Source: Candidatus Iainarchaeum sp. | Lineage (GTDB): Archaea; Iainarchaeota; Iainarchaeia; Iainarchaeales; Iainarchaeaceae | Reading direction: 5' to 3' | Assembly (NCBI GenBank): GCA_038895675.1 | Contig: JAWANB010000001.1 | Coordinates: 31,443 to 95,442 of the forward strand | Length of the DNA: 64,000 bases | In this document: positions 1 to 64,000 of the stretch, one piece after another | Numbering within the stretch: the first letter of the stretch is position 1 | Layout: each line of letters starts with the position of its first letter | The notes under the pieces: model-generated | What the model saw: the letters and a program-made list of their open reading frames with translations, nothing else | Told to the model about the DNA's origin: nothing | Databases searched by the model: none | Made by a program: the position numbers and the translations under genes

Positions 1-301
1 CTTTTGGCATGCAATTCATTTCTATTACTGTCACAAGCTCATTTCCATAATCCATCATTTCAATTAAAGGTTTATTTTTTCTTTGAGAATTACTTAACTT
101 TTCTCCTACTACTCCATACTCAAGTATTTTGACTTCTCCAGTACGAGTAAATTTTACTGAAAAACCAATTTTGATAGGTTTTGACAAGTCAATGCCTTTT
201 AAATCAGTTGAGTCAAGCATGTCAGCCAGCAACTCTTCCAAAGCCTCAAAATCAATTTTTGCATCTTCATTACTTCTTTTTATCCAAACTGACATAACCA
301 T
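1..301 (-). CDS. Partial CDS running off the left edge; hypothetical protein. Its start overlaps the 3' end of rnhB in another frame.
   Basis: The minus-strand frame is open from Met codons at 293-301 down to nt 2 with no stop. Translation is ...MSVWIKRSNEDAKIDFEALEELLADMLDSTDLKGIDLSKPIKIGFSVKFTRTGEVKILEYGVVGEKLSNSQRKNKPLIEMMDYGNELVTV.... It is missing from the ORF track because it is truncated by the window edge. Confidence 0.35.
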   Translation of the reverse strand, partial: MVMSVWIKRSNEDAKIDFEALEELLADMLDSTDLKGIDLSKPIKIGFSVKFTRTGEVKILEYGVVGEKLSNSQRKNKPLIEMMDYGNELVTVIEMNCMPK

Positions 302-950
302 CCCAAATTTTTTTTTGAAATTTGTTTTCTTGCAGGAACTTTGAAGTTTGCCAAGACTTTCTAACAAAGTCAGGGAAATGATTATTCTTTAACAAATAAT
401 CATTTAAAAACTTAATCGTGATTTCATCATGACTATATCCAGAACCAAGGTCTCCAAATTTTTCAGAAATTTTTTTAATCTCCAAGTCTCTTTTAACTTT
501 TGCTATTATAGAAGCGGCTGAAACTATTGGATAATTTTTATCAGCTTTATGTTCTGAAACAATTTTGATATTGAATGGCAAATACTTTTTTATTCTTTTA
601 GCAAAATTGTCCATCACAACGTCAGGACTGTCAACATATACTATGCTTGGATTTTTACTGAGTTGAGAAATTAGTTTTGCAGCTTTCAACGCTTCTAACT
701 CATTCAACTTATTTTTTTCTACAAATTCATCTATTTCGCTCGGAGATACTATGATGAAGTTGTATTCCAACAAGTTTTTTTCAAGTATTGAATAAATTTT
801 TTCCCTTTCAATAGGCGTAAGCAACTTAGAATCTTTTACTCCAATTTCCAACAATTTATCTTCGTCTTTTTTTTCTATTACAGCAATTGCTAAAACCATT
901 GGCCCTATTACTGGCCCTCTTCCTGCTTCATCTATGCCTGCTATCAACAT
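270..950 (-). CDS. rnhB: Ribonuclease HII.
   Basis: N-terminal MLIAGIDEAGRGPVIGPMVLA is the canonical RNase HII catalytic motif (DEAGRG). The length is about 226 aa. The track ORF begins 7 codons earlier at 971; the conserved start is Met-8. Confidence 0.9.
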   Translation of the reverse strand: MLIAGIDEAGRGPVIGPMVLAIAVIEKKDEDKLLEIGVKDSKLLTPIEREKIYSILEKNLLEYNFIIVSPSEIDEFVEKNKLNELEALKAAKLISQLSKNPSIVYVDSPDVVMDNFAKRIKKYLPFNIKIVSEHKADKNYPIVSAASIIAKVKRDLEIKKISEKFGDLGSGYSHDEITIKFLNDYLLKNNHFPDFVRKSWQTSKFLQENKFQKKIWDGYVSLDKKK

Positions 951-989
951 AATATAAAGTAATAACAACAAGAAATAATAATAAGATTA

Positions 990-1472
990 TTAGTTTTGTT
1001 GTGATTTATTTTCAAGCGAAGTGCCAAAATACTCTTTAAATTTAGGTGTAGTAGTCAAAATAAAAGTTGTACCCTTTTTTTCTCTTTTAATAAAACCTTT
1101 TTCAAGCAAAGTAGAAATGTGGTCATAAGCCTTGTTATTTCTAAAATGAATTACTTCCGATTGCTTTACTGGTTGCTTATAAGCAATAAAAGCCAAAGTT
1201 TTTAACATTCCTTTATGCATTTCAGGTGCTGCTGCCAAATGGCTAACAAAATTCTCATAAAAAGGCTTGACAGCCATTTTTGCTCCTTCCTGGTTGTGTC
1301 TTATTTCAAGAGCTGTTTCTTTTGCATCATACTCATGAATAAGTTCGTTCAAAATTATTCTCGTTTCTGATATAGGCAGTGAAACTAACTTTGATAATTC
1401 TTCAATAGTCAAATAGTTTGGCGTAATAAACAAAGCAGCTTCAACAATCTTTTTTGCTTCCCTTTTATCCAT
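990..1472 (-). CDS. scpB: Segregation and condensation protein B (ScpB-like, winged helix).
   Basis: 160 aa. It starts MDKREAKKIVEAALFITPNYLTIEELSKL and has the second wHTH region KQPVKQSEVIHFRNNKAYDHISTLLEKGFI, which is typical ScpB architecture. Confidence 0.7.
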   Translation of the reverse strand: MDKREAKKIVEAALFITPNYLTIEELSKLVSLPISETRIILNELIHEYDAKETALEIRHNQEGAKMAVKPFYENFVSHLAAAPEMHKGMLKTLAFIAYKQPVKQSEVIHFRNNKAYDHISTLLEKGFIKREKKGTTFILTTTPKFKEYFGTSLENKSQQN

Positions 1473-1498
1473 AATCCAAAAACAAAAATGAAAAGAAA

Positions 1499-1906
1499 TT
1501 AAAACTCTTCTTTAAACTTTTGAAAATAACGCAAAGTCTCAGCCTTGACATTCTTATTGCAAACATGGTCATGGTGCCTGAAACCACCGCCAAAAGTCTT
1601 TGGAATATGCATTAACTCATGAACAATAGTTTCTATTTTTTCATTTTCACTTTGCTTGTCAAAGTTTTCTGAAATGAGTTCAATAACATAAAAGCTTTTT
1701 TGTTGATTCATACCTAACATTAAAACTTTGTTAATACAATGTATTCTCGCTATTGTTCTTCTTGCTTTGGAACCATAAGATCTAACTACTGAAAGTCTTT
1801 CAGGAATAATCCAATTATAATTGAGTTTTTCTGCAATTTCTTTTGCCTTTTCAGTCCATTGCTTGTCAAAAAAATACTTCATAAAAATCCAAAACACATG
1901 AAACAT
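1499..1906 (-). CDS. SprT/WLM-like zinc metallopeptidase domain protein.
   Basis: HExxH motif (IVHELMHIP) followed by a His/Cys-rich tail (GGGFRHHDHVCNKNV). About 135 aa. Confidence 0.5.
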   Translation of the reverse strand: MFHVFWIFMKYFFDKQWTEKAKEIAEKLNYNWIIPERLSVVRSYGSKARRTIARIHCINKVLMLGMNQQKSFYVIELISENFDKQSENEKIETIVHELMHIPKTFGGGFRHHDHVCNKNVKAETLRYFQKFKEEF

Positions 1907-1935
1907 TTAAATTATGTTCAACAATTAAAACCTTA

Positions 1936-2403
1936 ATGCCAATGAATAGAGGTTATAGAGGTCCAAGGGGAAGACTATTTAATACTCGAAAGCCACATTC
2001 ACAAAGAAAAAGAGAAGCACAAATAATATTAGAAAAATTTAAGAGAGCAATAAAATTGTTTAGTAGAACCCCTAAAAATGAAAATTTGGATATAATCCTA
2101 TTGGATATAATTTCTAAACAAGTATTAAGAAAAGCAAAAATAAACAAAAGAGAGGTGCTTGAATTTTTTGGTCAAAACTTAGCACTTACTTTTAGCATTT
2201 TAAATTCAATCAAGGCAAAGAAAAAAGAATTTACTCAGGGCCAAAACGAATTCTTAACTACTATGAAAAATGAAATCACTAACAGCAATTTAAGATTTTT
2301 TAAGGGTTTCTCTGAAACTGAACTAAATAATTTTTTAGTCAATTACTTTCAGTCAGTTTACGATTTAGAACAAGCTATTCAAAGATTAAGACAAGGTAAT
2401 TAA
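1936..2403 (+). CDS. Hypothetical protein with a basic disordered N-terminus.
   Basis: 155-aa ORF with an Arg/Lys-rich N-terminus (RGYRGPRGRLFNTRKPHSQRKRE). No recognisable domain. It is 2 nt upstream of the next gene. Confidence 0.4.
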   Translation: MPMNRGYRGPRGRLFNTRKPHSQRKREAQIILEKFKRAIKLFSRTPKNENLDIILLDIISKQVLRKAKINKREVLEFFGQNLALTFSILNSIKAKKKEFTQGQNEFLTTMKNEITNSNLRFFKGFSETELNNFLVNYFQSVYDLEQAIQRLRQGN

Positions 2404-2405
2404 AA

Positions 2406-2924
2406 ATGAAATTCAAACCATTATATTACATAGTTGTTGCATCAACCATCGATGGCTTTATTTCTTTTGATGAAGACTCTTTGCCTGATTGGACAAGCAA
2501 AGAAGACAAAAAGCACTTAAAGAAAATGGAAAACAAGGCTGACGTTTTACTCTTCTCAAGAAAAACCTACGAGCTTGCAAAAAAATTTGTTAAAAAAAAG
2601 AAGTGCATTGTTTTGACTTCTAAAGTCAAAAACTTTTTTGAAGAAAACAAATTTTTGACTTGGCTAAACCCAAAAGAGGCAAGTTTAGAGTCTTATGTTT
2701 CTTCTAAAGGTTATAAAAAAATTTGTGTTTTAGGAGGTCGAGGCGCTTACGACTTTGCAATTAAAAAAAACTTAGTTAAAGAAATTTATTTGACCATTGA
2801 ACCAATAATATTGGGCAAAGGAATAAGCATGTTTTCAACCTGCTTTAAAAAAAAATTCAAGTTAGTTTCCGTAAAAAAGTTGAATAACAAAGGTAGTATT
2901 TTATTGCACTATTCAAAATTATAA
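2406..2924 (+). CDS. Dihydrofolate reductase-like / RibD C-terminal domain family reductase.
   Basis: YYIVVASTIDGFISFDEDSLPDWTSKEDKKH...VLGGRGAYDFAIKKNLVKEIYLTIEPIILGKG matches the RibD_C/DHFR-like fold pattern. Confidence 0.5.
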   Translation: MKFKPLYYIVVASTIDGFISFDEDSLPDWTSKEDKKHLKKMENKADVLLFSRKTYELAKKFVKKKKCIVLTSKVKNFFEENKFLTWLNPKEASLESYVSSKGYKKICVLGGRGAYDFAIKKNLVKEIYLTIEPIILGKGISMFSTCFKKKFKLVSVKKLNNKGSILLHYSKL

Positions 2925-2929
2925 AAAGA

Positions 2930-3691
2930 TTATAAGCATCCAGCTGCTGCAAAGTCACGCGCTAGCACATTATAATTGTATTCAATATACCCCGTATTAC
3001 CAAAAGTTATTGTAAGCTTTAATTCACCAGGCCTATCACCTAAGAATATGAAAGGTGCAGAAGTTCTTGCAAGGTCTTTTTGGTATATTGAAGCAGTTTT
3101 ACCAGCTTTGGCTGAAAACTTGTAAGCGTTGTTAGTGCTTAAAGTATCAGTAGTATCTAATATTTGGGCTTTTATTGTGACAGGCTTTAAGTAACTGAAA
3201 TCAGTTTGACCAGTATTCTTAAAGTGTATTATTTTTATTCCAAGACCTCTTTTTCCTTCAAACTCTGGCGGACAAAAGAAAACTACTTCTTCTACTTTAA
3301 TATTATCTAACTTTGGTATTTTAGGTTCTTCAATTGGCTTTTGTTCACATTTACAAGATTTGCATACTTTATCATTACCGCAATCAGCATCAACTTCACA
3401 TTCTTCGTTAGCTTCTTTTACTTTATTCCCACACACTGGTGCTAATTCAACTTGAACCTTTTCTTCTGTATTTTCTGTAATTTCCTCACTACTAGTTTCA
3501 TTATTGCTAGTTTCACTATTGTTATTAACTACTTGAGCTTCATATATTGGTACAACTTGTTTATTTTCAACTACTTTATCATTAGTAAAAAATATTAAAA
3601 AACCAGTTATTGCAAGCACTCCCAAAAAAGCAAATACTAACAAAACTAACAATAAAGTTAATCCTATCAAAACAAGTTTGTCTCTATCCAT
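2930..3691 (-). CDS. Hypothetical membrane-anchored secreted protein with an acidic low-complexity segment and a Cys-rich module.
   Basis: N-terminal TM helix (LVLIGLTLLLVLLVFAFLGVLAITGFLIFF). Acidic Ser/Thr/Glu-rich linker. The Cys-rich block is CGNKVKEANEECEVDADCGNDKVCKSCKCE. Confidence 0.45.
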   Translation of the reverse strand: MDRDKLVLIGLTLLLVLLVFAFLGVLAITGFLIFFTNDKVVENKQVVPIYEAQVVNNNSETSNNETSSEEITENTEEKVQVELAPVCGNKVKEANEECEVDADCGNDKVCKSCKCEQKPIEEPKIPKLDNIKVEEVVFFCPPEFEGKRGLGIKIIHFKNTGQTDFSYLKPVTIKAQILDTTDTLSTNNAYKFSAKAGKTASIYQKDLARTSAPFIFLGDRPGELKLTITFGNTGYIEYNYNVLARDFAAAGCL

Positions 3692-3888
3692 GCTACTTAA
3701 AATTTACTTTGACTAAATATTTAAGGCTTTTTGTTTGTAAGGCTCTTTAAACTTCTTTTGTTTTTGACTTCAAAGTCTCTTTTAAGTCTTTTGTTTGTTT
3801 AAGCTCGCACCATACTCGTTTTAAAAGTCATTTTTAGGCTTTTAATTTTGCCATATTTTGTCATGCAAAAATTGCTTTTGTTCTAGTG

Positions 3889-4584
3889 TTAGCCGTATTT
3901 TTCAGTCTTTATCATTTCTTTAGGCACATTATTTTCAATTAATATTTTTTCAGTGTCTAAAACCATTGCTGGCGGGCCACATATAAAGTAATAACTTTCC
4001 TTGTTTTCTTCTACTATTTTTTTGATTAGTTTTGAATCTATTCTACCAAAGTAATACCCTTTCCTTTCTTCTCTACTCAGACAATACACTAATTTTATTC
4101 CTTTTATTTTTTTAGCAAATTCATCAAAATCATTTTTACAAATAATATCTTGCTCTGTTTTGTTCGAATAATACAAACTCACTTGAGTATCCAAGTTCTT
4201 GTCTAAAACGTATTGACAAAAACACCTAAAAGGTGCTATTCCAGAACCTGCAGCTAACAAAACTATTTTTTTCATTTTTTCAGGCTCAAACACAAAATGT
4301 CCCCAAGGACCATCCAACAAAAATTCTTCACCTAAAGGTGCAGTAGTCAATAGCTTTGACACATAACCTTCAGGCATTTGCTTTATCGTGAACTCTAAAA
4401 TACCTTTCCTTTCAGGAGAACTAGAACAAGAGTAAGACCTCTTTGGTATTTTTTCTTTTCTCAAGAATTCTATCATAAAAAATTGACCAGGCTTAAAATC
4501 AGGCCTTTCAGGACATTCAAAGGTTAAAGTGTAAGAGTCATGAGTCTCTTGTTTTACTTTCAAAAGCTTAGCCTTAAATTTCAT
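3889..4584 (-). CDS. FAD/NAD(P)-binding oxidoreductase, ferredoxin-NADP reductase-like (PyrK/HydG-like lacking a C-terminal Fe-S domain).
   Basis: FNR-like beta-barrel plus Rossmann fold. Motifs: RSYSCSS (the RxYS FAD motif), LLAAGSGIAPF (the GxGxxP NAD motif) and a C-terminal FICGPPAM. Confidence 0.65.
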   Translation of the reverse strand: MKFKAKLLKVKQETHDSYTLTFECPERPDFKPGQFFMIEFLRKEKIPKRSYSCSSSPERKGILEFTIKQMPEGYVSKLLTTAPLGEEFLLDGPWGHFVFEPEKMKKIVLLAAGSGIAPFRCFCQYVLDKNLDTQVSLYYSNKTEQDIICKNDFDEFAKKIKGIKLVYCLSREERKGYYFGRIDSKLIKKIVEENKESYYFICGPPAMVLDTEKILIENNVPKEMIKTEKYG

Positions 4585-4715
4585 GCAAAAGAAAAAAGTT
4601 AGACCTCTTTTTAATTTTATTTGTTAGCATTTAATTTTGAATTTTAACACGAGTTAATCGTTTTTAATAAGTATTATTATCCAATATTTATTTGGGATAA
4701 AAAGGAGGGAAAATT

Positions 4716-5321
4716 ATGCCATTTGCTTTACCAAAACTAAACTATGATTTTAATGCACTTGAACCATACATAGACGAACAAACAATGAGAATTCATTATG
4801 GAAAACACCATCAAGCTTACATTGACAAATTAAATGCCGCAATACTAAACACCAAATTTGAAAAAATGCCAATAGAAGACATACTAAAAGACTTAGAAAA
4901 AGTTCCTGCTGAAATAAGACAAACAATAAGAAACAATGGAGGAGGACACTACAACCATTCTCTCTTTTGGGAACTAATGAGTCCAAAAGGAGGAAAACTA
5001 ACTTCAACAATACAAAAAGCATTAGAGAACACTTTTGGCTCTTTCGAGTCCTTCAAAGAAAAATTCAAAAACGCAGGCCTAAATCAATTTGGATCAGGTT
5101 GGGCTTGGTTAGTAGTTTCAGACAAAAAACTTGAAATAATATCAACTCCAAATCAAGATAATCCTATTTCACAAAACAAAACACCAATATTAGGCGTTGA
5201 CGTTTGGGAACACGCATACTACCTAAAGTACCAAAACAGAAGAGCAGATTACTTAGAACAATTTTTCAACGTCATTAACTGGGAAAAAGTTGAAGAACTT
5301 TATAAAAAAGCACTCAAATAG
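4716..5321 (+). CDS. sodA: Fe/Mn superoxide dismutase.
   Basis: LPKLNYDFNALEPYIDEQTMRIHYGKHHQAYIDKLN...DVWEHAYYLKYQNRRADYL are classic Fe/Mn-SOD signatures. A strong RBS, AAGGAGGG, lies 8 nt upstream of the ATG. Confidence 0.95.
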   Translation: MPFALPKLNYDFNALEPYIDEQTMRIHYGKHHQAYIDKLNAAILNTKFEKMPIEDILKDLEKVPAEIRQTIRNNGGGHYNHSLFWELMSPKGGKLTSTIQKALENTFGSFESFKEKFKNAGLNQFGSGWAWLVVSDKKLEIISTPNQDNPISQNKTPILGVDVWEHAYYLKYQNRRADYLEQFFNVINWEKVEELYKKALK

Positions 5322-5370
5322 ATACCAAGATAAAAACCGCGCCTGAAATCCTCGAGCAACAGCAAATACT

Positions 5371-5411
5371 CAAACCAATTTTCCTCCTTTTAAAACATAT
5401 TCTTGGAACAT
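5371..5411 (-). repeat. Exact 41-nt copy of an internal coding segment of the gene at 5804..6754 (the segment at 6372..6412).
   Basis: On the minus strand this reads ATGTTCCAAGAATATGTTTTAAAAGGAGGAAAATTGGTTTG, encoding MFQEYVLKGGKLV and identical to codons 114-126 of the 316-aa gene. Here it sits in an intergenic position and runs into a TGA stop. Confidence 0.8.
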
Positions 5412-5446
5412 TTAAAGAATACAAAGACGCAAAAAAACCAGAAAAA

Positions 5447-5713
5447 TTGTATAAAACGTTCAAAATACAAGTCTTTGCAGAAAGCCTTTTAGTAAAAGAA
5501 TTGTTCAAATATTCTGTTCCATATGCGTTCATCAAATTCGAGCAGACAGGAGACCTTGTCAAAGTGAAAATCAAAGAAGAAGAATTATTGCAAGTAAGAG
5601 AAACAATTCAAAAAATAAATCAAATAATTCAAATAGAAATAATGCCAGACCCAACACCATTTATAAGGCGATGCAAAGATTGTGGTTATTTTAAGATTTG
5701 CAGAAGGGCATAA
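5447..5713 (+). pseudogene. Remnant ORF whose C-terminus has a Cas4/RecB-family nuclease-type CX2CX5C motif. Likely a degraded gene fragment.
   Basis: The frame is open from 5393 with no ATG, and the track uses a TTG start. The C-terminus is ...IMPDPTPFIRRCKDCGYFKICRRA. The C-x2-C-x5-C spacing is the Fe-S cluster motif that ends Cas4 and DUF83 nucleases. There is no room upstream for a nuclease core, because sodA ends 70 nt away. Confidence 0.3.
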
Positions 5714-5739
5714 ATTTGAAAGGAAAACTTTTGATTCTT

Positions 5740-5769
5740 ATGACTACGTTGGTTAGTCATGACTTTTTG
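5740..5769 (+). terminator. Hairpin followed by an oligo-T run.
   Basis: ATGACTA cgttggt TAGTCAT is a 7-bp perfect stem with a 7-nt loop, followed by GACTTTTTG. It lies just 3' of the 5447..5713 frame on the plus strand. Confidence 0.4.
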
Positions 5770-5803
5770 AAAAAAATAGTATAACTATTAAAAATTAAAG
5801 AAA

Positions 5804-6754
5804 TTATTTGTAAAGCATTCCATAATAAAGATTTTCAATTATGCCCCAATAAGTCTGTCTTTTTCCAGTTTCAGCATCAATAGGCATTTTATCACTAACT
5901 AAGTACTCTGGCGGGAAAGCATAATAAGCTACTCTGCCTCCAACTCCTGAAGTCACTATTATTGGAAAACTCTTTCCAAAATTTTGAGTTTTGCTTTCAA
6001 GCCAAGCATGATCTGCCTTTCCAACAAGATTAAAACCATAGTCAAGGTAAGCAGAAGACTTTTGATAAGCTAATTCATTTAAATTAACAATCGAAAAATC
6101 ACCATAAAGAGGCAATTTTTGGCTTAAACCATACGAAAGCTTATCACCAGAATCAACAAAATTTATATATCCTGCCAAGTCATTGCCTTTACATTCAGTT
6201 AATTCACACCTATTAGCAATAAATTGCACACCAAGTGTATAATCAAACGAAATTTGTTTTTCTCCTTCTTTTCTCGCCCAAGGCCCCAAATAAGCATCCT
6301 TTCCACCTTTTTTTCTTTCCGACTCAAGCAAAAGCTCTTCTTCTTTAGCAATAGTACCAGCATCACCTATCCAAACCAATTTTCCTCCTTTTAAAACATA
6401 TTCTTGGAACATGATCAACTCATCAACACTAATCTCTTTTGCTCTTTCTACTATGACTAATTGATACTCTTGCAACAAGGGCAAAGAAACAGATTCCAAG
6501 TCAATTAACTTGACCCTTGCAGAAATTCTCGGAGAACGCAAAACCTCGGCTAAAAAAAATGGATTTCCTAGACCTTCATCACCATACACTATTAACACTT
6601 TAGGTTTGCCACCTGCAACTATACTATAATAAACATCACAACCAAGCTCACTATAAAAACTACATGGCACTATGTTAAAATAAACGAGAGAAACACCAAG
6701 AACAATTAATAGTATTACCAAAACTACTAATTTTACTAACAAATTAGAGTTCAT
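5804..6754 (-). CDS. Membrane-anchored extracytoplasmic protein of a conserved paralogous family (see 59311..60258). Function unknown.
   Basis: N-terminal TM. Blocks shared with the paralogue: GCDVYYSIVAGGKPKVLIVYGDEGLG, YQLVIVERAKEIS...GGKLVWIGDAGT, LGPWARKEG...SFDYTLG, GVGGRVAYYAFP and a C-terminal LYYGMLYK. It is the last gene of the giant surface-protein operon. Confidence 0.6.
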   Translation of the reverse strand: MNSNLLVKLVVLVILLIVLGVSLVYFNIVPCSFYSELGCDVYYSIVAGGKPKVLIVYGDEGLGNPFFLAEVLRSPRISARVKLIDLESVSLPLLQEYQLVIVERAKEISVDELIMFQEYVLKGGKLVWIGDAGTIAKEEELLLESERKKGGKDAYLGPWARKEGEKQISFDYTLGVQFIANRCELTECKGNDLAGYINFVDSGDKLSYGLSQKLPLYGDFSIVNLNELAYQKSSAYLDYGFNLVGKADHAWLESKTQNFGKSFPIIVTSGVGGRVAYYAFPPEYLVSDKMPIDAETGKRQTYWGIIENLYYGMLYK

Positions 6755-6889
6755 ACTAAAACAACAGATTTAGACAATTAAAGCTTTTCTAATGTCGATA
6801 AGATTTGGAATCGTTGACAATTTTTAGCATAATTAGAGTGGTTGCAAATAATGTTTATTGATAATATGCTTAAAAAGTTCTAATTTCTT

Positions 6890-9800
6890 TCAATTATTAT
6901 AGCATTTATTCACTTCTATTCCTTCTATGTTGTTGATTTTAGTTCTCAAATCTTTCACTAACTTTGATTCATTCCACCATAAACCAGTTCCAATAGGTAT
7001 CAAAGTATTTCCCTGCCTGATGCTGCTGTTTGCTATGCATGCTCTTTCTTCTTGTATTTGTTCTATTGCTTCTGAAAAAGTTTTTACTGAGTTAGTAGGT
7101 ATTTCAAAAGTGTATTGGGAATTGTTTTTTATTTCAACAAAACCAATTATGTTTCCTCGTGAATCCAATTTAGCAAGATAAATTTTTCCTGCGCTCAAGC
7201 ATGCGTTCTTTAATATCAGTCCTTCTGAATTTGGGTAGAACATTGTTTCAAAAAGTATTGTGGCATTGCTTTGTCTTGCAAAACCATAAAGTTTTTGGAA
7301 AATGTTAGCTCTTTCAAAAGTACACCATGGCTCAGTTAAATTGCTTTCTCTTTCTCTATCAGTGCCAATGCTAATTGGCAAAACTGCTCTTGTTTCTGCA
7401 TCTTGGCATTGTGTTTGTGCATTTATTGGCTTGTATGCTGACTCAACTAATTTTGCAAGGTAAGCTCCTGTGTTTATGTTTCCTCTTGTTGTGTCAGATA
7501 TAGAATAAGAGACTGCTGTAAAACCAGTGTTTGGTTCTGGTTGAGCTAATAATACTGCCGGAAATGGTGTTGAAGGAGAAAAGTAAACTTCGTAAGTGTT
7601 TTCTTCGCCGTCTTTTTTTGTAATATTAAGCAAGTTTCCCGCAGTGTTTTTTTGAGTATCTATAAAATTTTTGCCAATAGTTATTTCAAGCCATGCTACT
7701 GGAGTACTTTCACTTTTTGTTTCACGTGTTTCTACTGAATGTGAAGCACTTTTACTACTTATTATTATTTTTTCTCCTTTAAATCCTAACCCATAGCCAT
7801 TTCTCAAATATTTTCCATCTTGTTGCAATCCTAATTCAGCATCGAAAGGTAACATGTACAAAATATTAGGTTCTAAGTCGTTTATTTTTTCAAGGTTTAT
7901 TGTGATTTGAGCTTTAGGGTTATTTAACGCATCAAAAAATTCCCAAGCACTCCCTCTAAACTCCATTATTATGTTGACACGATAAATTCCTGGCTCGTGA
8001 ACTTGTTTTCCAAGTTCAATATTATTGTTTTTGCTAAACCTTAAGTTTGTGGGATTAGAAAAATATTTTTTCCACTTTGTGTTATAACTTTGGTCTAATG
8101 TAAAAAACTTTTGTGAATAGTATTCATCCCAATCTCTCATAAATTCGTTTGAAAAGCCATCTTTCATTAGATACGCATTAAAAGAGGTTTTTGAATTGGC
8201 TTCTTCCAATTTGTTTTCAGAAGCAAGTTGTTCTATGTTTTGAAGTCTTTTCAGTAATGAAAGCATAAATTGAGTTGAATCACATACAATTGGATTATTA
8301 GGATTACTGCATGTTTGTTCAGTTATGTTGTTAGGTTGCCAGTCATACAAAACTTTTGGCATTGCTTCTCTTCCTGTTGTTGCAAAATTGTTTTGTTGGC
8401 CTCTTATAAGACTTCCTTCCAAATTTTTGCATAATCCGACGTTTGTTGAGTTAATTCCTATCATGAATCTTTCTTTGTCAATCCAAAATAATTTTAAGTC
8501 GAATTCTTTAATTGGTCTTGGATCGTTTTCAGTGTAAGCTGTTTTAGCATAAGCGTTAAATCCTTGGTTTCCTTGGGTTGTGTTCTGTACTACAAAGATT
8601 TCTGTTTTTCCTCCTGAAAAACTTTTAACAGGGCCTGGGTTGGTAAAGGTTCCTTCTGGGCTAGTTATAGTTATGTCTGTCATGGTGTATGTTATTGGGC
8701 TACTGCTATCTGGCGATTCTGAAAGTTGTGGCGAAAAAAATCCTAATGGTTTAGTGCCTTCAAATGCGTTTACCTTACTGGTTACTATTTGTTGTTGTGT
8801 TGAATTAACTATTCTTTGTGGACCTAAACTCATGTTAAGCACAGAATTTTCTGTTTTTAACAGTTGAGTCGTATTGTCAAATTCAGAGCTCAAGTTTACT
8901 CTAACAAAGTCACTTTTATAACTACCTTCAATACCAACAATTCCAAACACTTCATAATAATAGGTTTTTTGTCCAGCTCCTGAAACTGAAAATCTTGTCA
9001 AACCACCTTCAGAGTTAAGTAATCTTAATGCGTTGCTGTTAGTGCAATCACTTATAGAATGAAATCCAGCAGTGGCAACCAATGCGCCTGTTTCGTCAAA
9101 AATATTTGCTGTAAAAGCTGGTTGATCATACAACGAATTGTTTGGTGAATCCGTGCAAGTTTGGATCAAGTATTCTTTTCCTCCTTCAACGACAAATTCG
9201 CCTCTTTTTCTATAAGGGAATAGTGCAAAGGCGTGAGGTCTAAAAGAGACAGAGACATCAACCGGTTTTAGGCCGAAACTAAGGTCGTATTCTTTTTGGG
9301 TTATGTCAGTGAATTTAATATTCAAGCCGGCTTTAGTTGTTTCAGGAGAACTTCTCGGCAGTTTTGCAACAAATTTTTCAAGCAACAAATAACTTTTTCC
9401 GGCTTCTATTGTGATTTCGTTGTTCATTGCTTCAAAATCAGGGAAAGAACAATTTTGTTTCAAACCTTCAGCACATTGTGTATCATAAACTCCAATAATT
9501 TTTATGTCTAAAGGTCCTTTGTTTAATATTTCCCATCTCATGCTTTTTTCTGCTGAATTTTCTATCTCATAAACGTTTTTTTGAAGACCAAAAATAGACT
9601 TGTCAGGAGCTAAGACTTCAACGTCACTTGGACCAACAATCACATCAAATTCCTTGTACAAACCCCATTCACTAGCGTTAGTAGTTTTTTGGTATTCTAT
9701 TCTTAAAGTATAAATTCCTTTAGAGTTGAAAGTATAAGCGTCAAAAGACCTTTTGTCTCCAACAACAGCATTTCTAATTCCATCACATCTGCACACTTCA

Positions 9801-10165
9801 TAATTTTTTACTGAATAATTGCCAGAAGTCTCAACAAAACTATCGCTTTTTTTTTCAAGCACTCTTACTGCTAAAGGATTGTCTTTTGAAGCTCCATCAA
9901 TACAGTGCAAAGTATATTCATTTATATTCTCTAACCTTAGCTTAGTACCAGGACTAACAACATAAGTTTCTCTTTGAGAATTTTGAAGTGGAATAGCCGA
10001 TGGTGTGAAAGTCATTTGCATTGTTACAGATGGAATAGGTTCGTTGCCAGTATAAGGTTTTGTACCCCAATAATGGCAATGAGACCCACCACAAGTTTGA
10101 ACCCCGAAAGTCAAAGAAGAAAAAACAAAAACAATAATAAAAAAAACAAAGTAATAGGTTCTCAT
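6890..10165 (-). CDS. Giant secreted or surface protein (1091 aa), hypothetical.
   Basis: N-terminal signal/TM segment (MRTYYFVFFIIVFVFSSLTFG). Many N-x-S/T sequons. No C-terminal anchor. Its start overlaps the upstream gene by 4 nt (ATGA). Confidence 0.6.
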   Translation of the reverse strand: MRTYYFVFFIIVFVFSSLTFGVQTCGGSHCHYWGTKPYTGNEPIPSVTMQMTFTPSAIPLQNSQRETYVVSPGTKLRLENINEYTLHCIDGASKDNPLAVRVLEKKSDSFVETSGNYSVKNYEVCRCDGIRNAVVGDKRSFDAYTFNSKGIYTLRIEYQKTTNASEWGLYKEFDVIVGPSDVEVLAPDKSIFGLQKNVYEIENSAEKSMRWEILNKGPLDIKIIGVYDTQCAEGLKQNCSFPDFEAMNNEITIEAGKSYLLLEKFVAKLPRSSPETTKAGLNIKFTDITQKEYDLSFGLKPVDVSVSFRPHAFALFPYRKRGEFVVEGGKEYLIQTCTDSPNNSLYDQPAFTANIFDETGALVATAGFHSISDCTNSNALRLLNSEGGLTRFSVSGAGQKTYYYEVFGIVGIEGSYKSDFVRVNLSSEFDNTTQLLKTENSVLNMSLGPQRIVNSTQQQIVTSKVNAFEGTKPLGFFSPQLSESPDSSSPITYTMTDITITSPEGTFTNPGPVKSFSGGKTEIFVVQNTTQGNQGFNAYAKTAYTENDPRPIKEFDLKLFWIDKERFMIGINSTNVGLCKNLEGSLIRGQQNNFATTGREAMPKVLYDWQPNNITEQTCSNPNNPIVCDSTQFMLSLLKRLQNIEQLASENKLEEANSKTSFNAYLMKDGFSNEFMRDWDEYYSQKFFTLDQSYNTKWKKYFSNPTNLRFSKNNNIELGKQVHEPGIYRVNIIMEFRGSAWEFFDALNNPKAQITINLEKINDLEPNILYMLPFDAELGLQQDGKYLRNGYGLGFKGEKIIISSKSASHSVETRETKSESTPVAWLEITIGKNFIDTQKNTAGNLLNITKKDGEENTYEVYFSPSTPFPAVLLAQPEPNTGFTAVSYSISDTTRGNINTGAYLAKLVESAYKPINAQTQCQDAETRAVLPISIGTDRERESNLTEPWCTFERANIFQKLYGFARQSNATILFETMFYPNSEGLILKNACLSAGKIYLAKLDSRGNIIGFVEIKNNSQYTFEIPTNSVKTFSEAIEQIQEERACIANSSIRQGNTLIPIGTGLWWNESKLVKDLRTKINNIEGIEVNKCYNN

Positions 10166-11892
10166 TCAAACTCACCACTATAAGAATTTCTTTTTCTGAC
10201 TATTAAATAAACGCCTACAATAAAAATGCCTAACCCAATGGCTAAAATCATTAAAACAAAATTATTGTTTTGAACATCTTGCGATTTATCATTAACACTT
10301 ATTATTTTGCCTTCATTTTCGTTGCAAAAACCAAGACAGCACTTAGTGTTATTCACTTCAACGATTGTGCCAGAGCATTCAGCATTACATTCAACAGCAC
10401 CTAAAGCACTACAACTTTGCAGTACTTCTTTTTTTACTGAAATTTTTTCAGATATTTGTGTCCTATTTAAAAAGTCGTCAACTATGTACAAATAATCGCC
10501 TTCTAAAGCTCTCAAATATTCTTGCTTACATGAAACGCCTTCAACTTTAAATGCAGACAATTCAGAGCCAGTACTCAAATCTATTATAGTAAGTTTAGCA
10601 TTCAAATCTTGCTTTTCGTTTTTTTCGTTGAAACCGCATAATTCAAAAAACAATTTTTCGTCTATATCAGAATAGGTTGCCTTTACTTCTACTCTTCCTT
10701 TTGGTGATATGTTTTCTTTTATTGGTTTTACTTCATAACAATAATAATCGTAAATAACGGAATTTTTTTCTATTTTAGCACAAACCAAAAAGTTCTCAAT
10801 ATTTTTTGTAGAAACAAAGTCAAAGTCGAGACTTAAAAATTCGTCATAAAAACCAAGTTTTTCTATTTGTTTTTCTTTTGAAAAAATTTTTTCGGTGCCA
10901 ACAATGGCTTCGATTATTACTTTAAAATCTGAGAAATCAGGGTAAGTATAGTGGTCTGGGCTTGAGCCAATAAGGACTGATAAATAATTGCCTTTAAAAT
11001 CTAATTTCCAAATTCTTGCAGTACCACCCTTTACTATCAATCTGTTTCTGTATAGAGCCAAAAGGTTTCCTTTTTCGTTTTGAATCTCTATTCTAACAGC
11101 ATAAGCACTTGGAATTTCAGGGGCAATTAATTTTAGTTCTATAGATTTTTCAGAATTAGGGCTAATCGTAAATTCTGAATTTACTTCTGAAATAAACTTG
11201 TTTTGTGACAAACAAATTGTGTCATCCCAATCGCACAATTTCACCACAACAATGCCTTTTTGTTCTGACCTTGAAAAGTTTTTTACGAAAACAATACCTT
11301 TGACTTCTTCTTTTGGCATTACTGGAGCACCTATAGGCCCAGCAATTCCATTAAATGTTGTTTTTTCATAATCTATGCTTAAGTCTGGTTTGTTCCCTTT
11401 GCCTAACACTTCAAATTCTAAACTTTTAGGGCTACTAAAAATATGTACAATGCCAACAGCTGGAATTCTTCCATTTTTAAAGTAAGCATCAAGAGTATAA
11501 GTTCCTTTTTTTAAGTCTCTCGGCAAGTCAATTTCAAACTTCACATCGATAATAGCCTTAGGAGGTAAAGCTACTGGAAGTACTTTTTCATAAATTATTG
11601 TGCCTTCCCCGTCTTTTATAACAGAAAATTGCGAAGGATAACTCAAACTATTTTGATTGCCTTTTACGACCTCTAAAACTAAATAGCCGTCATAGAGTGC
11701 AAAATCTTCAAAATTAGTTATTTTTGCTGTTCCTTTCACTTTTTCATTTTCATTGAAAACGTTTTTCTCCAAACTTATTTGCATGTCTATGTTATAATTA
11801 TAAGATGCTAATGACAAATTTAAAAAAAATAATAACATAAAAGCAATTAACACTGGTTTGAAAAAATTTGTAACTCTACTTTTTGAAATCAT
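10162..11892 (-). CDS. Type-I membrane surface protein (576 aa) with a Cys-rich stalk and a C-terminal TM anchor.
   Basis: N-terminal signal sequence. Cys-rich segment CSALGAVECNAECSGTIVEVNNTKCCLGFC. C-terminal TM FVLMILAIGLGIFIVGVYLIVRKR. It overlaps both neighbouring genes. Confidence 0.6.
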   Translation of the reverse strand: MISKSRVTNFFKPVLIAFMLLFFLNLSLASYNYNIDMQISLEKNVFNENEKVKGTAKITNFEDFALYDGYLVLEVVKGNQNSLSYPSQFSVIKDGEGTIIYEKVLPVALPPKAIIDVKFEIDLPRDLKKGTYTLDAYFKNGRIPAVGIVHIFSSPKSLEFEVLGKGNKPDLSIDYEKTTFNGIAGPIGAPVMPKEEVKGIVFVKNFSRSEQKGIVVVKLCDWDDTICLSQNKFISEVNSEFTISPNSEKSIELKLIAPEIPSAYAVRIEIQNEKGNLLALYRNRLIVKGGTARIWKLDFKGNYLSVLIGSSPDHYTYPDFSDFKVIIEAIVGTEKIFSKEKQIEKLGFYDEFLSLDFDFVSTKNIENFLVCAKIEKNSVIYDYYCYEVKPIKENISPKGRVEVKATYSDIDEKLFFELCGFNEKNEKQDLNAKLTIIDLSTGSELSAFKVEGVSCKQEYLRALEGDYLYIVDDFLNRTQISEKISVKKEVLQSCSALGAVECNAECSGTIVEVNNTKCCLGFCNENEGKIISVNDKSQDVQNNNFVLMILAIGLGIFIVGVYLIVRKRNSYSGEFE

Positions 11893-14800
11893 TGACGCTC
11901 ACCAAGAAAAAATTATTTGAAACTCTTATAGGCCTAATATCATAAGTCTGTTCACTGTAAAAATTTTGTGGATTCTTAGTTTCGTTAGTCAAGGTAAAAT
12001 ACAATGATTGATTCAAGTTGTTAGATCCAAGGTCCACTTTCGGATTTTCGTTATCTGAAAAACCAGTATAACACTTGTTTATTACTTTTACAATTTCTTT
12101 TGACTCAGAAAAGTCAAGCAAAACTCTTTTCGTGTTAGTATTATTCACAACTCTTTCAAGGCTTAAGCACGAATTGTTTGTTGTTGCTATTGCAAGTACA
12201 AACCCCAAATAAAATTCTCTTTGATCTTTTTTTGCATTTAAAAATATTGGATGAACTCCCAATTGTTTACCTTGAGTAATGCTCACTACTTCGGTTGCGT
12301 TATTCGATAACGTGAAATTAGTTTTTGAAATACTTATATCGCTTTCAGCGGCTTTTGACAATTTTATTTCCACTTCAGACCCACAATTATCATTTTTTAT
12401 GGTTATATTAACAGGCGTAGCATTACAAGAAGTGCCATTACAATTTCTTGAATTAAGCTCTATTTCAGTATTGGAAGGACTTTGCTCATCAACTTTTATG
12501 CACTCTAAACTAGGTTGAGTTGGTAAAAGAACTTCTTGTTGTGTTACTCTTAATTCTTTTGTTGCGCTAACATAATTATCTTTAGATGCAACAACCTCAA
12601 AAGTAGTTGAAACAGCATAACTTTGTGGAAAAATTATAGTGAATTGTCCTTGGCTATTTGTTTGGCCACCAATATTTAGTTTTGTTTTACTTTCACCTTC
12701 TTTTTCGAATACTTCTATTAATGCACCTTGTAAGGCTCTATTAGCGTTGTCCTTTGTAGTGGCAATGACAATTTCATTAGGCTGTGGTTTTATTGTGTCT
12801 TTATCTAAAGTCAAAAACAACTGGTTTAATGCTGAAATACTAAACAACATTTCTGCTTCTTTTCCTCTTTCTTCAACATTTAAGCTCATTTTTAGTTTTA
12901 TTGAATTAACTGGTTTCAATGCTGTTAATGTTAAGTTTAAAGTAGCTGTTTGATTAGGCGAAAGTCTACCTATTGAACCACTATTTGGAGTTATTTGTAT
13001 TGGGTTAGGATTTATAGTAGGTTCAATAGTGAAAGACATTTGAAGGTTTTCAAAAATTTTTTTAGTAGAATTCAATACTTCTATTGCTATGTCATATTGT
13101 TCATTTTCTCTTAATTCAATAGTTCCTTCGAGTGCATCACGCCATTCTCTAATATGACCATTTTGAGAGGATTTTATTTTAGCACTAATCAAAAATCCAC
13201 AATTACTAGTGCAAAAAGAAGAATTCAAAAAAGTAGTCCACAAGTAAAGCGAATTCCTGTTAGGCTTGTATTCTTCGTTATCGCCTTTCTTGGTTTTAAT
13301 TCCATACCTTAATTCTACTTTAGTGTTATTTTCTTGAGTATCTTCAACTTCCTTTATGAAAACATTAGCAAACACTATGTAGACACCATCATCAGCCGAG
13401 TTCAAAGACAAAATAGCTTGTTTCGCATCATTGTCCGTTGGAGAACAATCCTCATAATTGTTTTGGGGATTAAAGCAAGATGAATAAATAACGTTTAGGT
13501 TTGGTGAATCTATTCTTTTTATAACCATTGTGGAATTGTTTGCATTCAATTGATTTTCTAAGCTCGTCCTAATAACTGCTTTTACGTCGCTTTTTTCCGC
13601 TCTATCTACTATAAGATTAAATTTGAAGACATAGTTTTTGTTATCTTCAAGTCTTGAAACTTCTCTTCCAGAAGTATCTAAAACTTTGTCAAGAAGTATT
13701 TCAGCAGGCTTGAATTGTTGATTTTCAGGAATTGCTTTTAAAACAATTTCTATTGATTGAGTCGCATTAGGCAAAATTCTTACACTAGGATGCCTAGTAG
13801 TATAATAACCTTGTTTGCTAACCACTATCATTGGACTTTTATCTGCTGAAAACTCTTTTTTTTGCGTCCTGCCTTGTGCATTAGTAGTTTCTCTGCCAAT
13901 TTCTCTATTGTTTTCAACAAAAGAAACTGAGGCACCTTGTACAGGCCTATTGCTTTCATCAACGACCTTCACTTCAATAAAGCCATTTGAAATTACCAAA
14001 ACTATTTCTAACTGAATTTCACTACCTTTAGACAAAGATTTTTCTCCTGAAAAATTAGAATGCTCTTTGCCATTAATTTCTTTCAATGCTTTTGCTTTAT
14101 AATTTCCAGGCGGCAAATTAATGAATTCTATTAAGCCGTCTTTGTCTGTAAGTCCATCAGCAATAGGAAAAGAAAAGGCAGAAGAATAAAGAAAAACAGA
14201 AGCGTTTTGAACTTTGTTGCCTCCGTATTCAGAAACTATTACTTTAGCTTTGCCTGAATTATTTGAAGTTACCTTGTCTAACTTTACTATAGTAGGTTGA
14301 TTATTATTTGCAAACTTCAAATTATTAATTACTTTTAGCACATAATTAGGATGCGAAGCTATTACTAAGTATGCTTTTTCTTCTAAGCTAAGATTCTGAA
14401 AGTTGACTATTCCATCATTGTTTGACCTCAAAGAAACACTCTGTCTATTATTGGCTATTAATTGTGCAAAAACATTACTAATAGGATTGTCATTGCTTGA
14501 ATCAACAAATTTGATTAAAATTTTTTTAGCACTGTCTGTTTTTTTCATTCTTATTTCAACAGTATAAGGTTGATTTGAAGAAAATTGAGCATCAGCAATA
14601 GTGAATTCGTCGCTATAAGCAATACCATAAGTACTTCCAGAAGGAGGTCTTGCTTCAATAACATAAGTGCCAGCACTTACGTTTTCTACTATTTTAGAAC
14701 CTGAGTTGTCCGTCGTCCCGCCTTGGAAAGCAATTACTTCTCCTTTCAAGAAAGTCAAGTAAACTCCACTAATTGGCTGAGAAGTATCATGGTCCTTTAC

Positions 14801-15601
14801 TAATACTCTTACATTAGCAAGCAAAATTTCTTTTCTCAAATTCACTATAACAGTCCCTTCAGTAATCGCTAAGTCTATTGTCTTTCTAGTCTCTTCAAAG
14901 CCGCTTGCCCTAACCAAAGCAACCAAAGTTCCGCAAGCAGATTGCACGCTTACCCTATGAATTGCTCCTTTAGAATTAATGTTTGCAGGAACATACTTTG
15001 AATCAGAACAAGAAAAACTAATCGAGACAGAAGTGTTAGAACTAATTAGGCCTTTTTCATCTCTTAACTCATAAACTATTTGCTTGAGTTTTGAACTAAC
15101 AGATTTTTCAAGAGTAATTTTGTATAACTTTCTTGGCTCTATTTTAATTTCTTCTTCAAATGGCTTAAAGCCACTTGCTTTGACAGAAACTTTTGCTTTG
15201 TCCCCAAACAATTTAATTTTTGCTTCACCAAAAGAGTTTGTAGTCATACTTTCCTTAGCACTACCAACTTCAACTATTATTTCAGCGTTTTGAATTGGAT
15301 TTTCAGAATTATCCATTACCACTATTTTTGCACTATTATCTCCTGACCAAAAAGAAAAAAGTGAGGCAATCAGAGACCAAATAGCTTTTGAAATAGGTTC
15401 AAGAGGCCCTCCTTGATTACCAAAAAAAAGCAAAAGAATGAAAAAAAAGAGCAGGAAAACAAAAATTAAAACTAATACAAAAGAAGGAAAAACTCGGTCT
15501 ATTGGGTCAATTATTCTATACACAGGTATTTTTTCGTTAATTTTATCAAGGAATTCGTAATAGCGATCCTCAAAAAAATAATAAAAATCCTTCAATTCCA
15601 T
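11876..15601 (-). CDS. Giant surface protein (1241 aa) with multiple CarboxypepD_reg/transthyretin-like (PEGA-like) beta-sandwich repeats and an N-terminal TM anchor.
   Basis: N-terminal TM (FVLVLIFVFLLFFFILLLFF). Repeated modules of the type AKIVVMDNSENPIQNAEIIVEVG...SFGEAKIKL, KVQNASVFLYSS...DGLTDKDGLIEFINLPPGNYKAKA and VKVVDESNRPVQGASVSFVENNREIGRETTNAQG. Sequons are abundant. Confidence 0.65.
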   Translation of the reverse strand: MELKDFYYFFEDRYYEFLDKINEKIPVYRIIDPIDRVFPSFVLVLIFVFLLFFFILLLFFGNQGGPLEPISKAIWSLIASLFSFWSGDNSAKIVVMDNSENPIQNAEIIVEVGSAKESMTTNSFGEAKIKLFGDKAKVSVKASGFKPFEEEIKIEPRKLYKITLEKSVSSKLKQIVYELRDEKGLISSNTSVSISFSCSDSKYVPANINSKGAIHRVSVQSACGTLVALVRASGFEETRKTIDLAITEGTVIVNLRKEILLANVRVLVKDHDTSQPISGVYLTFLKGEVIAFQGGTTDNSGSKIVENVSAGTYVIEARPPSGSTYGIAYSDEFTIADAQFSSNQPYTVEIRMKKTDSAKKILIKFVDSSNDNPISNVFAQLIANNRQSVSLRSNNDGIVNFQNLSLEEKAYLVIASHPNYVLKVINNLKFANNNQPTIVKLDKVTSNNSGKAKVIVSEYGGNKVQNASVFLYSSAFSFPIADGLTDKDGLIEFINLPPGNYKAKALKEINGKEHSNFSGEKSLSKGSEIQLEIVLVISNGFIEVKVVDESNRPVQGASVSFVENNREIGRETTNAQGRTQKKEFSADKSPMIVVSKQGYYTTRHPSVRILPNATQSIEIVLKAIPENQQFKPAEILLDKVLDTSGREVSRLEDNKNYVFKFNLIVDRAEKSDVKAVIRTSLENQLNANNSTMVIKRIDSPNLNVIYSSCFNPQNNYEDCSPTDNDAKQAILSLNSADDGVYIVFANVFIKEVEDTQENNTKVELRYGIKTKKGDNEEYKPNRNSLYLWTTFLNSSFCTSNCGFLISAKIKSSQNGHIREWRDALEGTIELRENEQYDIAIEVLNSTKKIFENLQMSFTIEPTINPNPIQITPNSGSIGRLSPNQTATLNLTLTALKPVNSIKLKMSLNVEERGKEAEMLFSISALNQLFLTLDKDTIKPQPNEIVIATTKDNANRALQGALIEVFEKEGESKTKLNIGGQTNSQGQFTIIFPQSYAVSTTFEVVASKDNYVSATKELRVTQQEVLLPTQPSLECIKVDEQSPSNTEIELNSRNCNGTSCNATPVNITIKNDNCGSEVEIKLSKAAESDISISKTNFTLSNNATEVVSITQGKQLGVHPIFLNAKKDQREFYLGFVLAIATTNNSCLSLERVVNNTNTKRVLLDFSESKEIVKVINKCYTGFSDNENPKVDLGSNNLNQSLYFTLTNETKNPQNFYSEQTYDIRPIRVSNNFFLVSVNDFKK

Positions 15602-15643
15602 AAAACCGCCAAAAGCTCTTTAATAACAAGCTTTTTTTTATTT

Positions 15644-16756
15644 TTAAATATTACTAACTTCCCAAACCAAAGACTCTAAAATTTTCTTTATACTCAACTT
15701 TCTGACAAATAAGCAAGAGTCTGACGCTCCACCAAACACTAACAACTCGTCACTCGAGCCTTGTAAAGCAGAAGTAGGAAAAACAACATTGCTTACAAAA
15801 CCAGTTTTTTCAAAAGCTTGTTTCGGAGTAAAAAGAGGCTTGTTTTCAGGAGACCTTGCTATTATTTTTTTCATTTTTTTGTCGAAGACAACAGCACCAG
15901 CACTATAAACCTTGTATTCTTCACCTTTTTTTCTAACTAATTTTACGCCATGATAAATTTCAAGCCAACCCTCTTTGATTCTTATTGGCACAGTTCCAGA
16001 CCCGATTCTTAAGCTATCCCAACCTTTTTTTCTAGGCCCCATTATGGGCCTTTCTTTTCCCCAAAAAATCAAGTCTTTAGAAAAAGAAATCCAAATACGG
16101 GGCTTGTCAAAAATCATAGTGCCCTCAGGCCTGTGCAAGGCAACGTAATAACCATTTATTTTTTCAGGCAAAATAACAACGTCCTTGTTTTGTTGCCTGA
16201 ATATTATGCCATGCCTTTTCCACGTCTCAAGGTTATGAGAAGTAGCAAGAGAAGTTGAAACACCAGAGCACATAGACACAGACACGTAAGTCATAACAAA
16301 TTTTTTTTCGTCTTTGAGAAAAGTAATGCGAGGATCTTCAACCCCAAAATCGCCATCATCTTTCAAACCAAAAAAATCTGGTTTTTGAGATATTGACAAA
16401 ACTTTTGTACCTGTTTCATCTAAAAGAATTTTTCTAAAATGAGAGATGGTAGGCAACCTTGCTTTTTCAGAATCAAAAATAAAATAGTTGTCTAAAGACT
16501 GAAATTTTCCTTTTTTTCTCGGCAAAGTTTCAACAATAATTTTCAATTCTTTATTTCCAACGAACCTTGGAGCCAAAAAATATTTTTCGCCATGCAAAGG
16601 CGTTTCGGCAATTCGTGCAAAAAGCAATATTTTGTTATCTTTTAGCCTAACCGCAGCAGGATTAAAAACACCCCTAACTCTAAAATTTTTTAACGTTGGA
16701 TTAATAGACGTAGGGCTTAAAATCAATGTAGATTTAGTCATGAAATGAAAACACAA
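15644..16756 (-). CDS. Glycoside hydrolase family 130 (beta-mannoside phosphorylase-like, DUF377).
   Basis: GVFNPAAV, FGVEDPRITFL, WLEIYHGVK and GFVSNVVFP are GH130 five-bladed beta-propeller signatures. Confidence 0.7.
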   Translation of the reverse strand: MCFHFMTKSTLILSPTSINPTLKNFRVRGVFNPAAVRLKDNKILLFARIAETPLHGEKYFLAPRFVGNKELKIIVETLPRKKGKFQSLDNYFIFDSEKARLPTISHFRKILLDETGTKVLSISQKPDFFGLKDDGDFGVEDPRITFLKDEKKFVMTYVSVSMCSGVSTSLATSHNLETWKRHGIIFRQQNKDVVILPEKINGYYVALHRPEGTMIFDKPRIWISFSKDLIFWGKERPIMGPRKKGWDSLRIGSGTVPIRIKEGWLEIYHGVKLVRKKGEEYKVYSAGAVVFDKKMKKIIARSPENKPLFTPKQAFEKTGFVSNVVFPTSALQGSSDELLVFGGASDSCLFVRKLSIKKILESLVWEVSNI

Positions 16757-16787
16757 AACCTAAATAAAAATCTAACGAAAATTTTTA

Positions 16788-18977
16788 TTACAAAATCTTA
16801 GAAATCATCATTCGAGCCAACAAATAAGTCACAGTTGCCTCTGCGCCTTCGTTAGCATTAACACCATTTTTTGTCAAACCGTCAAAACAACCGCCAGTAG
16901 CTTCATCATAAACCATGAGATTTGAAGTGTTTTTTCCTAAATACCAATCAAAAGAAGACCTTGCTTTAATTGCGTATTCTTTATTTCCAGTCTTCTGAAA
17001 AGCTCTAATATACGCGGTAGTCATTACACTAGCTTCTATTGGCTGCTGATCAAAATGAGACCTCTCTAAGTCTTTTACAAACCATTTTTCCTGTCCAATA
17101 GGAACTAACTTGCCACCTATAAACAAAGTCTTAGTCAAAAAGTTCAAAGATTCTTCAGCAACCTTTAAAGCTAAACCTGTTTTATCATAGTTATCTGCAA
17201 TAAATAAAGCCTCTGGAATGCTCCCATTTGCATAAGTCAAAGATTCCTCAAACCAGTTCCAGTCAACATTAGAAACTTCGTTGTACTTGCTAATCAAAGA
17301 CTCAACAAGTTTTTCTCTCATACCATTTCCAAACATGCCATTTACTTGTGACAATCCAATTAAAGAGTAAGCCTCAGCTCTAGTAGACTCTAACTCTAAC
17401 CCAAAATCAATAGTCTTTTCAAGCATATGCTTAGCCTTAAGCTTAAGTTCGTCAGGCAAATTAGAGTCAAGAACATGGCCTAAAGCCCAAATAGCTCTAC
17501 CTTGAGAATCTTCACTACCAACATCATCCAAAAATTCTCTATTTTCATCCACGAAATTATGAAACTTACCATCTTGCATTTGGCAATAATCTAAAAAATT
17601 TAAGAAAATATTTGAAAGCCTGAGCATCTTTTTTGAACCAAACTTAGAATAAGTGTCAGCAGCAACAACCAAAGCACGAGCATTGTCATCAAGAGTATAA
17701 CCACTATTTATGTCAGGCTCAGAATAATTACAAAATTGTATAATACCGAAGTCGTCAGTTAACTTGTAAAAATGCTTGAAATTCAATGGAGGAAGTCTTC
17801 CAAAAGAGCAATCCTCAATATTAGAAATTTCTTTCAACATGCCAAAATAAGAATTTGCAACATTAGGCCAAGTCATTTTTCTGCTAAACTCAAAAACGTT
17901 TTTTGAAAAATTTAAACTCATTTGCTGATTGTCCAAAAACTTACAAATAGCATTTGCAAAATAACCAGGTTTATTTTGCCTTACCACGATACCTCTATTT
18001 TCAGCCAACATTTCCTTATTATACCTAGTAAAAGAAGCAACTATTGGCTTTCCAGCACCCATTGCATAACTAACAGTCCCACTACAAATCTGATTTTTAT
18101 CTAATGCTGGGGCAACATAAACATCACAAAGTTCAAGAAATTCAATGATTTCATTCAAAGACAAAAACTTATCAATAAACTTTACTTTTCCAATAAGATT
18201 ATTTTCCTGAACCAAAGATTTCAAATAGTCTCTATATTCTTCTCCAAAAATCTTTCTTACTTTAGGATGAGTCTCGCCCAAAACCAAATAAATGGCATTT
18301 GGATGCTTTTCAAGTATTTTAGGCATGGCTAAAATTATGTTTTCAACCCCTTTACCTTTACTCAAAAGACCAAAAGTAAGCAAAACTTTTTTATCGGTCA
18401 AATCATACTTTCTTCTAAGTTTTTCCTTGTTTTGAAAAACCATAGAAGGGACTCCATGATAAATGACCTCTATTTTAGAGCCGTCTATTTTGTAGTTCTT
18501 TTCAAGCAACTCTTTAGCAGTGTTGGTCATGACAACTATTTTCTCACTATACTCAGATATGCCTCTCACAACTTGCTTCATTTCTGACTTTGGATTCTTA
18601 AGCACAGTGTGCATTGTAGTAATCATTTTTTTGTTTGTTAATTCCATGAATCTCAACAAATGGCTACCGAATTTGCCACCAAAAAGTCCGAATTCATGTT
18701 GAATATTAACTAAACCAATGTTTTGCATTTTGTTTATTTTCTTAGCTGCCTTTTCATAACTCTCCAATTCTTGTTCAACAAAACTACCAATGACTCTTTT
18801 ATCATAATCACGTAATATGTGAGAATCTTCGTTTATACAAAAAACCTTAGGAACTAAAATCATTCCAAATTTTTTTTGCAAAGCATCGCACAAATTTTTA
18901 GTAAAAGTAGCAATACCACATTCTCTTGGCGGATAACTTGAAACCATTAGTATTTTTTTAGGGTACTCACCCATCAA
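16788..18977 (-). CDS. Fusion protein: N-terminal GT4 glycosyltransferase plus a C-terminal six-hairpin (amylo-alpha-1,6-glucosidase/GDE_C-like) domain.
   Basis: N-terminal half has GT4 features (KILMVSSYPPRECGIATFTKNL...GETHPK...KFIDKFLSLNEIIEF...APALDKNQICSGTVSYAMGAGKPIV). C-terminal half (about 350 aa) has LDDNARALVVAAD...GRAIWALGHVL, like the WxRD-type (alpha/alpha)6 glycosidases. Confidence 0.6.
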   Translation of the reverse strand: MMGEYPKKILMVSSYPPRECGIATFTKNLCDALQKKFGMILVPKVFCINEDSHILRDYDKRVIGSFVEQELESYEKAAKKINKMQNIGLVNIQHEFGLFGGKFGSHLLRFMELTNKKMITTMHTVLKNPKSEMKQVVRGISEYSEKIVVMTNTAKELLEKNYKIDGSKIEVIYHGVPSMVFQNKEKLRRKYDLTDKKVLLTFGLLSKGKGVENIILAMPKILEKHPNAIYLVLGETHPKVRKIFGEEYRDYLKSLVQENNLIGKVKFIDKFLSLNEIIEFLELCDVYVAPALDKNQICSGTVSYAMGAGKPIVASFTRYNKEMLAENRGIVVRQNKPGYFANAICKFLDNQQMSLNFSKNVFEFSRKMTWPNVANSYFGMLKEISNIEDCSFGRLPPLNFKHFYKLTDDFGIIQFCNYSEPDINSGYTLDDNARALVVAADTYSKFGSKKMLRLSNIFLNFLDYCQMQDGKFHNFVDENREFLDDVGSEDSQGRAIWALGHVLDSNLPDELKLKAKHMLEKTIDFGLELESTRAEAYSLIGLSQVNGMFGNGMREKLVESLISKYNEVSNVDWNWFEESLTYANGSIPEALFIADNYDKTGLALKVAEESLNFLTKTLFIGGKLVPIGQEKWFVKDLERSHFDQQPIEASVMTTAYIRAFQKTGNKEYAIKARSSFDWYLGKNTSNLMVYDEATGGCFDGLTKNGVNANEGAEATVTYLLARMMISKIL

Positions 18978-19021
18978 TTCACCACAAAAAAAGACTATTA
19001 TATCTAAATTGCTGCAACTAA

Positions 19022-20605
19022 TTAATTAATGTTTCTTTTCCAAGCTTCACTATCCACTATGAAATTACAGTTTTTATGAAGTCTCAAAAAAGACGCAGGC
19101 ACTTTGTCAGAAATTTTTCCAAACAATGCTTTTTTCACAGCAAAAGATTTTTCTTTACCAGAAGCTAACAAAACAATTTTTTTAGCAGAAAGTATTGTTC
19201 CTATTCCCAAAGTAATAACTTTTCTTTTCTCTTTTCCAATAAAAGTAAAAGCAACTCTTGTCTTAGAATTTGCCTTTGAGCCAGGCTCGTTAAAAGCAAT
19301 ATGCCCATTTTTTCCTATGCCTAACAAAACAAAGTCTAAACCATGAGTTCTAACAAACTTTTCAACACTCTTAGCCTGACTTTTAGCCATGCTTAAATTA
19401 CCGCTGAAAAAAAATTCTTTCCGAAATTTTTTTGTGCCAACAAGTTGGTTCTTAATGAAAAACTTAAAAGAATCTTTTTCACTTTTTAAATCTAAATACT
19501 CGTCAAGTTGTATTATAGTAGATTTTGAAAAGTCAAGTTTAGAATCCTTAACCATATTATAAGCCAAGATTGGCGTGTTGCCAGCAGCAAAACAAAAAAC
19601 AGAATCTGGTTTTAAGGCTAATTGTAAAGCTATTTCTTCAAAAGCCACTTTTGACAGTTCTTGATAATCCTTACACAAAATTATATTAATTTTTTCAGTT
19701 TTTTTTAAAAACTTCAAAACTTTTCTTTCACTAATTTTTACTAAAGATATTCTTTGAGAAGCAACAAAATTACCTATTTTTAAACAAACTTTTTCATTGA
19801 AATCGTTTATAAGCCCATAAACAAAACCAGCATTAAAGAAGTCCCCAGCTCCTGTAGTGTTTATTGCCTTTACTTTATTAGCTTTTTCAAAAATTTTTTT
19901 TGAATTAGTAAAAAAAGCAGCACCTTTGCTACCTCTTTTCAAAATTACACGTTTAGCATCATTCTTAAGCAAAAATTTTATGCCTTGATGCAAGCTTTTA
20001 TTACCTGTAATTTTTTCGAATTCACGTTCGTCTAAAAAAAAGTAATCTACTAAACCAAGAAAAGATACGTCCCAAGTATTATACTCATCATAAGTAGCAT
20101 CGAAAGCAATTATTACACCTCTTTGTTTAAAATTTTTTAACAATTTTTTGAAATCTTTATGAAGACCTTTTAAATGATAATAACCGCCAAAAAAAATCCA
20201 GTCGCCTTTTTTTATTTTTTTACCGATTTTTTGCCAAACCATTTTTGAAGTCAGTTTTAACATACAGCCTTTGCTTGAAACTATTGCCCTTTCGCCATCA
20301 TTTCTAACAAAAATGTTTGATATGCCATTTTTTTCATTGAACACAAAAAAATTCTTTTTTATTTTTTTGTCGCTTAATTCTTTATCTATAAATTCTTTGA
20401 AAACGTCTTTTCCAATTGCACTAACCAATTCGACTTCTATGCCAAGAGAAGCCATGGCTACAGCAAAATTTGCTGCATTACCACCTATTGAAACTGAAAA
20501 ACTATTTGCTTTATGCTCTTCTCCAAAAACTAAATTTTTTGAATAATAAGTGAAAAAATCAACATTAGTATCTCCCACAACAAAAATTTTTTTCTTATGA
20601 CTCAT
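19022..20605 (-). CDS. Fusion protein: PfkB/ribokinase-family sugar kinase (N-terminal) plus glucosamine-6-phosphate deaminase/isomerase NagB-family domain (C-terminal).
   Basis: N-terminal: IFVVGDTNVDFF...GGNAANFAVAMASLG...TTGAGDFFNAGFVYGL (PfkB anion hole). C-terminal: FCFAAGNTPILAY...LDEYLDL...DFVLLGIGKNGHIAFNEPGS (NagB/6-phosphogluconolactonase fold). Confidence 0.7.
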   Translation of the reverse strand: MSHKKKIFVVGDTNVDFFTYYSKNLVFGEEHKANSFSVSIGGNAANFAVAMASLGIEVELVSAIGKDVFKEFIDKELSDKKIKKNFFVFNEKNGISNIFVRNDGERAIVSSKGCMLKLTSKMVWQKIGKKIKKGDWIFFGGYYHLKGLHKDFKKLLKNFKQRGVIIAFDATYDEYNTWDVSFLGLVDYFFLDEREFEKITGNKSLHQGIKFLLKNDAKRVILKRGSKGAAFFTNSKKIFEKANKVKAINTTGAGDFFNAGFVYGLINDFNEKVCLKIGNFVASQRISLVKISERKVLKFLKKTEKINIILCKDYQELSKVAFEEIALQLALKPDSVFCFAAGNTPILAYNMVKDSKLDFSKSTIIQLDEYLDLKSEKDSFKFFIKNQLVGTKKFRKEFFFSGNLSMAKSQAKSVEKFVRTHGLDFVLLGIGKNGHIAFNEPGSKANSKTRVAFTFIGKEKRKVITLGIGTILSAKKIVLLASGKEKSFAVKKALFGKISDKVPASFLRLHKNCNFIVDSEAWKRNIN

Positions 20606-20656
20606 GCTAAATAGTAGAGTGTATAATATTTAATTTTTGTCATTCAATATGACACT

Positions 20657-21235
20657 ATGGTAAAAGCCATTAGTATTGTTGCCCATCCTGATGATGAAAC
20701 TATTTGGATGGGTGGAAAAATTTTAAGAGAAAAAAATTGGAGTTGGGTAATATTGTCTCTATGTAGAAAGGACGATCCTGACAGAGCACCTAAGTTTTTT
20801 AGAGTATGCAAAGCTCTTAATGCCAAAGGATTTATTTCAGATTTGGATGACGAAAATCCAGAAAAAGATTTAAGTTTAGATGAAGTGGTAAAAAGAATAG
20901 AGCCAATAGTTCATGACAAAAAATTTGATTTTGTTTTTACTCATGGCAAAAATGGCGAGTATGGACATAAAAGGCACATAGAAGTTCACAATGCAGTTAT
21001 AGAAATGTATAAAAGTGGATTACTAAAATTAAAAAATTTGCTTTGCTTTAACTATAAAAGGAACGAAAATCCTTTTATGTGCCTTCCTAACGAAGATGCA
21101 CAAGAAAAGCTTGAACTTACTGATAGTGAATTTCGAGAAAAACAAAGGCTGGTTCATGAAGTTTATGGTTTTAGGAAAGATATTTTTGAGTACTTGAGTT
21201 GTTCTAAAACAGAAACTTTTCAGAAGGTAGTGTGA
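20657..21235 (+). CDS. PIG-L/LmbE-family N-acetylglucosaminyl deacetylase.
   Basis: AISIVAHPDDETIWMGG...VFTHGKNGEYGHKRH matches the PIG-L zinc-deacetylase motifs. The stop overlaps the next gene's start (ATGA). Confidence 0.75.
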   Translation: MVKAISIVAHPDDETIWMGGKILREKNWSWVILSLCRKDDPDRAPKFFRVCKALNAKGFISDLDDENPEKDLSLDEVVKRIEPIVHDKKFDFVFTHGKNGEYGHKRHIEVHNAVIEMYKSGLLKLKNLLCFNYKRNENPFMCLPNEDAQEKLELTDSEFREKQRLVHEVYGFRKDIFEYLSCSKTETFQKVV

Positions 21236-22389
21236 TGTCTAACTCGAAATTTTCGGCTGCAGTATTATACCCTTATCCTCTTGAAATGGACGGCGTAAGT
21301 CTCCAAGGTTATTATCTTGCAAAAGGTTTAGCACACCATGGTTATAAAGTATATCAAGCTAATAGGCGAGCTCGCTTTGAAAAAGAATTTATTTACAAAC
21401 ATTATAAACCGAATTTTGCTATAGGCATAGGTTTTTGGGGAGACTTACCGCAATTGTCAAGGTATACACAAAAATATGATATAACCTTGATACCTTGGCT
21501 TAATGCAGATGGATGGGTCGCGAATTATCATGAAACAATAGAATCATTACCTCTAGTTTTTACTACAAGCAATTGGGTAAAAGAAACTTATATTAGAGAT
21601 GGTTTATCAGGAAAAAACCTTGTTCCAATGCCAATAGGTATTGACACGGAAGAAATGAAACCAATACCTAAAGACGACCCAAGAGTAATTTCAATGAGAA
21701 AACTATTAGGAGTAAAAGAAGACGAAATAATGATATTGACGGCAGGCGGAGACGTTACAAGCAAAGGCTTTCAAGAAGTATTAAAAGCATTAGGAAAAAT
21801 AAATGGCAAGTACCCAAAATGGCGCTATGTAGGTAAAAGTTGGGAAAGTTATTATCCAACTTACCATTATCGTGATGAATTAGAAATAATAAAAAAATTT
21901 GGTTTTGAAAACAAAATAGAGTACATTGATGGTAATGTTTCTAGAGAAACATTCAACGTTCTTTTAAGCGCAGCAGATATTTATGCGGCACCAAGCAGGA
22001 TAGAAGGCTTTGGCATGATACAAGTAGAGGCAATGGCTTGCGGTATCCCAGTACTATCAATTGATGCAGGCGGTATAAAAGACACTATAATCCATAATAA
22101 AACAGGTTTTCTTGCTAAAGTTTCAGAGACAATAGACTTGGATCAAGAGTGGGTTTACCCTGAAATGGGTTTTGAAAAAAAGCAAATAATCAAGTTTGAC
22201 AAACCAAAAACATTTGCTTATAGAGCAGACGTAGATGAATTAGCAGAATATCTTCTAAAATTAATGGAAAACCCAGATTTAAGAAAAAAAATGGGTGAAA
22301 ATGGTAGAAAACACGCTGTAGAAAACTTTGATTACAAAGTAACTTCCTTAAAAATGGCAAAAATAATAGAAAAAACTTTTAACCTATAA
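21232..22389 (+). CDS. GT4-family glycosyltransferase (PIG-A/BshA-like retaining GT).
   Basis: C-terminal GT4 signature YAAPSRIEGFGMIQVEAMACGIPVLSIDAGGIKDTIIHNKTGFLA. Translationally coupled to the PIG-L gene. Confidence 0.75.
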   Translation: MMSNSKFSAAVLYPYPLEMDGVSLQGYYLAKGLAHHGYKVYQANRRARFEKEFIYKHYKPNFAIGIGFWGDLPQLSRYTQKYDITLIPWLNADGWVANYHETIESLPLVFTTSNWVKETYIRDGLSGKNLVPMPIGIDTEEMKPIPKDDPRVISMRKLLGVKEDEIMILTAGGDVTSKGFQEVLKALGKINGKYPKWRYVGKSWESYYPTYHYRDELEIIKKFGFENKIEYIDGNVSRETFNVLLSAADIYAAPSRIEGFGMIQVEAMACGIPVLSIDAGGIKDTIIHNKTGFLAKVSETIDLDQEWVYPEMGFEKKQIIKFDKPKTFAYRADVDELAEYLLKLMENPDLRKKMGENGRKHAVENFDYKVTSLKMAKIIEKTFNL

Positions 22390-22391
22390 AT

Positions 22392-23573
22392 TTACAAAAA
22401 TTCATATATTCCGACACTAGGCTTACTTGTCTTTGAAAGTCTTTTAACATACCTTGTTTCTTGTTTTTCTTTTTCAAACCTTACTTTTTTTCCAACCAAA
22501 ATTTTTTTACCACAAACATACAACGCGTTATTTTTTCCTAAAGCACAATAAAACTTGCCAATTTTAGGCTTGTATTTTACCATTTTTGAATTTTTTAAAA
22601 GCGCAATAACATTTTTTGCTACTACCTTTGATTGGTCAACAGCATTTTGAGCAGTTTTCTGAATGCTTTCATTTTCCACTATACAAGCACAATCACCTAA
22701 ACCAAAAATAAAAGGATAAGTAGTACATTGCATAAAACTATTTACTAATAAGCCACCTCCAGGAGCGCCTCTTTCACCAAGCATTCCAGAGTAAGGAAGC
22801 GAGCTCTCTATTATTAGATCGTGAGTCCTTATGCCTCCAGCCCAAATTAGCGTATCACAACTAAACTCACTTCCGTCTCTACTAATAACTTTCTTATTAA
22901 AAATTTTCTTTGTATAAAAATTGCATACTACATCAATACTTGCTTTACTTAAATAATCAAGGACTAAAGAAGAAGCCTTGTCTGGCAGATTTGGCAAAAT
23001 TCTATTTGGACCATGCAAAATAGTTACTCTAAAGTTTTTTCTATTAAATCCGTTTTTTGCACATACAATATCAAGATGATCTTTCAAAGTAGTTGCTAAT
23101 TCTATTCCAGTTAGACCTGCACCACAAACAACAAAGTCATGTGGCTCATTTTTTTCAACACAATTTGAAATTCTCTCAAAAAGCTTTTCAGCGTCTTCTT
23201 TACTTTTCAACGCAAAAGCCTTTTCTTTTCCTTCTATGCCTGAATAATTGGTCAAAGCTCCAATTGCTAAAATAAGTACATCAAAACTAATTTTTTCAGA
23301 ATTTTTGGTTATAACAAACTTTTCTTTTGGCAAAATTTTTTTTACGGAATCATGGTAATAAACTATCTTGTACTTTTTTAATAAAGAAGGAATTAATAGA
23401 CAAGTGTCAGCCTCTGAAAGTTCTCCTGCCGCAACTTCATAAAGCAAAGGCGAAAAAGTAAAGCAGTCATCATCACTAACTAAAATTATTTCATTTTTTG
23501 ACAAATATTGCCTAAGTCTTAGAGCTGTTTCTATACCAGCAAAGCCTCCTCCTAAAATCAATATTTTTTGCAT
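22392..23573 (-). CDS. FAD-dependent pyridine-nucleotide oxidoreductase, type-II NADH dehydrogenase (NDH-2)-like.
   Basis: Two dinucleotide-binding motifs (ILILGGGFAGIE and VVCGAGLTGIELA) and a C-terminal GLGDCA. About 393 aa. Confidence 0.65.
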   Translation of the reverse strand: MQKILILGGGFAGIETALRLRQYLSKNEIILVSDDDCFTFSPLLYEVAAGELSEADTCLLIPSLLKKYKIVYYHDSVKKILPKEKFVITKNSEKISFDVLILAIGALTNYSGIEGKEKAFALKSKEDAEKLFERISNCVEKNEPHDFVVCGAGLTGIELATTLKDHLDIVCAKNGFNRKNFRVTILHGPNRILPNLPDKASSLVLDYLSKASIDVVCNFYTKKIFNKKVISRDGSEFSCDTLIWAGGIRTHDLIIESSLPYSGMLGERGAPGGGLLVNSFMQCTTYPFIFGLGDCACIVENESIQKTAQNAVDQSKVVAKNVIALLKNSKMVKYKPKIGKFYCALGKNNALYVCGKKILVGKKVRFEKEKQETRYVKRLSKTSKPSVGIYEFL

Positions 23574-23634
23574 TATACTATAAACGAGTCAAGTTATTTT
23601 TATAGTTTTAGTAAAAAAATTCAAAGCTATAAAT

Positions 23635-23901
23635 TCAAGGCAAAACAAAAAGGTTATCATCATTTTTTCCGTCAAGCAAACCAATTCTAACTCCAGCGTC
23701 TATCCAAGCATGAGCATAACTATAAGCAGCTAATGCAGTTAATTTCAAACCCTTTTTTTCAAAATATTGCGCATCTTCATAATAAGCTTTAGCCATTTCC
23801 AAAAGCTTTTTCCCATATTCTTTTCTTATCTCTACTTTTTCAAGCGCTAATTTAGTTAATGACCTGTACTTTGCAAGTTTTTCTTCTAAATTTTCTTTCA
23901 T
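23635..23901 (-). CDS. Small helical hypothetical protein.
   Basis: 88 aa, AYSYAHAWIDAGVRIGLL. Overlaps the upstream diphthine synthase gene by 4 nt. Confidence 0.4.
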   Translation of the reverse strand: MKENLEEKLAKYRSLTKLALEKVEIRKEYGKKLLEMAKAYYEDAQYFEKKGLKLTALAAYSYAHAWIDAGVRIGLLDGKNDDNLFVLP

Positions 23902-24668
23902 TCAAGATCAGCCAATGTTTTTAAACCTTCAATTTCTTTTTCATTCAAATTGCCACAAACGATAAGAGATTGAGGAAAAGAAACAAAATCAAAATTCTTT
24001 ACTTTTTCAATAGGACCAGCAAAAATTTGTTCTCTATCACTGCCAAGACCTGCAAGACCAACTATAATACTTTCAGCAATAACATTTTTTTCTCGCCTTT
24101 CCTCAATTAACTCAAGCAAAGAAAGAGCTTGCCTAATACTCATTAACCTTGACTCTTCTTTCCTAATGTCTAACAAGCAAAAAGTATGCAAGCCTAAAGA
24201 CTTGTTTTTTATTATAACGTCATAAAAGCTTTCAGGCTCATAGTCTGGTTCATGAAAAACTATTGTCGTCGTCCTACCAAACTTGTATCTATCCAAGCCT
24301 GTAAAAGCCACGAATTCAAAGACACTAATCCCTGGAATAATTTTAACAGGAATACTTAATTTTTTACACTCAATCGCTAATTGAATATGAGTAGTGGCAT
24401 TCAAAGGGCTTCCTGGAACTGCCAAAGCCACATTGTAATTAAAAGGCAACAAAAATTTTTCTAAAAAATTTTCTTCTATTTCTTTCCTCTCTAAAGCAAT
24501 TATTTCTTTTCCAACTTCAGAACTCAATTTTGAAATATAACCTTCTGGCAATTGAGAAGTAAAACTATCTAAGTAAATTTTTTCACAACTTTTCAACGCA
24601 GAAATAGATTCTTTTGTAATATGTTTTGGAGCCAAACCAATGCCTACCAAGTAAAGCATTTTTATCAA
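23898..24668 (-). CDS. dphB: Diphthine synthase (diphthamide biosynthesis methyltransferase, tetrapyrrole-methylase fold).
   Basis: MLYLVGIGLAPKHITKESISALKSCEKIYLDSFTS...VALAVPGSPLNATTH...IPGISVFE matches Dph5-type class III MTases. Confidence 0.7.
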   Translation of the reverse strand: MIKMLYLVGIGLAPKHITKESISALKSCEKIYLDSFTSQLPEGYISKLSSEVGKEIIALERKEIEENFLEKFLLPFNYNVALAVPGSPLNATTHIQLAIECKKLSIPVKIIPGISVFEFVAFTGLDRYKFGRTTTIVFHEPDYEPESFYDVIIKNKSLGLHTFCLLDIRKEESRLMSIRQALSLLELIEERREKNVIAESIIVGLAGLGSDREQIFAGPIEKVKNFDFVSFPQSLIVCGNLNEKEIEGLKTLADLE

Positions 24669-24691
24669 TAAAATAATCGTCTAAAAAACTT

Positions 24692-25513
24692 TTAAATGCA
24701 AGTGCCAACTCCAATAGTCAAAAGATTCCTTAAGCCAGGAGCAAATCCTAAAACAATAATCCAAAATTTGACAAAATTCCTAAAATTTTCGTCCTCTATT
24801 TCTCTGTCAGCATAATAGACAATTAAACTAGCGATCAAAATTTTTACTAAAATAAATAGCCAAGGATTTATTGAAATAACAAAAGCACTAACTGGATGTT
24901 GTTCAGTACAATTCAAAGAAGTAGCTACCAAAGTTCCAAAACCATCCAAGGCTTGGCCAAAAATAACGAATAAATTCATTTTATCTGAAAGAATTTTTTT
25001 TAAAAGAAAAGAAAATGACAATACTTTTAGGATAAACAAAATGAAAATCATAGCAACTATTATCAATGCAACTTGATTCCAAGCAACAAAATTAATTATT
25101 TCAAAAACCAAAATAGGCAATGTTATTGCAGAACCCACTATCGGAACAAATTTTTTCCAATTCTTGCCAGACAAAACTATAGTGGCAAAAAGAATACCAC
25201 CTGTTAAAAACCAAATTCCAGGAGTAAAAGTATAAAAATTTGGATCCAAAGGATTGCAAGTCTTATAGAAAAAACCCATGTCATTTAGAACCCTTAAAGA
25301 AGATCCAAAAACTATGAACGGAAAAACAGCTAAAACAAAACCAAAATCAAATTTTATTTGTTTTTTTGCCAAAAACTTGTAAAGATAAAAAATCACCACA
25401 AATAAAATTAGAATATAAAAAATAGTGTTTACAAAATTGTAACCTCTTTCTGTTTTTCCCAAAATAGGGTCACAAAAATATTTACCAGTTAAGTCAAAAA
25501 TGATTTCAAACAT
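24692..25513 (-). CDS. Polytopic membrane protein, hypothetical.
   Basis: 273 aa with about 7 predicted hydrophobic helices. No soluble domain. Confidence 0.45.
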   Translation of the reverse strand: MFEIIFDLTGKYFCDPILGKTERGYNFVNTIFYILILFVVIFYLYKFLAKKQIKFDFGFVLAVFPFIVFGSSLRVLNDMGFFYKTCNPLDPNFYTFTPGIWFLTGGILFATIVLSGKNWKKFVPIVGSAITLPILVFEIINFVAWNQVALIIVAMIFILFILKVLSFSFLLKKILSDKMNLFVIFGQALDGFGTLVATSLNCTEQHPVSAFVISINPWLFILVKILIASLIVYYADREIEDENFRNFVKFWIIVLGFAPGLRNLLTIGVGTCI

Positions 25514-25548
25514 CTTTTTTATAATGAGACATTACTATTTAATATTTT

Positions 25549-26586
25549 ATGGAAGCGTTAGGAATAGAAATAGAAAAAAGTGAAGCAGAAAAAGTCAAAC
25601 AAATTTTATCTAAAAAAAGCCTATTAAATAATAGCCTTTTGCCTATAAGAAAAGGCAACAAAGTTATTTTTCCGATAAAAGAAAAGCCTATAGAAAATTT
25701 AGGAAAAATAGTCAAGACAAAGTTTAGTATGCGTGAAAAAAAACCTAAGAATATAAAAGAAGTTTTGTCAAAAAGCCTCTCAAAAGAAGAAATTGCGTTA
25801 TTGCCTTCATCATTTGACCTTTTAGGAGACTGCGCAATACTTGAATTAAATGAAAGAATAAAACACAAAGCTTTAGAAATAGCAGAAGCACTAATGCTTG
25901 TCAACAAGCAAGTAAAAAGTGTTTTTTTGAAAACAGGAGCACACCATGGAATTTTTAGAAACGAACCAGTTGTTTTTATAGCTGGAAAAAGAACAAACAA
26001 AGCCACTTACATTGAACATGGTTGCAAGTTTAAAATAACTCTTGGCCAAGTATTTTTCTCACCAAGACTTTCCTCTGAAAGAAAAAGAATTTCAAATCTG
26101 ATAAAAGAAGGAGAAAAAATAGCATGTCTTTTTGCAGGCGTTGGGCCATTTCCAATAGTTTTTGCAAAACACTCAAAAATGAGCATGGCAATAGCAATAG
26201 AACTTAATCCAATAGCTTATAATGACATGTTAGAAAATATTACTATTAACAAGCTACAAAACAAAATAATTCCTTTGTTAGGAGACGTAAAAGAGTTTGC
26301 TAAAATGCCAGAATACAAAGAAAAATTTGATAGAGTCATAATGCCATTGCCAAAAGGCGGTGAAAACTTTTTGGAAGACGCAATAAACTTTCTAAAAAAA
26401 GAAGGAATGATTCACTATTACCAATTTTCTGACTCAAAAAGTCCTTTTGAAGATCCGCACAAACAAATAGAAAATGCATGCAAAGATAAAAATGCGACTT
26501 TTGAAATAATCTTCGAAAAAAAAGTCAGAGATTATGCACCAAGCATAGTGCAAGTAGTAATAGATTTTTTTGTAAGGAAGAGATAA
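25549..26586 (+). CDS. trm5: tRNA (guanine37-N1)-methyltransferase Trm5/Taw2-like (Met-10+ class I SAM MTase).
   Basis: FSPRLSSERKRI, CLFAGVGPFPIVFA (SAM motif I) and ELNPIAYNDMLENITINKL...DRVIMPLP match the Trm5/TYW2 family. Confidence 0.7.
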   Translation: MEALGIEIEKSEAEKVKQILSKKSLLNNSLLPIRKGNKVIFPIKEKPIENLGKIVKTKFSMREKKPKNIKEVLSKSLSKEEIALLPSSFDLLGDCAILELNERIKHKALEIAEALMLVNKQVKSVFLKTGAHHGIFRNEPVVFIAGKRTNKATYIEHGCKFKITLGQVFFSPRLSSERKRISNLIKEGEKIACLFAGVGPFPIVFAKHSKMSMAIAIELNPIAYNDMLENITINKLQNKIIPLLGDVKEFAKMPEYKEKFDRVIMPLPKGGENFLEDAINFLKKEGMIHYYQFSDSKSPFEDPHKQIENACKDKNATFEIIFEKKVRDYAPSIVQVVIDFFVRKR

Positions 26587-26587
26587 A

Positions 26588-26953
26588 ATGAAAAAAAAAC
26601 TAAGCAAAGAACAAAGGCATGTGTGCTTTGAAAAAGGTACAGAAAAGCCTTTTACAGGAAAATTTCTTTACAACAAAAGAAAAGGGATTTATGTTTGCGT
26701 AGTTTGCGGCAACAAACTTTTTTCATCAGAAACAAAATTTGAGTCAGGAACAGGATGGCCAAGTTTTTTCGATGTAATAAACAAGAACGCAGTGTCTTTT
26801 GAAGCTGATTATAGTAATTTTATGTACAGAATAGAAGTAAAGTGCGCAAAATGTAAAGCACACTTGGGACACGTTTTTGATGATGGGCCAGAACCAACAA
26901 GAAAAAGGTATTGCATTAACTCAATTTCTTTAGATTTTATCCCAAAAAAGTAA
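26588..26953 (+). CDS. msrB: Peptide methionine sulfoxide reductase B.
   Basis: YVCVVCGNKLFSSETKFESGTGWPSF...CAKCKAHLGHVFDDGP gives two CxxC pairs plus the catalytic region of SelR/MsrB. Confidence 0.9.
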   Translation: MKKKLSKEQRHVCFEKGTEKPFTGKFLYNKRKGIYVCVVCGNKLFSSETKFESGTGWPSFFDVINKNAVSFEADYSNFMYRIEVKCAKCKAHLGHVFDDGPEPTRKRYCINSISLDFIPKK

Positions 26954-26962
26954 ATTAATAAG

Positions 26963-28081
26963 TTAAATTTTTAACAGATTTTTTTTGTTTTTCACACATT
27001 CAAAAGCTAATAAGTAAGAACCTGCACTCCAAGCCTGATGAAAGCCTCCTTGTGGCAATCCATTTACAGGGTTTATCCATTCGTTGAATTCCCACTCTTC
27101 TTTTTGTCCAATTCTGTTGGCTTCAACCAAAAGTTCAAGTTCTCTAATAGCTTCTTCATGCATTTTTAATTCTTCTAAAGCTGCAACATAAAAGCCACCT
27201 ATGAAAGGCCAAATTCCACCATTAAGGTATTGATTTGGTTGTCCAGCTAAAGAAGAATCAAAGTAATCTTTCCAATCATTCGAACCTTTTTTTATCGGAG
27301 GAAAAATAGCTCTCAAAGGATATGGCCTATCAACTTTTTTTTCCTTTATAAAAGAAATTATTTGCGTGGACTTTTCTTTGTCAGCAATACCAAAAACTAT
27401 TGCTAATAAATTACCAAGAGAATCAAACCATGTCCCTTTTTCAGAATATTCTCCATGATCTTTCCAATGCCAAGGCAAGTAATAACCTAATTTTTCATCC
27501 CACAAATACAAGTCAATGGCGCTCTTAATTTTTTTTAAGTTTTTTTCTTTAAGAGCCTTTAAAGAGGCAAAATAAAGAGCCTGAGTATTTATTGTATGAC
27601 CATAACGATGCGGAAAACAATCTTGCCAATCAGTAGTAGGTAATTGTTCAGGCAAAAAGTCTTCGCCAGCATCTTGGCAAGATACCCAATTAATTGCATT
27701 TCTAATCGAAGCATAAGATTTTTTCCACAAATCATCCCCAAACTTTTGTTTATAAAAATAATGCCCTAAAATATACCACAAGCTTGAATCAATAGTAGCA
27801 TAAGTAACCGGCTTCTCTATTGAACCAACGAAATCAACAGCATTAGGTATTTGACCATTTTTTGACTGTTTTGACTTGAGAGTCAATAGGCTTTTTTTAA
27901 AAATGCTCTTGAATGCAGAAGTGTGGAAAGAACAGCCTATCATTGAAATGCAAGAATCTCTAGCCCAAACTTGCGTATACCCGTTTTTGCCACCAGAAGC
28001 ATACAAACCGTAGTTCGTAGAACACTCTTTCAAAACAGAAACTGCTTTTTCACAACCCTTTTCTAAAATTTCTTGCATCAA
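26963..28081 (-). CDS. Six-hairpin glycoside hydrolase, amylo-alpha-1,6-glucosidase (GDE_C/GH63-like).
   Basis: YTQVWARDSCISMIG (WxRD), YLNGGIWPFIGGFYV and HQAWSAGSYLLA are typical (alpha/alpha)6 debranching-type motifs. Confidence 0.6.
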   Translation of the reverse strand: MMQEILEKGCEKAVSVLKECSTNYGLYASGGKNGYTQVWARDSCISMIGCSFHTSAFKSIFKKSLLTLKSKQSKNGQIPNAVDFVGSIEKPVTYATIDSSLWYILGHYFYKQKFGDDLWKKSYASIRNAINWVSCQDAGEDFLPEQLPTTDWQDCFPHRYGHTINTQALYFASLKALKEKNLKKIKSAIDLYLWDEKLGYYLPWHWKDHGEYSEKGTWFDSLGNLLAIVFGIADKEKSTQIISFIKEKKVDRPYPLRAIFPPIKKGSNDWKDYFDSSLAGQPNQYLNGGIWPFIGGFYVAALEELKMHEEAIRELELLVEANRIGQKEEWEFNEWINPVNGLPQGGFHQAWSAGSYLLAFECVKNKKNLLKI

Positions 28082-28120
28082 AACAAAAACAATTTTGAGC
28101 TATAAAAGAATTTTGTTTAC

Positions 28121-29416
28121 CTATCTCCAATTTATTTTCAAAAAATGTGAAGCACAACTAAAACAAGGGTCATAAGCTCTAATCAATCTCTCTAATTCCA
28201 ACCTAACTTTTTCCTTGCCTTGGTCAAGATAAAGCGGTATTAGTTCTTTCAAATCATGCTCCATGTTTATTTGGTTTTGTTGACTTGGCGTACATATTTC
28301 AGCGTGTTTAATTATTCCTTTCTCGTCAATTTCAACCATGTAATAAAGCAATCCTCTCGGAGCTTCTATTGCTCCAATTCCTTTTCCACCAATCTTTTTT
28401 GGCAAAGGCTTTTCTTCTTGCTTGAACTCTAACGATTCCAGTAAATCTATTGAACTATCAATGCAATGAACTATTTCAATCGCTTGAGCCAAATTATTGT
28501 GAAAGACATCGTGAGAAGGAAAACAAGACAAAAATTTTGAACAATCTTTTTTAGTCTTCTTATTCAAAGAACCTCTATTCAAATTAAGCCTACTCAACGC
28601 ACCAACCCTATACCTTTGTCCTTCAAACTTAAAACCAGTGCTTTGAGAATAAGGAAGTATTACCCTTTCAACGTGGTTCCAATAATGTTTTTCAGGAATA
28701 CAATAACCTTCACTACTAATTATTTCACCACTCAAAAAATCAAAGTCTTCAGAACCAAGACAAACATAGTTTGAAGGACTCTCAAAATTTAATTCTTTTT
28801 CATAAAAAAGCTCTACTAAGTCTATTACTTTATCTCTTACTTCCAACAATTTTTTAGAAACTTCTTTCATAGATGACTTTTCAGGTAATTTTGCATAACT
28901 GCCAATCATAGCAAACATTCCATGAACAGCCCTTCCTAAGACAAGAGTTGACAAAGAATTGCCACTTGCTTTAACATCAAAACAATCTTTAATCCATTTC
29001 TCATCTTTGCCTTCAAGCTCTAATATAGAGTCTTTACCAAAAAGGTCAGGCAAAGAAAAAAGGTACAAGTGCATTGCATGATCCCTAATATTTAAACCAT
29101 ACATGGTTAATTTTCGCAAAAGTATTGTTTGCTCACTAGGTTCAATGGCTAACGCATTTTCGAAAGCTTCAATCGAACAATTAAGATGCGCAATACTACA
29201 AGTACCACAAATTCTTGAAACTAATTGTGGGACAGAATTGTAATGCTTACCTCTTATTGCTTGAGTATAAAACCTCTTATTTTCGTTGACTTTAAGCTTT
29301 AAATCTTCTACCTTGCTATTTCTTACTTTTATGTCCAGTTCTGCATGGCCTTCTATCTTAGAAATAGGGTCTATTACTAAGTCAAAGTCATGGTCATGTT
29401 CAAGCGAGCCGTGCAT
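28121..29416 (-). CDS. [NiFe]-hydrogenase large subunit (group 3-like).
   Basis: N-terminal L1 motif RICGTCSIAH and C-terminal L2 motif DPCFSCASH, followed by a short extension (FLKINWR) for proteolytic maturation. The track ORF starts 20 codons upstream. A Met at 29414-29416 abuts the small-subunit stop. Confidence 0.85.
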   Translation of the reverse strand: MHGSLEHDHDFDLVIDPISKIEGHAELDIKVRNSKVEDLKLKVNENKRFYTQAIRGKHYNSVPQLVSRICGTCSIAHLNCSIEAFENALAIEPSEQTILLRKLTMYGLNIRDHAMHLYLFSLPDLFGKDSILELEGKDEKWIKDCFDVKASGNSLSTLVLGRAVHGMFAMIGSYAKLPEKSSMKEVSKKLLEVRDKVIDLVELFYEKELNFESPSNYVCLGSEDFDFLSGEIISSEGYCIPEKHYWNHVERVILPYSQSTGFKFEGQRYRVGALSRLNLNRGSLNKKTKKDCSKFLSCFPSHDVFHNNLAQAIEIVHCIDSSIDLLESLEFKQEEKPLPKKIGGKGIGAIEAPRGLLYYMVEIDEKGIIKHAEICTPSQQNQINMEHDLKELIPLYLDQGKEKVRLELERLIRAYDPCFSCASHFLKINWR

Positions 29417-29417
29417 T

Positions 29418-29897
29418 TTATTCCACTCCAAATTCTTTAAAATAATTTTCCATAATTTGAATAAACTTTTCCTCAATTATAGGACAACCTGGCACTTCAG
29501 CATCAACTTTAATGTACTTTCCAATAGGCTCTACAGAAGGCAAATGACTAAATCTTTCTAAAATAGGCTTTATTTCTTCTAACCTTTCCTTGTCAAAAAA
29601 GTTTCTATTATTGCTTGGGCTTCCGTTTATTGCACAACTTCCAATAGCAACAACTTTTTTTGCCTTATCCCTTATTTCTTGCAAAAGCTTCAATTCTTTG
29701 CTATTAGAAATAGCTCCTTCTACAAAAGCAACGTCAAGGTCATTCATAGTGTTGTTGGCTTTTAAAATTCTTGCATAAACAAAATCAACCTTGTCTTTCC
29801 AATCCTTTAGCTTGTAATTCAATATTTCAACAAAAGTAATTACACAACCTTCATCACCAGTAAAAGAAAAAATTCCAACACGCAATTTCTTGCCCAT
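29418..29897 (-). CDS. [NiFe]-hydrogenase small subunit, truncated group-3 delta-like, with the proximal-cluster domain only.
   Basis: 159 aa. KLRVGIFSFTGDEGCVI, DVAFVEGAISNS...KKVVAIGSCAINGS and KYIKVDAEVPGCPI align to the N-terminal flavodoxin-like half of group-3 small subunits. The C-terminal medial/distal cluster domain is absent. The first Cys of the CxGC motif is Asp. Confidence 0.7.
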   Translation of the reverse strand: MGKKLRVGIFSFTGDEGCVITFVEILNYKLKDWKDKVDFVYARILKANNTMNDLDVAFVEGAISNSKELKLLQEIRDKAKKVVAIGSCAINGSPSNNRNFFDKERLEEIKPILERFSHLPSVEPIGKYIKVDAEVPGCPIIEEKFIQIMENYFKEFGVE

Positions 29898-29928
29898 TAT
29901 AATAAAGTACTACTTTTAGTATATTAAT

Positions 29929-30312
29929 TTATTTTGACTCAAATTCTTCTAATATTTTTACTACACCAGCAAAAACTTCTTTTTCATTAGCTTTTCTTGG
30001 CACGCAAATCAATTTTACTGAGTCAATAAGATTTGCTTTTTTCAACAACTTTAAAGTAATTCCTAAGTCAAAGTCATGTAAAGAAAAAATCTTATTAGTC
30101 AAAATTTTGTCAAGGTCCTCTAACAAGACAACATCTTTAATGCCTTCAGCAGAATCAATTATGATAAGATTTTTTCCTTCTAATTGTAAATCCTCGCTTG
30201 GATCGATTTCTTTAAACTCTATTTTTGGAAATACTTTTTTCAATTTTGGCAAAATTCTCAATGGTAAAGAATCGTACTTTAGCAATGGATTTCCAACAAT
30301 GAGAACCTTCAT
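29929..30312 (-). CDS. Hydrogenase maturation endopeptidase (HycI/HybD family).
   Basis: VLIVGNPLLKYDSLPLRI, IIIDSAEG and SLHDFDLGITLKLL match the HycI-type protease motifs. Confidence 0.65.
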   Translation of the reverse strand: MKVLIVGNPLLKYDSLPLRILPKLKKVFPKIEFKEIDPSEDLQLEGKNLIIIDSAEGIKDVVLLEDLDKILTNKIFSLHDFDLGITLKLLKKANLIDSVKLICVPRKANEKEVFAGVVKILEEFESK

Positions 30313-30352
30313 AGAATAGTTTTTTATTATGAATTATTTTTAATAAAGTCAC

Positions 30353-31273
30353 ATGAAAACCAATACAGGTATAATATTAGTTTTATGCACTGCTCTTGTA
30401 AGTGGCGTGTCTGTTTTTTTGAATTCTTTTGCTGTCCAACAAATAGACCCGTTTAATTTGACTTTTATAAGAAATTCTTTAGTCGCAATAATGCTTTTTT
30501 CAATAATAATACTTATTAAAGAATACAAGCATTTAGAAAAACTTAATTTTGACCAATGGAAAATTCTGTTTGCCATAGGCTTAATAGGTGGGAGCATACC
30601 ATTTTTACTTTTCTTTTATGCATTAAAATCAATTAGCTCCACTTCGGCTGGTTTTATTCACAAAACTTTATTCATTTATGTTGCCATTTTAGCAATGGTA
30701 TTTCTCAAAGAAAAACTTTCATTAAAATTTTGGTTTGGCGCATTACTAATTTTCTTAGGAAACCTCTTGCTTTTTTCAGGAGACCTGAAAGCAGATTTTC
30801 CATTTTTGTTAGTTTTTGTAGCCACGATACTTTGGGCAATTGAAAATGTCATTTCGAAATATGCAATAAAAGAAAAAGAAATTAGTCCTAATATAGTCGC
30901 TTTTGGCAGAATGTTTTTCGGTAGCATTTTCATGCTAATAATTTTATCTTCAATTGGAGCTATAAAAACACCAACTTTTGAAATAACTCAATGGCTATGG
31001 TTATTAGCAACAACAGCATTGTTGTTCTTGTATGTATTAACATATTACAATAGCCTAAAATACATAGAAGTGTCAAAAGCTTCTGCGATAATAATGTTAG
31101 CACAACCAATAACAGCTTTACTTTCTCTTTTATTTTTAGGAAAAAATCTGACTTTGCAACAAGGAATAGGTCTTACACTAATGGTAATAGGAGTTATACT
31201 AATAATAGGATTTCAATTTATATTTCAAAACTTTTCTTATAGGGGATCAATAGTTGCACAAAAAAGAAATTGA
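30353..31273 (+). CDS. EamA/DMT-family transporter.
   Basis: 306 aa with 10 hydrophobic helices forming two EamA repeats. Confidence 0.6.
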   Translation: MKTNTGIILVLCTALVSGVSVFLNSFAVQQIDPFNLTFIRNSLVAIMLFSIIILIKEYKHLEKLNFDQWKILFAIGLIGGSIPFLLFFYALKSISSTSAGFIHKTLFIYVAILAMVFLKEKLSLKFWFGALLIFLGNLLLFSGDLKADFPFLLVFVATILWAIENVISKYAIKEKEISPNIVAFGRMFFGSIFMLIILSSIGAIKTPTFEITQWLWLLATTALLFLYVLTYYNSLKYIEVSKASAIIMLAQPITALLSLLFLGKNLTLQQGIGLTLMVIGVILIIGFQFIFQNFSYRGSIVAQKRN

Positions 31274-31979
31274 AGGATTAAAAATTTTGTGCAAGTATTC
31301 AAGCATACCAAACAGCTTAGGGTATTGTGGAAAAGAAAATAGTTATGTTCTTTTCAACTCATTTCTAAAGAAACCAACAAAAGAAAAAGGCAAAAAAATA
31401 AAAAAAATAATCAAAACTTTTGTAGGTTTATCACCTTATTTACGAATTATATCAGACTCAAATGGCTTAACAGAATTTGATGAAGAAGTTGCACAAGCTT
31501 ATTGGTTAGGTAATAAGTTGCTTGACAACATTGACAAAGAAGAACTCAAAAAAATGATATTAGAAGATTTTACAAAACCTGGCATGTTGCCTTATTATAT
31601 TGCAGAACAAAAAGCCAATAATTTGAAATCAAAAGTTTTTCCAAACCACTCATTTCACGTTCTTTATATAAACTTTGTAACAAAAAAAGTAAAGCCAATT
31701 TTAAGCAATTTAAATAATTGTTTAATAAAACCAGCGATCTATAAAGACAAAAATTTTTTTATAACAACAAAATTATCCTTAGTCAAAGACAAGCTTGACC
31801 TAAAAAAGACTATTAAAAAATTTGAAACACAAAAAAAATGTTTTTCTGAAAAAATTTTTTCAACACATTGGAATACTCTAGTTGATGAAATAACTAAAGA
31901 AGAGCAAAAAAATTTGGAAAAATACACTAACAAAAATTTGAATTTAGCTAATTCTTGCTTGCAATCTTCCAAGAGTTAA
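31254..31979 (+). CDS. Hypothetical Lys-rich protein.
   Basis: 241-aa ORF with no recognisable domain. Its 3' end overlaps hypC convergently by 32 nt. Confidence 0.35.
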   Translation: MHKKEIEGLKILCKYSSIPNSLGYCGKENSYVLFNSFLKKPTKEKGKKIKKIIKTFVGLSPYLRIISDSNGLTEFDEEVAQAYWLGNKLLDNIDKEELKKMILEDFTKPGMLPYYIAEQKANNLKSKVFPNHSFHVLYINFVTKKVKPILSNLNNCLIKPAIYKDKNFFITTKLSLVKDKLDLKKTIKKFETQKKCFSEKIFSTHWNTLVDEITKEEQKNLEKYTNKNLNLANSCLQSSKS

Positions 31980-32163
31980 AAGCATTTTCTGCTGTTTCGC
32001 TATCTATTTTTTCGACTACTGTTTTTTGTTGTATCAAAACCCAATCCCCTTTTTTAGCCTTTATTAAATTATAAGCACTAACAATTTTTTTTCCATAACC
32101 TATTACTGCTATTTTACCTTTTTCTCTCAAACTTACTACTTTTCCAGGAACAGCTAAACACAT
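31948..32163 (-). CDS. hypC: Hydrogenase assembly chaperone HypC/HupF.
   Basis: Starts MCLAVPGKVV, the invariant N-terminal Cys-2 motif of HypC. 71 aa with a beta-barrel-type sequence. Confidence 0.85.
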   Translation of the reverse strand: MCLAVPGKVVSLREKGKIAVIGYGKKIVSAYNLIKAKKGDWVLIQQKTVVEKIDSETAENAFNSWKIASKN

Positions 32164-32245
32164 GATACGATAATATTACTACAAAACTAAAAATCTTGTG
32201 CAAAAGCATTATTCTTTATTAATTCTTTTTCTTATGTGTTTTCTA

Positions 32246-32896
32246 ATGAACTTGATTCTTTTAGGACCGCCTGGAACTGGAAAGGGCACGATAGCCAAAT
32301 TTATAGAAAAAAGGTTTAATTGTACGCATATTTCCACTGGCGATTTGCTTAGAGAAGAAGTTGCTTCTCAAACAGAGTTAGGGAAAAAAATAGCCCCTAT
32401 AATGGCATCGGGAAAACTTGTTGAAGATGAGATAGTAGTAAAACTGGTTATTGAAAAAATTTCTAAATTGAAAAGAAATTTTGTATTGGACGGTTTCCCT
32501 AGAAACATTAATCAAGGTGAACACCTTGACTATCTCTTAAAAGAATTAGGAATCAGGGTTGATGCAGTTTTGGAAATAGATTCAAGCGAAGATGTTATAA
32601 TAAAAAGACTTGCAGCAAGACGACAATGTGTCAAATGTAAAAGGATTTATGGTCTTGACGTTCCTTCAAAAGAAGAAGGCAAATGTGATGATTGTCATTC
32701 TGAAACAATTTTAAGAGAAGACGATAAACCGGAAGTAGTAAAAAAAAGGTTAAAACTTTACAATGAAACAACAAAGCCTTTAATAGAATTTTATAAAAAC
32801 AAGAAAATTTTGATAAAAGTTGATGGAAATAGGCCATTACAACAAATATTTGAAGAAATTGAAAAAATTGTTTTAAAAATAGAGGAAAAAAAATGA
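32246..32896 (+). CDS. adk: Adenylate kinase with a zinc-binding LID.
   Basis: NLILLGPPGTGKGT P-loop, FPRN, and LID CVKCKRIYG...CDDCHSE. The track ORF starts 16 codons earlier. Confidence 0.9.
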   Translation: MNLILLGPPGTGKGTIAKFIEKRFNCTHISTGDLLREEVASQTELGKKIAPIMASGKLVEDEIVVKLVIEKISKLKRNFVLDGFPRNINQGEHLDYLLKELGIRVDAVLEIDSSEDVIIKRLAARRQCVKCKRIYGLDVPSKEEGKCDDCHSETILREDDKPEVVKKRLKLYNETTKPLIEFYKNKKILIKVDGNRPLQQIFEEIEKIVLKIEEKK

Positions 32897-33798
32897 CAAA
32901 AGTAATAGTTTTTGGAACTATAGCACTTGATGACATAAAAACGCCTTTTGGCAAAGTAACATCTGTTCCAGGCGGTTCAGCATTATACGCTTCAATAGCT
33001 TGTTCTTTTTTTTCAAACGTAGGAATTTTAAGTGCTGTTGGAAATGATTTTCCAGAAAAAGAAAAAAAGTTTTTACAAAATAAAAAAATAAGTTTAGATG
33101 GCTTAGAAAATTTTTCTGGTAAAACCTTTCATTGGGCTGGATACTATGACCTTGACATTAACAACGCCATAACCTTAAAAACAGACTTAAATATCATAAA
33201 AAAATATTATCCGAAAGTGCCTGACGAATATAAAAACACTGATTTTCTTTTTCTTGCAAATATGGATCCTGAACTACAACTTGAAGTACTAAAACAATTT
33301 AAGAAAAAACCAAAGTTTGTAGTGTCCGATACTATGAATCTTTGGATTTCAAAGAAAAGAAAAAAAGTTTTGGAAATAGTAAAAATTTCAGACATAGCTT
33401 TAATGAATGATAGCGAAGCAAGACAACTTTTCAAAACATCAAATTTGGCAGTAGCCGCTAAAGAAATTTTAAAATTAGATTCTAAAATAGCAATAATAAA
33501 AAAAGGCGAACATGGTTGTGTAGCTTTCACTAAAAAAACATTTTTTTCTTGTCCTGGCTATCCTTTAGAGAACATTGTTGATCCAACAGGTTCTGGAGAT
33601 TGTTTTGGTGGAGCACTTATAGGTTATCTTGCAAAAACTGAAGATTTTTCAGAAAAAAACATTAGAAAAGCAATAGTTTACGGTTCTTGCATAGCATCTT
33701 TTAATGCCGAAGCATTTTCAACAGAAAAACTGAAAAAAATAAGTTTGAAAGAAATAAATAAAAGGTACAAAGAGTTTTCAAATTTTGTAAAATTTTAA
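32893..33798 (+). CDS. PfkB/ribokinase-family carbohydrate or nucleoside kinase.
   Basis: VIVFGTIALDDIKTP...PGGSALYASIA and DPTGSGDCFGGALIGYL (anion-hole motif). Overlaps adk by 4 nt. Confidence 0.7.
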   Translation: MTKVIVFGTIALDDIKTPFGKVTSVPGGSALYASIACSFFSNVGILSAVGNDFPEKEKKFLQNKKISLDGLENFSGKTFHWAGYYDLDINNAITLKTDLNIIKKYYPKVPDEYKNTDFLFLANMDPELQLEVLKQFKKKPKFVVSDTMNLWISKKRKKVLEIVKISDIALMNDSEARQLFKTSNLAVAAKEILKLDSKIAIIKKGEHGCVAFTKKTFFSCPGYPLENIVDPTGSGDCFGGALIGYLAKTEDFSEKNIRKAIVYGSCIASFNAEAFSTEKLKKISLKEINKRYKEFSNFVKF

Positions 33799-33801
33799 GT
33801 T

Positions 33802-35049
33802 TCAAGTGCCTTCTTTCCAATTTGAAAGATAATTTTGTTGTTCTTTTGTTAGAGAGTCTATTCTTATTCCCATTGCTTTTAGTTGAAGCTTTGCAATTTC
33901 TTTGTCTATTTCTTTAGGTAAGACATGCAAACCTACATTTAATTTGTTTTTTACACCATATTCTACTGCCAAAGCTTGTCCACAAAAACTCAAAGCCATG
34001 ACAGTTGAAGGATGTCCTTCAGCAGAACCTAAATTAACTAACCTTCCTTCAGCACACAAATAAATTTTTTTGTTATTTTTTAAAGTGTATTCATCTAATT
34101 GCCATCTCATTCTCTTTTTTTGGACAGAAATTTCTTCTAAACCTTTAACGTCTATTTCTATATCAAAGTGCCCAGAATTTGCTAATATGACATTATTCTT
34201 CATTTTTTCAAAGTCTTGTTTCTTTATCACATGTTTATTTCCAGTAACAGTAATAAAAACATCACCAATAGGCAAAGAATCTTGCAACGGCATTACTTCA
34301 TAACCATCCATTTTAGCTTGTAAAGCTTTGATAGGATCTACCTCAATGACTATTACATTACTCCCTAATCCTCTTGCTCTTGTTGCAACCCCTTTACCAC
34401 AATTACCATAACCAATAACCACAACATTTTTTCCAGCAAACAAAATATTTGTTGACCTAATTATTCCATCTAAAGTGCTTTGTCCAGTACCATAATAATT
34501 ATCAAACAAATGCTTTGTTTCATTATCATTTACTGCTATTACAGGATACTTCAGGGCTTTTTCATTTTCCATTGCTCTAAGCCTTATTACTCCAGTCGTA
34601 GTTTCTTCTGTTCCTACTTTTATGTTTTTAAGCAGTTCTGGCCTTTTAGTGTGAATTTGTGTGACAAGGTCTAATCCATCATCTATAGTTATAGTAGGTT
34701 CAAAATCCAAAACTTTGTTTATGTACTTATAATATTCTTCTCTTGTTTCGCCTTTTTTTGCAAATACTTTTATACCTTCAGAAACTAGGGCAGCAGCCAC
34801 ATCGTCTTGAGTGCTCAAAGGATTACAACTTGTTATAGCTACTTTTGCGCCACCAGCAACCAAGGTTTTTACCAGCACTGCAGTTTCTTTAGTAACATGC
34901 AAAGCAATTCCTATTTTTTCGCCTTTCAAAGGCTTTTCCCGTTCAAACCTTTTTTTTATTTCTAACAAAGCACCCATTTGAGACTCGGCCCAAGCAATAT
35001 TCATTTTGCCTTGTTCTGCCAATTTAATGTCCTTAATTTCATAATCCAA
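33802..35049 (-). CDS. ahcY: S-adenosyl-L-homocysteine hydrolase.
   Basis: YEIKDIKLAEQGKMNIAWAESQMGALLEIKKRF...KGEKIGIALHVTKETAVL plus an NAD-binding GYGNCGKG, characteristic of AhcY. Confidence 0.9.
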   Translation of the reverse strand: MDYEIKDIKLAEQGKMNIAWAESQMGALLEIKKRFEREKPLKGEKIGIALHVTKETAVLVKTLVAGGAKVAITSCNPLSTQDDVAAALVSEGIKVFAKKGETREEYYKYINKVLDFEPTITIDDGLDLVTQIHTKRPELLKNIKVGTEETTTGVIRLRAMENEKALKYPVIAVNDNETKHLFDNYYGTGQSTLDGIIRSTNILFAGKNVVVIGYGNCGKGVATRARGLGSNVIVIEVDPIKALQAKMDGYEVMPLQDSLPIGDVFITVTGNKHVIKKQDFEKMKNNVILANSGHFDIEIDVKGLEEISVQKKRMRWQLDEYTLKNNKKIYLCAEGRLVNLGSAEGHPSTVMALSFCGQALAVEYGVKNKLNVGLHVLPKEIDKEIAKLQLKAMGIRIDSLTKEQQNYLSNWKEGT

Positions 35050-35101
35050 TTAAAACACCTTAAAACAAAACCCAGTTAACAAAATAAAAACATATAGTTA
35101 C

Positions 35102-35374
35102 TTACAACACCTTAAAACCATTTTCACCTTTTGGGTTCTTAATTTCACTTTTTATTTCTTCCACTCTTGCTAAAAAAGGCCCTTTATAAAGTTCTTTTAG
35201 GAGTTCTTCCAAAGCTTTGGAATTTCCTTCTGCTACTACTTCAACGTCACCGTTAGGCAAATTTTTGGCATAACCATTAATGCCTAATTGGGCGGCTTTC
35301 AATTTTACAAATAACCTATAGCCGACACCTTGCACTCTGCCCTTGACCATTGCTTCAAGTCTTTGCTTAGTCAT
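35102..35374 (-). CDS. acyP: Acylphosphatase.
   Basis: VKGRVQGVGYRLFV...GYAKNLPNGDVEVVAEG is the acylphosphatase signature. Confidence 0.85.
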   Translation of the reverse strand: MTKQRLEAMVKGRVQGVGYRLFVKLKAAQLGINGYAKNLPNGDVEVVAEGNSKALEELLKELYKGPFLARVEEIKSEIKNPKGENGFKVL

Positions 35375-35823
35375 TGAACATTAATAATAGCTTCCTTATT
35401 GAACTTAGTATCGTCTATTATTGTTTCAGCGACAATTACATAACTACCAGGCAAAATTTTTGATATTGGATTAATCACAAAAACTATTTCCCTTGAAGTG
35501 CCTTTTGATAAGTAATTAATTTTGCCTTCAAATTGCGAGTTCAAAGGAAAAATATCAAATTCTGTTTTTTCTTTAGCAAAAATTCTCAAAGGAACACTCT
35601 CAAGATCTTTATCAGTATTATTGGTTATTCTTACAATTACTTTAGAAGTTTCATTTGCCTTTATAGGATTTTTTTCAAACATTATTTCGATTGGATTTTT
35701 ATTATTACTAATTGACTGAAAAAGCATAAACAATAAAATTAACAGAATTAAGCCTAACAAAATCAGCCCAAAATACTTTTTTTTAATTTCATCCAAATCA
35801 AACCTATCTTCATATATGCTCAT
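35371..35823 (-). CDS. Hypothetical membrane-anchored protein.
   Basis: 150 aa with an N-terminal TM (FGLILLGLILLILLFMLF). No domain recognised. Overlaps acyP by 4 nt. Confidence 0.45.
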   Translation of the reverse strand: MSIYEDRFDLDEIKKKYFGLILLGLILLILLFMLFQSISNNKNPIEIMFEKNPIKANETSKVIVRITNNTDKDLESVPLRIFAKEKTEFDIFPLNSQFEGKINYLSKGTSREIVFVINPISKILPGSYVIVAETIIDDTKFNKEAIINVQ

Positions 35824-35953
35824 GAAAAAAATAGAATAACTAAATAATTTAAATTAATTGATTTTATAAAAAACACTAAAAAATAGTATTTAAACAAAAG
35901 CCAAAGCTCAAATAAGCATAAAAACAACTAACTCTAATTTATAAGTACCAATT

Positions 35954-36733
35954 ATGAAAGAACTAGAAAAAGATATTTTAGAGGAAACAATAGCTTTAGA
36001 AGAAACTTCTGTAGTGGAACTTCCAGAAAAAATAGATTTAGTAGATTTAATAGACCAGCCTGCTTGGAAAACAATACTAATAGAATTAGTAAAAAAAGAA
36101 AAAATGAATCCATGGGAAATAGACATTAACGAGTTAACAAAAAAATATTTGGAAAAAATCAATAGCCTTTCTTATCATAATTTGAAAATCCCTGCTAATG
36201 CGATACTTGCTTGTGCCCTTTTACTTAAATTTAAATCAAATTTTTTGCGCGTAAGCGAAATAAAGACAAAAGAAGACCTGGAAAAAGAAAAGAAAAAAAT
36301 GACTCCAGAAGAAATAAAAGAATTTGAAGCAATGTTGCCAGACCTAACTAATATAAGAAAAATCAGGGAAGGAAAAATTTCTTTGGATGAACTTGTTTCT
36401 GCTATAGAAAAGATGTTAAAACAAACAAAGAAAATTGAAGAAAAATCAAAAGAAAAAAAACAAAGAATAAAATTTGTTATTCCTTACCAAGACTTCAAGA
36501 TTGAAGAAGAAATGGAAAAAACCTTAAAAAGAATAAAAAGAAATGTCGACTCTCAAAACATTGTCGTATTTTCAAGAGTAATAAAAGACCCAACAAAAAT
36601 AGAAGACGTTGTAAAGACATTCATAGCCTGCCTTTTTTTGATGAATAAAGGCCAAATAATTATTTGGCAGAAAGAATTTTTCGGAGAAATATTCATAAGT
36701 TTATTAGAAAAAACAGAGAATCAAAATTCATAA
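35954..36733 (+). CDS. scpA: Segregation and condensation protein A (kleisin).
   Basis: NPWEIDINELTKKYLEKINSLSYHNLKIPANAILACALLLKFKS is the ScpA N-terminal motif. There is a C-terminal winged-helix region. Confidence 0.7.
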   Translation: MKELEKDILEETIALEETSVVELPEKIDLVDLIDQPAWKTILIELVKKEKMNPWEIDINELTKKYLEKINSLSYHNLKIPANAILACALLLKFKSNFLRVSEIKTKEDLEKEKKKMTPEEIKEFEAMLPDLTNIRKIREGKISLDELVSAIEKMLKQTKKIEEKSKEKKQRIKFVIPYQDFKIEEEMEKTLKRIKRNVDSQNIVVFSRVIKDPTKIEDVVKTFIACLFLMNKGQIIIWQKEFFGEIFISLLEKTENQNS

Positions 36734-36779
36734 TTACTTTGACATGTTATTTTTAAAATTAACTTACCAAATTCATGCT

Positions 36780-37208
36780 ATGAAAACAAAGTATGGAGTT
36801 ACTGCGGTAATATTTGACATAAAAGACAAAGAAACTTACTTTTTGTTAATGCATAGAATCCTAAATTGGAAAGGTTGGGAATTTGTTAAAGGAGGCATAG
36901 ATAAAAACGAAAGTCCAGAAGAAGCAGTACTTAGAGAAATAGAGGAAGAAACAGGACTTTTTAAGTTGAACATCATTTCAAGACTAAATAAAAAAATGGC
37001 ATGGGCCTCTCAAGGAATAAAGTACGAATACATTCCATTTCTCATAAAATCAGACATGAATGAGAAAATAAATTTAGAGCAAGAAATAGTAGAACATGAC
37101 GATTACGTCTGGGCAACAAAAGAAAAAGCAAGCGATTTATTAACGCATGAAGACAACAAAAAACTTTTGAAAGAAGCAATACAATTTTTAGAAAAACAAA
37201 TTCATTAA
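36780..37208 (+). CDS. NUDIX hydrolase.
   Basis: NUDIX box GGIDKNESPEEAVLREIEEETGL. The track ORF starts 12 codons earlier. Confidence 0.85.
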   Translation: MKTKYGVTAVIFDIKDKETYFLLMHRILNWKGWEFVKGGIDKNESPEEAVLREIEEETGLFKLNIISRLNKKMAWASQGIKYEYIPFLIKSDMNEKINLEQEIVEHDDYVWATKEKASDLLTHEDNKKLLKEAIQFLEKQIH

Positions 37209-37277
37209 GAAAAATCTTGACTTTTTAAGATTTTTAAAAACATTTTTAAGTCTTTATTCTGTCTCCAAAGAAAAAAA

Positions 37278-38165
37278 TTAATTTTTCAAACCGCATTTTT
37301 CAAGCAGGTTTTCATAATTAAGATTAGCTTGTCTTTGTATATGTTCTACTTGCTCTTCGCTTAAATGCTTAAACCTTTTTTGTAGTTCGAGATATTCCTT
37401 TACAGGCCTTGGATTTGAAGGATTAAAGTTTAGTTTGTACTTTCCATTTTCAACCTCGTATAAAAACCATAGCCTAGATTGAACCGCAAGTTTTGCAACT
37501 TTCATTGTTATTCCCCCATCAAAACCAGCGCCAAGACAACAAGGAGCATCAACAACAACAAACGATGGCCCTTTTACTTCTTTTGCTTTTCTTAATTTCA
37601 TTTGAAAGTCTGCATAATAAGCTATTGAAGCAGAAGCTGCATAACTTATACCATGAGCAGCAACTATTTCAACTATTGGCTTTCTCTCGGTCTCTTTTCC
37701 TTTATGCACTGCACCAACATTAGTAGTTGTTGTTGCCGCACCATAGGGAGTTGCACCAGATTTTTGAACACCAGTATTAGCATACAATTGATTGTCATAG
37801 CAAACATAAAGAACATTATCTCCTCTTTCAAGCATTCCGCTCAAAGCACCAAAGCCAATGTCATATGTTGCACCATCACCGGCTATAACAACTACTTTCG
37901 TATGATTATTTCCTTTTGCTTTCAAAGCTGCTGCTACTCCAGAAGCTACGGCTGGAGCGTTTTGGAAAAGAGAATGAATGTAAGGTACACGCCATGCACT
38001 CTCAGGATATTGTGAAGAAGTTATTTCCATGCACCCTGTTGCCTGAACAATTATAATATCTTTCCCTAAAGTATCACAAACTTGTATTAACGCATTGCTT
38101 GGACCACAGCCAGGACAACCACTATGGCCAGGAGAATAAAGGTGCATTTCAGATTGCATACTCAT
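37278..38165 (-). CDS. porB: Pyruvate/2-oxoacid:ferredoxin oxidoreductase beta subunit (TPP-binding).
   Basis: CPGCGP and GDGATYDIGFGALSG (TPP motif). Operon order is G-D-A-B. Confidence 0.9.
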   Translation of the reverse strand: MSMQSEMHLYSPGHSGCPGCGPSNALIQVCDTLGKDIIIVQATGCMEITSSQYPESAWRVPYIHSLFQNAPAVASGVAAALKAKGNNHTKVVVIAGDGATYDIGFGALSGMLERGDNVLYVCYDNQLYANTGVQKSGATPYGAATTTTNVGAVHKGKETERKPIVEIVAAHGISYAASASIAYYADFQMKLRKAKEVKGPSFVVVDAPCCLGAGFDGGITMKVAKLAVQSRLWFLYEVENGKYKLNFNPSNPRPVKEYLELQKRFKHLSEEQVEHIQRQANLNYENLLEKCGLKN

Positions 38166-38167
38166 AA

Positions 38168-39316
38168 TTATCCCTTCATAGTAGCCTTAGGAGGCTCTGT
38201 CGCGATCCACTTTCTAACAGGCTTGCCTTTTAATTGTTCAAACATATCTCTTATATGTTGCCTTTTTATTCCTCGTCCGCCCAAGCCGCCAAAAAAGCTT
38301 GAAACCTCTGAATTTCTACCAACAGCCTCAAAAACTTCAGAGTAAAGTGGAGCACAAGAACCTATGCTTAAACACCTGTCTATTACCCCGACTTTTTTTC
38401 CACTCAAAAACCTTACTAATTCCTCTCTTGGAAAAGGCCTCAAAACTCGCACATGCAAAGCACCTACTTTTTCTCCTTTTTCTCTTAGCTCATCAACAAC
38501 AATCATAACATTATCCATTACTGAACCCAAACCAACTATTACTCTTTCAGCGTCTTCTACTTTATAGGCATTCACAAGTCCATAAGTTCTGCCTGTTAAA
38601 GCACCCCACTTTTTTCCAGCTTCAACAATTAGTTCTTTTGCAATTTCCATGTCTTTAACAAGATCTTCTCTAAACATTTGATAATGAGTTGGGTTAGCAT
38701 AAACTCCCAAACTAACAGGGTTCTCTGGATCAAGTTCCAAAGGATACTTGTAAGGAGCCAAAAATTCTTGCACCTTATTTTCATCAGCAACGTCAACTTG
38801 TTCAACAGCATGTGTCAAGTAGTGACCATCAACACAAACCATAACTGGCAAAAGTATTTTTTCTGCAACATAAAAGGCTTGAGGAATAGCATCAACAGCC
38901 TCTTGATTATTTTTACAATAAATTTGAATCCAACCAGTATCCCTTTGACTTACAGAATCTTGTTCATCATTCCAAATGTTCAAAGGAGAACTAACAGCCC
39001 TATTACCAACAAGCATCACTATTGGCAACCTCATACCAGCTGCACTAAAAAGTGGTTCGTGCATGTAAAGCAAACCTTGGCCACCTGTAGTAGTAAAGGT
39101 TCTTGCACCAGCAGCGCTTGCGCCTATTAGTGCAGAAATAGCAGAAAATTCAGCCTCTACAGTAATGTATTCAGGAATCTTGCCATCAGCATAATACTTG
39201 TTTAGCTCTTCAGTTAAATGAGTAGTAGGGGTAATAGGGTAACAAGCAACCACTTGGGGTTTACAATTAACTACCATTTCGCCAATAACCCTAGCGCCTT
39301 CCTTAGTCTTAATCAT
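38168..39316 (-). CDS. porA: Pyruvate/2-oxoacid:ferredoxin oxidoreductase alpha subunit.
   Basis: VVACYPITPTTHLTEEL, GGQGLLYMHEP and the 382-aa length are typical of POR/VOR alpha. Confidence 0.9.
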   Translation of the reverse strand: MIKTKEGARVIGEMVVNCKPQVVACYPITPTTHLTEELNKYYADGKIPEYITVEAEFSAISALIGASAAGARTFTTTGGQGLLYMHEPLFSAAGMRLPIVMLVGNRAVSSPLNIWNDEQDSVSQRDTGWIQIYCKNNQEAVDAIPQAFYVAEKILLPVMVCVDGHYLTHAVEQVDVADENKVQEFLAPYKYPLELDPENPVSLGVYANPTHYQMFREDLVKDMEIAKELIVEAGKKWGALTGRTYGLVNAYKVEDAERVIVGLGSVMDNVMIVVDELREKGEKVGALHVRVLRPFPREELVRFLSGKKVGVIDRCLSIGSCAPLYSEVFEAVGRNSEVSSFFGGLGGRGIKRQHIRDMFEQLKGKPVRKWIATEPPKATMKG

Positions 39317-39570
39317 TGTTGATCATCCTCTACTCTAACCATTTCAATGCATTTTACAGGGCACTCATTAGCACAAATACTACAACCTTTGCAATACTCA
39401 TAATCTATTTCAGGTATTTTTTTTACAACACCCATTATTCCTTCAGGACAAAAATTTTGACAAATTCCACATTTAATACACTTATCGCCATTTACTAATG
39501 GCATGTAAGCTTTCCATTCTCCAGTTTTGTTTGAAGTACTAGAACCAGGTTTTGCATAAGGAATAATCAA
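39313..39570 (-). CDS. porD: Pyruvate:ferredoxin oxidoreductase delta subunit (2x[4Fe-4S] ferredoxin).
   Basis: CIKCGICQNFCP and CKGCSICANECP. Confidence 0.9.
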   Translation of the reverse strand: MIIPYAKPGSSTSNKTGEWKAYMPLVNGDKCIKCGICQNFCPEGIMGVVKKIPEIDYEYCKGCSICANECPVKCIEMVRVEDDQQ

Positions 39571-40136
39571 GCTTTCACCCCAACATTAACAACCTGCATC
39601 GTATCATAAACCTCTTGAATAGCATTAATGTTCGCTTCAACAACTTGTTGAGGAAACTTGTTTCCTAAAACTTCACGAATAGCCCTCTTTACAGATTCTA
39701 TTTTTACTATGCCTGTGACTTTACACAAAGCCCCTAACATAACCGTGTTCAAAATAAGTTTCTTAAAATGCTTTAACGCAACACTACTTGCGTCAACAGT
39801 AAAAACATTTTTAGCTTTTATATCCAATTCACTTGGTTTTTTATTAGTGTTCACAATAACAACTCCATTTTCTTTTAAACCAGCACAAACATCAACTTCA
39901 GACATGATGGAAGGATCAGCAACAACTACAATGTCTGGCTCTGCTATTTCTTCATGAATCTGAATAGGCTTATCATCTATTCTTACATAAGCTTCTACAG
40001 GAGGTCCTCGTTTTTCAGAACCAAAAAAAGGAAAAGCTTGACTAAATTTTCCCTCATAGTTAGCAGCTTGAGCAATTATGTCAGCACCAGTAACCATGCC
40101 ATGGCCTGCCCTTGCATGAAGCCTTATTTCTTTCAT
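39567..40136 (-). CDS. porG: Pyruvate:ferredoxin oxidoreductase gamma subunit.
   Basis: IRLHARAGHGMVTGADIIAQAA...FGSEKRGPPVEAYVRI is a POR gamma signature. Confidence 0.9.
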   Translation of the reverse strand: MKEIRLHARAGHGMVTGADIIAQAANYEGKFSQAFPFFGSEKRGPPVEAYVRIDDKPIQIHEEIAEPDIVVVADPSIMSEVDVCAGLKENGVVIVNTNKKPSELDIKAKNVFTVDASSVALKHFKKLILNTVMLGALCKVTGIVKIESVKRAIREVLGNKFPQQVVEANINAIQEVYDTMQVVNVGVKA

Positions 40137-40173
40137 CTACAAATAGAAAACCACATTAAATAAAAATATTTCG

Positions 40174-40203
40174 TTAAATGTCCCCTAAAAAATCGACATT
40201 TAA
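40174..40203. promoter_or_regulatory. Perfect 9-bp inverted repeat, TTAAATGTC-n12-GACATTTAA, between the cutA 3' end and the por operon start.
   Basis: Read directly from the sequence, 35-65 nt upstream of the porG ATG. It could be an operator or a bidirectional terminator. The lone palindrome is the only evidence. Confidence 0.3.
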
Positions 40204-40227
40204 CAAATTACGATTAACGTCTCTAAT

Positions 40228-40542
40228 TTACAATAGTGCTTTTTTAAGCCACAGATAATACTTTTCAGCACTTTTTACTTCATAAAACAAAACACAAGGC
40301 ACTTTGTAAGGATGAATATTTTCAAGAAACAAAACAGCCTCTTTCATTTTTTGCCTTGAGGTCTTCATAAAACAAATAATCTCCTTTTCTTTTACTACTC
40401 TATTTTCCCAAAAATAATTTGACTTAGACTCAAAAAAATTAGCACAAGCAATCAACTTCTTTTCTAAAAGCCTTAAAACACACTTCTCTGCTTCTTTCTT
40501 TGATGGAAAAGTAGAATAAATTAAGAATATTTTCTTCAACAA
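40228..40542 (-). CDS. cutA: Divalent-cation tolerance protein CutA1.
   Basis: LIACANFFESKSNYFWENRVVKEKEIICFMKT...HPYKVPCVLFYEV matches the CutA trimer family. Confidence 0.75.
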   Translation of the reverse strand: MLKKIFLIYSTFPSKKEAEKCVLRLLEKKLIACANFFESKSNYFWENRVVKEKEIICFMKTSRQKMKEAVLFLENIHPYKVPCVLFYEVKSAEKYYLWLKKALL

Positions 40543-40549
40543 AAAAACC

Positions 40550-40801
40550 TCACAACTTTGGAATAACTATTTCATAATAACTAAGCAAATAATATAACAA
40601 AAAAAGCAAAAATAAAATCAAAATAATAATCCCGAAAAAAGTTAATGCATTAAATAAATCACTTTCGCCTTTCCTAAACCTTGTTTCTTCTTCTTTCATA
40701 GAATCCAAAACAATTTGAGCACGCTTAGACTCTGAATCAATGTCAAGCTCTTTTTTATAATTTTTTTCTTCATCGTCAAAAATAACTTTGTCTTCATCCA
40801 T
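40550..40801 (-). CDS. Small membrane protein, hypothetical.
   Basis: 83 aa with an acidic N-terminus and one C-terminal TM. Confidence 0.35.
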   Translation of the reverse strand: MDEDKVIFDDEEKNYKKELDIDSESKRAQIVLDSMKEEETRFRKGESDLFNALTFFGIIILILFLLFLLYYLLSYYEIVIPKL

Positions 40802-40814
40802 AATTATTACCTTT

Positions 40815-41678
40815 TTACTTTAAACTATATAAATTTTGGTCTTGACACGCCTTAATAGTATTCTCTATCAAAGAAGCAATAGTCATTGGACCGACTCCTC
40901 CTGGAACCGGAGTAATCCAAGATGCCTTTTTTTTCACTTTTTCAAAATCTACATCACCACAAACTTTACCATTTTTATCCTTACTTATCCCAACGTCAAT
41001 AACAATCGCGTTTTTTTTAACCATGGACGCTTTAACTAATTTTGGCTTGCCAACTGCACTAACTATCAAATCAGCTTTTAGCAAATGACTTCTCAAATTT
41101 TTTGTTTTACTATGACAAATAGTAACAGTACAACCTGCATTCAAAAGCATTATAGCCAAAGGCTTTCCAACAATATGACTTCTACCAATGACCACAGCAT
41201 TAAGACCTTCAAGTTTTTGATTTGTTTCGTTCAAAAGCCTCATAATACCTTTAGGCGTTGCTGGCCTCAAAGCATCCAAATGAAGCAAATTCTTGCCTTG
41301 ATTTATAGGATGAAAACCATCCACATCCTTTTCGGGCAAAATAGCCTCAATTATTTTAGATTCTTTTATTTGCTTTGGCAAAGGCAATTGAACTAAAATA
41401 CCATGCACTTTTTGATCCTTATTTAAATCATTTATTTGATTCAAAAGTTCTTGCTCAGAAATTGATTCTGGCAACCTAATAACTTCTGAAATTATTCCAA
41501 CAGAAGCACAAGCGTCGTGTTTTTTTTGAGTATAAATGGTAGAAGCAGGATCAGAACCAACTTGAATCACTATAAGCTTAGGATTAATCCCATATTCTTT
41601 TAACTTGTTAACGTGGGATTTTGCAGTTTCAAAAACTTTTTTTGCAATAGCGTTTCCGTCCAAAATTTTTGCAACCAT
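40815..41678 (-). CDS. folD: Bifunctional methylene-THF dehydrogenase/cyclohydrolase.
   Basis: AKILDGNAIAKK...VQLPLPKQI...VIGRSHIVGKPLAIMLL...TPVPGGVGPMT. Confidence 0.9.
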   Translation of the reverse strand: MVAKILDGNAIAKKVFETAKSHVNKLKEYGINPKLIVIQVGSDPASTIYTQKKHDACASVGIISEVIRLPESISEQELLNQINDLNKDQKVHGILVQLPLPKQIKESKIIEAILPEKDVDGFHPINQGKNLLHLDALRPATPKGIMRLLNETNQKLEGLNAVVIGRSHIVGKPLAIMLLNAGCTVTICHSKTKNLRSHLLKADLIVSAVGKPKLVKASMVKKNAIVIDVGISKDKNGKVCGDVDFEKVKKKASWITPVPGGVGPMTIASLIENTIKACQDQNLYSLK

Positions 41679-41684
41679 GAATTT

Positions 41685-43040
41685 TCACCTATGCAAAGGA
41701 AACTTTTTACACAAACCTAAAACTTCTTCCCTAACCTCTAAAATTTCTTTATCCTCAAAAATACCTTTTTTAGCTTTCTCTATTGCTTTTTCTCTTAAAC
41801 TCTTTTCATCGGGGAAATCAAAAACACAAGAACGCTTAACGACTTTTGCAATAAGCCTACCAATTATTTCCATTTCTTTTTCTTTCAAACCTCTAGTAGT
41901 AATAGCAGGCGTACCTAATCTAATTCCACTTGGATAAAAAGGACTGCTAGGGTCAAAAGGAATAGTGTTCTTGTTAACAGTTATCCCTGCCCTCTCAAGC
42001 CCCAATTGAGCATAAAAACCCTTTCCTTTTCCAAACATTGTTAAATCAATCAAAAGCAAATGATTGTCAGAACCATCAGTAACAAGCTTTAAACCATTTT
42101 CAATAAGAGTTTTAGCCAAAGCCTTAGAATTTTTTACTATTTGTAAAGCATAATCTCTAAACTCTGGCTTTAACGCCTCACCTAAAGCAACAGCAATGGC
42201 TGCTGTCTGGTGATCATGAGGACCGCCTTGCAAACCAGGAAAAACGGCCTTGTCAATTTTAGAAGGCAACTCAGGATCCTTTTCAAGACCTTTCTTTGTA
42301 ACCATTATGAGAGCACCACGAGGACCTCTCAAAGTCTTATGAGTAGTAGTAGTTACTATATGAACATAAGGCACAGGACTTTCATGAGCTTTTCCAGCCA
42401 CTAAACCAGAAATATGGGAAATGTCAGCAGCCAAGTAAGAACCAACTTCATCAGCAATAACACTAAATTCTTTGAAAGGTAAAGCACGAGGATAAGCAGT
42501 AGCACCAACCCAAATAAGTTTAGGTTTATGCTCAAGTGCAAGTTGCCTTACATTTTCAAGATCAATATAGCCATTAGGCAAAACATTGTATTGAATGCTT
42601 CTATAAATTTTACCTGAAAAATTTACATTCCAACCATGAGTCAAATGACCGCCAGCAGTAAGACTTTGACCAAGCACAACATCGTTAGGATTCAACAAAG
42701 CAAAATAAACAGCATGATTAGCAGGGCTTCCTGAATAAGGCTGAACATTTACATGCTCAACACCAAAAAGTTTTTTCGCCCTCTCAATAGCCAAATTCTC
42801 GACTTTATCAACAAACTCTTGACCACCATAATACCTTTTCCCAGGATAGCCCTCAGAATACTTGTCAGTAAAAACAGAACCTAAAGCTTCACGAACAGCA
42901 ACACTACAATTGTTTTCAGAAGGAATCATTTCAAGGCCATTTTCCTGCCTCTCACTTTCAGCCTTAATCAAATCAAAAACAATTTTATCAGAATCCTTTA
43001 AAGACTTTCCAACCAAAGCAAAAACCCCAAATATTAGCAA
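41685..43040 (-). CDS. glyA: Serine hydroxymethyltransferase.
   Basis: LEMIPSENNCSVAVREALGSVFTDKYSEGYPGKRYYGG, plus the PLP-lysine region VTTTTHKTLRGPRG. Confidence 0.9.
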   Translation of the reverse strand: MLIFGVFALVGKSLKDSDKIVFDLIKAESERQENGLEMIPSENNCSVAVREALGSVFTDKYSEGYPGKRYYGGQEFVDKVENLAIERAKKLFGVEHVNVQPYSGSPANHAVYFALLNPNDVVLGQSLTAGGHLTHGWNVNFSGKIYRSIQYNVLPNGYIDLENVRQLALEHKPKLIWVGATAYPRALPFKEFSVIADEVGSYLAADISHISGLVAGKAHESPVPYVHIVTTTTHKTLRGPRGALIMVTKKGLEKDPELPSKIDKAVFPGLQGGPHDHQTAAIAVALGEALKPEFRDYALQIVKNSKALAKTLIENGLKLVTDGSDNHLLLIDLTMFGKGKGFYAQLGLERAGITVNKNTIPFDPSSPFYPSGIRLGTPAITTRGLKEKEMEIIGRLIAKVVKRSCVFDFPDEKSLREKAIEKAKKGIFEDKEILEVREEVLGLCKKFPLHR

Positions 43041-43084
43041 ACTTAATTCAATTTAAAAAATCAACTATAAAAGTAAAAAAAAAG

Positions 43085-43867
43085 CTAATGTCTTATAGTA
43101 GGCCTCTTAGGATACCCCAAACCTTTTCCTTTTACAAAATTAGCAACATGATCTGCTATCTCTCTACTAGGAAAAGTTCCCTTAGGACCTCTTACTTTAT
43201 CTCTTACTTTCCTTGGTCTATAACCACCTCTTTCTATCTTGAACCCTAATTTATTAACTAGAGCAGCAATTCTTTGCCTAATAGTCTCAACATTAACATG
43301 CACAGGTTTAAAACCAACTTTCCTTAATTTTGAATATATTTCATCACTAAATCTTGTAATTTCACCACTATTTATAACAGGTTTAAAACCACGGGGTACT
43401 TTAGAAAAACACTTATCTTTATTCATTTCCAAATAAAATCTGAACATACTAAATATCATTGGCCAAGGATAAAAATAACCTGAAACTCTATTTTCCCTTA
43501 TCAGATTACCTAACTTTTCTAACTTAGAATCCATTTGTTTCTCGTTTTCAAAAACAAACAAACATTTTTCGTGAAAGTCACTAACAAAACCAAGAAGCGA
43601 TTGCTCATTAAATTGAAGTTCAATATTTTTAATTTTTTCAATCTTGTTTCGCAAAACTTTTGTAGCAACCCCGGCAAAACTACATTCGTCATAATGCATC
43701 AATAAATAAAAAAGAGCCGCTTCTAAAAATGGTTTGTAACTACCAAACGAATATTTAATATCATCTCCAATTTTTTCTCTAATATAATCATCCAATTCTC
43801 TTTCATTATTGAAACTTAACTCTAAATTTCCTTCAAAAACAAGTCGAGGTTTTTTAAGTGTTTCCAT
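43085..43867 (-). CDS. Hypothetical protein with a basic C-terminus.
   Basis: 260 aa with no recognisable domain. C-terminal RGGYRPRKVRDKVRGPKGTFPSREI. Confidence 0.35.
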   Translation of the reverse strand: METLKKPRLVFEGNLELSFNNERELDDYIREKIGDDIKYSFGSYKPFLEAALFYLLMHYDECSFAGVATKVLRNKIEKIKNIELQFNEQSLLGFVSDFHEKCLFVFENEKQMDSKLEKLGNLIRENRVSGYFYPWPMIFSMFRFYLEMNKDKCFSKVPRGFKPVINSGEITRFSDEIYSKLRKVGFKPVHVNVETIRQRIAALVNKLGFKIERGGYRPRKVRDKVRGPKGTFPSREIADHVANFVKGKGLGYPKRPTIRH

Positions 43868-43883
43868 TTAAAACCACTAAAAC

Positions 43884-44855
43884 TCATTTTTGCGTACTTT
43901 TCTCAAGGAATGAAACATACTCATGCATTACTTCTTCAAGCTTTGGAACCTTAAACCTTTTTTCACCAATCCATTCGTTGCATACACTTGCGTACATGTT
44001 TGAAACAATCTTCACTAATTCCTCTGGGAGTTTAGGTGGCACAGGCCAAACTCCTTTTTCAAGTTTTTTTGCCTTAGCTTCTTCTAATTGCTTATACCAA
44101 TCCAGTTTTTTGTAATAATCCCTACAAACTTGCTTGCTTACATGAATGTTATTCCACAAAAACCTATTTTCATCCAACGTTCCGCAAACATCAACAAGCA
44201 TTATTTCGTTTTTAGGAGTTATAGCAAATTCTACTTTACCATCAGCATGTTCAAGTCCTAAAGAGTTTGCTTTTTCTGTTATAAAATCATTTATGTTCAA
44301 AACGGCTTCTTTGATTTCGTACATTTGATCTTCGGTTATCTTAGAAATTTCTAAAGCCTCATCCCAAGAAAGATACCTGTCTGTAGGTTCAAGTTTTGTG
44401 CTAACATCAATAAAAGCCTTTTCAAATTTATGCCCGGGCTTTGGCTCTTCTGTCAAACCAAGGTCATCTAAAGTCAATTCACCATTTTGAAGCCTTTTAA
44501 AAACTGAACTTCCTTCAGGCAAAGTATTTCTAAAAATTATTTCAAGAGGAACAAGGTAATTAGTTGTTTCTTCATAAATTTTATGAATTGATGGATTAAG
44601 AACTCTTACAAGATTTACTTCCATTTTAGTTCCAGAAATCATTTTTCTAAAATGTGTTTTTATTCCAAACTTTGATTCTATTTGCTTAAAATTATAAGAC
44701 GCCTGTCTACACAAAGACTCGCCTTTATAAGGTATTTTGTCTGGCATTTTACCATAATCAAAAACGCTATAATCATCAGTAAACTCAAAAACGCCAACAC
44801 CCATTTTGTCTTCGGTTGGCTCTTTTTCAACTATCAAATTTTTGACAGAACCCAT
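43884..44855 (-). CDS. purC: SAICAR synthetase (long form).
   Basis: VGVFEFTDDYSVFDYGKMPDKIPYKGESLCRQASYNFKQIESKFGIKTHF and LVPLEIIFRN are PurC ATP-grasp-like signatures. Confidence 0.7.
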   Translation of the reverse strand: MGSVKNLIVEKEPTEDKMGVGVFEFTDDYSVFDYGKMPDKIPYKGESLCRQASYNFKQIESKFGIKTHFRKMISGTKMEVNLVRVLNPSIHKIYEETTNYLVPLEIIFRNTLPEGSSVFKRLQNGELTLDDLGLTEEPKPGHKFEKAFIDVSTKLEPTDRYLSWDEALEISKITEDQMYEIKEAVLNINDFITEKANSLGLEHADGKVEFAITPKNEIMLVDVCGTLDENRFLWNNIHVSKQVCRDYYKKLDWYKQLEEAKAKKLEKGVWPVPPKLPEELVKIVSNMYASVCNEWIGEKRFKVPKLEEVMHEYVSFLEKSTQK

Positions 44856-44981
44856 TTAATCACCTAAAAAATTAAATGACATTTATTTAAAAATCTCACA
44901 CTATTTAAATGCAATTTTTGCAACTTAAACATTTTTACAATTAAGTTTAAAATTGCCTTGCTATTTTATGGTTTTGGTCTT

Positions 44982-46247
44982 ATGACAGGAATAGTAATAG
45001 TAGGTTCACAATTTGGAGATGAAGGCAAAGGAAAAGTAACAGACTTTTATGCTGGGAAAGCTGATTGTGTAGTGCGTTATCAAGGTGGAAACAATGCAGG
45101 TCATACAGTAGTAGTTGGTAATAAAACTCTAAAATTTCATTTGTTGCCTAGTGGAGCAATGCAAAACAAAAGAATATTAATAGGAGCAGGCGTAGTCTTA
45201 GATCCAAGAGTTCTTAAAAAAGAATTAGAAGAACTAGAAAAAGCAGGAATAAAAATTAATTTAGGAATAGATCCAAGAACGCACATTATAATGCCATGGC
45301 ACAATTTGTTAGACGAAGGTAGAGAAGAGTCAAGAAACAAAACAAAAATAGGTACGACTAAAAGAGGCATAGGCCCATGCTATGCTGACAAGGCAGAAAG
45401 GTTAGGGATAAGGTTTGAAGAATTAATAGATGAAAAAAATCTGAAAGATAGAGTATTAGAAGTTTTTCCTATAAAAAAAGCTATTCTTGAAAAAGTTTAT
45501 AACATAAAAGTTAACTTTAATGCCGAAGAAATTATTAAAGAGTATTCAGAGTTAGGTAAAGAACTAAAGACTTTTTTGAGCGACGTGAGCCTAGAAGTCT
45601 TTGAAAGTCTTGAAAAAAACGAAGAAATTATTTTTGAAGGAGCACAAGGAACTTTTTTAGATAACGACTTTGGCACTTACCCTTTTGTAACAAGCTCGCA
45701 CCCATTATCAAGTGGAGCACCAACAGGAGTAGGAATACCGTTCTCAAAAATAACAAAAATAATAGGAGTCGTAAAAGCATACACTACAAGAGTAGGATTT
45801 GGCCCTTTTCTCACCGAGTTAGTAGACAAAACAGGAGAACATTTGATTAGTAAAGGAAACGAATTTGGAACTACTACAGGTAGAAAAAGAAGAGTAGGGT
45901 GGCTAGACTTACCAATGCTAAGAACATCAATGCGCCTAAATGGTTTTACAGAATTAGCTATTACAAAGCTTGATGTATTAAGTGGACTAAAGACCATTAA
46001 AGTATGTACAAGCTACAAGATTAATGAAAAAAAAGTAAATTACTTTCCTTATAGCAACAAAGGAATTGAAAAAGCAGAGCCTATCTATAAAGACTTTGAA
46101 GGATTTAACATAATTGGAACAGAAAAAAAGTTTGAAGAATTAGACAAAAACGCAAGAATTTATTTAGAATACATAGAAAAAGAACTTAAAACACCAATAA
46201 AGTTTATTTCAATAGGAGCTGAAAGAGGACAAACGATCTTAAAATAA
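44982..46247 (+). CDS. purA: Adenylosuccinate synthetase.
   Basis: VIVGSQFGDEGKGKVTDFY...YQGGNNAGHTVV and GTTKRGIGPCY. The track ORF starts 8 codons earlier. Confidence 0.92.
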   Translation: MTGIVIVGSQFGDEGKGKVTDFYAGKADCVVRYQGGNNAGHTVVVGNKTLKFHLLPSGAMQNKRILIGAGVVLDPRVLKKELEELEKAGIKINLGIDPRTHIIMPWHNLLDEGREESRNKTKIGTTKRGIGPCYADKAERLGIRFEELIDEKNLKDRVLEVFPIKKAILEKVYNIKVNFNAEEIIKEYSELGKELKTFLSDVSLEVFESLEKNEEIIFEGAQGTFLDNDFGTYPFVTSSHPLSSGAPTGVGIPFSKITKIIGVVKAYTTRVGFGPFLTELVDKTGEHLISKGNEFGTTTGRKRRVGWLDLPMLRTSMRLNGFTELAITKLDVLSGLKTIKVCTSYKINEKKVNYFPYSNKGIEKAEPIYKDFEGFNIIGTEKKFEELDKNARIYLEYIEKELKTPIKFISIGAERGQTILK

Positions 46248-46316
46248 AAAAAACATAAAAAAAATTAATGCGTTTAAATTAAAAAAATTTGCAATTTTAA
46301 TTAATAAGGTGATAGT

Positions 46317-47129
46317 TTGGCAGATGTTTTTGTTGTTTTTGGGTCTCAAACAGACGAAAAAACATACAATCTACTAAATGAAAAACTAAAAAAAAGTGGG
46401 ATTTCATTAGATTTTAGAGTATTGAGTGCACATAAAACACCAAAAGAACTTGAATACGAATTGAACGATACAAATGCAGAACTTTTTGTTGCAGGAGCTG
46501 GGCTTTCAGCAGCATTGCCAGGAGTAATAGCCTCTAAAAAAATTAAACCAGTAATAGGTTTACCTTGCGATAGTGCCTTTTCAGGAATAGACGCTTTTCT
46601 TTCTTGTGCACAAATGCCTTCAGGAGTTCCAGTAATAACTGTCGGTGTCAATAAAATAGAAAAAGTATTAAAGTTATGCGGTAATTTTTTGCACGGCTTT
46701 ACAGAAATAGTCTTAGTAAAAAAGACATCAAACATAGAAAAAAATTATTATGAAAAATGTAAAGAATTTCTACAATCAAACAAAATACCTTTTTCAGAGA
46801 CAACTAACATAGGAAAATTTGACCATTCAAAAGTATTTATTGACTTTTTGAAATTAGGAAAAAAGCCAAAACAAACAGACAACATAGTTATTACTTGCGC
46901 AGTAGCAGACAAAGCAAAAAAAAATGATGCAATAAAATTTTTTGACTCAATGCAAAACACTTATTGTGTTGGTTTAAACAACTACAAAAACGCAGCAATA
47001 GCTGCCATACAACTCACAAACTTGAAAGGCACTTACTCTAATTTACTTTTAGAGCTAAGAAGAAAAGAAGCCGAAAAAGTCATCAATAGCAACAAATACG
47101 CTTCTTTAATCTCAAGGTCTGCTGAATAA
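46317..47129 (+). CDS. purE: N5-CAIR mutase PurE with an approximately 100-aa C-terminal extension.
   Basis: VFVVFGSQTDEK...VLSAHKTP...AGAGLSAALPGVIAS...PVIGLP...MPSGVPVITVG is the PurE core. It is followed by an extra segment ending in a PurE-like tail, NAAIAAIQLTNL. TTG start. Confidence 0.7.
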   Translation: MADVFVVFGSQTDEKTYNLLNEKLKKSGISLDFRVLSAHKTPKELEYELNDTNAELFVAGAGLSAALPGVIASKKIKPVIGLPCDSAFSGIDAFLSCAQMPSGVPVITVGVNKIEKVLKLCGNFLHGFTEIVLVKKTSNIEKNYYEKCKEFLQSNKIPFSETTNIGKFDHSKVFIDFLKLGKKPKQTDNIVITCAVADKAKKNDAIKFFDSMQNTYCVGLNNYKNAAIAAIQLTNLKGTYSNLLLELRRKEAEKVINSNKYASLISRSAE

Positions 47130-47216
47130 CAATAATAACTGAACCACACCAAAACCAAATAACAAAACTAAAAAAACTAACAACAACAATTCAAATAAAC
47201 AAATCAAGACAAAAAA

Positions 47217-48764
47217 CTAATGCCTGAAATGTCTTTCGTTAGTAAAATACAACGAAATTTTTCTCCTTTCTGCTTCTTCTATTACTTGATTATCATTAAT
47301 GCTTCCGCCTGGCTCAACCACAGCAATAATCCCAGCATCAGAAGCTATAGTTATACTATCCTTAAAAGGAAAAAACGCATCAGAGGCAAGCACAGCATTA
47401 GTACAATTAAAACCTGCTTTTTTTATTGCCAACTCAACAGCATCAATACGCGAAGAAAGACCACCACCAATACCAATAGTAGCCAAATCTTTTGCAATTA
47501 CTATTGCATTACTTTTAACATTTTTTACAACACGCCAAGCAAATTCCAAGTCTCTAAGTTCATTACTATTAGCTTTTCTAGAAGTCTTCAAATCAAAAGT
47601 AATTTTTTTCAAATTGTCTTTTTCTTGGCAAAGCATTCCGCCATCTATTTGTCTAAACTCAAATTTTTCACTTTGAACTGAAAACTCTAACTGTAAAACT
47701 CTCAAATTAGGTTTTTTCAAAAGTAGTTTAAAAGCATCTTCAGAATAAGAAGGAGCAACAACAGCCTCATTAAAAAAAGAAACTATTTGTTCAGCACAAC
47801 TAACATCACATTCCCTATTCAAAGCGATTATCCCGCCAAAAGCACTCAAAGAATCAGACTTATAAGCACGAGAAAAAGCAGAGGAAATATTATTACTTAT
47901 AGCTACTCCACAAGGATTGCCATGCTTAACAATTGCAACACATGGCTCAGAAAACTCTTTAACTATTTGCAAAGCAGCATCAAGATCTAAATAGTTATTA
48001 TAAGAAAGTTCCTTCCCATTCAATTGCTTTGCATTTACTAGTTGGGAATTAAAAGTAAAGGGAAACTTGTACAAAGCACCTGCCTGGTGTGGATTTTCAC
48101 CATACCTTAACTCACTAATTTGTCTTAATGCGATTGTTTTTTCACGAGCAAAAAAAGGCAAACCAAATTTTTGTTGAAAAAAATTAGAAATAATAGAATC
48201 ATAAAAAGCAGTATGAGAAAAAGCTTCTACCATCAACTCCTTTCTTAACTCAGAACTCAACCTAAAATCATTCTTTGAAAGTTCGTTCATCACTTTTTTG
48301 TATTGAAGAGGCGAAGTAACAACTCCAACATACTCAAAATTCTTTGCAGCACCTCTTATCAACGATGGACCACCAATATCAATATTTTCAATCAAGTCTT
48401 CCAACAAAAGAGACTTCAACGCCACTTCCTCAAAAGGATAAAGATTAACAACGACTAAGTCAATAGTAGAAATACCATGTTTCTCAAGTTCTTCCAAATG
48501 CTTTTTTTCTCTTTTAGCAAGTATTCCTGCATGAATTTTTGGATGCAATGTTTTTACTCTCCCCTCAAGCATTTCTGGAAAATTTGTTATGTCTTCAACT
48601 TTTTCAGATTTAATACCTGCTAAAAGTAAAGCATTATAAGTGCCCCCTGAAGAAATCAGTTTGACACCATTATCAGAAAGAAATTTTGCAAATTCTGCTA
48701 AATTAGTCTTATCATAAACTGATAAAAGTGCAGTCTTAACTTTATGCATGTACATGCTAAGCAC
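47217..48764 (-). CDS. purH: Bifunctional AICAR transformylase/IMP cyclohydrolase.
   Basis: KTALLSVYDKTNLAEFAKFLSDNGVKLISSGGT (MGS-like domain) and a C-terminal AICARFT domain. Confidence 0.9.
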   Translation of the reverse strand: MLSMYMHKVKTALLSVYDKTNLAEFAKFLSDNGVKLISSGGTYNALLLAGIKSEKVEDITNFPEMLEGRVKTLHPKIHAGILAKREKKHLEELEKHGISTIDLVVVNLYPFEEVALKSLLLEDLIENIDIGGPSLIRGAAKNFEYVGVVTSPLQYKKVMNELSKNDFRLSSELRKELMVEAFSHTAFYDSIISNFFQQKFGLPFFAREKTIALRQISELRYGENPHQAGALYKFPFTFNSQLVNAKQLNGKELSYNNYLDLDAALQIVKEFSEPCVAIVKHGNPCGVAISNNISSAFSRAYKSDSLSAFGGIIALNRECDVSCAEQIVSFFNEAVVAPSYSEDAFKLLLKKPNLRVLQLEFSVQSEKFEFRQIDGGMLCQEKDNLKKITFDLKTSRKANSNELRDLEFAWRVVKNVKSNAIVIAKDLATIGIGGGLSSRIDAVELAIKKAGFNCTNAVLASDAFFPFKDSITIASDAGIIAVVEPGGSINDNQVIEEAERRKISLYFTNERHFRH

Positions 48765-49380
48765 CCAAAACTATTTTGCCATCAATAACCATTTTAAGAG
48801 CTTCTAAAAGGCATTCTTGTTCAGCCTTTTGTACCTTTTTTTTTAAAGTCTCAACATTATCATTCTTTTCAACAATAACTTTTTTTTGAAGAATTATTTT
48901 ACCACCATCAACTATTTCATTAACTTCATGCAAAGTACAACCTGTTTCTTTATCTCTGTTCTTCAAAACCATTTCATAAACATTCAAATTCATAGCACCA
49001 GCATATTTAGGCAACAAACTCGGATGAACATTCCAAATTCGTCCTTTGAAAGACTGAACAAAAAAAGGCGATAGTATTTTCATAAAACCTATGAGTAAAA
49101 TCAAATCAACATTTTTTTTCTTTAACTCTGAAACGATAACTTCCTCTGCATCTTTTCTTTCAGGAAAACTAGAATAGTCAACAAAAATAGTATTAATATT
49201 GTTGAGTTTGGCGCGTTCAAGAATATAAGCGTCTTTTTTATCAGAAACAACCAAACAAATTTCGCAATTCAATTGTCCATTATTAATAGCATCTATTATA
49301 GCCTGCAAGTCAGTACCACGCGTCGAACCCAAAACACCCAATTTTAATTTTTTTTCTTTATAACTTCCCCAAGCACCCAA
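48757..49380 (-). CDS. purN: Phosphoribosylglycinamide formyltransferase.
   Basis: KLGVLGSTRGTDLQAIIDA...NVHPSLLPKYAG. The true start may be a downstream TTG, which would remove the 37-nt overlap with purM. Confidence 0.85.
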   Translation of the reverse strand: MGAWGSYKEKKLKLGVLGSTRGTDLQAIIDAINNGQLNCEICLVVSDKKDAYILERAKLNNINTIFVDYSSFPERKDAEEVIVSELKKKNVDLILLIGFMKILSPFFVQSFKGRIWNVHPSLLPKYAGAMNLNVYEMVLKNRDKETGCTLHEVNEIVDGGKIILQKKVIVEKNDNVETLKKKVQKAEQECLLEALKMVIDGKIVLGA

Positions 49381-50357
49381 GCTGATTCACCTTTAGAAGA
49401 CAAAAAAGAAATAGTTTTAGGAACGTCTTTTTTACTTACTATCAAAACCAATCCAACACCCATGTTGAAAGTCCTAAACATTTCGTTATCACTTATTTTA
49501 CCTTTTTCTTGAATAAGCCTAAAAATAGAAGGTATTTTTACTGAATCAAAATCATATTTTGCATCCAAATTTTCAGGAATTATCCGAGGCAAGTTTTCTA
49601 TAATGCCACCACCAGTAATGTGAGCAACCCCGTGAACTTTAACTTTTTCTAATAAAGACAAAACAACATTACTATAACTTTTATGAACACTAAGCAAAGC
49701 ATCACCTAAAGTAGTTCCTAAAACCTCAATATGGTCAGTCACTTTAAAACCAGCTTCTTCCAACAAAACTTTTCTCGCCAAACTAAAGCCATTAGTATGC
49801 AAACCATTGGAAGCCAAGGCAATTAAAACATCGCCTTCTGAAACTTTAGAAGAATCTAAAAAGTTCTTCTTTTCAACAATGCCCACCATAAAACCAACTA
49901 TGTCATGTTCGCCTTCCAAATAAACACCAGGCATTTCGGCAGTCTCGCCACCAATCAATGGGCAATTCAAAGACTTACAAGCAATAGCCATTCCACTAAC
50001 TATTTCAGCCACGATTTCTGGTTTCATCTTTGAAGAGGCAATATAGTCCATAAAAAACAAAGGTTTCGCACCCATACAAAGAATATCGTTAGAACAATGA
50101 TTTACTATGTCAGCACCAACAGAATCCCACTTATTCATTAGAGCAGCAACTTTAAGTTTAGTTCCAACACCATCAACAGTAGAAACCAAAAAAAAATCTT
50201 TAGTATTACCTATCCTTTTCAAAGAAACAACAGCACCAAAAGAACCAACACCAGAAATGACGTTTTTATTATAAGTGCCTTTAACTATATTGCCAATCAA
50301 GTCTTCAGCCAAATTACCAGCATCAATGTCAACACCGGCTTTTTTATAATCAGTCAT
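49344..50357 (-). CDS. purM: AIR synthetase.
   Basis: DYKKAGVDIDAGNLAEDLI...SGVGSFGA...DGVGTK. Confidence 0.9.
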   Translation of the reverse strand: MTDYKKAGVDIDAGNLAEDLIGNIVKGTYNKNVISGVGSFGAVVSLKRIGNTKDFFLVSTVDGVGTKLKVAALMNKWDSVGADIVNHCSNDILCMGAKPLFFMDYIASSKMKPEIVAEIVSGMAIACKSLNCPLIGGETAEMPGVYLEGEHDIVGFMVGIVEKKNFLDSSKVSEGDVLIALASNGLHTNGFSLARKVLLEEAGFKVTDHIEVLGTTLGDALLSVHKSYSNVVLSLLEKVKVHGVAHITGGGIIENLPRIIPENLDAKYDFDSVKIPSIFRLIQEKGKISDNEMFRTFNMGVGLVLIVSKKDVPKTISFLSSKGESAWVLGEVIKKKN

Positions 50358-51741
50358 TTAAAAGCCTCTTTTTCCAATACTTACAAACGAGCTCTGTTTT
50401 CTTTGAAGAAAGACCGACATAATTAACAGGATTTTTTACAATATTCTTCTCTTTCTCAGAAAACTTTTCCCAAAAAGACTTTACAACAGAATTAGACAAA
50501 GCAACTTCTAAAAACTTTTTATTATTTTTTTCAGCCTCTAAAGTAATTTCCCTAACCAACTCATGAGCATTACTATGACCATACTTTGCCAACAAAATAT
50601 ATAATGGCTCAGCACCCAACTTACTTTCTGAAATAGAAAAGTTTTTTTTCATAGAAGACTTATCAATTACCAAATTAGAAGAAACCCTTTCAAGTCTATC
50701 AACACAAACAGCCAAAGCCAAAAATAATTCAGGTATGAAACGAGCACTAGCACTATTAGTCAAATCACGCTGATGCTCAGAAATAGCATCCAAGTTATAA
50801 GTAATCAAGCGAGGTAAAAAAGCTTTCCACATGCTTTTAACATTCTCAAAATTAATCGGATTTCTCTTATGTGGCATCGTACTAGAACCCACTTGTTTTT
50901 CTCCAAAACTTTCCATGACCTCAGAAATTTCACTCCTTTGTAAATGCCTCATGTCATCACTAAAATTAGCAAGCACATTAAAACACTCCATTAAAGCGTT
51001 AAGAAGCCTTAACATAGTCTCAGGATTAACTATTTGTGTAGAATGACGAGCACATTTCAAACCAAGCAAAGTAAGCACATCAGACTCAAATTTTAAAGGA
51101 TCCTTTACAATTAACGAAGAAGCGTTGTAAGAACCTACAGCACCAGAAAATTTGCCCTCTAAAGAATCAGCACAATTTTGAATATTTTCAATGGACATAC
51201 CAAGTCTATTCACATAAGAAGACATTGTAAAACCAAAAGTAATAGGCTCTGCATGCTGCCCATGAGTCCTGCCTATTTGTAATGTGTCTTTCTCTCTCAA
51301 AGCAATTGCAATCCAAACATTGAGCAAAGACTTCAACTTAGGCAACAAAAACAATTTAGCTGTTTCTTTATAGCGCAAAGCAGAAGCAGTATCTACAATA
51401 TCATAAGAAGTAGCAGAAAAATGCACAAATCTTTTAGCATCATCAGAAACCTTAGACCTAATAACATTTGCAAGAGCTCTAACGTCATGCTTGATTTTTT
51501 TTTCTTCAGCATAAACCTCTTCAGCACTAACAGACTCACAAGCAACAGATATTTCGTCTGCAATTTTTTTAGAACAAACACCATGCAAAGCCAAAACTCT
51601 CACAAGAGCAGCCTCAACTTTTGCCTGATACCTTATCCTTGCATTTTCAGAAAGAAATTTTTCAGCCTCAATCTTTAATTGCCCATCAACATACCTATAA
51701 TCAAAAGGCGAAAAAAAATCAAACTTATCCAAAAATAACAC
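50350..51741 (-). CDS. purB: Adenylosuccinate lyase.
   Basis: Fumarase/ASL-family signature SSTMPHKRNP and an N-terminal SPFDYRY. Confidence 0.9.
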   Translation of the reverse strand: MLFLDKFDFFSPFDYRYVDGQLKIEAEKFLSENARIRYQAKVEAALVRVLALHGVCSKKIADEISVACESVSAEEVYAEEKKIKHDVRALANVIRSKVSDDAKRFVHFSATSYDIVDTASALRYKETAKLFLLPKLKSLLNVWIAIALREKDTLQIGRTHGQHAEPITFGFTMSSYVNRLGMSIENIQNCADSLEGKFSGAVGSYNASSLIVKDPLKFESDVLTLLGLKCARHSTQIVNPETMLRLLNALMECFNVLANFSDDMRHLQRSEISEVMESFGEKQVGSSTMPHKRNPINFENVKSMWKAFLPRLITYNLDAISEHQRDLTNSASARFIPELFLALAVCVDRLERVSSNLVIDKSSMKKNFSISESKLGAEPLYILLAKYGHSNAHELVREITLEAEKNNKKFLEVALSNSVVKSFWEKFSEKEKNIVKNPVNYVGLSSKKTELVCKYWKKRLLND

Positions 51742-51786
51742 CTAATAAATTCAACTTAATATAAATTTAAAATAGAATCTAAAAAC

Positions 51787-52374
51787 CTAAACCCATAAAG
51801 AAAAACTTATTTTTCCTGTAAAAACAAAAATACAAAAAATAAAAAAAAGCAACACAGAAAGAACATAAAAAACAGAAATTATCAAAGACTTAAAATGTGA
51901 AATAACAAAAAAATTTGCGAAAAGTTCATTCAAAAGAAAAAGATAAAGACCAAGGCCAAGCAAAAAGAAAATCAAACCAGCAAAATCCGCAAAAGGAACA
52001 GAAGAAACCAAAAAAACTAAAGAAACGGCAGAAAGTAAATAATAATTTAATCCAAGTAAAGAAACAAAATCTCCATTTTTAGAAAAAAGTCTTGAAACAA
52101 TAAAAGCAAAGAAACAACCAACAAAAGCTTGTAATAAAAAAAACATGAAAACACCAAAAAAAGTAATACCAGAATTAAAAAAAATGTCTTGGCTCAAAGA
52201 CCTTGAAGCAATAATTACAAGGCTAGAAGAAAAAATCCAATAAAATAATAAAATCTTGAATATTTTTGCCACACCATCAAAAACAGTATGCTTTTCTTTA
52301 GCAATTAACCTAACAGGCTTATAAAAAGTAATAACATCAAACAAATCTTGTAATTCATTAGGCAACTTAACCAC
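51787..52374 (-). CDS. Polytopic membrane protein, hypothetical.
   Basis: 195 aa with about 5 TM helices. Confidence 0.4.
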   Translation of the reverse strand: MVKLPNELQDLFDVITFYKPVRLIAKEKHTVFDGVAKIFKILLFYWIFSSSLVIIASRSLSQDIFFNSGITFFGVFMFFLLQAFVGCFFAFIVSRLFSKNGDFVSLLGLNYYLLSAVSLVFLVSSVPFADFAGLIFFLLGLGLYLFLLNELFANFFVISHFKSLIISVFYVLSVLLFFIFCIFVFTGKISFSLWV

Positions 52375-52690
52375 TCTTTGGCTCTAACCTTATAGAAAGA
52401 TTGTTATTAGTAGGTACAATAACATTTTCCAAAACAGAAGAAAAATAACCGTCCTTGACAACAACAACAGTATAATTGCCAGCAGCAATCATTGAAACTA
52501 AATTACCATAAGAATCAGTATAACCAACTATAGATAAAGCATTATCAGACTCCGGGGAAAAAGAAACCCTTGCATTTTCTATAGGATAACCATAAGAATC
52601 AGTAACAACAACATTTACTGGATAATCCTTCTCAGAAACACAACCGAAAAAAAAAACTAAAAAAAACAAAGACAAATATAAAGTTCTCAT
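52367..52690 (-). CDS. Small secreted protein with a CarboxypepD_reg-like domain.
   Basis: Signal peptide, then NVVVTDSYGYPIENARVSF...GNYTVVVVKDGYFS. Confidence 0.45.
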   Translation of the reverse strand: MRTLYLSLFFLVFFFGCVSEKDYPVNVVVTDSYGYPIENARVSFSPESDNALSIVGYTDSYGNLVSMIAAGNYTVVVVKDGYFSSVLENVIVPTNNNLSIRLEPKSG

Positions 52691-52738
52691 AATTAAAAGA
52701 GTGAAAATATTATATTTAAAGGTTGCTATATTAATACT

Positions 52739-53950
52739 ATGCCAAACTTTTCCAATATTGCACCAATCATAGGCTTAATAACCATAGCCATAATTGTTTC
52801 AACCATATACTATGGAGACTTTTTAGGTGTAAAAAATGTTTTTCAAATAACTGCATTTATTACCGCTAATTTTTCAAGCACTCCAAGCACTTTTTACCCA
52901 ACTATTTCACCAATAACTTTACAAAGCATAAGCATAAGCCGTTCTACTACCACTAGCCCAACCACAACAACACAACCAACACAAACCACAACACCAAACC
53001 CAACCACAACAACACAACCAACACAAACCACAACACCAAACCCAACCACAACAACACAACCAACACAAACCACAACACCAAACCCAACCACAACAACACA
53101 ACCAACACAAACCACAACACCAAGAATAAATAATAAACCAATAATAGTGATAGTAGATCCAACCTATAATTCCGTTTATACTGAAACAGATAAAATAACA
53201 GTTCAAACAGAAGTATTTGACTTTGAAAACAATGTAAGCTTTGTTGAATTCTTCTTAAATGATCAACTTATCTCAAAAGATGAAACATCGCCATATTCAA
53301 TTACATTAGAAAATTTGAAAGAAGGGATTTATGAAATAAGTGCAATAGCAACAGATCAACTAGGGTTAAATAGCAAGTCAAACATAGTTAAAATAGAAAT
53401 ACAAAAACAAAGAAGAACAACACAAAGTCCAAGACCAACAACAAGTACACCACAACCAACACAAAGCGTTCAACGAAAAACATGGGAAAGAGAATCTAAT
53501 AACAAATTATCTCCAGACAAACCATTAGTAATAATTACTAAACCAGATGCAGGACAAAAATTTTTTATTAACCAAACTTTTGAGTTTGAAGCCGAACTAA
53601 GACCAAAAGACTTCAACATAGAAAAAATGGAATTTTACATTAATGAAAAACTAATAAACACAGACTATGAGGCTCCATATTCAATAGAATATTCTGAAGA
53701 CAAATTAGGAGTATATACGTTAAGGGCGGTAGCAGTCTATGAAAAAACCCAAACTGCTTTTTCAAAACCAACGTGGATAACAATAACAAATCCAGAACAG
53801 CAAAAGCAAACAAAATCAATTTTAGAAATACCATTTATTGAAAATGGAAAAAAACAAGAAGAAAAGCAAGAACAAAATATTGTTAAAGAAGAAAAAAAAT
53901 ACAATTCTATACTTGACTTTATAATAGACTACTTACTAAAACTAATTTAA
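52739..53950 (+). CDS. Surface protein with a mucin-like Thr/Pro/Gln tandem-repeat linker and two Ig-like domains.
   Basis: N-terminal TM. About four 14-aa repeats (TTTTQPTQTTTPNP). Two homologous roughly 90-aa domains (…SPYSITLENLKEGIYEISAIATD… and …APYSIEYSEDKLGVYTLRAVAVY…). Confidence 0.6.
   Translation: MPNFSNIAPIIGLITIAIIVSTIYYGDFLGVKNVFQITAFITANFSSTPSTFYPTISPITLQSISISRSTTTSPTTTTQPTQTTTPNPTTTTQPTQTTTPNPTTTTQPTQTTTPNPTTTTQPTQTTTPRINNKPIIVIVDPTYNSVYTETDKITVQTEVFDFENNVSFVEFFLNDQLISKDETSPYSITLENLKEGIYEISAIATDQLGLNSKSNIVKIEIQKQRRTTQSPRPTTSTPQPTQSVQRKTWERESNNKLSPDKPLVIITKPDAGQKFFINQTFEFEAELRPKDFNIEKMEFYINEKLINTDYEAPYSIEYSEDKLGVYTLRAVAVYEKTQTAFSKPTWITITNPEQQKQTKSILEIPFIENGKKQEEKQEQNIVKEEKKYNSILDFIIDYLLKLI
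52957..53124 (+). repeat. 4 x 42-nt perfect tandem repeat encoding TTTTQPTQTTTPNP, inside the CDS.
   Basis: The unit cccaaccacaacaacacaaccaacacaaaccacaacaccaaa is repeated head-to-tail. Confidence 0.85.
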
Positions 53951-53954
53951 AATT

Positions 53955-55817
53955 TCATAAATTTCTATTGAAAATAGTAAAAATAATGAAAGTAATAGCA
54001 GGAACTATCAATTTCAAAATCTCTTCCACTAAATTGAAAATACTTGTTCCTTTTACCATTACCTCTATCAATAAATTCACTCCTAAATTTAGAGGCATTA
54101 TACTTCCTAAGGACTGAATAGGTTTGCTCATTAATTCAATAGGAATAATTATTCCGCTTATAAAAATCATAGGAACGACTAACAACAAGCCAGTCAAAAT
54201 AGTAGTTGATTGAGTCTTAGTATAATTAGTTATTAGCAAGCCAAGAGAAATAAAAGATACGGAAATTACTGAAATAGCAATGAAAATTTCCAAAAAACTA
54301 GAAGCTAAATTGACACCGAAAAAATAGACTGAAATAGCTAATATTAAAGCCGCTTCTAAAAGAGAAAAAAACAATTGGCCAAGCACTTTTCCTGTGAACA
54401 AAGTTGCTTTGTTAGTTCTTGAAAGAACTAAACGAGAAAATGCACCTTCGTTTCTTTCAACAACAAAAGATACACCAGTAAGAAGAATAGTTGTAAGCAT
54501 TAAAACTATCGCCATCGCCATTGGAGACAATATATCCAACTTTGAAACCTTATACAAACTTATTTTGTTTATTATTATCGGATTGGCCAAAAATTGTGGA
54601 TTCAAAGATTTTAATTCGTCAAGCTTTGAAACAAAATTAGAAAGCATCGCCAAACTCGAATTCAAATCACTGCTAACTCTTTGCTTTGTAATTAATGATT
54701 CGTCAATTAAATTATTCACTTTATCTATGGTTTTACTCAAATTATCCAAGTTAGAGTTAAAATAATCTAAATTGTTTTTAGACGCCTCTATTCTATTTGA
54801 AATGTCCAAAAGCTCAGAATCTATTTCAGCCAAATCAGTTGATACCCTGCCCAACTCATTCTCTAAAGAAGTTAACTCGTTATAAGCGCTATCCAAATCA
54901 ACTTCAGCGTTAGCCAAAGTATTATATGCAGAACTAATTTTTGAACAAACATTATAAGTATCAGTTCCAGAATTAATGCAAAATTGTCTTGCAACTTCTA
55001 ATGAATTCTTTGCTTCGGTTATTTTAGCTTTATAATTTAAAACTTTTCTTTTAGATTCTGCTATTTTTTCAACTTTTTCATTTCTCAATTCCTTAAATTT
55101 AGCTATTTTTTCCCTGAACAAAGACAACTTAGGGCCACTTTCCTCAACAAACTTTTTTTGCTCATCAAGATTTTTTCGCATTTCTTTGATATCAATAGCT
55201 TCAACAGACTTTCTTAACTCTATGAGTTCTTTTTCACTTTCATCTAACTGCAAAATAAACTGCTTTACTTTCATGACCTCTTGCCCTATTTCTCTTCTCA
55301 TTAAGTCAAGGCTTGACCAAATCTGAGAAAGCATTTTTCTGGACGTTTCAAAACCTACGGCCCTTATAGAATCATTAGCGGCCTGGAAGAACAAAGTAGA
55401 AGCAATAAATTCTGTATTATTATTAATGACATCAACGACAAACCTTCCTTGAGTAACCTCTACTTCTCTAACAATTATGCCAAGCTTAACTTTTTTCTTA
55501 TCAACACTTTTCAACAACTCATCTTCACTATTAAAAATAATTATTTTCACAAGATTTGATTTTTCAAGGTTTGAAACAAAGTCTTGGACGTCAAAAGACT
55601 TTATTTCGGAAGAAACATAAAAACCAACATTAATAGCGCCTATAGAAGCAGTGCCTGAATATGCAAGACCTAAAGTGACTATTACAATTATAGGGTAAAG
55701 CAAAATCAATGCAATAGCTATTTTTTGAGTTTTAATCAAGTCTATTTCTTTAGCAGCTATCGCAAACAAAGAAAAGAAAGGCAATTTCTCAATCAAAAAC
55801 CTTAATTTCTTAATCAC
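53955..55817 (-). CDS. ABC-2 family permease (YhgE/Pip-like) with a large extracytoplasmic coiled-coil domain.
   Basis: TM1, then about 350 aa of helical/coiled-coil sequence, then 5 C-terminal TMs. Overlaps the upstream ATPase gene by 4 nt. Confidence 0.6.
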   Translation of the reverse strand: MIKKLRFLIEKLPFFSLFAIAAKEIDLIKTQKIAIALILLYPIIVIVTLGLAYSGTASIGAINVGFYVSSEIKSFDVQDFVSNLEKSNLVKIIIFNSEDELLKSVDKKKVKLGIIVREVEVTQGRFVVDVINNNTEFIASTLFFQAANDSIRAVGFETSRKMLSQIWSSLDLMRREIGQEVMKVKQFILQLDESEKELIELRKSVEAIDIKEMRKNLDEQKKFVEESGPKLSLFREKIAKFKELRNEKVEKIAESKRKVLNYKAKITEAKNSLEVARQFCINSGTDTYNVCSKISSAYNTLANAEVDLDSAYNELTSLENELGRVSTDLAEIDSELLDISNRIEASKNNLDYFNSNLDNLSKTIDKVNNLIDESLITKQRVSSDLNSSLAMLSNFVSKLDELKSLNPQFLANPIIINKISLYKVSKLDILSPMAMAIVLMLTTILLTGVSFVVERNEGAFSRLVLSRTNKATLFTGKVLGQLFFSLLEAALILAISVYFFGVNLASSFLEIFIAISVISVSFISLGLLITNYTKTQSTTILTGLLLVVPMIFISGIIIPIELMSKPIQSLGSIMPLNLGVNLLIEVMVKGTSIFNLVEEILKLIVPAITFIIFTIFNRNL

Positions 55818-56770
55818 TCTTTCATCCTCTCGCCAGTAAGATTAAGAAAAACGTCTTCAAGCTCGGGTTCTTTTATTATAGAACTTATTACCTCATAACC
55901 TTGATTTTCAAGCCATTGAGTAAGCAATGAAATTTTTTCAATAGAATGTTCCTGCGAAAAAGAAATTATTATAGTGGAACCTTGAACTTCAACTTGAGAA
56001 TCTTCAAAAGAATTTTTTATGGCTTCAGCATGGTCTTGCATTATAATATGAGATAATTTCATAACCAAAATTCTTACGCCGCCATATTTTTTTATTAGTT
56101 CAAAAGGCTCTCCTACAACAATAAGTTTGCCATTCACCAACAAGCCAACTCTATTACAAAGAGACTGAGCCTCGTCCAAGTAATGCGTAGTAATACAAAT
56201 CGTTTTACCTTGTTCTTTCAATTCATAAATTTTTTTCCAAAGTAAACGCCTCATAGTAGGGTCAAGGCCAACAGTAGGCTCGTCCAAAAAAACTATTTTT
56301 GGATCATGAACAAGAGAACAAGCAATATTTAGCAAACGCTTATAACCACCACTAAGCTCGTTAACAGGCCTGCCAGAAAAATCACTTAATTGAAACCAGT
56401 CAAGCAAATATTTTGTTCTTTCCTCAAGCTTTTCAGCTTTTATACCATACATTAAACCAAAAAAACGAATGTTTTGCTCAACTGAAAAACCATGATAACA
56501 ACTAATTTCCTGAGGCACTACGGCAAACAATTTTTTTATTTCTTCTTTCTTTTCATCCAAGTTAAGGCCAAAATAAGCAACATTACCTTTATCAGCCTCA
56601 AGCAAACTAGTCATGATTTTTATCAAAGTGCTTTTTCCAGCACCATTACTACCAAGCAAACCAAAAATTTCTTTCTCATAAAGCTCAAGCGAAACATTGT
56701 CTAAAGCCAAGTAATCGCCATAAAATTTTGTAATATTCTCAACTAAACAAACCGGAGTTGACATAAACAC
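55814..56770 (-). CDS. ABC transporter ATP-binding protein.
   Basis: Walker A GSNGAGKST, signature LSGGYKRLL, Walker B IVFLDEP. Confidence 0.9.
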   Translation of the reverse strand: MFMSTPVCLVENITKFYGDYLALDNVSLELYEKEIFGLLGSNGAGKSTLIKIMTSLLEADKGNVAYFGLNLDEKKEEIKKLFAVVPQEISCYHGFSVEQNIRFFGLMYGIKAEKLEERTKYLLDWFQLSDFSGRPVNELSGGYKRLLNIACSLVHDPKIVFLDEPTVGLDPTMRRLLWKKIYELKEQGKTICITTHYLDEAQSLCNRVGLLVNGKLIVVGEPFELIKKYGGVRILVMKLSHIIMQDHAEAIKNSFEDSQVEVQGSTIIISFSQEHSIEKISLLTQWLENQGYEVISSIIKEPELEDVFLNLTGERMKE

Positions 56771-56928
56771 AAATATAAAATTAATTTATATTTAAAACTT
56801 GAGGCATGAAAAAAAGTGTAGAAATCGTCAGTTTAAATCTTTTTTTTTAAGTTTTTTGTCTGCTTATAACAAAACATAAAAAATAGCAATATTTATAAAG
56901 ACAAAGAAGAAAGAATAAATAGATTGAA

Positions 56929-57753
56929 ATGTCAGGTGTCCTGTTTTTAGTTATTTTTTTGATTTTAGCAGTCATAACAGCCATTTCAATTCTAAGCCCG
57001 CCATTGTTTTTTTTCATGCTTTTTATAGATACAATTTTTCTCTTAAGCTCAATTAGAATTTTTTATGAGTATGAAAGAGGCATACTATTCACCTTAGGAA
57101 AATATTCAAAGAACCTTCAACCAGGACTAAATTTTATAGTGCCAATAATACAATGGACCAACAAAGTAGACCTAAGACTTTATGTCGCAAACGTCCCGCC
57201 ACAATCCCCAATAACAAAAGATAATGTTTCAATAACAGTAGACGCAGTAATATATTACAAAGTAATGGAAGACCAACCAGAAAAATCCGTGATAAAAGTA
57301 GAAAACTTTCATTACGCAATAAACCAACTAGCACAAACAACATTGAGAAATGTAATAGGAGAAATGACATTAAACCAAGTCTTGTCAAACAGAGACGAAG
57401 TCTCTTTAAGAATAAGACAAATAGTAGACGAAGCATCTGATCCATGGGGAATCAAAGTCATTTCAGTCGAACTAAAAAGAATAGAATTACCAGAACAAAT
57501 GAAAATAGTAATGGCAAAAGCAGCAGCCGCGGAAAGAATCAAAAGAGCAGTAATAATAAAAACCAAAGGAGAAGCAGAAGCAGCAAAAATAGTTAAAGAA
57601 GCAGCAAGCATAATAAGTTCAGTAGAAGGCGGACTTAACTTAAGGACATTACAAAGTTTAGGCAGCATAGCATCAGACCCATCAAACGAAGTAGTGTTTT
57701 TCGTACCATTAGACACAATACAACCACTATACGGTTATAAGGTGAAAAAATGA
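56929..57753 (+). CDS. SPFH/band-7 (stomatin-like) protein.
   Basis: N-terminal TM. RIFYEYERGILFTLGKY...PGLNFIVP...ITKDNVSITVDAVIYYKV. Confidence 0.85.
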   Translation: MSGVLFLVIFLILAVITAISILSPPLFFFMLFIDTIFLLSSIRIFYEYERGILFTLGKYSKNLQPGLNFIVPIIQWTNKVDLRLYVANVPPQSPITKDNVSITVDAVIYYKVMEDQPEKSVIKVENFHYAINQLAQTTLRNVIGEMTLNQVLSNRDEVSLRIRQIVDEASDPWGIKVISVELKRIELPEQMKIVMAKAAAAERIKRAVIIKTKGEAEAAKIVKEAASIISSVEGGLNLRTLQSLGSIASDPSNEVVFFVPLDTIQPLYGYKVKK

Positions 57754-58541
57754 TAGAAATAATAGCAGGCATAATAGCAGTTTTTGCTTTCATAGCCGTT
57801 CCACTAATCATAATTTTACTTGCTCTTTCAATAAAAATAATTAGCGAATATGAACGAGGAGTAAAATTCACTTTAGGCAGATATGATGGAGTAATGAACC
57901 CAGGCTTAAATATAGTCATACCAATAATACAATCATGGCAAAAAGTAGACATTAGAACCAAAGTAGTTGACGTGCCAAAACAAGACATAATGACAAAAGA
58001 CAATATTTCAGCAATAATAAACGCAGTAGTTTATTTTAGAGTAAGCCACGCAGAAAGAGCAGTTTTAGAAGTATTTGATTATTATTATTCGGTAAGTCAA
58101 TTAGCACAAACAAGCATGAGAGAAGTCATAGGAGAAATAAATTTGGATGAATTACTCTCAAAAAGAGACATAACAGCACAAAAAATTAGAGAAATAGTTA
58201 ACAATAAAACAGATGTATGGGGAATAACAATAGAATCAGTAGAATTGAAAGAAATAATATTACCTGATGAATTAGTGAGAGTAATATCACAAGAAGCAGA
58301 AGCAGAAAGAGAAAAACAAGCAATAATTTTAAGAGCACAAGGAGAATTAGAATCAGCAAAAAATTTGAAAGACGCAGCAAAAGATTTAACGAGCGTACCA
58401 GGCGGAATACACTTAAGGACTTTACAAACAATACAATCATTAGGAACTGAGAAAAGCAAAACAGTAATCTACGCAGTACCAAGCGAAATACTAAAACAAG
58501 TAGATATAAAATTAAGCTTAGATAAATTGCTTAAAAAATAA
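57750..58541 (+). CDS. SPFH/band-7 (stomatin-like) protein, tandem paralogue.
   Basis: IISEYERGVKFTLGRY...PGLNIVIP...MTKDNISAIINAVVYFRV. Overlaps the upstream gene by 4 nt. Confidence 0.85.
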   Translation: MIEIIAGIIAVFAFIAVPLIIILLALSIKIISEYERGVKFTLGRYDGVMNPGLNIVIPIIQSWQKVDIRTKVVDVPKQDIMTKDNISAIINAVVYFRVSHAERAVLEVFDYYYSVSQLAQTSMREVIGEINLDELLSKRDITAQKIREIVNNKTDVWGITIESVELKEIILPDELVRVISQEAEAEREKQAIILRAQGELESAKNLKDAAKDLTSVPGGIHLRTLQTIQSLGTEKSKTVIYAVPSEILKQVDIKLSLDKLLKK

Positions 58542-58544
58542 AAT

Positions 58545-59306
58545 TCACCTCATTCTATTTCTATTAAACCTATTGCTCAATGATGTAAGAGAAAATCTAC
58601 GTAATCTTTTTGGAACAGATTTTAATTTTTCCACAACAAATTTTCTAAAATCAATAACATCAGAAACTCGAGTAATTTCTTCTAATTGTCTCCTTTCATC
58701 TTTTACAAGCGGCGCTCTAGCCTTAAACAATATTTTAGACAAAAACAATTGTCTTTTTTTTGGTATAAGATAATTTAAAGCTCTTTCTAATCCATAACCA
58801 TGCAACAAAGACAACCATTTTTTATTATTTACTAAAATAGGATTCAAAACAAAAAATTTTATTGCTCTTTGTCCAGAAAATTCAGGAATTAAAGAATTGT
58901 TACCTTCTACAACAGAGCCTACACACATATAATAGTTGCTATTGATGAGTTTATTTACCATAAAATCAATACTTTCAGTTTTTAAATCATACAAATCAGC
59001 ATCTAAAGTAACTAAAACATCAGGCTCATTTTTAGCCAAATGCTTCACTCCAGTAATAAAAGCCTCGGCTTTGCCAACATTCCTGCCAAGAGGCGAAGAA
59101 TCAATGACCTCAAGAAAATCAAATTCTTCCAATAATTCTTTAGTTCTGTCAGTGCTACCATCATTAACAACTAAAATTCTTCTATTCGAATAATCTTGCT
59201 CCTTCCATTTTTTTAAACGCTTGACTAAATCAACTATATTATCTTCTTCATTATAAGCAGGCACCAAAACACAAACTTTGACATTTTGTACATTCATCCA
59301 AACCAC
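58545..59306 (-). CDS. GT2 glycosyltransferase (dolichyl-phosphate sugar transferase-like).
   Basis: VLVPAYNEEDNI...ILVVNDGSTDRT...VTLDADL gives GT-A DxD motifs. Confidence 0.75.
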   Translation of the reverse strand: MVWMNVQNVKVCVLVPAYNEEDNIVDLVKRLKKWKEQDYSNRRILVVNDGSTDRTKELLEEFDFLEVIDSSPLGRNVGKAEAFITGVKHLAKNEPDVLVTLDADLYDLKTESIDFMVNKLINSNYYMCVGSVVEGNNSLIPEFSGQRAIKFFVLNPILVNNKKWLSLLHGYGLERALNYLIPKKRQLFLSKILFKARAPLVKDERRQLEEITRVSDVIDFRKFVVEKLKSVPKRLRRFSLTSLSNRFNRNRMR

Positions 59307-59310
59307 TTAA

Positions 59311-60258
59311 TCATTTATAAAGCATCCCATAGTATAATTGCTCTATCAAAGCTTTATACCTTAGATCGCCATTATAATAAAAAGACTCTATCGGAGCAGC
59401 ATAATAAGCAACCCTTTCACCAACACCATTAGTAACTATCAAAGGAAGCTTTTTTCCAACATCATACTTTTTACCTTTCTCTATCCAAGGCTTATTATCA
59501 GATGAAACTAAAACATCAGACAAATTATCAATAACAGCAACAATTTTTACGTTAGAAGACTTTTTTGACCTAACTAAAGCATAATCTCCTTTAAATTCAA
59601 GAGTAGGACTTAAACCATAAACTAATTTATGCTCAGAATCCAAAACTTCTAAATAGCCCGAAAAAGAATTTTTAGAACAATCGTTAAACTCACAATAATT
59701 TCCAACATAATCCAAACCTAAAGTCTCGTCAAAAGACAATTGCCTACCAAAATCTTCCCTAGCCCAAGGACCCAAAGGAAATTCCTTACCGCCTTCAATT
59801 CTTTGGTTTTCTAAAAGCAACCTGTCATTTTCACAAAGTTCCGTGCCCGCATCCCCAGTCCAAACAAGACGACCACCTATACTCAAATAATATTGGAAAA
59901 GACGCAATTTGTCAGAACAAATTTTTTTTGCACGCTCCACGATTATCAAATCATAATTACTAATAGTCCCATAAGTCAACAAACTAATATCAATACTTGA
60001 AACCTTAGACCCTAAAAAATCCCGATCAGACAAAAGCTCTTCAAGCTTATTAGGATCACCCAAACCATAATCAGAATAAGCGATCAAAACTTTTGGAGCT
60101 CTACCTTTAACAACCTGATAATATACTTCACAGCCGCCAGGCAAAAAATCACAACTAACCAAACCAGTATAAACAAGAACCCACAACAAAACCAAAAGCA
60201 AAACAAACAAAACCAAAAACCTGAAAACCAAATTGTTAGAAGACATTATCAAAAACAA
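59311..60258 (-). CDS. Membrane-anchored extracytoplasmic protein, diverged paralogue of 5804..6754.
   Basis: Same conserved blocks as its partner: GCEVYYQVVKGRAPKVLIAYSDYGLG, YDLIIVERAKKI...GGRLVWTGDAGT, LGPWAREDF...SFDETLG, GVGERVAYYAAP and a C-terminal LYYGMLYK. Confidence 0.6.
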   Translation of the reverse strand: MFLIMSSNNLVFRFLVLFVLLLVLLWVLVYTGLVSCDFLPGGCEVYYQVVKGRAPKVLIAYSDYGLGDPNKLEELLSDRDFLGSKVSSIDISLLTYGTISNYDLIIVERAKKICSDKLRLFQYYLSIGGRLVWTGDAGTELCENDRLLLENQRIEGGKEFPLGPWAREDFGRQLSFDETLGLDYVGNYCEFNDCSKNSFSGYLEVLDSEHKLVYGLSPTLEFKGDYALVRSKKSSNVKIVAVIDNLSDVLVSSDNKPWIEKGKKYDVGKKLPLIVTNGVGERVAYYAAPIESFYYNGDLRYKALIEQLYYGMLYK

Positions 60259-60304
60259 CTACTTTCACATTTTAATTATTTACTTTTGAAAAAAACTTGC
60301 AAAA

Positions 60305-60390
60305 TGCAGGAGGGAGGATTCGAACCTCCGAAGGCACTAAGCCACTGGCACCTCAAGCCAGCCCAATTGACCGGACTATGGGACTCCTGC
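60305..60390 (-). tRNA. tRNA-Leu (anticodon GAG), type II with a long variable arm. CCA is not encoded.
   Basis: The reverse complement folds as follows. Acceptor GCAGGAG/CTCCTGC. 3-bp D stem. Anticodon stem CTGGC/GCCAG with loop TTGAGGT. Long variable arm. T arm GGAGG-TTCGAAT-CCTCC. Discriminator A. Confidence 0.85.
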
Positions 60391-60667
60391 ACTTAAATAA
60401 AATAATTCATCAAACACCTTTTTATAAAGTTTGCAAAAAACCGCTTGCAAAAATTCAAACGACTTTTTATTTATTTTTATTTAATTAGTCCAAAAAATAA
60501 GTAAAAACAAAAGCAAAAAAAGGAGTAAGCCAGGGATCTGCAAACTCAAAACAAAAATTTGAGCCGCCCACCAAAGGCAAAGCAGTATAGCTTACCCCCT
60601 TAACTCCCAATACACCAAAATAATTACTAACTTAAAGTTTTTATATTTTAGCGCTTTCAGTTTCTAA

Positions 60668-61318
60668 ATGGATAAAATAGTTGCTTCAGTTTTAGACGCC
60701 GATTTTTCAAATTGGAAAACTTGGCTGAAAGCCATAGAAAACTCAGGAATAAAAAGAATACAATGGGACATAATGGACAACAAGTTTGTAGAAAATAATG
60801 GCGTAGATAAAAAATACATTCAAATACTAAGACCAAAAACAAAACTCTTTTTTGAATCGCACTTAATGGTAAATTACCCAGAAAATTACATAAACGAATT
60901 TGCCGAAAATGGAACACAATTACTCATATTTCACTTAGAATCAACTAAGAACCCATTAAACCTAATAGAAAAAATTGAAGATCATGGACTAAAAGTAGGA
61001 ATGGCAATAGACATAAACACAGACCAAAAAAAAATTTACCCCTTCTTAGATAAAATAGACTTGGCTTTAGTCATGAGCGTAAAAGCAGGAAAAGGAGGCC
61101 AAAAATTCCAAGAAAAAGTCTTGACAAAAATCAAAGAATTAAAAAAAGAAATACAAAACAACGAACTACAATGCGAAATAGAAGTAGACGGAGGAATTAA
61201 GCCAGAAACAGCAAAAAAATGCCTAAATGCTGGAGCAAACCTTTTAGTAGTTGGAAGCTACATATTCAAAAACCCAATAGGAATAAATGCAGCATTAGAA
61301 GAATTGAAAAAAATTTAA
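60668..61318 (+). CDS. rpe: Ribulose-phosphate 3-epimerase.
   Basis: IVASVLDADFSNW...HLMV...MAIDI...DGGI are the RPE TIM-barrel motifs. Confidence 0.85.
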   Translation: MDKIVASVLDADFSNWKTWLKAIENSGIKRIQWDIMDNKFVENNGVDKKYIQILRPKTKLFFESHLMVNYPENYINEFAENGTQLLIFHLESTKNPLNLIEKIEDHGLKVGMAIDINTDQKKIYPFLDKIDLALVMSVKAGKGGQKFQEKVLTKIKELKKEIQNNELQCEIEVDGGIKPETAKKCLNAGANLLVVGSYIFKNPIGINAALEELKKI

Positions 61319-62571
61319 CTCAAAACAGCTTGTTTAATAACATTACTTCTTCTCAAAATAAAAAATATTTCAAAACTGCTCAAAATAATAGTACCCAAAA
61401 TAACCACATAAACAATAGACGCAATATCACTAGCAAAAGGAATATTATCTAAAATAAGTATTTGAGCAATTGCAGCAGCAGCCAAACCCCTCGCAAAAAC
61501 AGCTCTAATAATTTTAGAATCAAAATCCAAAATATCTTTAGGCATTATCAAAAAACCAGTCTTTCTAGCTAAAAACAAAATACAAGACAAAGCTATTCCA
61601 ATCAACAAAAACCTGACCTCTGAGAAATTTATTAAAGAACCAACATATACGAAAAAGAAAGTCTTTAATATAAAAGACAACTGATTGTAAAAAAATTCTT
61701 CTTCTGCTGTTGTAATAGAAATACCTTTTTCAGTTAAAGGTCTATCAAAATTATTAGTACTTATTCGATAAACAATTTCAGACAAAGAACTTGAATTACG
61801 CAAAACCAATCCAAAAGAAAGAGAAGCTATTGCACCATTTCCACCAAAATAATCTGCAAAAAAATAAGTCAACATCAAACACGCAATAGTTAGCATGTAA
61901 GGCTTATTTTTGTTGAAAAATTTAACTACAATTACAATCCACCCCCAGGCAAACAAGGTTCCAACAAAAGCCCCAACAGCGAAAAGGCTAACTATTTGAC
62001 TTAAAGCAAATTGAAATTCCAAAGTTTCCAAAGTTATTAACTTAGCAACAGCTATAGCAGAAACTATGCATAAAACATCAGTAAACGCGGATTCTAAAGT
62101 CAAAACAGAATAAGTTTCCGAAGAAACTTTTAATTGCTTTACAATAGGAACAACAAAAGCTGAAGAAATACCACCAAGAGTAAAACCAACCAACAAACTA
62201 GTCAAAATAGGATAACCAATCAAAGTCATAAAACCAGTTACTAAAAAACAAGAAACCAAGAAAAAGTAAAAAGTAACGCCAATGCTTTTCTTGATACTTT
62301 TAGACAAAGATTGCAAATCAATATTAAAAGCCCCATCATATAACAAAAAAAGCAAAGTAAAAGTAGTAAAGACAGGAGAAATGATAACAAAATCAGACGG
62401 TTTTATTATACCTAAACCAAATTCGCCCAAAATAATTCCAAAGAACAATAAAAAAAGAATATCAGGCAAACCAGTACGCTTAAATAAGAACTCTGCAAAA
62501 ATACCAAAAAACATTATTGAACTTAAAGCAAGTAAAATATAACTAACATCATTCATCAATAAATTAATCAA
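61315..62571 (-). CDS. Cation:proton antiporter (CPA1/NhaP-like).
   Basis: About 12 TMs. LFLLFFGIILGEFGLG and ESAFTDVLCIV resemble NhaP-type motifs. Confidence 0.55.
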   Translation of the reverse strand: MINLLMNDVSYILLALSSIMFFGIFAEFLFKRTGLPDILFLLFFGIILGEFGLGIIKPSDFVIISPVFTTFTLLFLLYDGAFNIDLQSLSKSIKKSIGVTFYFFLVSCFLVTGFMTLIGYPILTSLLVGFTLGGISSAFVVPIVKQLKVSSETYSVLTLESAFTDVLCIVSAIAVAKLITLETLEFQFALSQIVSLFAVGAFVGTLFAWGWIVIVVKFFNKNKPYMLTIACLMLTYFFADYFGGNGAIASLSFGLVLRNSSSLSEIVYRISTNNFDRPLTEKGISITTAEEEFFYNQLSFILKTFFFVYVGSLINFSEVRFLLIGIALSCILFLARKTGFLIMPKDILDFDSKIIRAVFARGLAAAAIAQILILDNIPFASDIASIVYVVILGTIILSSFEIFFILRRSNVIKQAVLS

Positions 62572-62647
62572 ACCTAAATTTAAAAAATTAATTTAAATAT
62601 AAAAAAAAGCAAAAAAATAACAAGTTTAAAAAAATGAAAAAAATATT

Positions 62648-62797
62648 TTATTTTCCAGCTAACTTTTTAGACTTTACATAAGCCCAAAGCTTTTTAGTCA
62701 TCTCTGAAGGAGAAATTCTTTCAGAACCAAAAACAGACTCCAAAGTATCATTACAACCCTTAAAACTTATAGAATACCCACCAAAACTCTTCGGCAT
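62648..62797 (-). CDS. Small unannotated ORF (49 aa) with a SWIB/MDM2-like motif.
   Basis: MPKSFGGYSISFKGCNDTLESVFGSERISPSEMTKKLWAYVKSKKLAGK. The stretch RISPSEMTKKLWAYVK resembles the SWIB helix (SRTEVVKKLWEYIK). It is too short for the track's 60-aa cutoff. Confidence 0.3.
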   Translation of the reverse strand: MPKSFGGYSISFKGCNDTLESVFGSERISPSEMTKKLWAYVKSKKLAGK

Positions 62798-62873
62798 TTA
62801 ACCACCCCACAGAAAAATAAAGACTAAATAAGTCAAAAAAACTATTTAAAGTTAAGCATAGTAATTTTGTTAT

Positions 62874-63287
62874 ATGCAAGAATGCATATTTTGCCAAATA
62901 GCACAAAAAAAATCTACTGCATTCATAGTTTACGAAAATGAAGAAACTATGGCATTTTTAGACATATTCCCATCAAACAAAGGCCATACCCTAATAATAC
63001 CAAAAAAACACTACGAAAACATAGAAGAAATACCAGAAAAACAACTAATTGAAATAGCAAAAACTACAAAAAAAGTTAGCCAAGCAATAAAAGAAGCAAC
63101 CGACGCACAAGGATTTAACATAATACTAAACAACGGAAAAACAGCAGGCCAACTCATAATGCATTTACACTTTCACATAGTGCCAAGATTCGAAAACGAC
63201 AATCTCAAATTAGCATTCAAATCAAACAAAGCTGAAAAAGAAGAATTAGAAGAAACCCTAAAAAAAATAAAACAAAAAATAAAATAA
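62874..63287 (+). CDS. HIT-family (histidine triad) nucleotide hydrolase.
   Basis: CIFCQI...HLHFHIVPR is the HxHxHxx triad. Confidence 0.9.
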   Translation: MQECIFCQIAQKKSTAFIVYENEETMAFLDIFPSNKGHTLIIPKKHYENIEEIPEKQLIEIAKTTKKVSQAIKEATDAQGFNIILNNGKTAGQLIMHLHFHIVPRFENDNLKLAFKSNKAEKEELEETLKKIKQKIK

Positions 63288-63289
63288 AG

Positions 63290-63373
63290 CGCGGAGGGCG
63301 AGATTCGAACTCGCGCTCCCTTTCGGGAACCTGGTCTCAAGCCAGGCGCATTTGACCACTCTGCCACCTCCGC
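63290..63373 (-). tRNA. tRNA-Ser (anticodon TGA), type II. CCA is not encoded.
   Basis: The reverse complement folds as follows. Acceptor GCGGAGG/CCTCCGC. 3-bp D stem. Anticodon stem CCTGG/CCAGG with loop CTTGAGA. Long variable arm. T arm GCGAG-TTCGAAT-CTCGC. Discriminator G. Confidence 0.85.
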
Positions 63374-63413
63374 AATAATGAAATTACAATTAAACATTAT
63401 TAAAATAACAGCA

Positions 63414-64000
63414 TCACTTTTTCTCAATGAAAAGACCTATTAAAAAAGCAAACAATAAATTTGAAAAAATATGAATAAAAGAAAAAGGCCAAACCAAAAT
63501 AGCCCCATCAGGAATATTAACAATTATTTCAAAAATTAAAGTACCTAAAACAGAATAATAAACTAAATCTTGAGAGCTAACAAAATTTTTAAAACCAGCA
63601 ATAGCACCAGCAATAGCACCACCTAAACTCTGCAAAATAGACCAAACACCAAAAAGCCCACCTTCAAGAAAAATATTTGACAAAGGATAAGCCAACAGAC
63701 CTATTAAAATCGCCCCATCAGAACCATAAACCAAACCAACATAAACAGCAATAGGAATTATAGGCTCAACAGAAACAAAAACTGGAAACTCTTTTAACAA
63801 AAGACGCCCAAAAACAGCAATACCTAAAAGCATTAAAAATTTAGTCTCGCTTAACTTTCTTTTAGTAAAAACTTTTTCAACTTTACCACTTTTTGCTTCC
63901 TCACTACCATGAGAAGAATGCTCAGCATGCTTGCTATGCTCGCCATGACTTTCATGATTAACATGTTCAGCATGACTCTCACTATGTTCCTCATGAGACT
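63414..64000 (-). CDS. Membrane protein with a His-rich N-terminal extension (putative metal-binding). The 5' end is outside the window.
   Basis: The frame stays open upstream of the track's Met at 63833 to the window edge. It encodes ...SHEEHSESHAEHVNHESHGEHSKHAEHSSHGSEEAKSGKVEKVF... ahead of 4-5 TM helices. Confidence 0.5.
   Translation of the reverse strand, partial: SHEEHSESHAEHVNHESHGEHSKHAEHSSHGSEEAKSGKVEKVFTKRKLSETKFLMLLGIAVFGRLLLKEFPVFVSVEPIIPIAVYVGLVYGSDGAILIGLLAYPLSNIFLEGGLFGVWSILQSLGGAIAGAIAGFKNFVSSQDLVYYSVLGTLIFEIIVNIPDGAILVWPFSFIHIFSNLLFAFLIGLFIEKK

What the first reader, a model, noticed from the sequence alone, without database searches (positions are those of the whole stretch)
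28121..30312. Minimal two-subunit [NiFe] hydrogenase cassette without an electron-transfer partner.
The large subunit has both Ni-binding motifs intact (RICGTCSIAH, DPCFSCASH) and a cleavable C-terminal extension. It is followed by a maturation protease, and HypC lies 1.6 kb away. The locus therefore looks functional.

The only other subunit is a 159-aa small subunit equivalent to the proximal-cluster half of group-3 delta subunits. No FrhB, MvhD/Hdr, HoxFU, HydBG-type or membrane (group 4) subunits are adjacent.

How electrons leave a single proximal cluster is unclear. Candidates are ferredoxin, or the FNR-like flavoprotein at 3889..4584. Such a stripped-down hydrogenase could be a fermentative H2-evolving enzyme.
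Basis: partly seen in the sequence, partly recalled or inferred. Interest (0 to 1): 0.65.

Follow-up and report, generated by a model that had tools for sequence, protein, structure and literature searches.

The report
Minimal two-subunit nickel-iron hydrogenase
This small archaeon carries a real, stripped-down two-protein hydrogen enzyme of a type already noted in ultra-small bacteria, widespread in nature, whose electron partner is still unknown.

Summary
On the minus strand lie a short HybD/HycI-type maturation protease (30312..29929), a 159-aa small subunit (29897..29418) and a 431-aa [NiFe] large subunit (29416..28121). The large subunit has both Ni-binding motifs and a 7-residue C-terminal extension. 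HypC is 1.6 kb away.

No beta/gamma, HoxFU, FrhB, Mvh/Hdr or membrane subunit gene is in the 64-kb window or within 10 kb in 80 related loci.

The cassette is not unique. 578 loci in species-representative genomes encode relatives (Iainarchaeota incl. AR10, Micrarchaeota, Aenigmatarchaeota, Woesearchaeota, Nitrososphaeraceae, Patescibacteria). The small subunit is always truncated (81/81 readable loci). This matches 'hyd2', the group-3b-related clade with truncated small subunits described in CPR bacteria (Jaffe 2020), function unresolved.

New details:
- The window's small subunit has only three Cys, plus Asp15 at a canonical ligand position.
- The neighbouring DUF6390 protein has a HypC-like domain.
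- Relatives sometimes have an operonic or fused flavoprotein (TrxR, FNR-like, NuoF-like) or a small ferredoxin.

Best reading: a free-standing soluble hydrogenase exchanging electrons in trans, most likely at ferredoxin level. The partner is inferred, not shown. It is a new archaeal member of a known kind; interest is moderate.

The parts
28121..29416 (-). [NiFe]-hydrogenase large (catalytic) subunit, 431 aa, group-3b-related. It has the L1 motif RICGTCSIAH and the L2 motif DPCFSCASH, plus a 7-aa C-terminal extension FLKINWR.
   Evidence: PF00374 at 5e-24. NCBIfam ShyA scores 243 bits, the best hit but below the 700-bit cutoff. PDB 5yxy_A matches at 1e-61, with 30% identity. Catalytic residues are invariant in 15 relatives, and the extension H-F-L-K-x-x-W is conserved. 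The ATG at 29416 lies 1 nt after the small-subunit stop.
29418..29897 (-). Truncated small subunit, 159 aa. It contains only the N-terminal flavodoxin-like, proximal-cluster domain. Likely ligands are Asp15 (or Glu16), Cys18, Cys88 and Cys138. There is no medial or distal cluster domain.
   Evidence: PF01058 at 1.5e-21. It aligns to residues 3-147 of the 261-aa P. furiosus delta subunit. The truncation is conserved in 81/83 loci; the other 2 are cut by contig ends. The conserved tail Y-[LF]-K-E-F-G-[VI] ends the protein.
29929..30312 (-). Short (127 aa) HybD/HycI-type hydrogenase maturation endopeptidase. It is presumed to remove the C-terminal extension of the large subunit.
30353..31273 (+). 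EamA/DMT-family transporter, divergent from the hydrogenase operon and co-operonic with DUF6390. It is a conserved neighbour of unknown role.
   Evidence: PF00892 at 5.7e-46. Found in 33/83 loci, usually adjacent. The same order is seen in AR10 (L004), in L002, and in L163/L164.
31254..31979 (+). DUF6390 protein, 241 aa: a helical N-domain plus a HypC-like beta-barrel C-domain. Cys156 aligns with the essential Cys2 of HypC. It is a candidate maturation factor specific to this hydrogenase type.
31948..32163 (-). HypC/HupF-family chaperone, 71 aa, N-terminus MCLAVPG.
   Evidence: PF01455 at 2.7e-12, 47 bits against a 28.5-bit cutoff. TIGR00074 at 2.9e-9. Found in 23-24 of 83 loci.
3889..4584 (-). 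FNR-family flavoprotein, 231 aa, with FAD- and NAD(P)H-binding domains and no Fe-S domain. It is a candidate trans-acting partner, but the link is weak.
   Evidence: NCBIfam BenC-type reductase at 5e-33, hydrogenase gamma-type models at 1e-14 to 4e-20. Homologues sit directly upstream of the small subunit in L044, L048 and L117, and nearby in L059, L078 and L060. Against this, only 1 of 80 FNR-like loci has a hydrogenase, and the closest orthologues are merely syntenic with SOD, ScpB and RNase HII. In L059 the homologue is co-operonic with a dihydroorotate dehydrogenase, which suggests a PyrK-like role.
37278..40136 (-). Four-subunit 2-oxoacid (pyruvate):ferredoxin oxidoreductase. Subunits: gamma 40136..39567, delta 39570..39313, alpha 39316..38168, beta 38165..37278. 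It is a candidate source of low-potential electrons.
   Evidence: Pfam POR, POR_N/PFOR_II and TPP_enzyme_C hits. The delta subunit has two CxxCxxCxxxCP motifs. It is not a conserved neighbour: only 1 of 82 other loci has it.

Best explanation
The locus encodes a functional, soluble, free-standing alpha-delta-type [NiFe] hydrogenase of the group-3b-related 'hyd2' clade.

Maturation:
- The large subunit is matured with the help of HypC, probably the HypC-like DUF6390 protein, and further Hyp proteins encoded elsewhere.
- Its 7-residue C-terminal tail is then cut off by the dedicated short HybD/HycI-type protease.
- It pairs with a small subunit reduced to the proximal-cluster domain.

Electron transfer:
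- The medial and distal clusters and the beta/gamma diaphorase module are absent. The single proximal cluster (three Cys plus Asp15 in this organism) is therefore the electron entry and exit point.
- It must trade electrons in trans with a separately encoded soluble partner.
- The most likely currency is ferredoxin-level reductant. 2-oxoacid:ferredoxin oxidoreductase would pass electrons, via a small ferredoxin or directly, to the proximal cluster and on to the NiFe site, releasing H2. This would make the enzyme a redox valve for a fermentative DPANN archaeon.

What is shown: gene content, intact catalytic and maturation motifs, conservation of the truncated architecture, and absence of co-located partner subunits.

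What is inferred: exposure of the cluster, the identity of the partner, and the direction of catalysis.
For: - Intact, conserved active-site and maturation features.
- The truncated small subunit is universal: 81/81 readable loci, and the family ends at a conserved tail.
- In the 1.84-billion-protein representative library, the best ~30 matches are 150-176 aa. Canonical 240-270-aa delta subunits appear only at 96 bits or lower.
- No beta/gamma or other Fe-S subunit family recurs within 10 kb in 83 loci.
- The protease (78/83 loci) and the HypC/DUF6390 module are conserved, which argues for an enzyme that is made and matured.
- Experimental precedent: an engineered P. furiosus SHI alpha-delta heterodimer is highly active, no longer uses NADPH, and takes electrons directly from pyruvate:ferredoxin oxidoreductase without a carrier (PMC3200332).
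- A four-subunit 2-oxoacid:ferredoxin oxidoreductase lies 8 kb away.
- A Fer4_15 single-cluster ferredoxin lies next to the hydrogenase in 6 relatives. In L059 it is co-operonic with the protease, and in L053 and L067 it lies about 400 bp downstream of the large subunit.
- Asp ligation of a proximal cluster has a precedent in group 3 (FrhG Asp60, PMC3591093).
Against: - No ferredoxin gene other than the POR delta subunit is in the 64-kb window.
- POR is not a conserved neighbour: 1 of 82 other loci.
- The partner genes that are actually fused to, or operonic with, the small subunit in relatives are flavoproteins, not ferredoxins.
- The clade also occurs in Nitrososphaeraceae, which do not ferment.
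- No hypA/B/D/E/F was seen in the window, in 10 kb beyond each end of it, or near any DPANN locus. Complete maturation is therefore assumed, not shown.
- No structure of the heterodimer could be modelled, so cluster exposure is inferred from homology only.
Confidence: 0.45

Rival explanations
1. Flavoprotein-coupled minimal hydrogenase. A separately encoded FAD protein docks directly on the truncated small subunit and takes over the job of the beta/gamma module. In this genome that would be the FNR-like protein at 3889..4584, or a TrxR-type protein encoded elsewhere. The system would then interconvert H2 and NAD(P)H as a redox valve, with the flavin acting as the 1e-/2e- converter next to the single cluster.
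For: - Rosetta-stone fusions exist. P0257 is a TrxR domain plus linker plus truncated small subunit, 48% identical to the window's small subunit. P0267 is a NuoF-like FMN/[4Fe-4S] domain plus P/T-rich linker plus truncated small subunit.
- TrxR lies directly upstream on the same strand in L053 and L067. L067 has the same G-D-E-G-C motif as the window.
- FNR-like lies directly upstream, with a 3-bp gap, in L044 and L048, and also in L117.
- A flavoprotein lies within 3 kb in about 17 of 83 loci.
- Jaffe 2020 also saw PF07992 flavoproteins near CPR hyd2.
- G6PD and 6PGD (NADPH sources) lie just beyond the window's left edge on the same contig.
Against: - No flavoprotein is adjacent in the window, in AR10, or in most loci.
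- Reverse test: only 1 of 80 FNR-like loci carries a hydrogenase, and the closest orthologues of the window's FNR-like gene never do.
- In L059 the FNR-like gene is co-operonic with dihydroorotate dehydrogenase, suggesting a PyrK-like housekeeping role.
- Three unrelated flavoprotein types argue against one fixed partner.
- Loci are phylogenetically non-independent, with roughly 5-6 independent arrangements.
- The fusions may be read-through gene calls.
Confidence: 0.28
2. H2-uptake enzyme feeding thiol and oxidative-stress defence. Electrons would flow from H2 through the hydrogenase, via ferredoxin or directly, to a thioredoxin reductase with the CxxC motif, then to thioredoxin and on to enzymes such as MsrB and peroxiredoxins. 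This would use trace H2 to keep thiols reduced in organisms with little NADPH supply or with exposure to O2.
For: - TrxR with an intact redox-active CxxC is fused (P0257) or operonic (L053, L067) with the small subunit. In L059 TrxR is co-transcribed with HypC.
- Ferredoxin and TrxR occur together in L053, L067 and L059.
- The clade is present in aerobic-lineage Nitrososphaeraceae.
- MsrB lies 1.2 kb from the hydrogenase in the window and in L003.
Against: - It applies to a minority of loci.
- No TrxR is in the window.
- MsrB adjacency is seen only in the closest relative and one other locus.
- It is wholly inferential, and no biochemical precedent for an H2:thioredoxin system was retrieved.
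Confidence: 0.1
3. An ordinary heterotetrameric group-3b (sulf)hydrogenase whose beta and gamma genes simply lie elsewhere in the genome.
For: - The large subunit's best HMM and PDB matches are 3b.
- The literature labels relatives as 3b and NADPH-coupled.
- Only 64 kb plus 20 kb of this genome could be inspected.
Against: - The small subunit lacks the whole C-terminal ferredoxin-like domain with the medial and distal clusters, which wire delta to beta in solved 3b structures. The truncation is fixed across the clade.
- None of 83 loci has a beta/gamma-like gene within 10 kb.
- The large subunit is only 30% identical to T. kodakarensis 3b and far below the NCBIfam 3b cutoffs, at 243 against 700 bits.
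- The clade sits on a long branch.
Confidence: 0.05
4. A non-catalytic remnant, or a protein that cannot be matured because the reduced genome lacks HypD/E/F.
For: - No hypA/B/D/E/F is within reach of any DPANN locus.
- One proximal-cluster Cys is missing in the window's small subunit.
Against: - All four Ni/Fe cysteines and the E-G-H and E-A-P-R-G motifs are invariant across 15-80 sequences at only 51-83% overall identity.
- A dedicated protease, HypC and DUF6390 are retained.
- The 3-Cys+Asp variant recurs in at least 6 separate genomes.
- The family has 578 loci in species-representative genomes.
Confidence: 0.07

Closest known systems
'hyd2' group-3b-related [NiFe] hydrogenases of CPR bacteria (Jaffe et al. 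2020, BMC Biol, PMC7304191)
   Same: - 3b-related large subunit on a long branch.
- Small subunit consistently truncated: mean 164 aa there, 159 aa here.
- HypC-like gene nearby and no co-located beta/gamma.
- Occasional PF07992 flavoprotein and an Fe-S protein in the neighbourhood.
- Function stated as uncertain.
- Saccharibacteria and Patescibacteria loci (L031, L037, L079) fall inside the same clade at 52-55% identity, with 154-155-aa small subunits.
   Different: - Described only for CPR bacteria. Here the host is a DPANN archaeon (Iainarchaeota/'Diapherotrites').
- Most of the clade's diversity found here is archaeal, including Nitrososphaeraceae.
- Identity of this clade with hyd2 is inferred from shared features and bin labels. 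It was not tested against the published alignment.
Group 3b NADP-coupled (sulf)hydrogenases: P. furiosus SHI and T. kodakarensis Hyh (PDB 9nez, 5yxy)
   Same: - Closest solved and curated relatives of both subunits.
- Cytoplasmic.
- Short C-terminal extension on the large subunit.
- Same L1/L2 motifs.
   Different: - Those enzymes are alpha-beta-gamma-delta tetramers with a ~260-aa delta subunit carrying three clusters, plus an Fe-S beta subunit and an FAD/[2Fe-2S] gamma subunit.
- Here there is no beta or gamma, delta is cut to the proximal domain, identity is only 30%, and scores are far below the equivalog cutoffs.
Engineered alpha-delta heterodimer of P. furiosus SHI (Hopkins et al. 2011, PMC3200332)
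   Same: A two-subunit 3b-type enzyme. It is active, does not use NADPH, and accepts electrons directly from pyruvate:ferredoxin oxidoreductase. It is a functional model for how a natural alpha-delta enzyme could work.
   Different: It is man-made and retains the full-length delta subunit with three clusters. The natural enzyme here has one cluster.
HoxH-HoxY module of group 3d NAD-reducing hydrogenases (PDB 5xf9, 7t2r)
   Same: The small subunit (HoxY, 179-189 aa) also carries only the proximal cluster.
   Different: - HoxY hands electrons to the HoxFU diaphorase, which is encoded in the same operon.
- The large-subunit match is much weaker: 96-104 bits against 212 for 3b.
- No HoxFU is present here. 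One distant relative, P0267, does have a NuoF-like domain fused to the small subunit.
FrhG of F420-reducing hydrogenase (group 3a)
   Same: It is a precedent for a proximal [4Fe-4S] cluster with an Asp in place of one Cys ligand (Asp60; PMC3591093).
   Different: FrhG keeps a C-terminal ferredoxin domain with two more clusters and works with FrhB. Whether the Asp occupies the same ligand position was not determined.

Membership tests
[NiFe]-hydrogenase large subunit (PF00374) | N-terminal RxCGxCxxxH and C-terminal DPCxxCxxH/R motifs that provide the four Ni/Fe cysteines | tested here: met
   RICGTCSIAH (68-77) and DPCFSCASH (416-424). PF00374 at 85.5 bits against a 25.8-bit cutoff. The residues are invariant in relatives.
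[NiFe]-hydrogenase large subunit (PF00374) | C-terminal extension removed by a specific endopeptidase after Ni insertion | tested here: inconclusive
   A 7-aa extension is present and conserved, and a HybD-like protease is encoded alongside. Cleavage itself cannot be tested in silico.
Group 3b (NADP-coupled / sulfhydrogenase) | Large subunit groups with 3b references | tested here: inconclusive
   The best matches are 3b: ShyA at 243 bits, HydA at 218 and 5yxy at 212, against FrhA at 125, VhuA at 120 and 3d at 96-104. But all are far below the equivalog cutoffs of 700 and 880 bits, identity is 30%, and the branch in an NJ tree is long. HydDB itself was not available; the literature reports 3b for AR10 and LFWA-III.
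Group 3b (NADP-coupled / sulfhydrogenase) | Heterotetramer with an Fe-S beta subunit (HydB) and an FAD/NAD(P)H/[2Fe-2S] gamma subunit (HydG) encoded with alpha and delta | tested here: not met
   None is in the 64-kb window or within 10 kb in 83 loci. Whole genomes were not scanned.
Group 3b (NADP-coupled / sulfhydrogenase) | Delta subunit of ~240-260 aa carrying proximal, medial and distal clusters | tested here: not met
   The protein is 159 aa and has only 3 Cys in total. It aligns only to residues 3-147 of the 261-aa P. furiosus delta subunit.
'hyd2' 3b-related clade (Jaffe 2020) | Truncated small subunit (~164 aa) next to a 3b-related large subunit | tested here: met
   159 aa here, and the truncated form is present in 81/83 related loci.
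'hyd2' 3b-related clade (Jaffe 2020) | HypC-like gene in the neighbourhood; no co-located beta/gamma; occasional PF07992 flavoprotein or Fe-S protein | tested here: met
   HypC is 1.6 kb away. There is no beta/gamma. TrxR-type PF07992 proteins and a Fer4_15 ferredoxin occur in subsets of relatives.
'hyd2' 3b-related clade (Jaffe 2020) | Phylogenetic placement with the published CPR hyd2 sequences | not tested
   The published alignment was not available. Loci labelled Saccharibacteria or Patescibacteria fall inside the clade, but the bin labels are unverified.
Group 3d (HoxHY + HoxFU) | NuoE/F/G-like diaphorase subunits HoxF/HoxU in the operon | tested here: not met
   Absent from the window and from related loci. 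The large-subunit match to 3d structures is weaker than the match to 3b.
Group 4 membrane-bound hydrogenases | NuoH/L-like membrane subunits and a NuoB-type small subunit | tested here: not met
   No membrane subunits are adjacent. NuoB models score only 17-27 bits against 62-71 bits for the group-3 small-subunit models.
HybD/HycI hydrogenase maturation endopeptidase (PF01750) | Conserved fold with three metal ligands (Glu/Asp16, Asp62, His93 in E. coli HybD) | tested here: met
   [not shown]
HypC/HupF chaperone (PF01455) | ~70-90 aa OB-fold protein beginning Met-Cys | tested here: met
   The protein begins MCLAVPGK and is 71 aa. It scores 47 bits against a 28.5-bit cutoff.

The most novel reading that the evidence does not exclude
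This is a natural, ultra-minimal [NiFe] hydrogenase: one catalytic subunit plus a one-cluster, Asp-ligated small subunit. It would act as a 'plug-and-play' H2 module that docks directly onto interchangeable soluble partners (ferredoxin, TrxR, FNR-like or NuoF-like flavoproteins) in DPANN archaea, CPR bacteria and soil Nitrososphaeraceae. It would be matured with the help of a previously unrecognised HypC-fusion protein (DUF6390). In some lineages this would amount to an H2:thioredoxin or H2:NAD(P) system with no intervening Fe-S wire.
Probability: 0.25. Interest if true: 0.7.

Novelty: new member of a known kind. Interest (0 to 1): 0.45.

Why it matters
If active, this enzyme family is the [NiFe] counterpart of the minimal [FeFe] hydrogenases recently shown to work in DPANN archaea. 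It would be the smallest natural [NiFe] hydrogenase architecture, and therefore attractive for engineering.

It also matters for ecology:
- Metagenomic surveys currently label these genes 'group 3b, NADPH-coupled'.
- The subunits that confer NADPH coupling are missing from the loci, so H2 budgets inferred for DPANN, CPR and some Nitrososphaeraceae may be mis-assigned.

Two side observations give concrete, testable handles on how such a reduced system is matured and wired:
- DUF6390 appears to be a HypC-like maturation factor.
- Relatives carry fused or operonic flavoproteins.

Tried and rejected
1. A HypD homologue search seeded from a Nitrososphaeraceae locus was meant to show whether DPANN carriers have Hyp genes. 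It returned only Nitrososphaerales, Nitrosocaldus and Sulfolobales proteins, so it was uninformative for DPANN.

2. I walked 10 kb beyond both window ends on the source contigs to look for hyp or partner genes. None were found. The left flank has Fe-S assembly genes, G6PD and 6PGD; the right flank has surface proteins.

3. Reverse neighbourhood test for the FNR-like protein in metagenomes: 1 of 80 loci has the hydrogenase. FNR-like is therefore rejected as a general, fixed partner.

4. The NDH-2-like flavoprotein (22392..23573), MsrB, SOD and POR were tested as conserved neighbours. None is conserved.

5. A single-sequence PDB search with the protease gave no meaningful hit. A profile and a fold search were needed.

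As a result, no alignment-based model of the small subunit and no heterodimer model could be made, and cluster exposure was not modelled.

7. Rfam scan of the window: only one tRNA, no rRNA for taxonomy. Taxonomy rests on source labels.

8. The promoter/terminator scan was not above shuffled expectation.

9. Literature searches for hyp genes in AR10 or Iainarchaeota found nothing usable.


Full report
**What is in the window**

On the minus strand there are three tightly packed ORFs:
- 30312..29929, 127 aa
- 29897..29418, 159 aa
- an ORF ending at 28121

The last is listed from a TTG at 29476. An ATG at 29416 lies one base after the small-subunit stop codon, and relatives start there. The large subunit is therefore 431 aa.

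The window is about 31% G+C. A protein 100% identical to the large subunit is named by NCBI as coming from a 'Candidatus Diapherotrites archaeon' MAG. The same genes occur in assemblies GCA_038889715.1 and GCA_038894155.1. The host is therefore a DPANN archaeon (Iainarchaeota).

**Large subunit**

- It matches PF00374.
- It is closest to group-3b enzymes. NCBIfam ShyA scores 243 bits and HydA 218, against FrhA at 125 and VhuA at 120.
- PDB T. kodakarensis 3b (5yxy) matches at 1e-61, MvhA at 2e-47 and 3d enzymes at about 1e-27.
- Identity to the T. kodakarensis enzyme is only 30%, and the scores are far below NCBIfam's equivalog cutoffs.
- RICGTCSIAH, DPCFSCASH, the E-G-H motif and the E-A-P-R-G motif are all present and invariant in 15 relatives.
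- After His424 come seven residues (FLKINWR). Unusually for such extensions, H-F-L-K-x-x-W is conserved in the clade.

**Small subunit**

- It matches PF01058.
- Residues 4-149 align to residues 3-147 of the 261-aa P. furiosus delta subunit. The whole ferredoxin-like C-terminal half, which holds the medial and distal clusters, is missing.
- The protein contains only three cysteines (C18, C88, C138). Asp15 aligns with the first Cys of the canonical CxxC.
- Across 67 relatives this first ligand motif is polymorphic:
  - T-C-C-E-D-S
  - T-C-D-E-G-C
  - T-[G/S/A]-D-E-G-C (the window, AR10, and several Micrarchaeota and Aenigmatarchaeota)
- The 3-Cys+Asp form recurs in at least six genomes, so it is not a sequencing error.
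- An Asp ligand of the proximal cluster has a precedent in FrhG (PMC3591093).

**Protease**

The 127-aa protein is only a marginal Pfam HycI hit (E=0.0027, below the cutoff) and gives no single-sequence PDB hit. Other evidence supports the assignment:
- 25 of 31 relatives hit HycI, best 3e-6.
- A family profile ranks E. coli HybD and two related proteases first in the PDB.
- D14, D53 and H79 are invariant and align with the HybD metal-ligand positions.

It is a shortened HybD/HycI-type protease. In this window it is the first gene of the operon, not the last.

**Maturation neighbours**

- HypC (32163..31948) passes its Pfam cutoff.
- Between HypC and the hydrogenase lie an EamA transporter (30353..31273) and a DUF6390 protein (31254..31979).
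- DUF6390 has invariant C25, G26, H132, C156 and H205.
- Profile-profile comparison aligns its C-terminal domain, starting at Cys156, with HypC starting at Cys2 (probability 94%, E 1.4e-7).
- DUF6390 is therefore a HypC-like fusion protein and a likely maturation factor.

**Is a partner nearby?**

All ORFs of the window were read, the flanking genes were scanned, and Fe-S motifs were searched.
- There is no HydB/HydG, HoxF/U, FrhB, MvhD/Hdr or membrane subunit.
- The only Fe-S motif protein is the delta subunit of a four-subunit 2-oxoacid:ferredoxin oxidoreductase at 37278..40136.
- No hypA/B/D/E/F is in the window or in 10 kb beyond either end.

**How general is the architecture?**

- A scan of one genome per species (GTDB) found 578 loci encoding relatives.
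- The best 80 (51-83% identity) come from Iainarchaeota (including the complete AR10 genome, 65% identity), Micrarchaeota, Aenigmatarchaeota, Woesearchaeota, Nitrososphaera/Nitrososphaeraceae (contigs up to 1.8 Mb) and Saccharibacteria/Patescibacteria.
- By tblastn, the truncated small subunit covers the full 159-aa query and ends at the start of the large gene in 81 of 83 loci. The other two are cut by contig ends. The protease is in 78 of 83 loci.
- The family ends at a conserved Y-[LF]-K-E-F-G-[VI] tail.
- In a library of 1.84 billion representatives, the best ~30 matches to the small subunit are 150-176 aa. Ordinary 240-270-aa delta subunits appear only at 96 bits or lower.
- Unbiased clustering of all neighbouring ORFs gave these recurrent families: large (80 loci), protease (76), small (68 by ORF calling), EamA (33), DUF6390 (24) and HypC (24). 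No beta/gamma-like family appeared.
- HypD/E/F are nearby only in the Nitrososphaeraceae loci.
- An NJ tree puts the whole clade on a long branch from T. kodakarensis 3b and groups the window with L003 and AR10. The Nitrososphaeraceae and the CPR sequences each form one group nested among DPANN sequences (NJ only, no support values).

**What is already published**

- Jaffe et al. 2020 (PMC7304191) described a 3b-related clade in CPR bacteria, 'hyd2'. It has consistently truncated small subunits (mean 164 aa against 250), HypC-like genes nearby and no co-located beta/gamma. They also reported occasional PF07992 flavoproteins and an Fe-S family in the neighbourhood, and concluded that 'its function remains uncertain'.
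- Relatives in Micrarchaeota and AR10 have been classified by HydDB as group 3b and assumed to be NADPH-coupled (PMC8561730).
- The data set that probably contains this MAG treats 3b/3d enzymes as NAD(P)H redox valves (PMC11094006).
- A 2023 review of ammonia-oxidising archaea does not mention this enzyme in Nitrososphaera (PMC10432482).
- The architecture is therefore known. Its archaeal breadth and the details found here are not described in the papers retrieved.

**Clues to the partner**

Flavoproteins:
- A thioredoxin-reductase-type protein with an intact CxxC lies directly upstream of the small subunit on the same strand in L053 and L067. It is nearby in six more loci.
- A TrxR-like protein lacking CxxC lies about 1.9 kb away in five loci.
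- An FNR-like protein homologous to window 3889..4584 lies 3 bp upstream of the small subunit in L044 and L048, and is also directly upstream in metagenome locus L117. It is nearby in L059, L078 and L060.
- Two 'Rosetta-stone' proteins exist. P0257 is TrxR plus linker plus truncated small subunit. P0267 is a NuoF-like FMN/[4Fe-4S] domain plus P/T-rich linker plus truncated small subunit.

Ferredoxin:
- A small Fer4_15 ferredoxin is near the hydrogenase in six loci.
- In L059 it is co-operonic with the protease, and in L053 and L067 it lies about 400 bp downstream of the large subunit.

Cautions:
- Only 1 of 80 FNR-like loci from metagenomes carries a hydrogenase. The closest orthologues of the window's FNR-like gene are merely syntenic with SOD, ScpB and RNase HII.
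- In L059 the FNR-like gene is co-operonic with a dihydroorotate dehydrogenase, suggesting a PyrK-like role.
- The loci are phylogenetically non-independent.
- None of these genes is adjacent in the window.
- POR, MsrB, SOD and the NDH-2-like flavoprotein are not conserved neighbours.

**Mechanism**

Shown:
- An intact catalytic subunit, a one-cluster small subunit, a dedicated protease, HypC and a HypC-like DUF6390.
- A fixed, widespread two-subunit architecture without co-located electron-transfer subunits.

Inferred:
- With the medial/distal domain gone, the proximal cluster is the only redox relay and must contact a soluble partner directly.

An engineered P. furiosus alpha-delta heterodimer is active, ignores NADPH and takes electrons straight from pyruvate:ferredoxin oxidoreductase (PMC3200332). 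This shows such an enzyme can work at the ferredoxin level.

I therefore favour ferredoxin/POR-level coupling and H2 evolution as a fermentative redox valve in this DPANN archaeon (confidence 0.45). Direct coupling to a trans-encoded flavoprotein is the main rival (0.28) and is the one backed by the gene fusions. An H2-to-thioredoxin route is a more speculative variant (0.10). A canonical tetramer with distant beta/gamma genes (0.05) and a dead or unmaturable relic (0.07) are unlikely.

**Verdict**

- The object is a new (archaeal) member of an already described kind, and its biochemistry remains an open, testable question.
- Interest is moderate (0.45).

Noticed in passing
[not shown]
   Followed up: partly
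L017-L019, L022, L032, L033, L040, L049, L055, L065, L072, L077 (Nitrososphaera/Nitrososphaeraceae contigs, up to 1.8 Mb): The same two-subunit hydrogenase, with the convergent protease, occurs in Nitrososphaeraceae genomes. There it is flanked by hypD, hypE and hypF. A 2023 review of ammonia-oxidising archaea lists only Ehr-type complexes for Nitrososphaera. In an NJ tree these sequences form one group nested among Aenigmatarchaeota-like sequences, which suggests lateral transfer.
   Followed up: partly
P0257 (500 aa) and P0267 (702 aa), from the representative search with window 29418..29897: These are natural fusion proteins. P0257 is a thioredoxin-reductase domain (with CxxC) plus linker plus truncated small subunit. 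P0267 is a NuoF-like FMN/[4Fe-4S] domain plus Pro/Thr-rich linker plus truncated small subunit. They hint at direct flavoprotein partners. Their genomic origin could not be looked up.
   Followed up: partly
window 29844..29864 (small-subunit residues 12-18) and the same position in L001-L082: The first proximal-cluster ligand motif is polymorphic within one clade: T-C-C-E-D-S (NuoB-like tandem Cys), T-C-D-E-G-C, and T-[G/S/A]-D-E-G-C. Glu16 is nearly invariant. The consequences for cluster type and potential are unknown.
   Followed up: partly
window 28121..28144 (C-terminal extension of the large subunit): The extension that is presumably cleaved off (H|FLK[V/I]xW) is conserved across the clade. 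This is unusual for hydrogenase C-terminal extensions.
   Followed up: no
window 35102..35374; L001, L005-L007, L011, L034, L035, L043, L058: A stand-alone ~90-aa acylphosphatase (PF00708, the family that also matches the N-terminus of the ~750-770-aa HypF-sized proteins in the Nitrososphaeraceae loci) lies 2-4.4 kb from the hydrogenase in about 9-10 DPANN loci. It is 5.6 kb away in the window. No HypF was seen in any DPANN locus.
   Followed up: no
window 28121..30312 compared with L004 (AR10) 9517..11651: In nearly all relatives the protease gene is immediately downstream of, and convergent with, the small-large pair. In this window the small-large pair is inverted relative to AR10, so that protease, small and large form one co-directional operon.
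   Followed up: yes
L165/L166 (same contig as the window, 8-10 kb beyond window position 1): Glucose-6-phosphate dehydrogenase and 6-phosphogluconate dehydrogenase (an NADPH-producing oxidative pentose-phosphate branch), plus IscA- and Mrp/ParA-type Fe-S assembly genes, lie just outside the window. There are no hyp genes.
   Followed up: no
L059 6726..15728 (Woesearchaeota): This locus is a 'redox island' around the hydrogenase. It contains TrxR co-transcribed with HypC, DUF6390, EamA, the small and large subunits, the protease, a Fer4_15 ferredoxin, a Rieske ferredoxin, and an FNR-like protein co-operonic with dihydroorotate dehydrogenase.
   Followed up: partly
window 6890..15601: Three consecutive very large ORFs (1091, 576 and 1241 aa) have N-terminal hydrophobic segments and no family assignment from the precomputed Pfam hits. 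They are probably surface or S-layer-like proteins.
   Followed up: no
window 43884..51741: An almost complete purine-biosynthesis gene cluster (PurC-like, PurA, PurE-like, PurH, PurN, PurM, PurB), judged by reading the translations. This is notable for a DPANN genome and was not verified with profile searches.
   Followed up: no

Follow-up and report, generated by a model that had tools for sequence, protein, structure and literature searches.

A probable minimal [NiFe]-hydrogenase from a DPANN archaeon with a putative aspartate ligand at the first cysteine position of its lone iron-sulfur cluster

What is to be made of a [NiFe]-hydrogenase small subunit that ends just after its proximal-cluster domain and carries an aspartate where the first cysteine ligand of that cluster is expected? 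The question is raised by a gene pair in a 64-kb stretch of DNA (hereafter the window, meaning the whole of the stretch that was analysed) from a DPANN archaeon of the Diapherotrites/Iainarchaeum-like type, the relevant features of which are collected in Table 1. We consider it probable that the pair encodes a minimal, cytoplasmic, two-subunit [NiFe]-hydrogenase that has its affinities with group 3b and shares a family with the 'hyd2' enzymes of CPR bacteria, with a putative [4Fe-4S] cluster held by Asp15, Cys18, Cys88 and Cys138. In such an enzyme the carboxylate of Asp15 would replace the first thiolate of the CxxC motif. Furthermore, because a medial/distal ferredoxin-like domain is absent, the lone proximal cluster would serve as both entry and exit for electrons, in direct exchange with a separately encoded flavoprotein or with a POR/ferredoxin system.

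Table 1. Hydrogenase genes, predicted ligand codons, conserved neighbours and candidate electron partners in the window
Feature	Coordinates	Strand	Basis or remark
[NiFe]-hydrogenase small subunit, 159 aa, proximal-cluster domain only	29418..29897	-	ATG start, TAA stop
Asp15 codon (GAT), first-Cys ligand position	29853..29855	-	Alignments and codon check
Cys18, second ligand position of D-x-x-C	29844..29846	-	Cys in 113/117 homologs
Cys88, G-S-C-A motif, third ligand position	29634..29636	-	Invariant, 120/120 homologs
Cys138, P-G-C-P motif, fourth ligand position	29484..29486	-	Invariant, 120/120 homologs
[NiFe]-hydrogenase large subunit, 431 aa	28121..29416	-	Pfam NiFeSe_Hases
Probable hydrogenase maturation endopeptidase, 127 aa	29929..30312	-	Weak Pfam HycI match, E 0.0027, below cutoff
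EamA/DMT-family membrane transporter	30353..31273	+	Pfam EamA, E 5.7e-46
DUF6390 protein, 241 aa, conserved neighbour	31254..31979	+	
HypC/HupF maturation chaperone, 71 aa	31948..32163	-	Pfam HupF_HypC, E 2.7e-12
FNR-like protein, partner candidate	3889..4584		25 kb off; sole FNR-like gene in the window, without Fe-S domain
Pyr_redox_2 protein, partner candidate	22392..23573		6 kb off
POR operon (POR/ferredoxin system), partner candidate	37278..40136		

The small-subunit ORF matches the Pfam profile Oxidored_q6 (PF01058) above its curated threshold (76.9 bits, the cutoff being 27; E 1.5e-21), and a PDB sequence search returned MvhG, P. furiosus SHI delta, HoxY, HydS and FrhG as its nearest solved relatives. 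An AF2 model of the protein adopts a flavodoxin-like fold with a pLDDT of 96.6, and the top 13 Foldseek matches of that model are without exception hydrogenase small subunits, with 7t2r_E, 9nez_A and 5xf9_C the best among them. The whole protein contains three Cys residues, at positions 18, 88 and 138, and a mere 21 residues follow the last of these before the stop codon, which is separated by 1 nt from the ATG of the large subunit at 29416. The small subunit thus consists of the flavodoxin-like proximal-cluster domain alone, and its translation is coupled to that of a large subunit with a complete Ni-Fe site. The absence of a medial or distal cluster domain, noticed in an earlier note made from the sequence, is therefore borne out by the residue count and by the start of the next gene.

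Ungapped HMMER alignments set the FTGDEGC of the window protein against LGGCSGC in MvhG, LTSCYGC in P. furiosus SHI delta and SGCTGC in M. barkeri FrhG, and therefore match Asp15 to the first of the ligand cysteines, as the same note had proposed. Its companion claim, that the remaining positions are all Cys, agrees with both the alignments and the codons, giving an occupancy of three Cys (18, 88 and 138) among the four canonical ligand positions. The conservation of these positions was followed in the 120 closest small-subunit homologs (50-74% identity), 117 of which align at position 15; of the latter, 98 have Asp, 18 have Cys, and one has Ser, the sole Ser15 homolog carrying a Cys at position 14.

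One mundane explanation would attribute either the Asp or the brevity of the protein to an artefact, be it an error in sequencing, a split gene or a frameshift. Three independent assemblies, among them one named Candidatus Diapherotrites archaeon, encode a protein of identical sequence, and two substitutions are needed to turn the Asp codon into a Cys codon (GAT to TGT), so Asp15 is not a sequencing error, and the prevalence of Asp among the homologs argues in the same direction. The earlier note had held that Cys at this position in the orthologues would point to such an error; what is found instead is a large majority with Asp. It had likewise named a frameshifted C-terminal domain continuing downstream as grounds for abandoning its reading, and this too was looked for and excluded, because the large-subunit ATG lies 1 nt past the stop. 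Furthermore, a scan of the 64-kb window for 2x[4Fe-4S] ferredoxin motif pairs located a single one, which belongs to POR delta and lies about 9.5 kb from the small subunit, and the relatives of the protein are equally short. An artefact thus found no support and can be taken as refuted.

The short length is a property of the family and not of the window protein in particular. Small subunits in the 120 close homologs range from about 141 to 239 aa, with a median of 161 aa. When the species genomes of GTDB were scanned, relatives turned up in at least 530 species, and in the best 80 loci, which were those examined, the large subunit is always adjacent (80/80), and no more than 47 residues follow the GCP motif in any of the 79 loci where this could be measured. 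The truncation is therefore common to the whole family, across at least 530 GTDB species.

An end directly after the proximal-cluster fold had been described in the earlier note as unusual for group 3, a description that has to be corrected, as HydS, HoxY and the CPR 'hyd2' proteins (PMC7304191) are likewise short. The AF2 model covers nearly all of HydS (7t2r_E, 179 aa) and of HoxY (5xf9_C), with target-normalised TM-scores of 0.72-0.73 (0.72 for 5xf9_C), and this superposition shows that small subunits ending past the proximal-cluster fold occur elsewhere in group 3. HoxY, of group 3d, and HydS, of the bifurcating HydABCSL enzyme, are both about 180 aa in length, HoxY-type small subunits as a group measuring about 180-210 aa; they possess the proximal cluster only, and pass electrons directly to a flavoprotein-containing module. 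The resemblance to the window protein has limits, however, because HoxY has the canonical motif C-W-G-C in place of D-E-G-C, and because HoxY and HydS are co-encoded with HoxFU or HydABC, genes that are absent here.

The closest described relatives are those of the 3b-related 'hyd2' clade of CPR bacteria, in which the small subunits are consistently truncated to a mean of 164 aa, no beta or gamma subunits are co-located, and the function is regarded as uncertain (Jaffe 2020, BMC Biol, PMC7304191). Truncation is therefore already known for the CPR relatives, and the window enzyme resembles them in the length of its small subunit, in the lack of beta and gamma genes nearby, and in the proximity of HypC. 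For instance, a Portnoybacteria member (P0115) is 53% identical in the small and 48% identical in the large subunit, and shares the EamA, DUF6390 and endopeptidase neighbours. There are nonetheless two differences, in that 'hyd2' was defined as CPR-specific whereas the window enzyme comes from a DPANN archaeon, and in that the CPR members compared here all carry a tandem C-C-E-D-S ligand motif whereas the window protein has D-E-G-C. The main text of Jaffe 2020 makes no mention of ligand residues, DUF6390 or EamA (PMC7304191).

The large subunit is that of a true [NiFe]-hydrogenase. Its Ni-Fe motifs are complete, comprising RICGTCSIAH (L1), PRG and DPCFSCASH (L2), and the last of these is followed by a short C-terminal tail of seven residues, FLKINWR, for processing by an endopeptidase. 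Large subunits from elsewhere in the family are 48-52% identical to it. Its best PDB matches are group 3b alpha subunits, namely those of the P. furiosus and T. kodakarensis sulfhydrogenases (E 1e-61 to 1e-59), and it scores 205-212 bits against group 3b chains as compared to 96-104 bits against HoxH-type chains. The best NCBIfam matches are also 3b alpha models, yet the scores lie far under the equivalog cutoffs (218 against 880 for HydA, and 243 against 700 for another), and the small subunit attains only 67 against a cutoff of 500 for the HydD equivalog.

Comparison with P. furiosus SHI shows where the likeness to group 3b stops. The N-terminal domain of SHI delta aligns with the window protein over residues 4-149, but SHI delta is a protein of 261 aa with a ferredoxin-like domain and a canonical C-Y-G-C motif, and 3b-type delta subunits in general are about 240-260 aa long with extra Fe-S clusters, which the window protein lacks. 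Moreover, SHI includes NADPH-linked beta and gamma subunits, and the window enzyme does not; no gene for a beta (Fe-S) or gamma (FAD/NAD(P)) subunit was found in the flanks of 10 kb on either side, here or in four relatives, and no HoxF/HoxU or other diaphorase gene was found in a scan of all but a few small ORFs of the window. Papers on DPANN and CPR genomes call such genes group 3b and assume NADPH coupling on the strength of the large subunit alone. With one cluster and neither beta nor gamma subunit, the label 'group 3b, NADPH-coupled' is therefore unsupported for this enzyme.

Two solved enzymes show that an aspartate can substitute for a cysteine in a proximal cluster. Asp60 of M. marburgensis FrhG ligates the proximal cluster (PMC3591093, PMC3930138), and the actinobacterial-type hydrogenase of C. 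necator (AH, group 1h) has a proximal [4Fe-4S] cluster with three Cys and one Asp, the latter tied to the insensitivity of the enzyme to O2 (PMC11023054). Like the window protein, both display three Cys and one Asp over the four canonical proximal-cluster positions, and both are functional. FrhG had been put forward in the earlier note as the precedent for Asp15, and this holds in so far as a functional cluster ligated by Asp60 is documented, but not with respect to position, because in the M. marburgensis motif, C57-T-G-D60, it is the second Cys that is replaced; FrhG of M. barkeri and of M. thermolithotrophicus has the canonical CTGC. The AH enzyme is no closer. When its small subunit HofK, taken from megaplasmid pHG1, is aligned, G-C-D-G-D-S falls opposite E-C-T-C-C-S of HoxK, C-W-G-C of HoxY and C-Y-G-C of SHI delta, which yields a C-x-x-D arrangement with Asp at the second position, and the second Asp of C-D-G-D would by this alignment be the ligand. 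Neither enzyme therefore qualifies as a same-position precedent, and because the Asp of each replaces the second Cys, whereas that of the window protein (D-E-G-C) stands at the first, D-x-x-C is a positional variant without a solved counterpart. A further difference is that the small subunits of FrhG and AH also bear medial and distal clusters, of which the window protein has none. By analogy with other Asp-ligated clusters, an oxygen ligand would be expected to shift the potential of the cluster, its pH dependence or its response to O2 without inactivating it, and it is plausible that the cluster is tuned rather than inactive.

Further evidence on the role of Asp15 comes from turnover of the ligand set within the family. 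The window protein belongs to the type [G/A/S]-D-E-G-C (xDEGC). Relatives have C-D-E-G-C, with a Cys at position 14 in addition to Asp15; the canonical G-C-E-G-C; C-C-E-G-C, with tandem Cys plus Cys18; or one of C-C-E-D-S, C-S-E-D-S and C-C-E-D-N, in which tandem Cys or a lone Cys14 is present and the second Cys of CxxC is gone. In the best 80 GTDB species loci, 53 are of the CC-type, 12 are xDEGC, 11 are CDEGC, three are GCEGC and one is CCEGC, and in this set all loci that bear Asp15 are archaeal and all CPR loci are of the CC-type. In a rough NJ tree the Asp15 and Cys15 states are interleaved across several clades. Alternation between Asp and Cys only, interleaved in this manner, is the pattern that a metal ligand would show, and it speaks for a ligand more than for a bystander; together with the position of Asp15 in the motif, it suggests that the carboxylate probably ligates the cluster.

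Among a set of 150 representatives at 50% identity, D-x-x-C is nearly restricted to the short family, with one long-subunit exception (P0221), and C-x-G-D occurs in several long small subunits. Positions 19 and 97 were also considered as covarying with the ligand type, but the signal proved to be mostly phylogenetic.

The tandem Cys of the CC-type relatives invites comparison with complex I, where a tandem-Cys arrangement ligates cluster N2 in NuoB. NuoB/Nqo6 and the group 4 small subunits share the Oxidored_q6 fold and hold a single cluster, and the C-C-E-D-S relatives are NuoB/Nqo6-like in having tandem Cys and in missing the second Cys of CxxC. The window protein itself is only marginally similar to NuoB in sequence (E 0.15 or weaker) and lacks the tandem Cys, and its partner is a true Ni-Fe large subunit, whereas that of NuoB is NuoD.

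One alternative to ligation by Asp15 is that Cys18, Cys88 and Cys138 hold a [3Fe-4S] cluster and that Asp15 acts in the second sphere, for example in charge or proton handling. The xDEGC subtype, with 87 sequences, shows no variation at Asp15 or Glu16 and has three conserved Cys columns, with no compensating Cys, and 57 of the 87 contain exactly three Cys, which is in keeping with a 3Fe cluster. The C-D-E-G-C proteins are also consistent with such a role, as they have four Cys on offer (C14, C18, C88 and C138) and nonetheless keep Asp15; the conservation of Asp15 is therefore not in itself proof of ligation. In the ferredoxin of P. furiosus, as in other Asp-ligated clusters, the 4Fe and 3Fe forms interconvert readily. 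The hydrogenase Huc has [3Fe-4S] clusters throughout (PMC11023054). Against this, position 15 swaps only with Cys, and does so over several clades. In natural 3Fe clusters the position of the lost Cys is usually taken by a non-ligating residue, for example Pro or Gly. Furthermore, both solved hydrogenases with Asp at a proximal-cluster Cys position bind a [4Fe-4S] cluster through that Asp. On balance a 3Fe cluster seems unlikely, although it merits more weight than the other alternatives to a [4Fe-4S] cluster with Asp15 as a ligand.

Another possibility is that the fourth ligand is a different residue, either the neighbouring Glu16 or a residue of the large subunit, and that Asp15 has some other role. 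Glu16 might appear an attractive candidate, as it is invariant both in the 117 aligned homologs, whatever their ligand type, and in the 87 xDEGC sequences. Its invariance extends, however, to the types that already possess four Cys (GCEGC, CCEGC and the CC-types), and its conservation therefore does not track the need for a ligand. The spacing of D-x-x-C is moreover that of the canonical C-x-x-C, and we regard a substitute ligand as distinctly improbable.

If Asp15 is a true ligand, the cluster would bring the oxygen-ligated proximal clusters known from nature to three, and would be the only one of them with its oxygen ligand at the other Cys position. The natural relatives with Cys15 or tandem Cys would then provide a ready comparison set for the effect of the first coordination sphere on potential, catalytic bias and response to O2.

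A hydrogenase small subunit with an altered ligand set in a reduced genome might also be a degenerate, non-catalytic relic, such as a sensor or a pseudo-enzyme, in which the Asp reflects relaxed constraint. In keeping with this, the scan of all but a few small ORFs of the 64-kb window yielded no gene for HypA, B, D, E or F and no dedicated redox partner, and the function of hyd2 was called uncertain by Jaffe et al. (PMC7304191). The conservation of the protein speaks otherwise, as the ligand positions are strictly conserved over more than 100 homologs at 50-74% identity and across at least 530 species, and the invariance of Asp15 within its subtype is the opposite of what relaxed constraint would produce. 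The active-site motifs of the large subunit are intact, and a dedicated endopeptidase and HypC have been retained. A relic is thus very unlikely, and a working hydrogenase is implied by the intact large-subunit motifs, the processing tail, and the adjacent endopeptidase and HypC genes.

These maturation genes are part of a module that surrounds the hydrogenase pair in DPANN and CPR genomes and that consists of the endopeptidase-like gene, EamA, DUF6390 and HypC. The endopeptidase-like gene lies 31 nt upstream of the small subunit on the same strand, 69 of the 80 related loci have an equivalent, and the homologs of its product also match HycI weakly. EamA is beside the hydrogenase in 46-55 of the 80 GTDB loci, and HypC is near the module in 28 of 80. 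A role for the EamA protein as a metal (Ni) permease was considered and is unsupported, six orthologues showing no conserved His, Cys or Asp motif. In the DUF6390 protein a helical domain precedes a beta-barrel domain that is HypC-like, and the protein may act in maturation or as an accessory factor; searches on DUF6390 returned no papers, no PDB sequence match and no NCBIfam model.

Candidate electron partners for the cluster are suggested by gene fusions and by gene neighbourhoods. One protein (P0122), whose gene lies with the same module on a contig of archaeal origin, joins the small subunit to a TrxR-like domain (TIGR01292, E 2e-64), and in another (P0138) the small subunit is fused to a NuoF-like domain. 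A third apparent fusion, of 375 aa in locus L059, was rejected as upstream read-through. A TrxR-like gene is also the commonest neighbour outside the core module, being present in 22 of 80 loci, a raw count of loci that share ancestry; none is located within the 64-kb window. An FNR-like gene, present in 8 of 80 loci, is 34% identical to the FNR-like gene of the window. Neither that gene nor the Pyr_redox_2 gene is conserved beside loci of the D-type, and orthology between the Pyr_redox_2 protein and the flavoprotein domain of the P0122 fusion was rejected, the two being 22% identical (E 0.008).

Taken together, these observations admit a broader reading in three parts, which as a whole we advance tentatively and think rather less likely to be right than wrong. 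According to this reading, the short-subunit enzymes of DPANN and CPR organisms would make up a natural class of their own, that of minimal [NiFe]-hydrogenase modules with one Fe-S cluster each. The ligands of this cluster would have been swapped repeatedly, between D-x-x-C, C-D-x-x-C, C-x-x-C and a complex-I-like C-C, with the D-x-x-C of the window protein representing a functional, previously uncharacterised Asp-first [4Fe-4S] coordination. Finally, the module would plug into interchangeable flavoproteins, mostly TrxR-like, and DUF6390 would represent a new accessory factor related to HypC. If this were true, organisms that lack respiratory chains would have H2 tied to their thiol/disulfide or NAD(P) redox balance, and the recurrence of TrxR-like partners does suggest that H2 plays a part in the physiology of organisms with very small genomes. 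Relative to the literature searched, the elements that appear to be new are the putative Asp-first coordination, the turnover of the ligand set within the family, the EamA/DUF6390 module and the association with TrxR.

The two-subunit architecture is also the type of minimal hydrogenase that engineers have attempted to derive from P. furiosus SHI (PMC3200332). The engineered alpha-delta dimer of SHI is active and, without using NADPH, takes electrons straight from POR (PMC3200332).

Across the best 80 GTDB species loci with relatives of the window's hydrogenase, the commonest non-core neighbour is a thioredoxin-reductase-like gene (TIGR01292, 318 bits). When loci are counted raw and kinship is ignored, 22 of the 80 have such a gene no more than 6 kb from the hydrogenase; FNR-like genes of 249 aa occur inside the same distance in 8 of the 80 on the same raw count. 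Two small-subunit homologues carry flavoprotein or related modules in the same polypeptide. P0122, from locus L009, joins a complete thioredoxin-reductase-like domain with a C-V-N-C-D-G motif to a short small subunit of the CC (tandem-Cys) type, and its gene is preceded by an EamA/DMT transporter gene and followed by genes for the large subunit and an endopeptidase. Together, this fusion and its gene context suggest an H2-linked disulfide reductase. In P0138 (702 aa), found in the representative search, a Pro/Thr-rich linker connects a NuoF/HoxF-like module (Complex1_51K and NADH_4Fe-4S) to a short C-S-E-D-S small subunit.

Features of the window and of locus L009
Feature	Location	Coordinates	Strand	Remarks
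FNR-like flavin reductase	window	3889..4584	-	FAD_binding_6 and NAD_binding_1, without Fe-S domain
Fe/Mn superoxide dismutase	window	4716..5321	+	adjoins FNR-like gene
Pyr_redox_2 flavoprotein	window	22392..23573	-	393 aa
EamA/DMT transporter	window	30353..31273	+
Pyruvate:ferredoxin oxidoreductase (POR) cluster	window	37278..40136	-	four genes: gamma, delta, alpha, beta
Folate and purine genes	window	40815..51741		FolD, SHMT, SAICAR synthetase, adenylosuccinate synthetase, AIR carboxylase, AICARFT/IMPCH, formyltransferase, AIR synthase, adenylosuccinate lyase
P0122, TrxR-like::small-subunit fusion	L009	6001..7503		99.8-kb archaeal contig

The window itself holds three candidate redox partners. 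Its FNR-like protein shares 34% identity with those encoded beside CC-type hydrogenases elsewhere, and the neighbouring superoxide dismutase gene hints at exposure to O2. The Pyr_redox_2 gene is positioned 4.5 kb past the large-subunit gene, with the small-subunit gene some 6 kb away, and PF07992 proteins have also been noted near hyd2, the CPR clade of 3b-related hydrogenases (Jaffe et al., PMC7304191). Its top NCBIfam matches, to models of SelD-associated and CoA-disulfide-reductase-like proteins, all fall well short of the cutoff; orthology with the flavoprotein domain fused in P0122 was ruled out (E 0.008). The hydrogenase and the POR cluster, whose delta subunit carries two Fer4 motifs, are some 7.4 kb apart. 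By analogy with the engineered, active alpha-delta SHI dimer of P. furiosus, which takes electrons straight from POR (PMC3200332), it is possible that this cluster would serve as direct electron donor.

The hydrogenase operon in relatives includes the EamA/DMT transporter gene, which was found in 46-55 of the best 80 GTDB loci. In L009 the transporter's stop codon and the beginning of the gene for the fused small subunit overlap, and in L008, another relative's locus, the transporter gene is closely spaced with the hydrogenase genes. A conserved metal-binding motif was sought in six EamA orthologues, and none was found.

The long small subunit P0221 (258 aa), which has a Cys-rich, ferredoxin-like C-terminal domain, also places Asp at the first ligand position (S-G-D-A-G-C), with G-C-P replaced by Q-C-P-P. 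The putative Asp-first coordination, as read from sequence, therefore arose outside the short family too.

DPANN genomes are usually described as biosynthetically poor, which makes the tight clustering of folate and purine-biosynthesis genes in the window notable.

Follow-up and report, generated by a model that had tools for sequence, protein, structure and literature searches.

The window, which here means the whole 64,000-nucleotide stretch of Candidatus Iainarchaeum DNA that was analysed (G+C content about 32%), carries two related minus-strand genes, referred to as copy A and copy B. Copy A (59311..60258) encodes 315 amino acids when read from the TTG at 60258; its start is probably the ATG at 60246, which gives 311 amino acids and matches NCBI record QXU92_00485. 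Copy B (5804..6754) has an ATG start and encodes 316 amino acids. Both are predicted to consist of an N-terminal transmembrane (TM) helix followed by an extracytoplasmic ThuA-like domain. The two proteins are 43% identical, with 60% positives, over 296 amino acids (BLASTP, E 3e-74), a similarity far above chance level, and they share conserved blocks as well as an identical C-terminus, LYYGMLYK. A B-specific insert, MPIDAETGKRQTYW, precedes the C-terminal helix of copy B. A sequence-only reading of this DNA had proposed a paralogue pair at these two positions, and the presence of both open reading frames together with their similarity bears this out.

Copy A is bordered immediately upstream by a tRNA-Leu(GAG) gene (60304..60391, minus strand; ARAGORN) and is followed, 4 nt from its 3' end, by a gene for a soluble GT2 glycosyltransferase (58545..59306, minus strand; PF00535, E 2e-20), both as described in the sequence-only reading. 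Given the 4-nt gap, copy A and the GT2 gene are likely to be co-transcribed in the window's genome. The same reading placed each copy at the end of a minus-strand operon, which is true of copy B, the last gene of its run, but not of copy A, since the GT2 gene comes after it. When the upstream regions were read by eye, a TATA-like element, AAATAATTAAA, was found about 30 nt 5' of the copy A ATG at 60246, and TTTAAT about 25 nt 5' of the copy B ATG; copy A and copy B may therefore each own a promoter. These elements were judged by eye because a sigma-70-based promoter and terminator scan is uninformative for an archaeon.

Two further features lie close to the pair. The ribulose-phosphate 3-epimerase gene is intact in the window (60668..61318) and is represented by two open reading frames at positions 7835-8445 of locus L091 (GCA_038889715.1), a split that is probably an assembly frameshift. 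Additionally, a short plus-strand open reading frame between copy B and a superoxide dismutase gene (5447..5713) corresponds to the C-terminal part of Cas4 only (PF01930, E 7e-8), and is annotated at 104-131 amino acids in sister assemblies.

Predicted fold and membrane topology

AlphaFold2 models of both copies are very confident (pLDDT 94.4 and 94.5, pTM 0.91), and each shows a single N-terminal helix (residues ~5-31) followed by one alpha/beta domain of about 270 residues. In structure comparison, the two models scored 16.9 / 17.4 against the GH42 middle domain, 16.7 / 16.4 against the ThuA-like structure 4jqs, 15.8 / 15.8 against the GATase1-like structure 3rht, 14.3 / 14.4 against the IFT52 GIFT domain, 13.6 / 13.7 against human OST48, and 12-14 against true amidotransferases; Foldseek concurs. 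Therefore, the earlier suggestion of a GATase1-like or ThuA-like fold is upheld for both paralogues, whose predicted fold is of the class-I glutamine-amidotransferase-like kind, in its ThuA, GH42 middle-domain and GIFT form.

The alpha/beta fold of class-I amidotransferases is thus present in the models, but their Cys-His-Glu triad, with its elbow Cys, is not. In amidotransferases, the nucleophile Cys sits at the turn after strand beta-4. The corresponding turn in copy A is GDAGT (residues 135-139; 59842..59856, minus strand), which follows the strand at residues 130-134 and contains the invariant Asp136; judging from fold topology, it probably occupies the nucleophile-elbow position. In an alignment of 53 family members, no column holds a conserved His and no Cys is found at the turn after beta-4. 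The triad is therefore absent. The conserved polar and aromatic residues appear, from the predicted secondary structure, to fall just after beta-1, beta-3, beta-4 and the last core strand. The edge formed after those strands is the usual active-site edge of the class-I amidotransferase-like fold.

The TM helix of copy A (residues 5-31; 60166..60246, minus strand) is recognised both as a helix by DSSP and by a hydropathy window, and reads as an N-in signal anchor; a single N-terminal TM helix in both copies agrees with their earlier description as membrane-anchored. Across the family, Lys and Arg residues average 1.64 before the TM helix and 0.70 after it, and two Cys pairs (C36, C43, C189 and C194) are the only conserved Cys residues in the 53-sequence alignment. 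This positive-inside bias and the conserved Cys pairs place the domain outside the cell, so copy A and copy B are type-II membrane proteins with an extracytoplasmic domain. Taking the conserved Cys that follows the TM helix as part of a lipobox was considered and dropped, because Arg, Lys or Pro precedes it at -1 in many members and because the hydrophobic stretch reaches TM-helix length.

Family distribution and conserved residues

Searches of 5.8 billion proteins returned 75 relatives from Diapherotrites/Iainarchaeum, Micrarchaeota and unclassified archaeal MAGs. A full HMMER profile scan matched 169 clusters among 1.84 billion protein representatives, and 129 loci were found in 185,579 species genomes, of which 80 were retrieved, all from DPANN MAGs. 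The family is thus small and unnamed, and is restricted to Iainarchaeota/Diapherotrites and Micrarchaeota-labelled MAGs. In keeping with the sequence-only reading, which called the family uncharacterised, all 75 relatives are annotated as hypothetical, the lone exception among the sources being one UniRef entry that labels a member "ThuA domain-containing". Neither copy A nor copy B receives a valid name from Pfam or NCBIfam, and sequence and profile searches of the PDB gave noise only.

Thirteen columns of the 53-sequence alignment are invariant (C43, P55, G65, G67, V107, G129, W133, D136, R167, Y285, Y286, P289 and E291), and nine are nearly so (C36, E108, T139, W165, N187, C189, C194, R282 and E306). 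The conserved polar and aromatic residues are Glu108, Trp133, Asp136, Thr139, Trp165, Arg167, Asn187, Arg282, Tyr285, Tyr286 and Glu291. Similarity to named profiles is faint. The ThuA profile PF06283 weakly matches 2 of the 53 members (best E 5.7e-4, curated threshold not reached) and neither of the window copies; DUF4350 (PF14258) faintly matches three (best E 0.028).

Some members are much longer than the window copies. Long variants of 400-790 amino acids were scanned for fused domains and none was found. In those of 450-790 amino acids, a large insert devoid of Pfam domains follows directly on the elbow motif at about profile position 147 (for instance at L082 5815-7179, L084 4836-6203 and L090 9935-11290; proteins P0136-P0185). 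The position after the elbow therefore looks like an insertion hot spot beside the conserved site.

Duplication within one sub-lineage

Open reading frames were called in 90 loci and in the window, and 84 non-identical family genes were kept. Eighteen of these are A-type (49-71% identical to copy A) and eleven are B-type (53-57% identical to copy B), while the remaining 55 are about 35-40% identical to copy A and copy B alike. A- and B-type genes occur together in seven genomes besides that of the window. Neighbour-joining recovers the A- and B-type genes as sister clades that branch within the single-copy sequences. Since each clade is retained in at least eight genomes, the duplication is old, and the description of it as ancient in the sequence-only reading is right in this relative sense. 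The duplication is confined to one sub-lineage, in which both copies were retained.

Genomic context of copy B

Directly upstream of copy B lie three genes for giant surface proteins, all on the minus strand and present as the sequence-only reading had described. The first (11876..15601) encodes a 1241-aa protein that combines Ig-like/CarboxypepD_reg repeats (Pfam) with an N-terminal signal anchor; the middle one (10162..11892) a 576-aa protein that has a signal peptide and is anchored by a C-terminal TM helix; and the third (6890..10165), adjacent to copy B, a 1091-aa protein with a signal peptide, no anchor and no Pfam domain. By predicted topology, all three are extracytoplasmic.

This link between one copy and large surface proteins is kept in other genomes. 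Seven B-type loci include 9 kb or more of upstream sequence; in six of them the trio lies upstream of the B-type gene in the order 1241-aa, 576-aa, 1091-aa protein, and orthologues of the 1091-aa protein occupy the same position in L010, L043, L047 and L070 with 29-33% identity. In L040 the trio is fused into one protein of 2338 amino acids, and in L033 it begins just downstream of the B-type copy. Between genomes, trio orthologues are 29-37% identical compared to 53-57% for copy B, which suggests that the trio is fast-evolving. The gap between copy B and the trio is 135 nt, a distance that allows separate transcription.

Other genes recur near B-type loci with varying frequency. A 253-aa protein that combines a TM helix with a secreted, Cys-rich part (2930..3691, minus strand; cluster c22) is found near 8 of the 11 loci. 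A GH130 glycoside phosphorylase gene (15644..16756, minus strand; Pfam E 7e-44; cluster c44) lies upstream of the trio and has equivalents near B-type loci in four genomes (4/11 loci). In the window, this gene belongs to a co-directional stretch upstream of the trio (15644..20605, minus strand) that also encodes a 729-aa GT4 glycosyltransferase and a 527-aa PfkB kinase fusion, the fusion partner being a glucosamine-6-P isomerase/6-phosphogluconolactonase-like domain.

Genomic context of copy A

The sequence-only reading tied the pair to surface glycan or protein processing through the GT2 and the glycoprotein genes, and likened its conserved blocks to folds of some ABC-2-associated systems. 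The GT2 gene adjoins an A-type copy in only 2 of 18 loci, namely the window and its closest relative, L011, and among the 84 loci this GT2 is adjacent to no B-type or single-copy gene. Its earlier label as dolichol-type also falls, since it has generic GT2 matches only and scores far below the cut-off of the dolichyl-phosphate hexose transferase model. Similarly, an ABC-2 permease and ATPase pair (53955..56770, minus strand; Pfam) was evaluated as a candidate partner and rejected: it lies 3.5 kb from copy A, two Band_7 genes in the opposite orientation intervene, and no counterpart is found near any of the other 83 loci. Of the proposed links to surface processing, therefore, the one between copy B and the giant surface proteins stands, and those to GT2 and ABC-2 do not. 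The 620-aa ABC-2 permease contains a long coiled-coil-like insert, and a gene for an Ig-domain (Big_7) protein adjoins the transporter within 52739..56770.

The gene found directly upstream of copy A in 12 of the 18 A-type loci encodes a multi-pass membrane protein (cluster c7) that has a long N-terminal tail rich in His, Glu and Ser and faintly resembles ECF transporter S-components. In the window it is displaced by about 3 kb and is cut by the window end (63414..64000, minus strand); it is 231 amino acids long in the genome, and the full gene is present at L091 10541-11236.

Immediately to the right of the window, a second cluster of genes for large surface proteins is present on the minus strand (L091 11609-20290). 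One product is at least 1018 amino acids long, and the others have 260, 704 and 905; the 905-aa protein contains a vWA domain. Each of the four carries a C-terminal TM anchor, and signal peptides are found in the three whose N-termini are intact. This cluster has no sequence relationship to the copy B trio.

Context of single-copy genes

Most lineages have a single gene of the family. The family's most conserved neighbour is Sec61beta (PF03911), which lies immediately upstream, on the opposite strand, of the single-copy gene in 52 of 55 loci (L003-L090), mostly at a distance of 10-190 nt; for example, in L005 Sec61beta occupies 9767-9940 (minus strand) and the family gene 10001-10927. Such adjacency could in part be inherited gene order. 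Sec61beta is not adjacent to copy A or copy B. A cluster of large membrane proteins near several loci was considered as AglB and turned out to be a P-type ATPase instead.

In 44 of the 55 loci, the single-copy gene is followed on the same strand by a partner gene of about 284 codons (L003 11156-11986, L005 11740-12585 and 42 other loci), with a median gap of 138 nt that again allows separate transcription. Profile comparison indicates that the partner is a very distant ThuA-like paralogue of the family (hhalign probability 96.8%, E 2.7e-10), the match spanning the TM helix and the whole domain. It has an invariant set of its own (His197, Glu245, Ser145 and a Cys pair) and keeps the elbow Asp/Asn without Glu291, and some members reach the Pfam ThuA profile. 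The partner family comprises 376 clusters in the protein database, and the locus tag of the window's genome is absent among the best 120 of these 376 matches. Sec61beta and the tandem distant paralogue are the strongest context signals of the family, and both are found in other genomes.

Comparison with described systems

Several described protein groups resemble the family in part. ThuA proteins (PF06283; 4jqs, 4e5v and 1t0b) are alike in three dimensions, but they are soluble, whereas the family is N-terminally membrane-anchored and extracellular, with conserved Cys pairs; moreover, no ThuB-type oxidoreductase or sugar-transport genes neighbour the family loci. The GH42/GH164 middle (trimerisation) domain (PF08532) is part of a cytoplasmic glycosidase, whereas the family domain is stand-alone and membrane-anchored.

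Proteins of the GIFT/GldG type (GIFT domain: Beatson & Ponting 2004, as cited in PMC7226087) are represented in Pfam by ABC_transp_aux (PF09822), which gives a weak, sub-threshold match in 30 of the 53 members (best E 4.7e-4), a sequence echo that agrees with the resemblance noted in the sequence-only reading. For copy B the score is 18.9 bits, where the cut-off is 34.7, and only profile positions 2-86 of 288, the N-terminal third, are aligned; copy A has no match. The GldG model TIGR03521 likewise matches below its curated cut-off (E 0.054). GldG-type proteins have TMs at both ends and stand with an ABC-2 ATPase and permease, in contrast to the single N-terminal TM of the family, for which an ABC-2 operon is lacking; such a pair occurs within 4 kb in the window only, and there it is not part of copy A's transcription unit.

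Among described groups, the arCOG01314/DUF4350 GldG-like proteins come nearest to the context of copy B; they are found beside Ig-like/S-layer proteins, and a secretion or membrane-remodelling complex has been predicted for them (Makarova et al. 2015, PMC5898192). These proteins are also archaeal, extracellular and membrane-anchored, belong to a common fold superfamily, and have Ig-like or S-layer-like secreted neighbours, a feature shared by copy B alone through the trio. However, their topology is opposite, a signal peptide combined with a C-terminal TM in place of an N-terminal anchor, and their profile does not match at threshold. Their hallmark neighbours, vWA and MoxR AAA+ proteins, are not conserved around the family: no MoxR was found among the window open reading frames scanned with Pfam (most of those of at least 250 amino acids), and a single vWA protein is encoded about 5 kb away from the copy A region, in the window's genome only.

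OST48/Wbp1, a type-I protein with two lumenal domains, differs from the type-II, single-domain family, and its structural match is below the ThuA-like ones. Profile searches show no specific homology, with no Pfam match to PF03345 at E<=1 and no hit at E<=10 to PDB sequences, OST48 (6s7o_G) included. No STT3/AglB gene was seen near any family locus. By analogy, the adjacency of Sec61beta may parallel the translocon setting of OST48. Prokaryotic WBP1 homologues have been reported in Heimdallarchaeia only (PMC10307638).

Functional interpretation

The reading that we tentatively prefer, with somewhat less than even confidence, is that the family constitutes a non-catalytic, extracytoplasmic module that docks or assembles secreted surface proteins, with copy B devoted to the giant trio. 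The ectodomain would act as a binding module, probably for a glycan or protein partner, and the module would dock or assemble, at the outer membrane face, proteins fresh from the Sec channel. In the lineage of the window, the single gene was duplicated; copy A retains part of the old neighbourhood and would keep the general role, and copy B became part of a conserved cluster that includes the giant trio, which it would serve. The docking role is drawn from the triad-less relatives GH42 domain B, IFT52 and OST48/Wbp1, described as protein-docking or possibly sugar-binding modules (PMC7226087), and from the secretion complex predicted for archaeal GldG-like proteins (PMC5898192). Counting against this reading, neither copy A nor copy B is beside Sec61beta, the adjacency of Sec61beta elsewhere could in part be inherited gene order, and the gaps to the trio and to the partner gene allow separate transcription.

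Because the invariant polar residues fall on the usual active-site edge, they are equally compatible with an enzyme. An extracytoplasmic enzyme using Asp/Glu chemistry at the old amidotransferase site, such as a hydrolase, transglycosylase or deacylase acting on surface glycans, lipid-linked oligosaccharides or glycoproteins, is the main rival reading, though rather unlikely. Its candidate residues are the invariant Asp136 at the elbow, the near-invariant Glu108, the invariant Arg167, Tyr285, Tyr286 and Glu291, and the conserved Trp133 and Trp165. Such a mix of acidic and aromatic residues is typical of carbohydrate-active sites. The insertion hot spot right after the elbow in long variants and the sugar enzymes near both copies in the window (GH130, GT4 and GT2) are also consistent with catalysis; however, these neighbours are poorly conserved (GT2 in 2/18 and GH130 in 4/11 loci), the distant partner loses Glu291 while keeping the elbow Asp/Asn, neither a cofactor nor any known catalytic motif was identified, and the closest triad-less structural relatives have no established catalytic role for this domain.

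A more specific proposal, which we consider improbable, is that the family protein and its tandem partner pair as a heterodimer that assists the Sec translocon, or the AglB glycosylation step, from the extracytoplasmic side, with copy B as a variant for the giant surface complex. With equally low probability, the GIFT/ThuA-like fold would serve this accessory role in Iainarchaeota/Micrarchaeota as it does in eukaryotic OST48/Wbp1.

It is very doubtful that copy A and the neighbouring GT2 work together in a pathway for dolichol-linked surface glycans, as the sequence-only reading implied: the 4-nt gap and the same pairing in L011 speak for it, but the GT2 gene is missing at the other 16 A-type copies, at all B-type copies and at all single-copy genes, and its matches are generic. 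Finally, a GldG-like accessory subunit of an ABC-2 exporter is highly improbable, since the weak ABC_transp_aux and TIGR03521 matches and the transporter pair 3.5 kb from copy A are set against sub-cut-off scores confined to positions 2-86, a single TM, intervening Band_7 genes and the lack of an ABC-2 counterpart at other loci.

Significance

Beyond the family itself, the window encodes a NiFe-hydrogenase large-subunit-like protein, a 2-oxoacid:ferredoxin oxidoreductase, folate enzymes and a purine-biosynthesis run (26963..29476 and 40815..51741), which suggests a less host-dependent lifestyle for this DPANN genome.

DPANN archaea rely on the cell surface to make contact with hosts and with their environment, and most of their envelope genes are unnamed. 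The analysis delineates a pair of ThuA-like membrane proteins, outward-facing, lineage-specific and near-universal, whose genomic setting, with Sec61beta and, in one lineage, the giant surface trio, provides testable partners; the genomic association of copy B with the giant proteins is new. If the translocon link is true, the family would be an archaeal export accessory that structurally parallels a subunit of the eukaryotic oligosaccharyltransferase, and thus a translocon-associated module previously unrecognised in archaea outside the Asgard group. If it is false, the family still serves as a clean marker and as a candidate factor in assembling the giant surface proteins of DPANN archaea.
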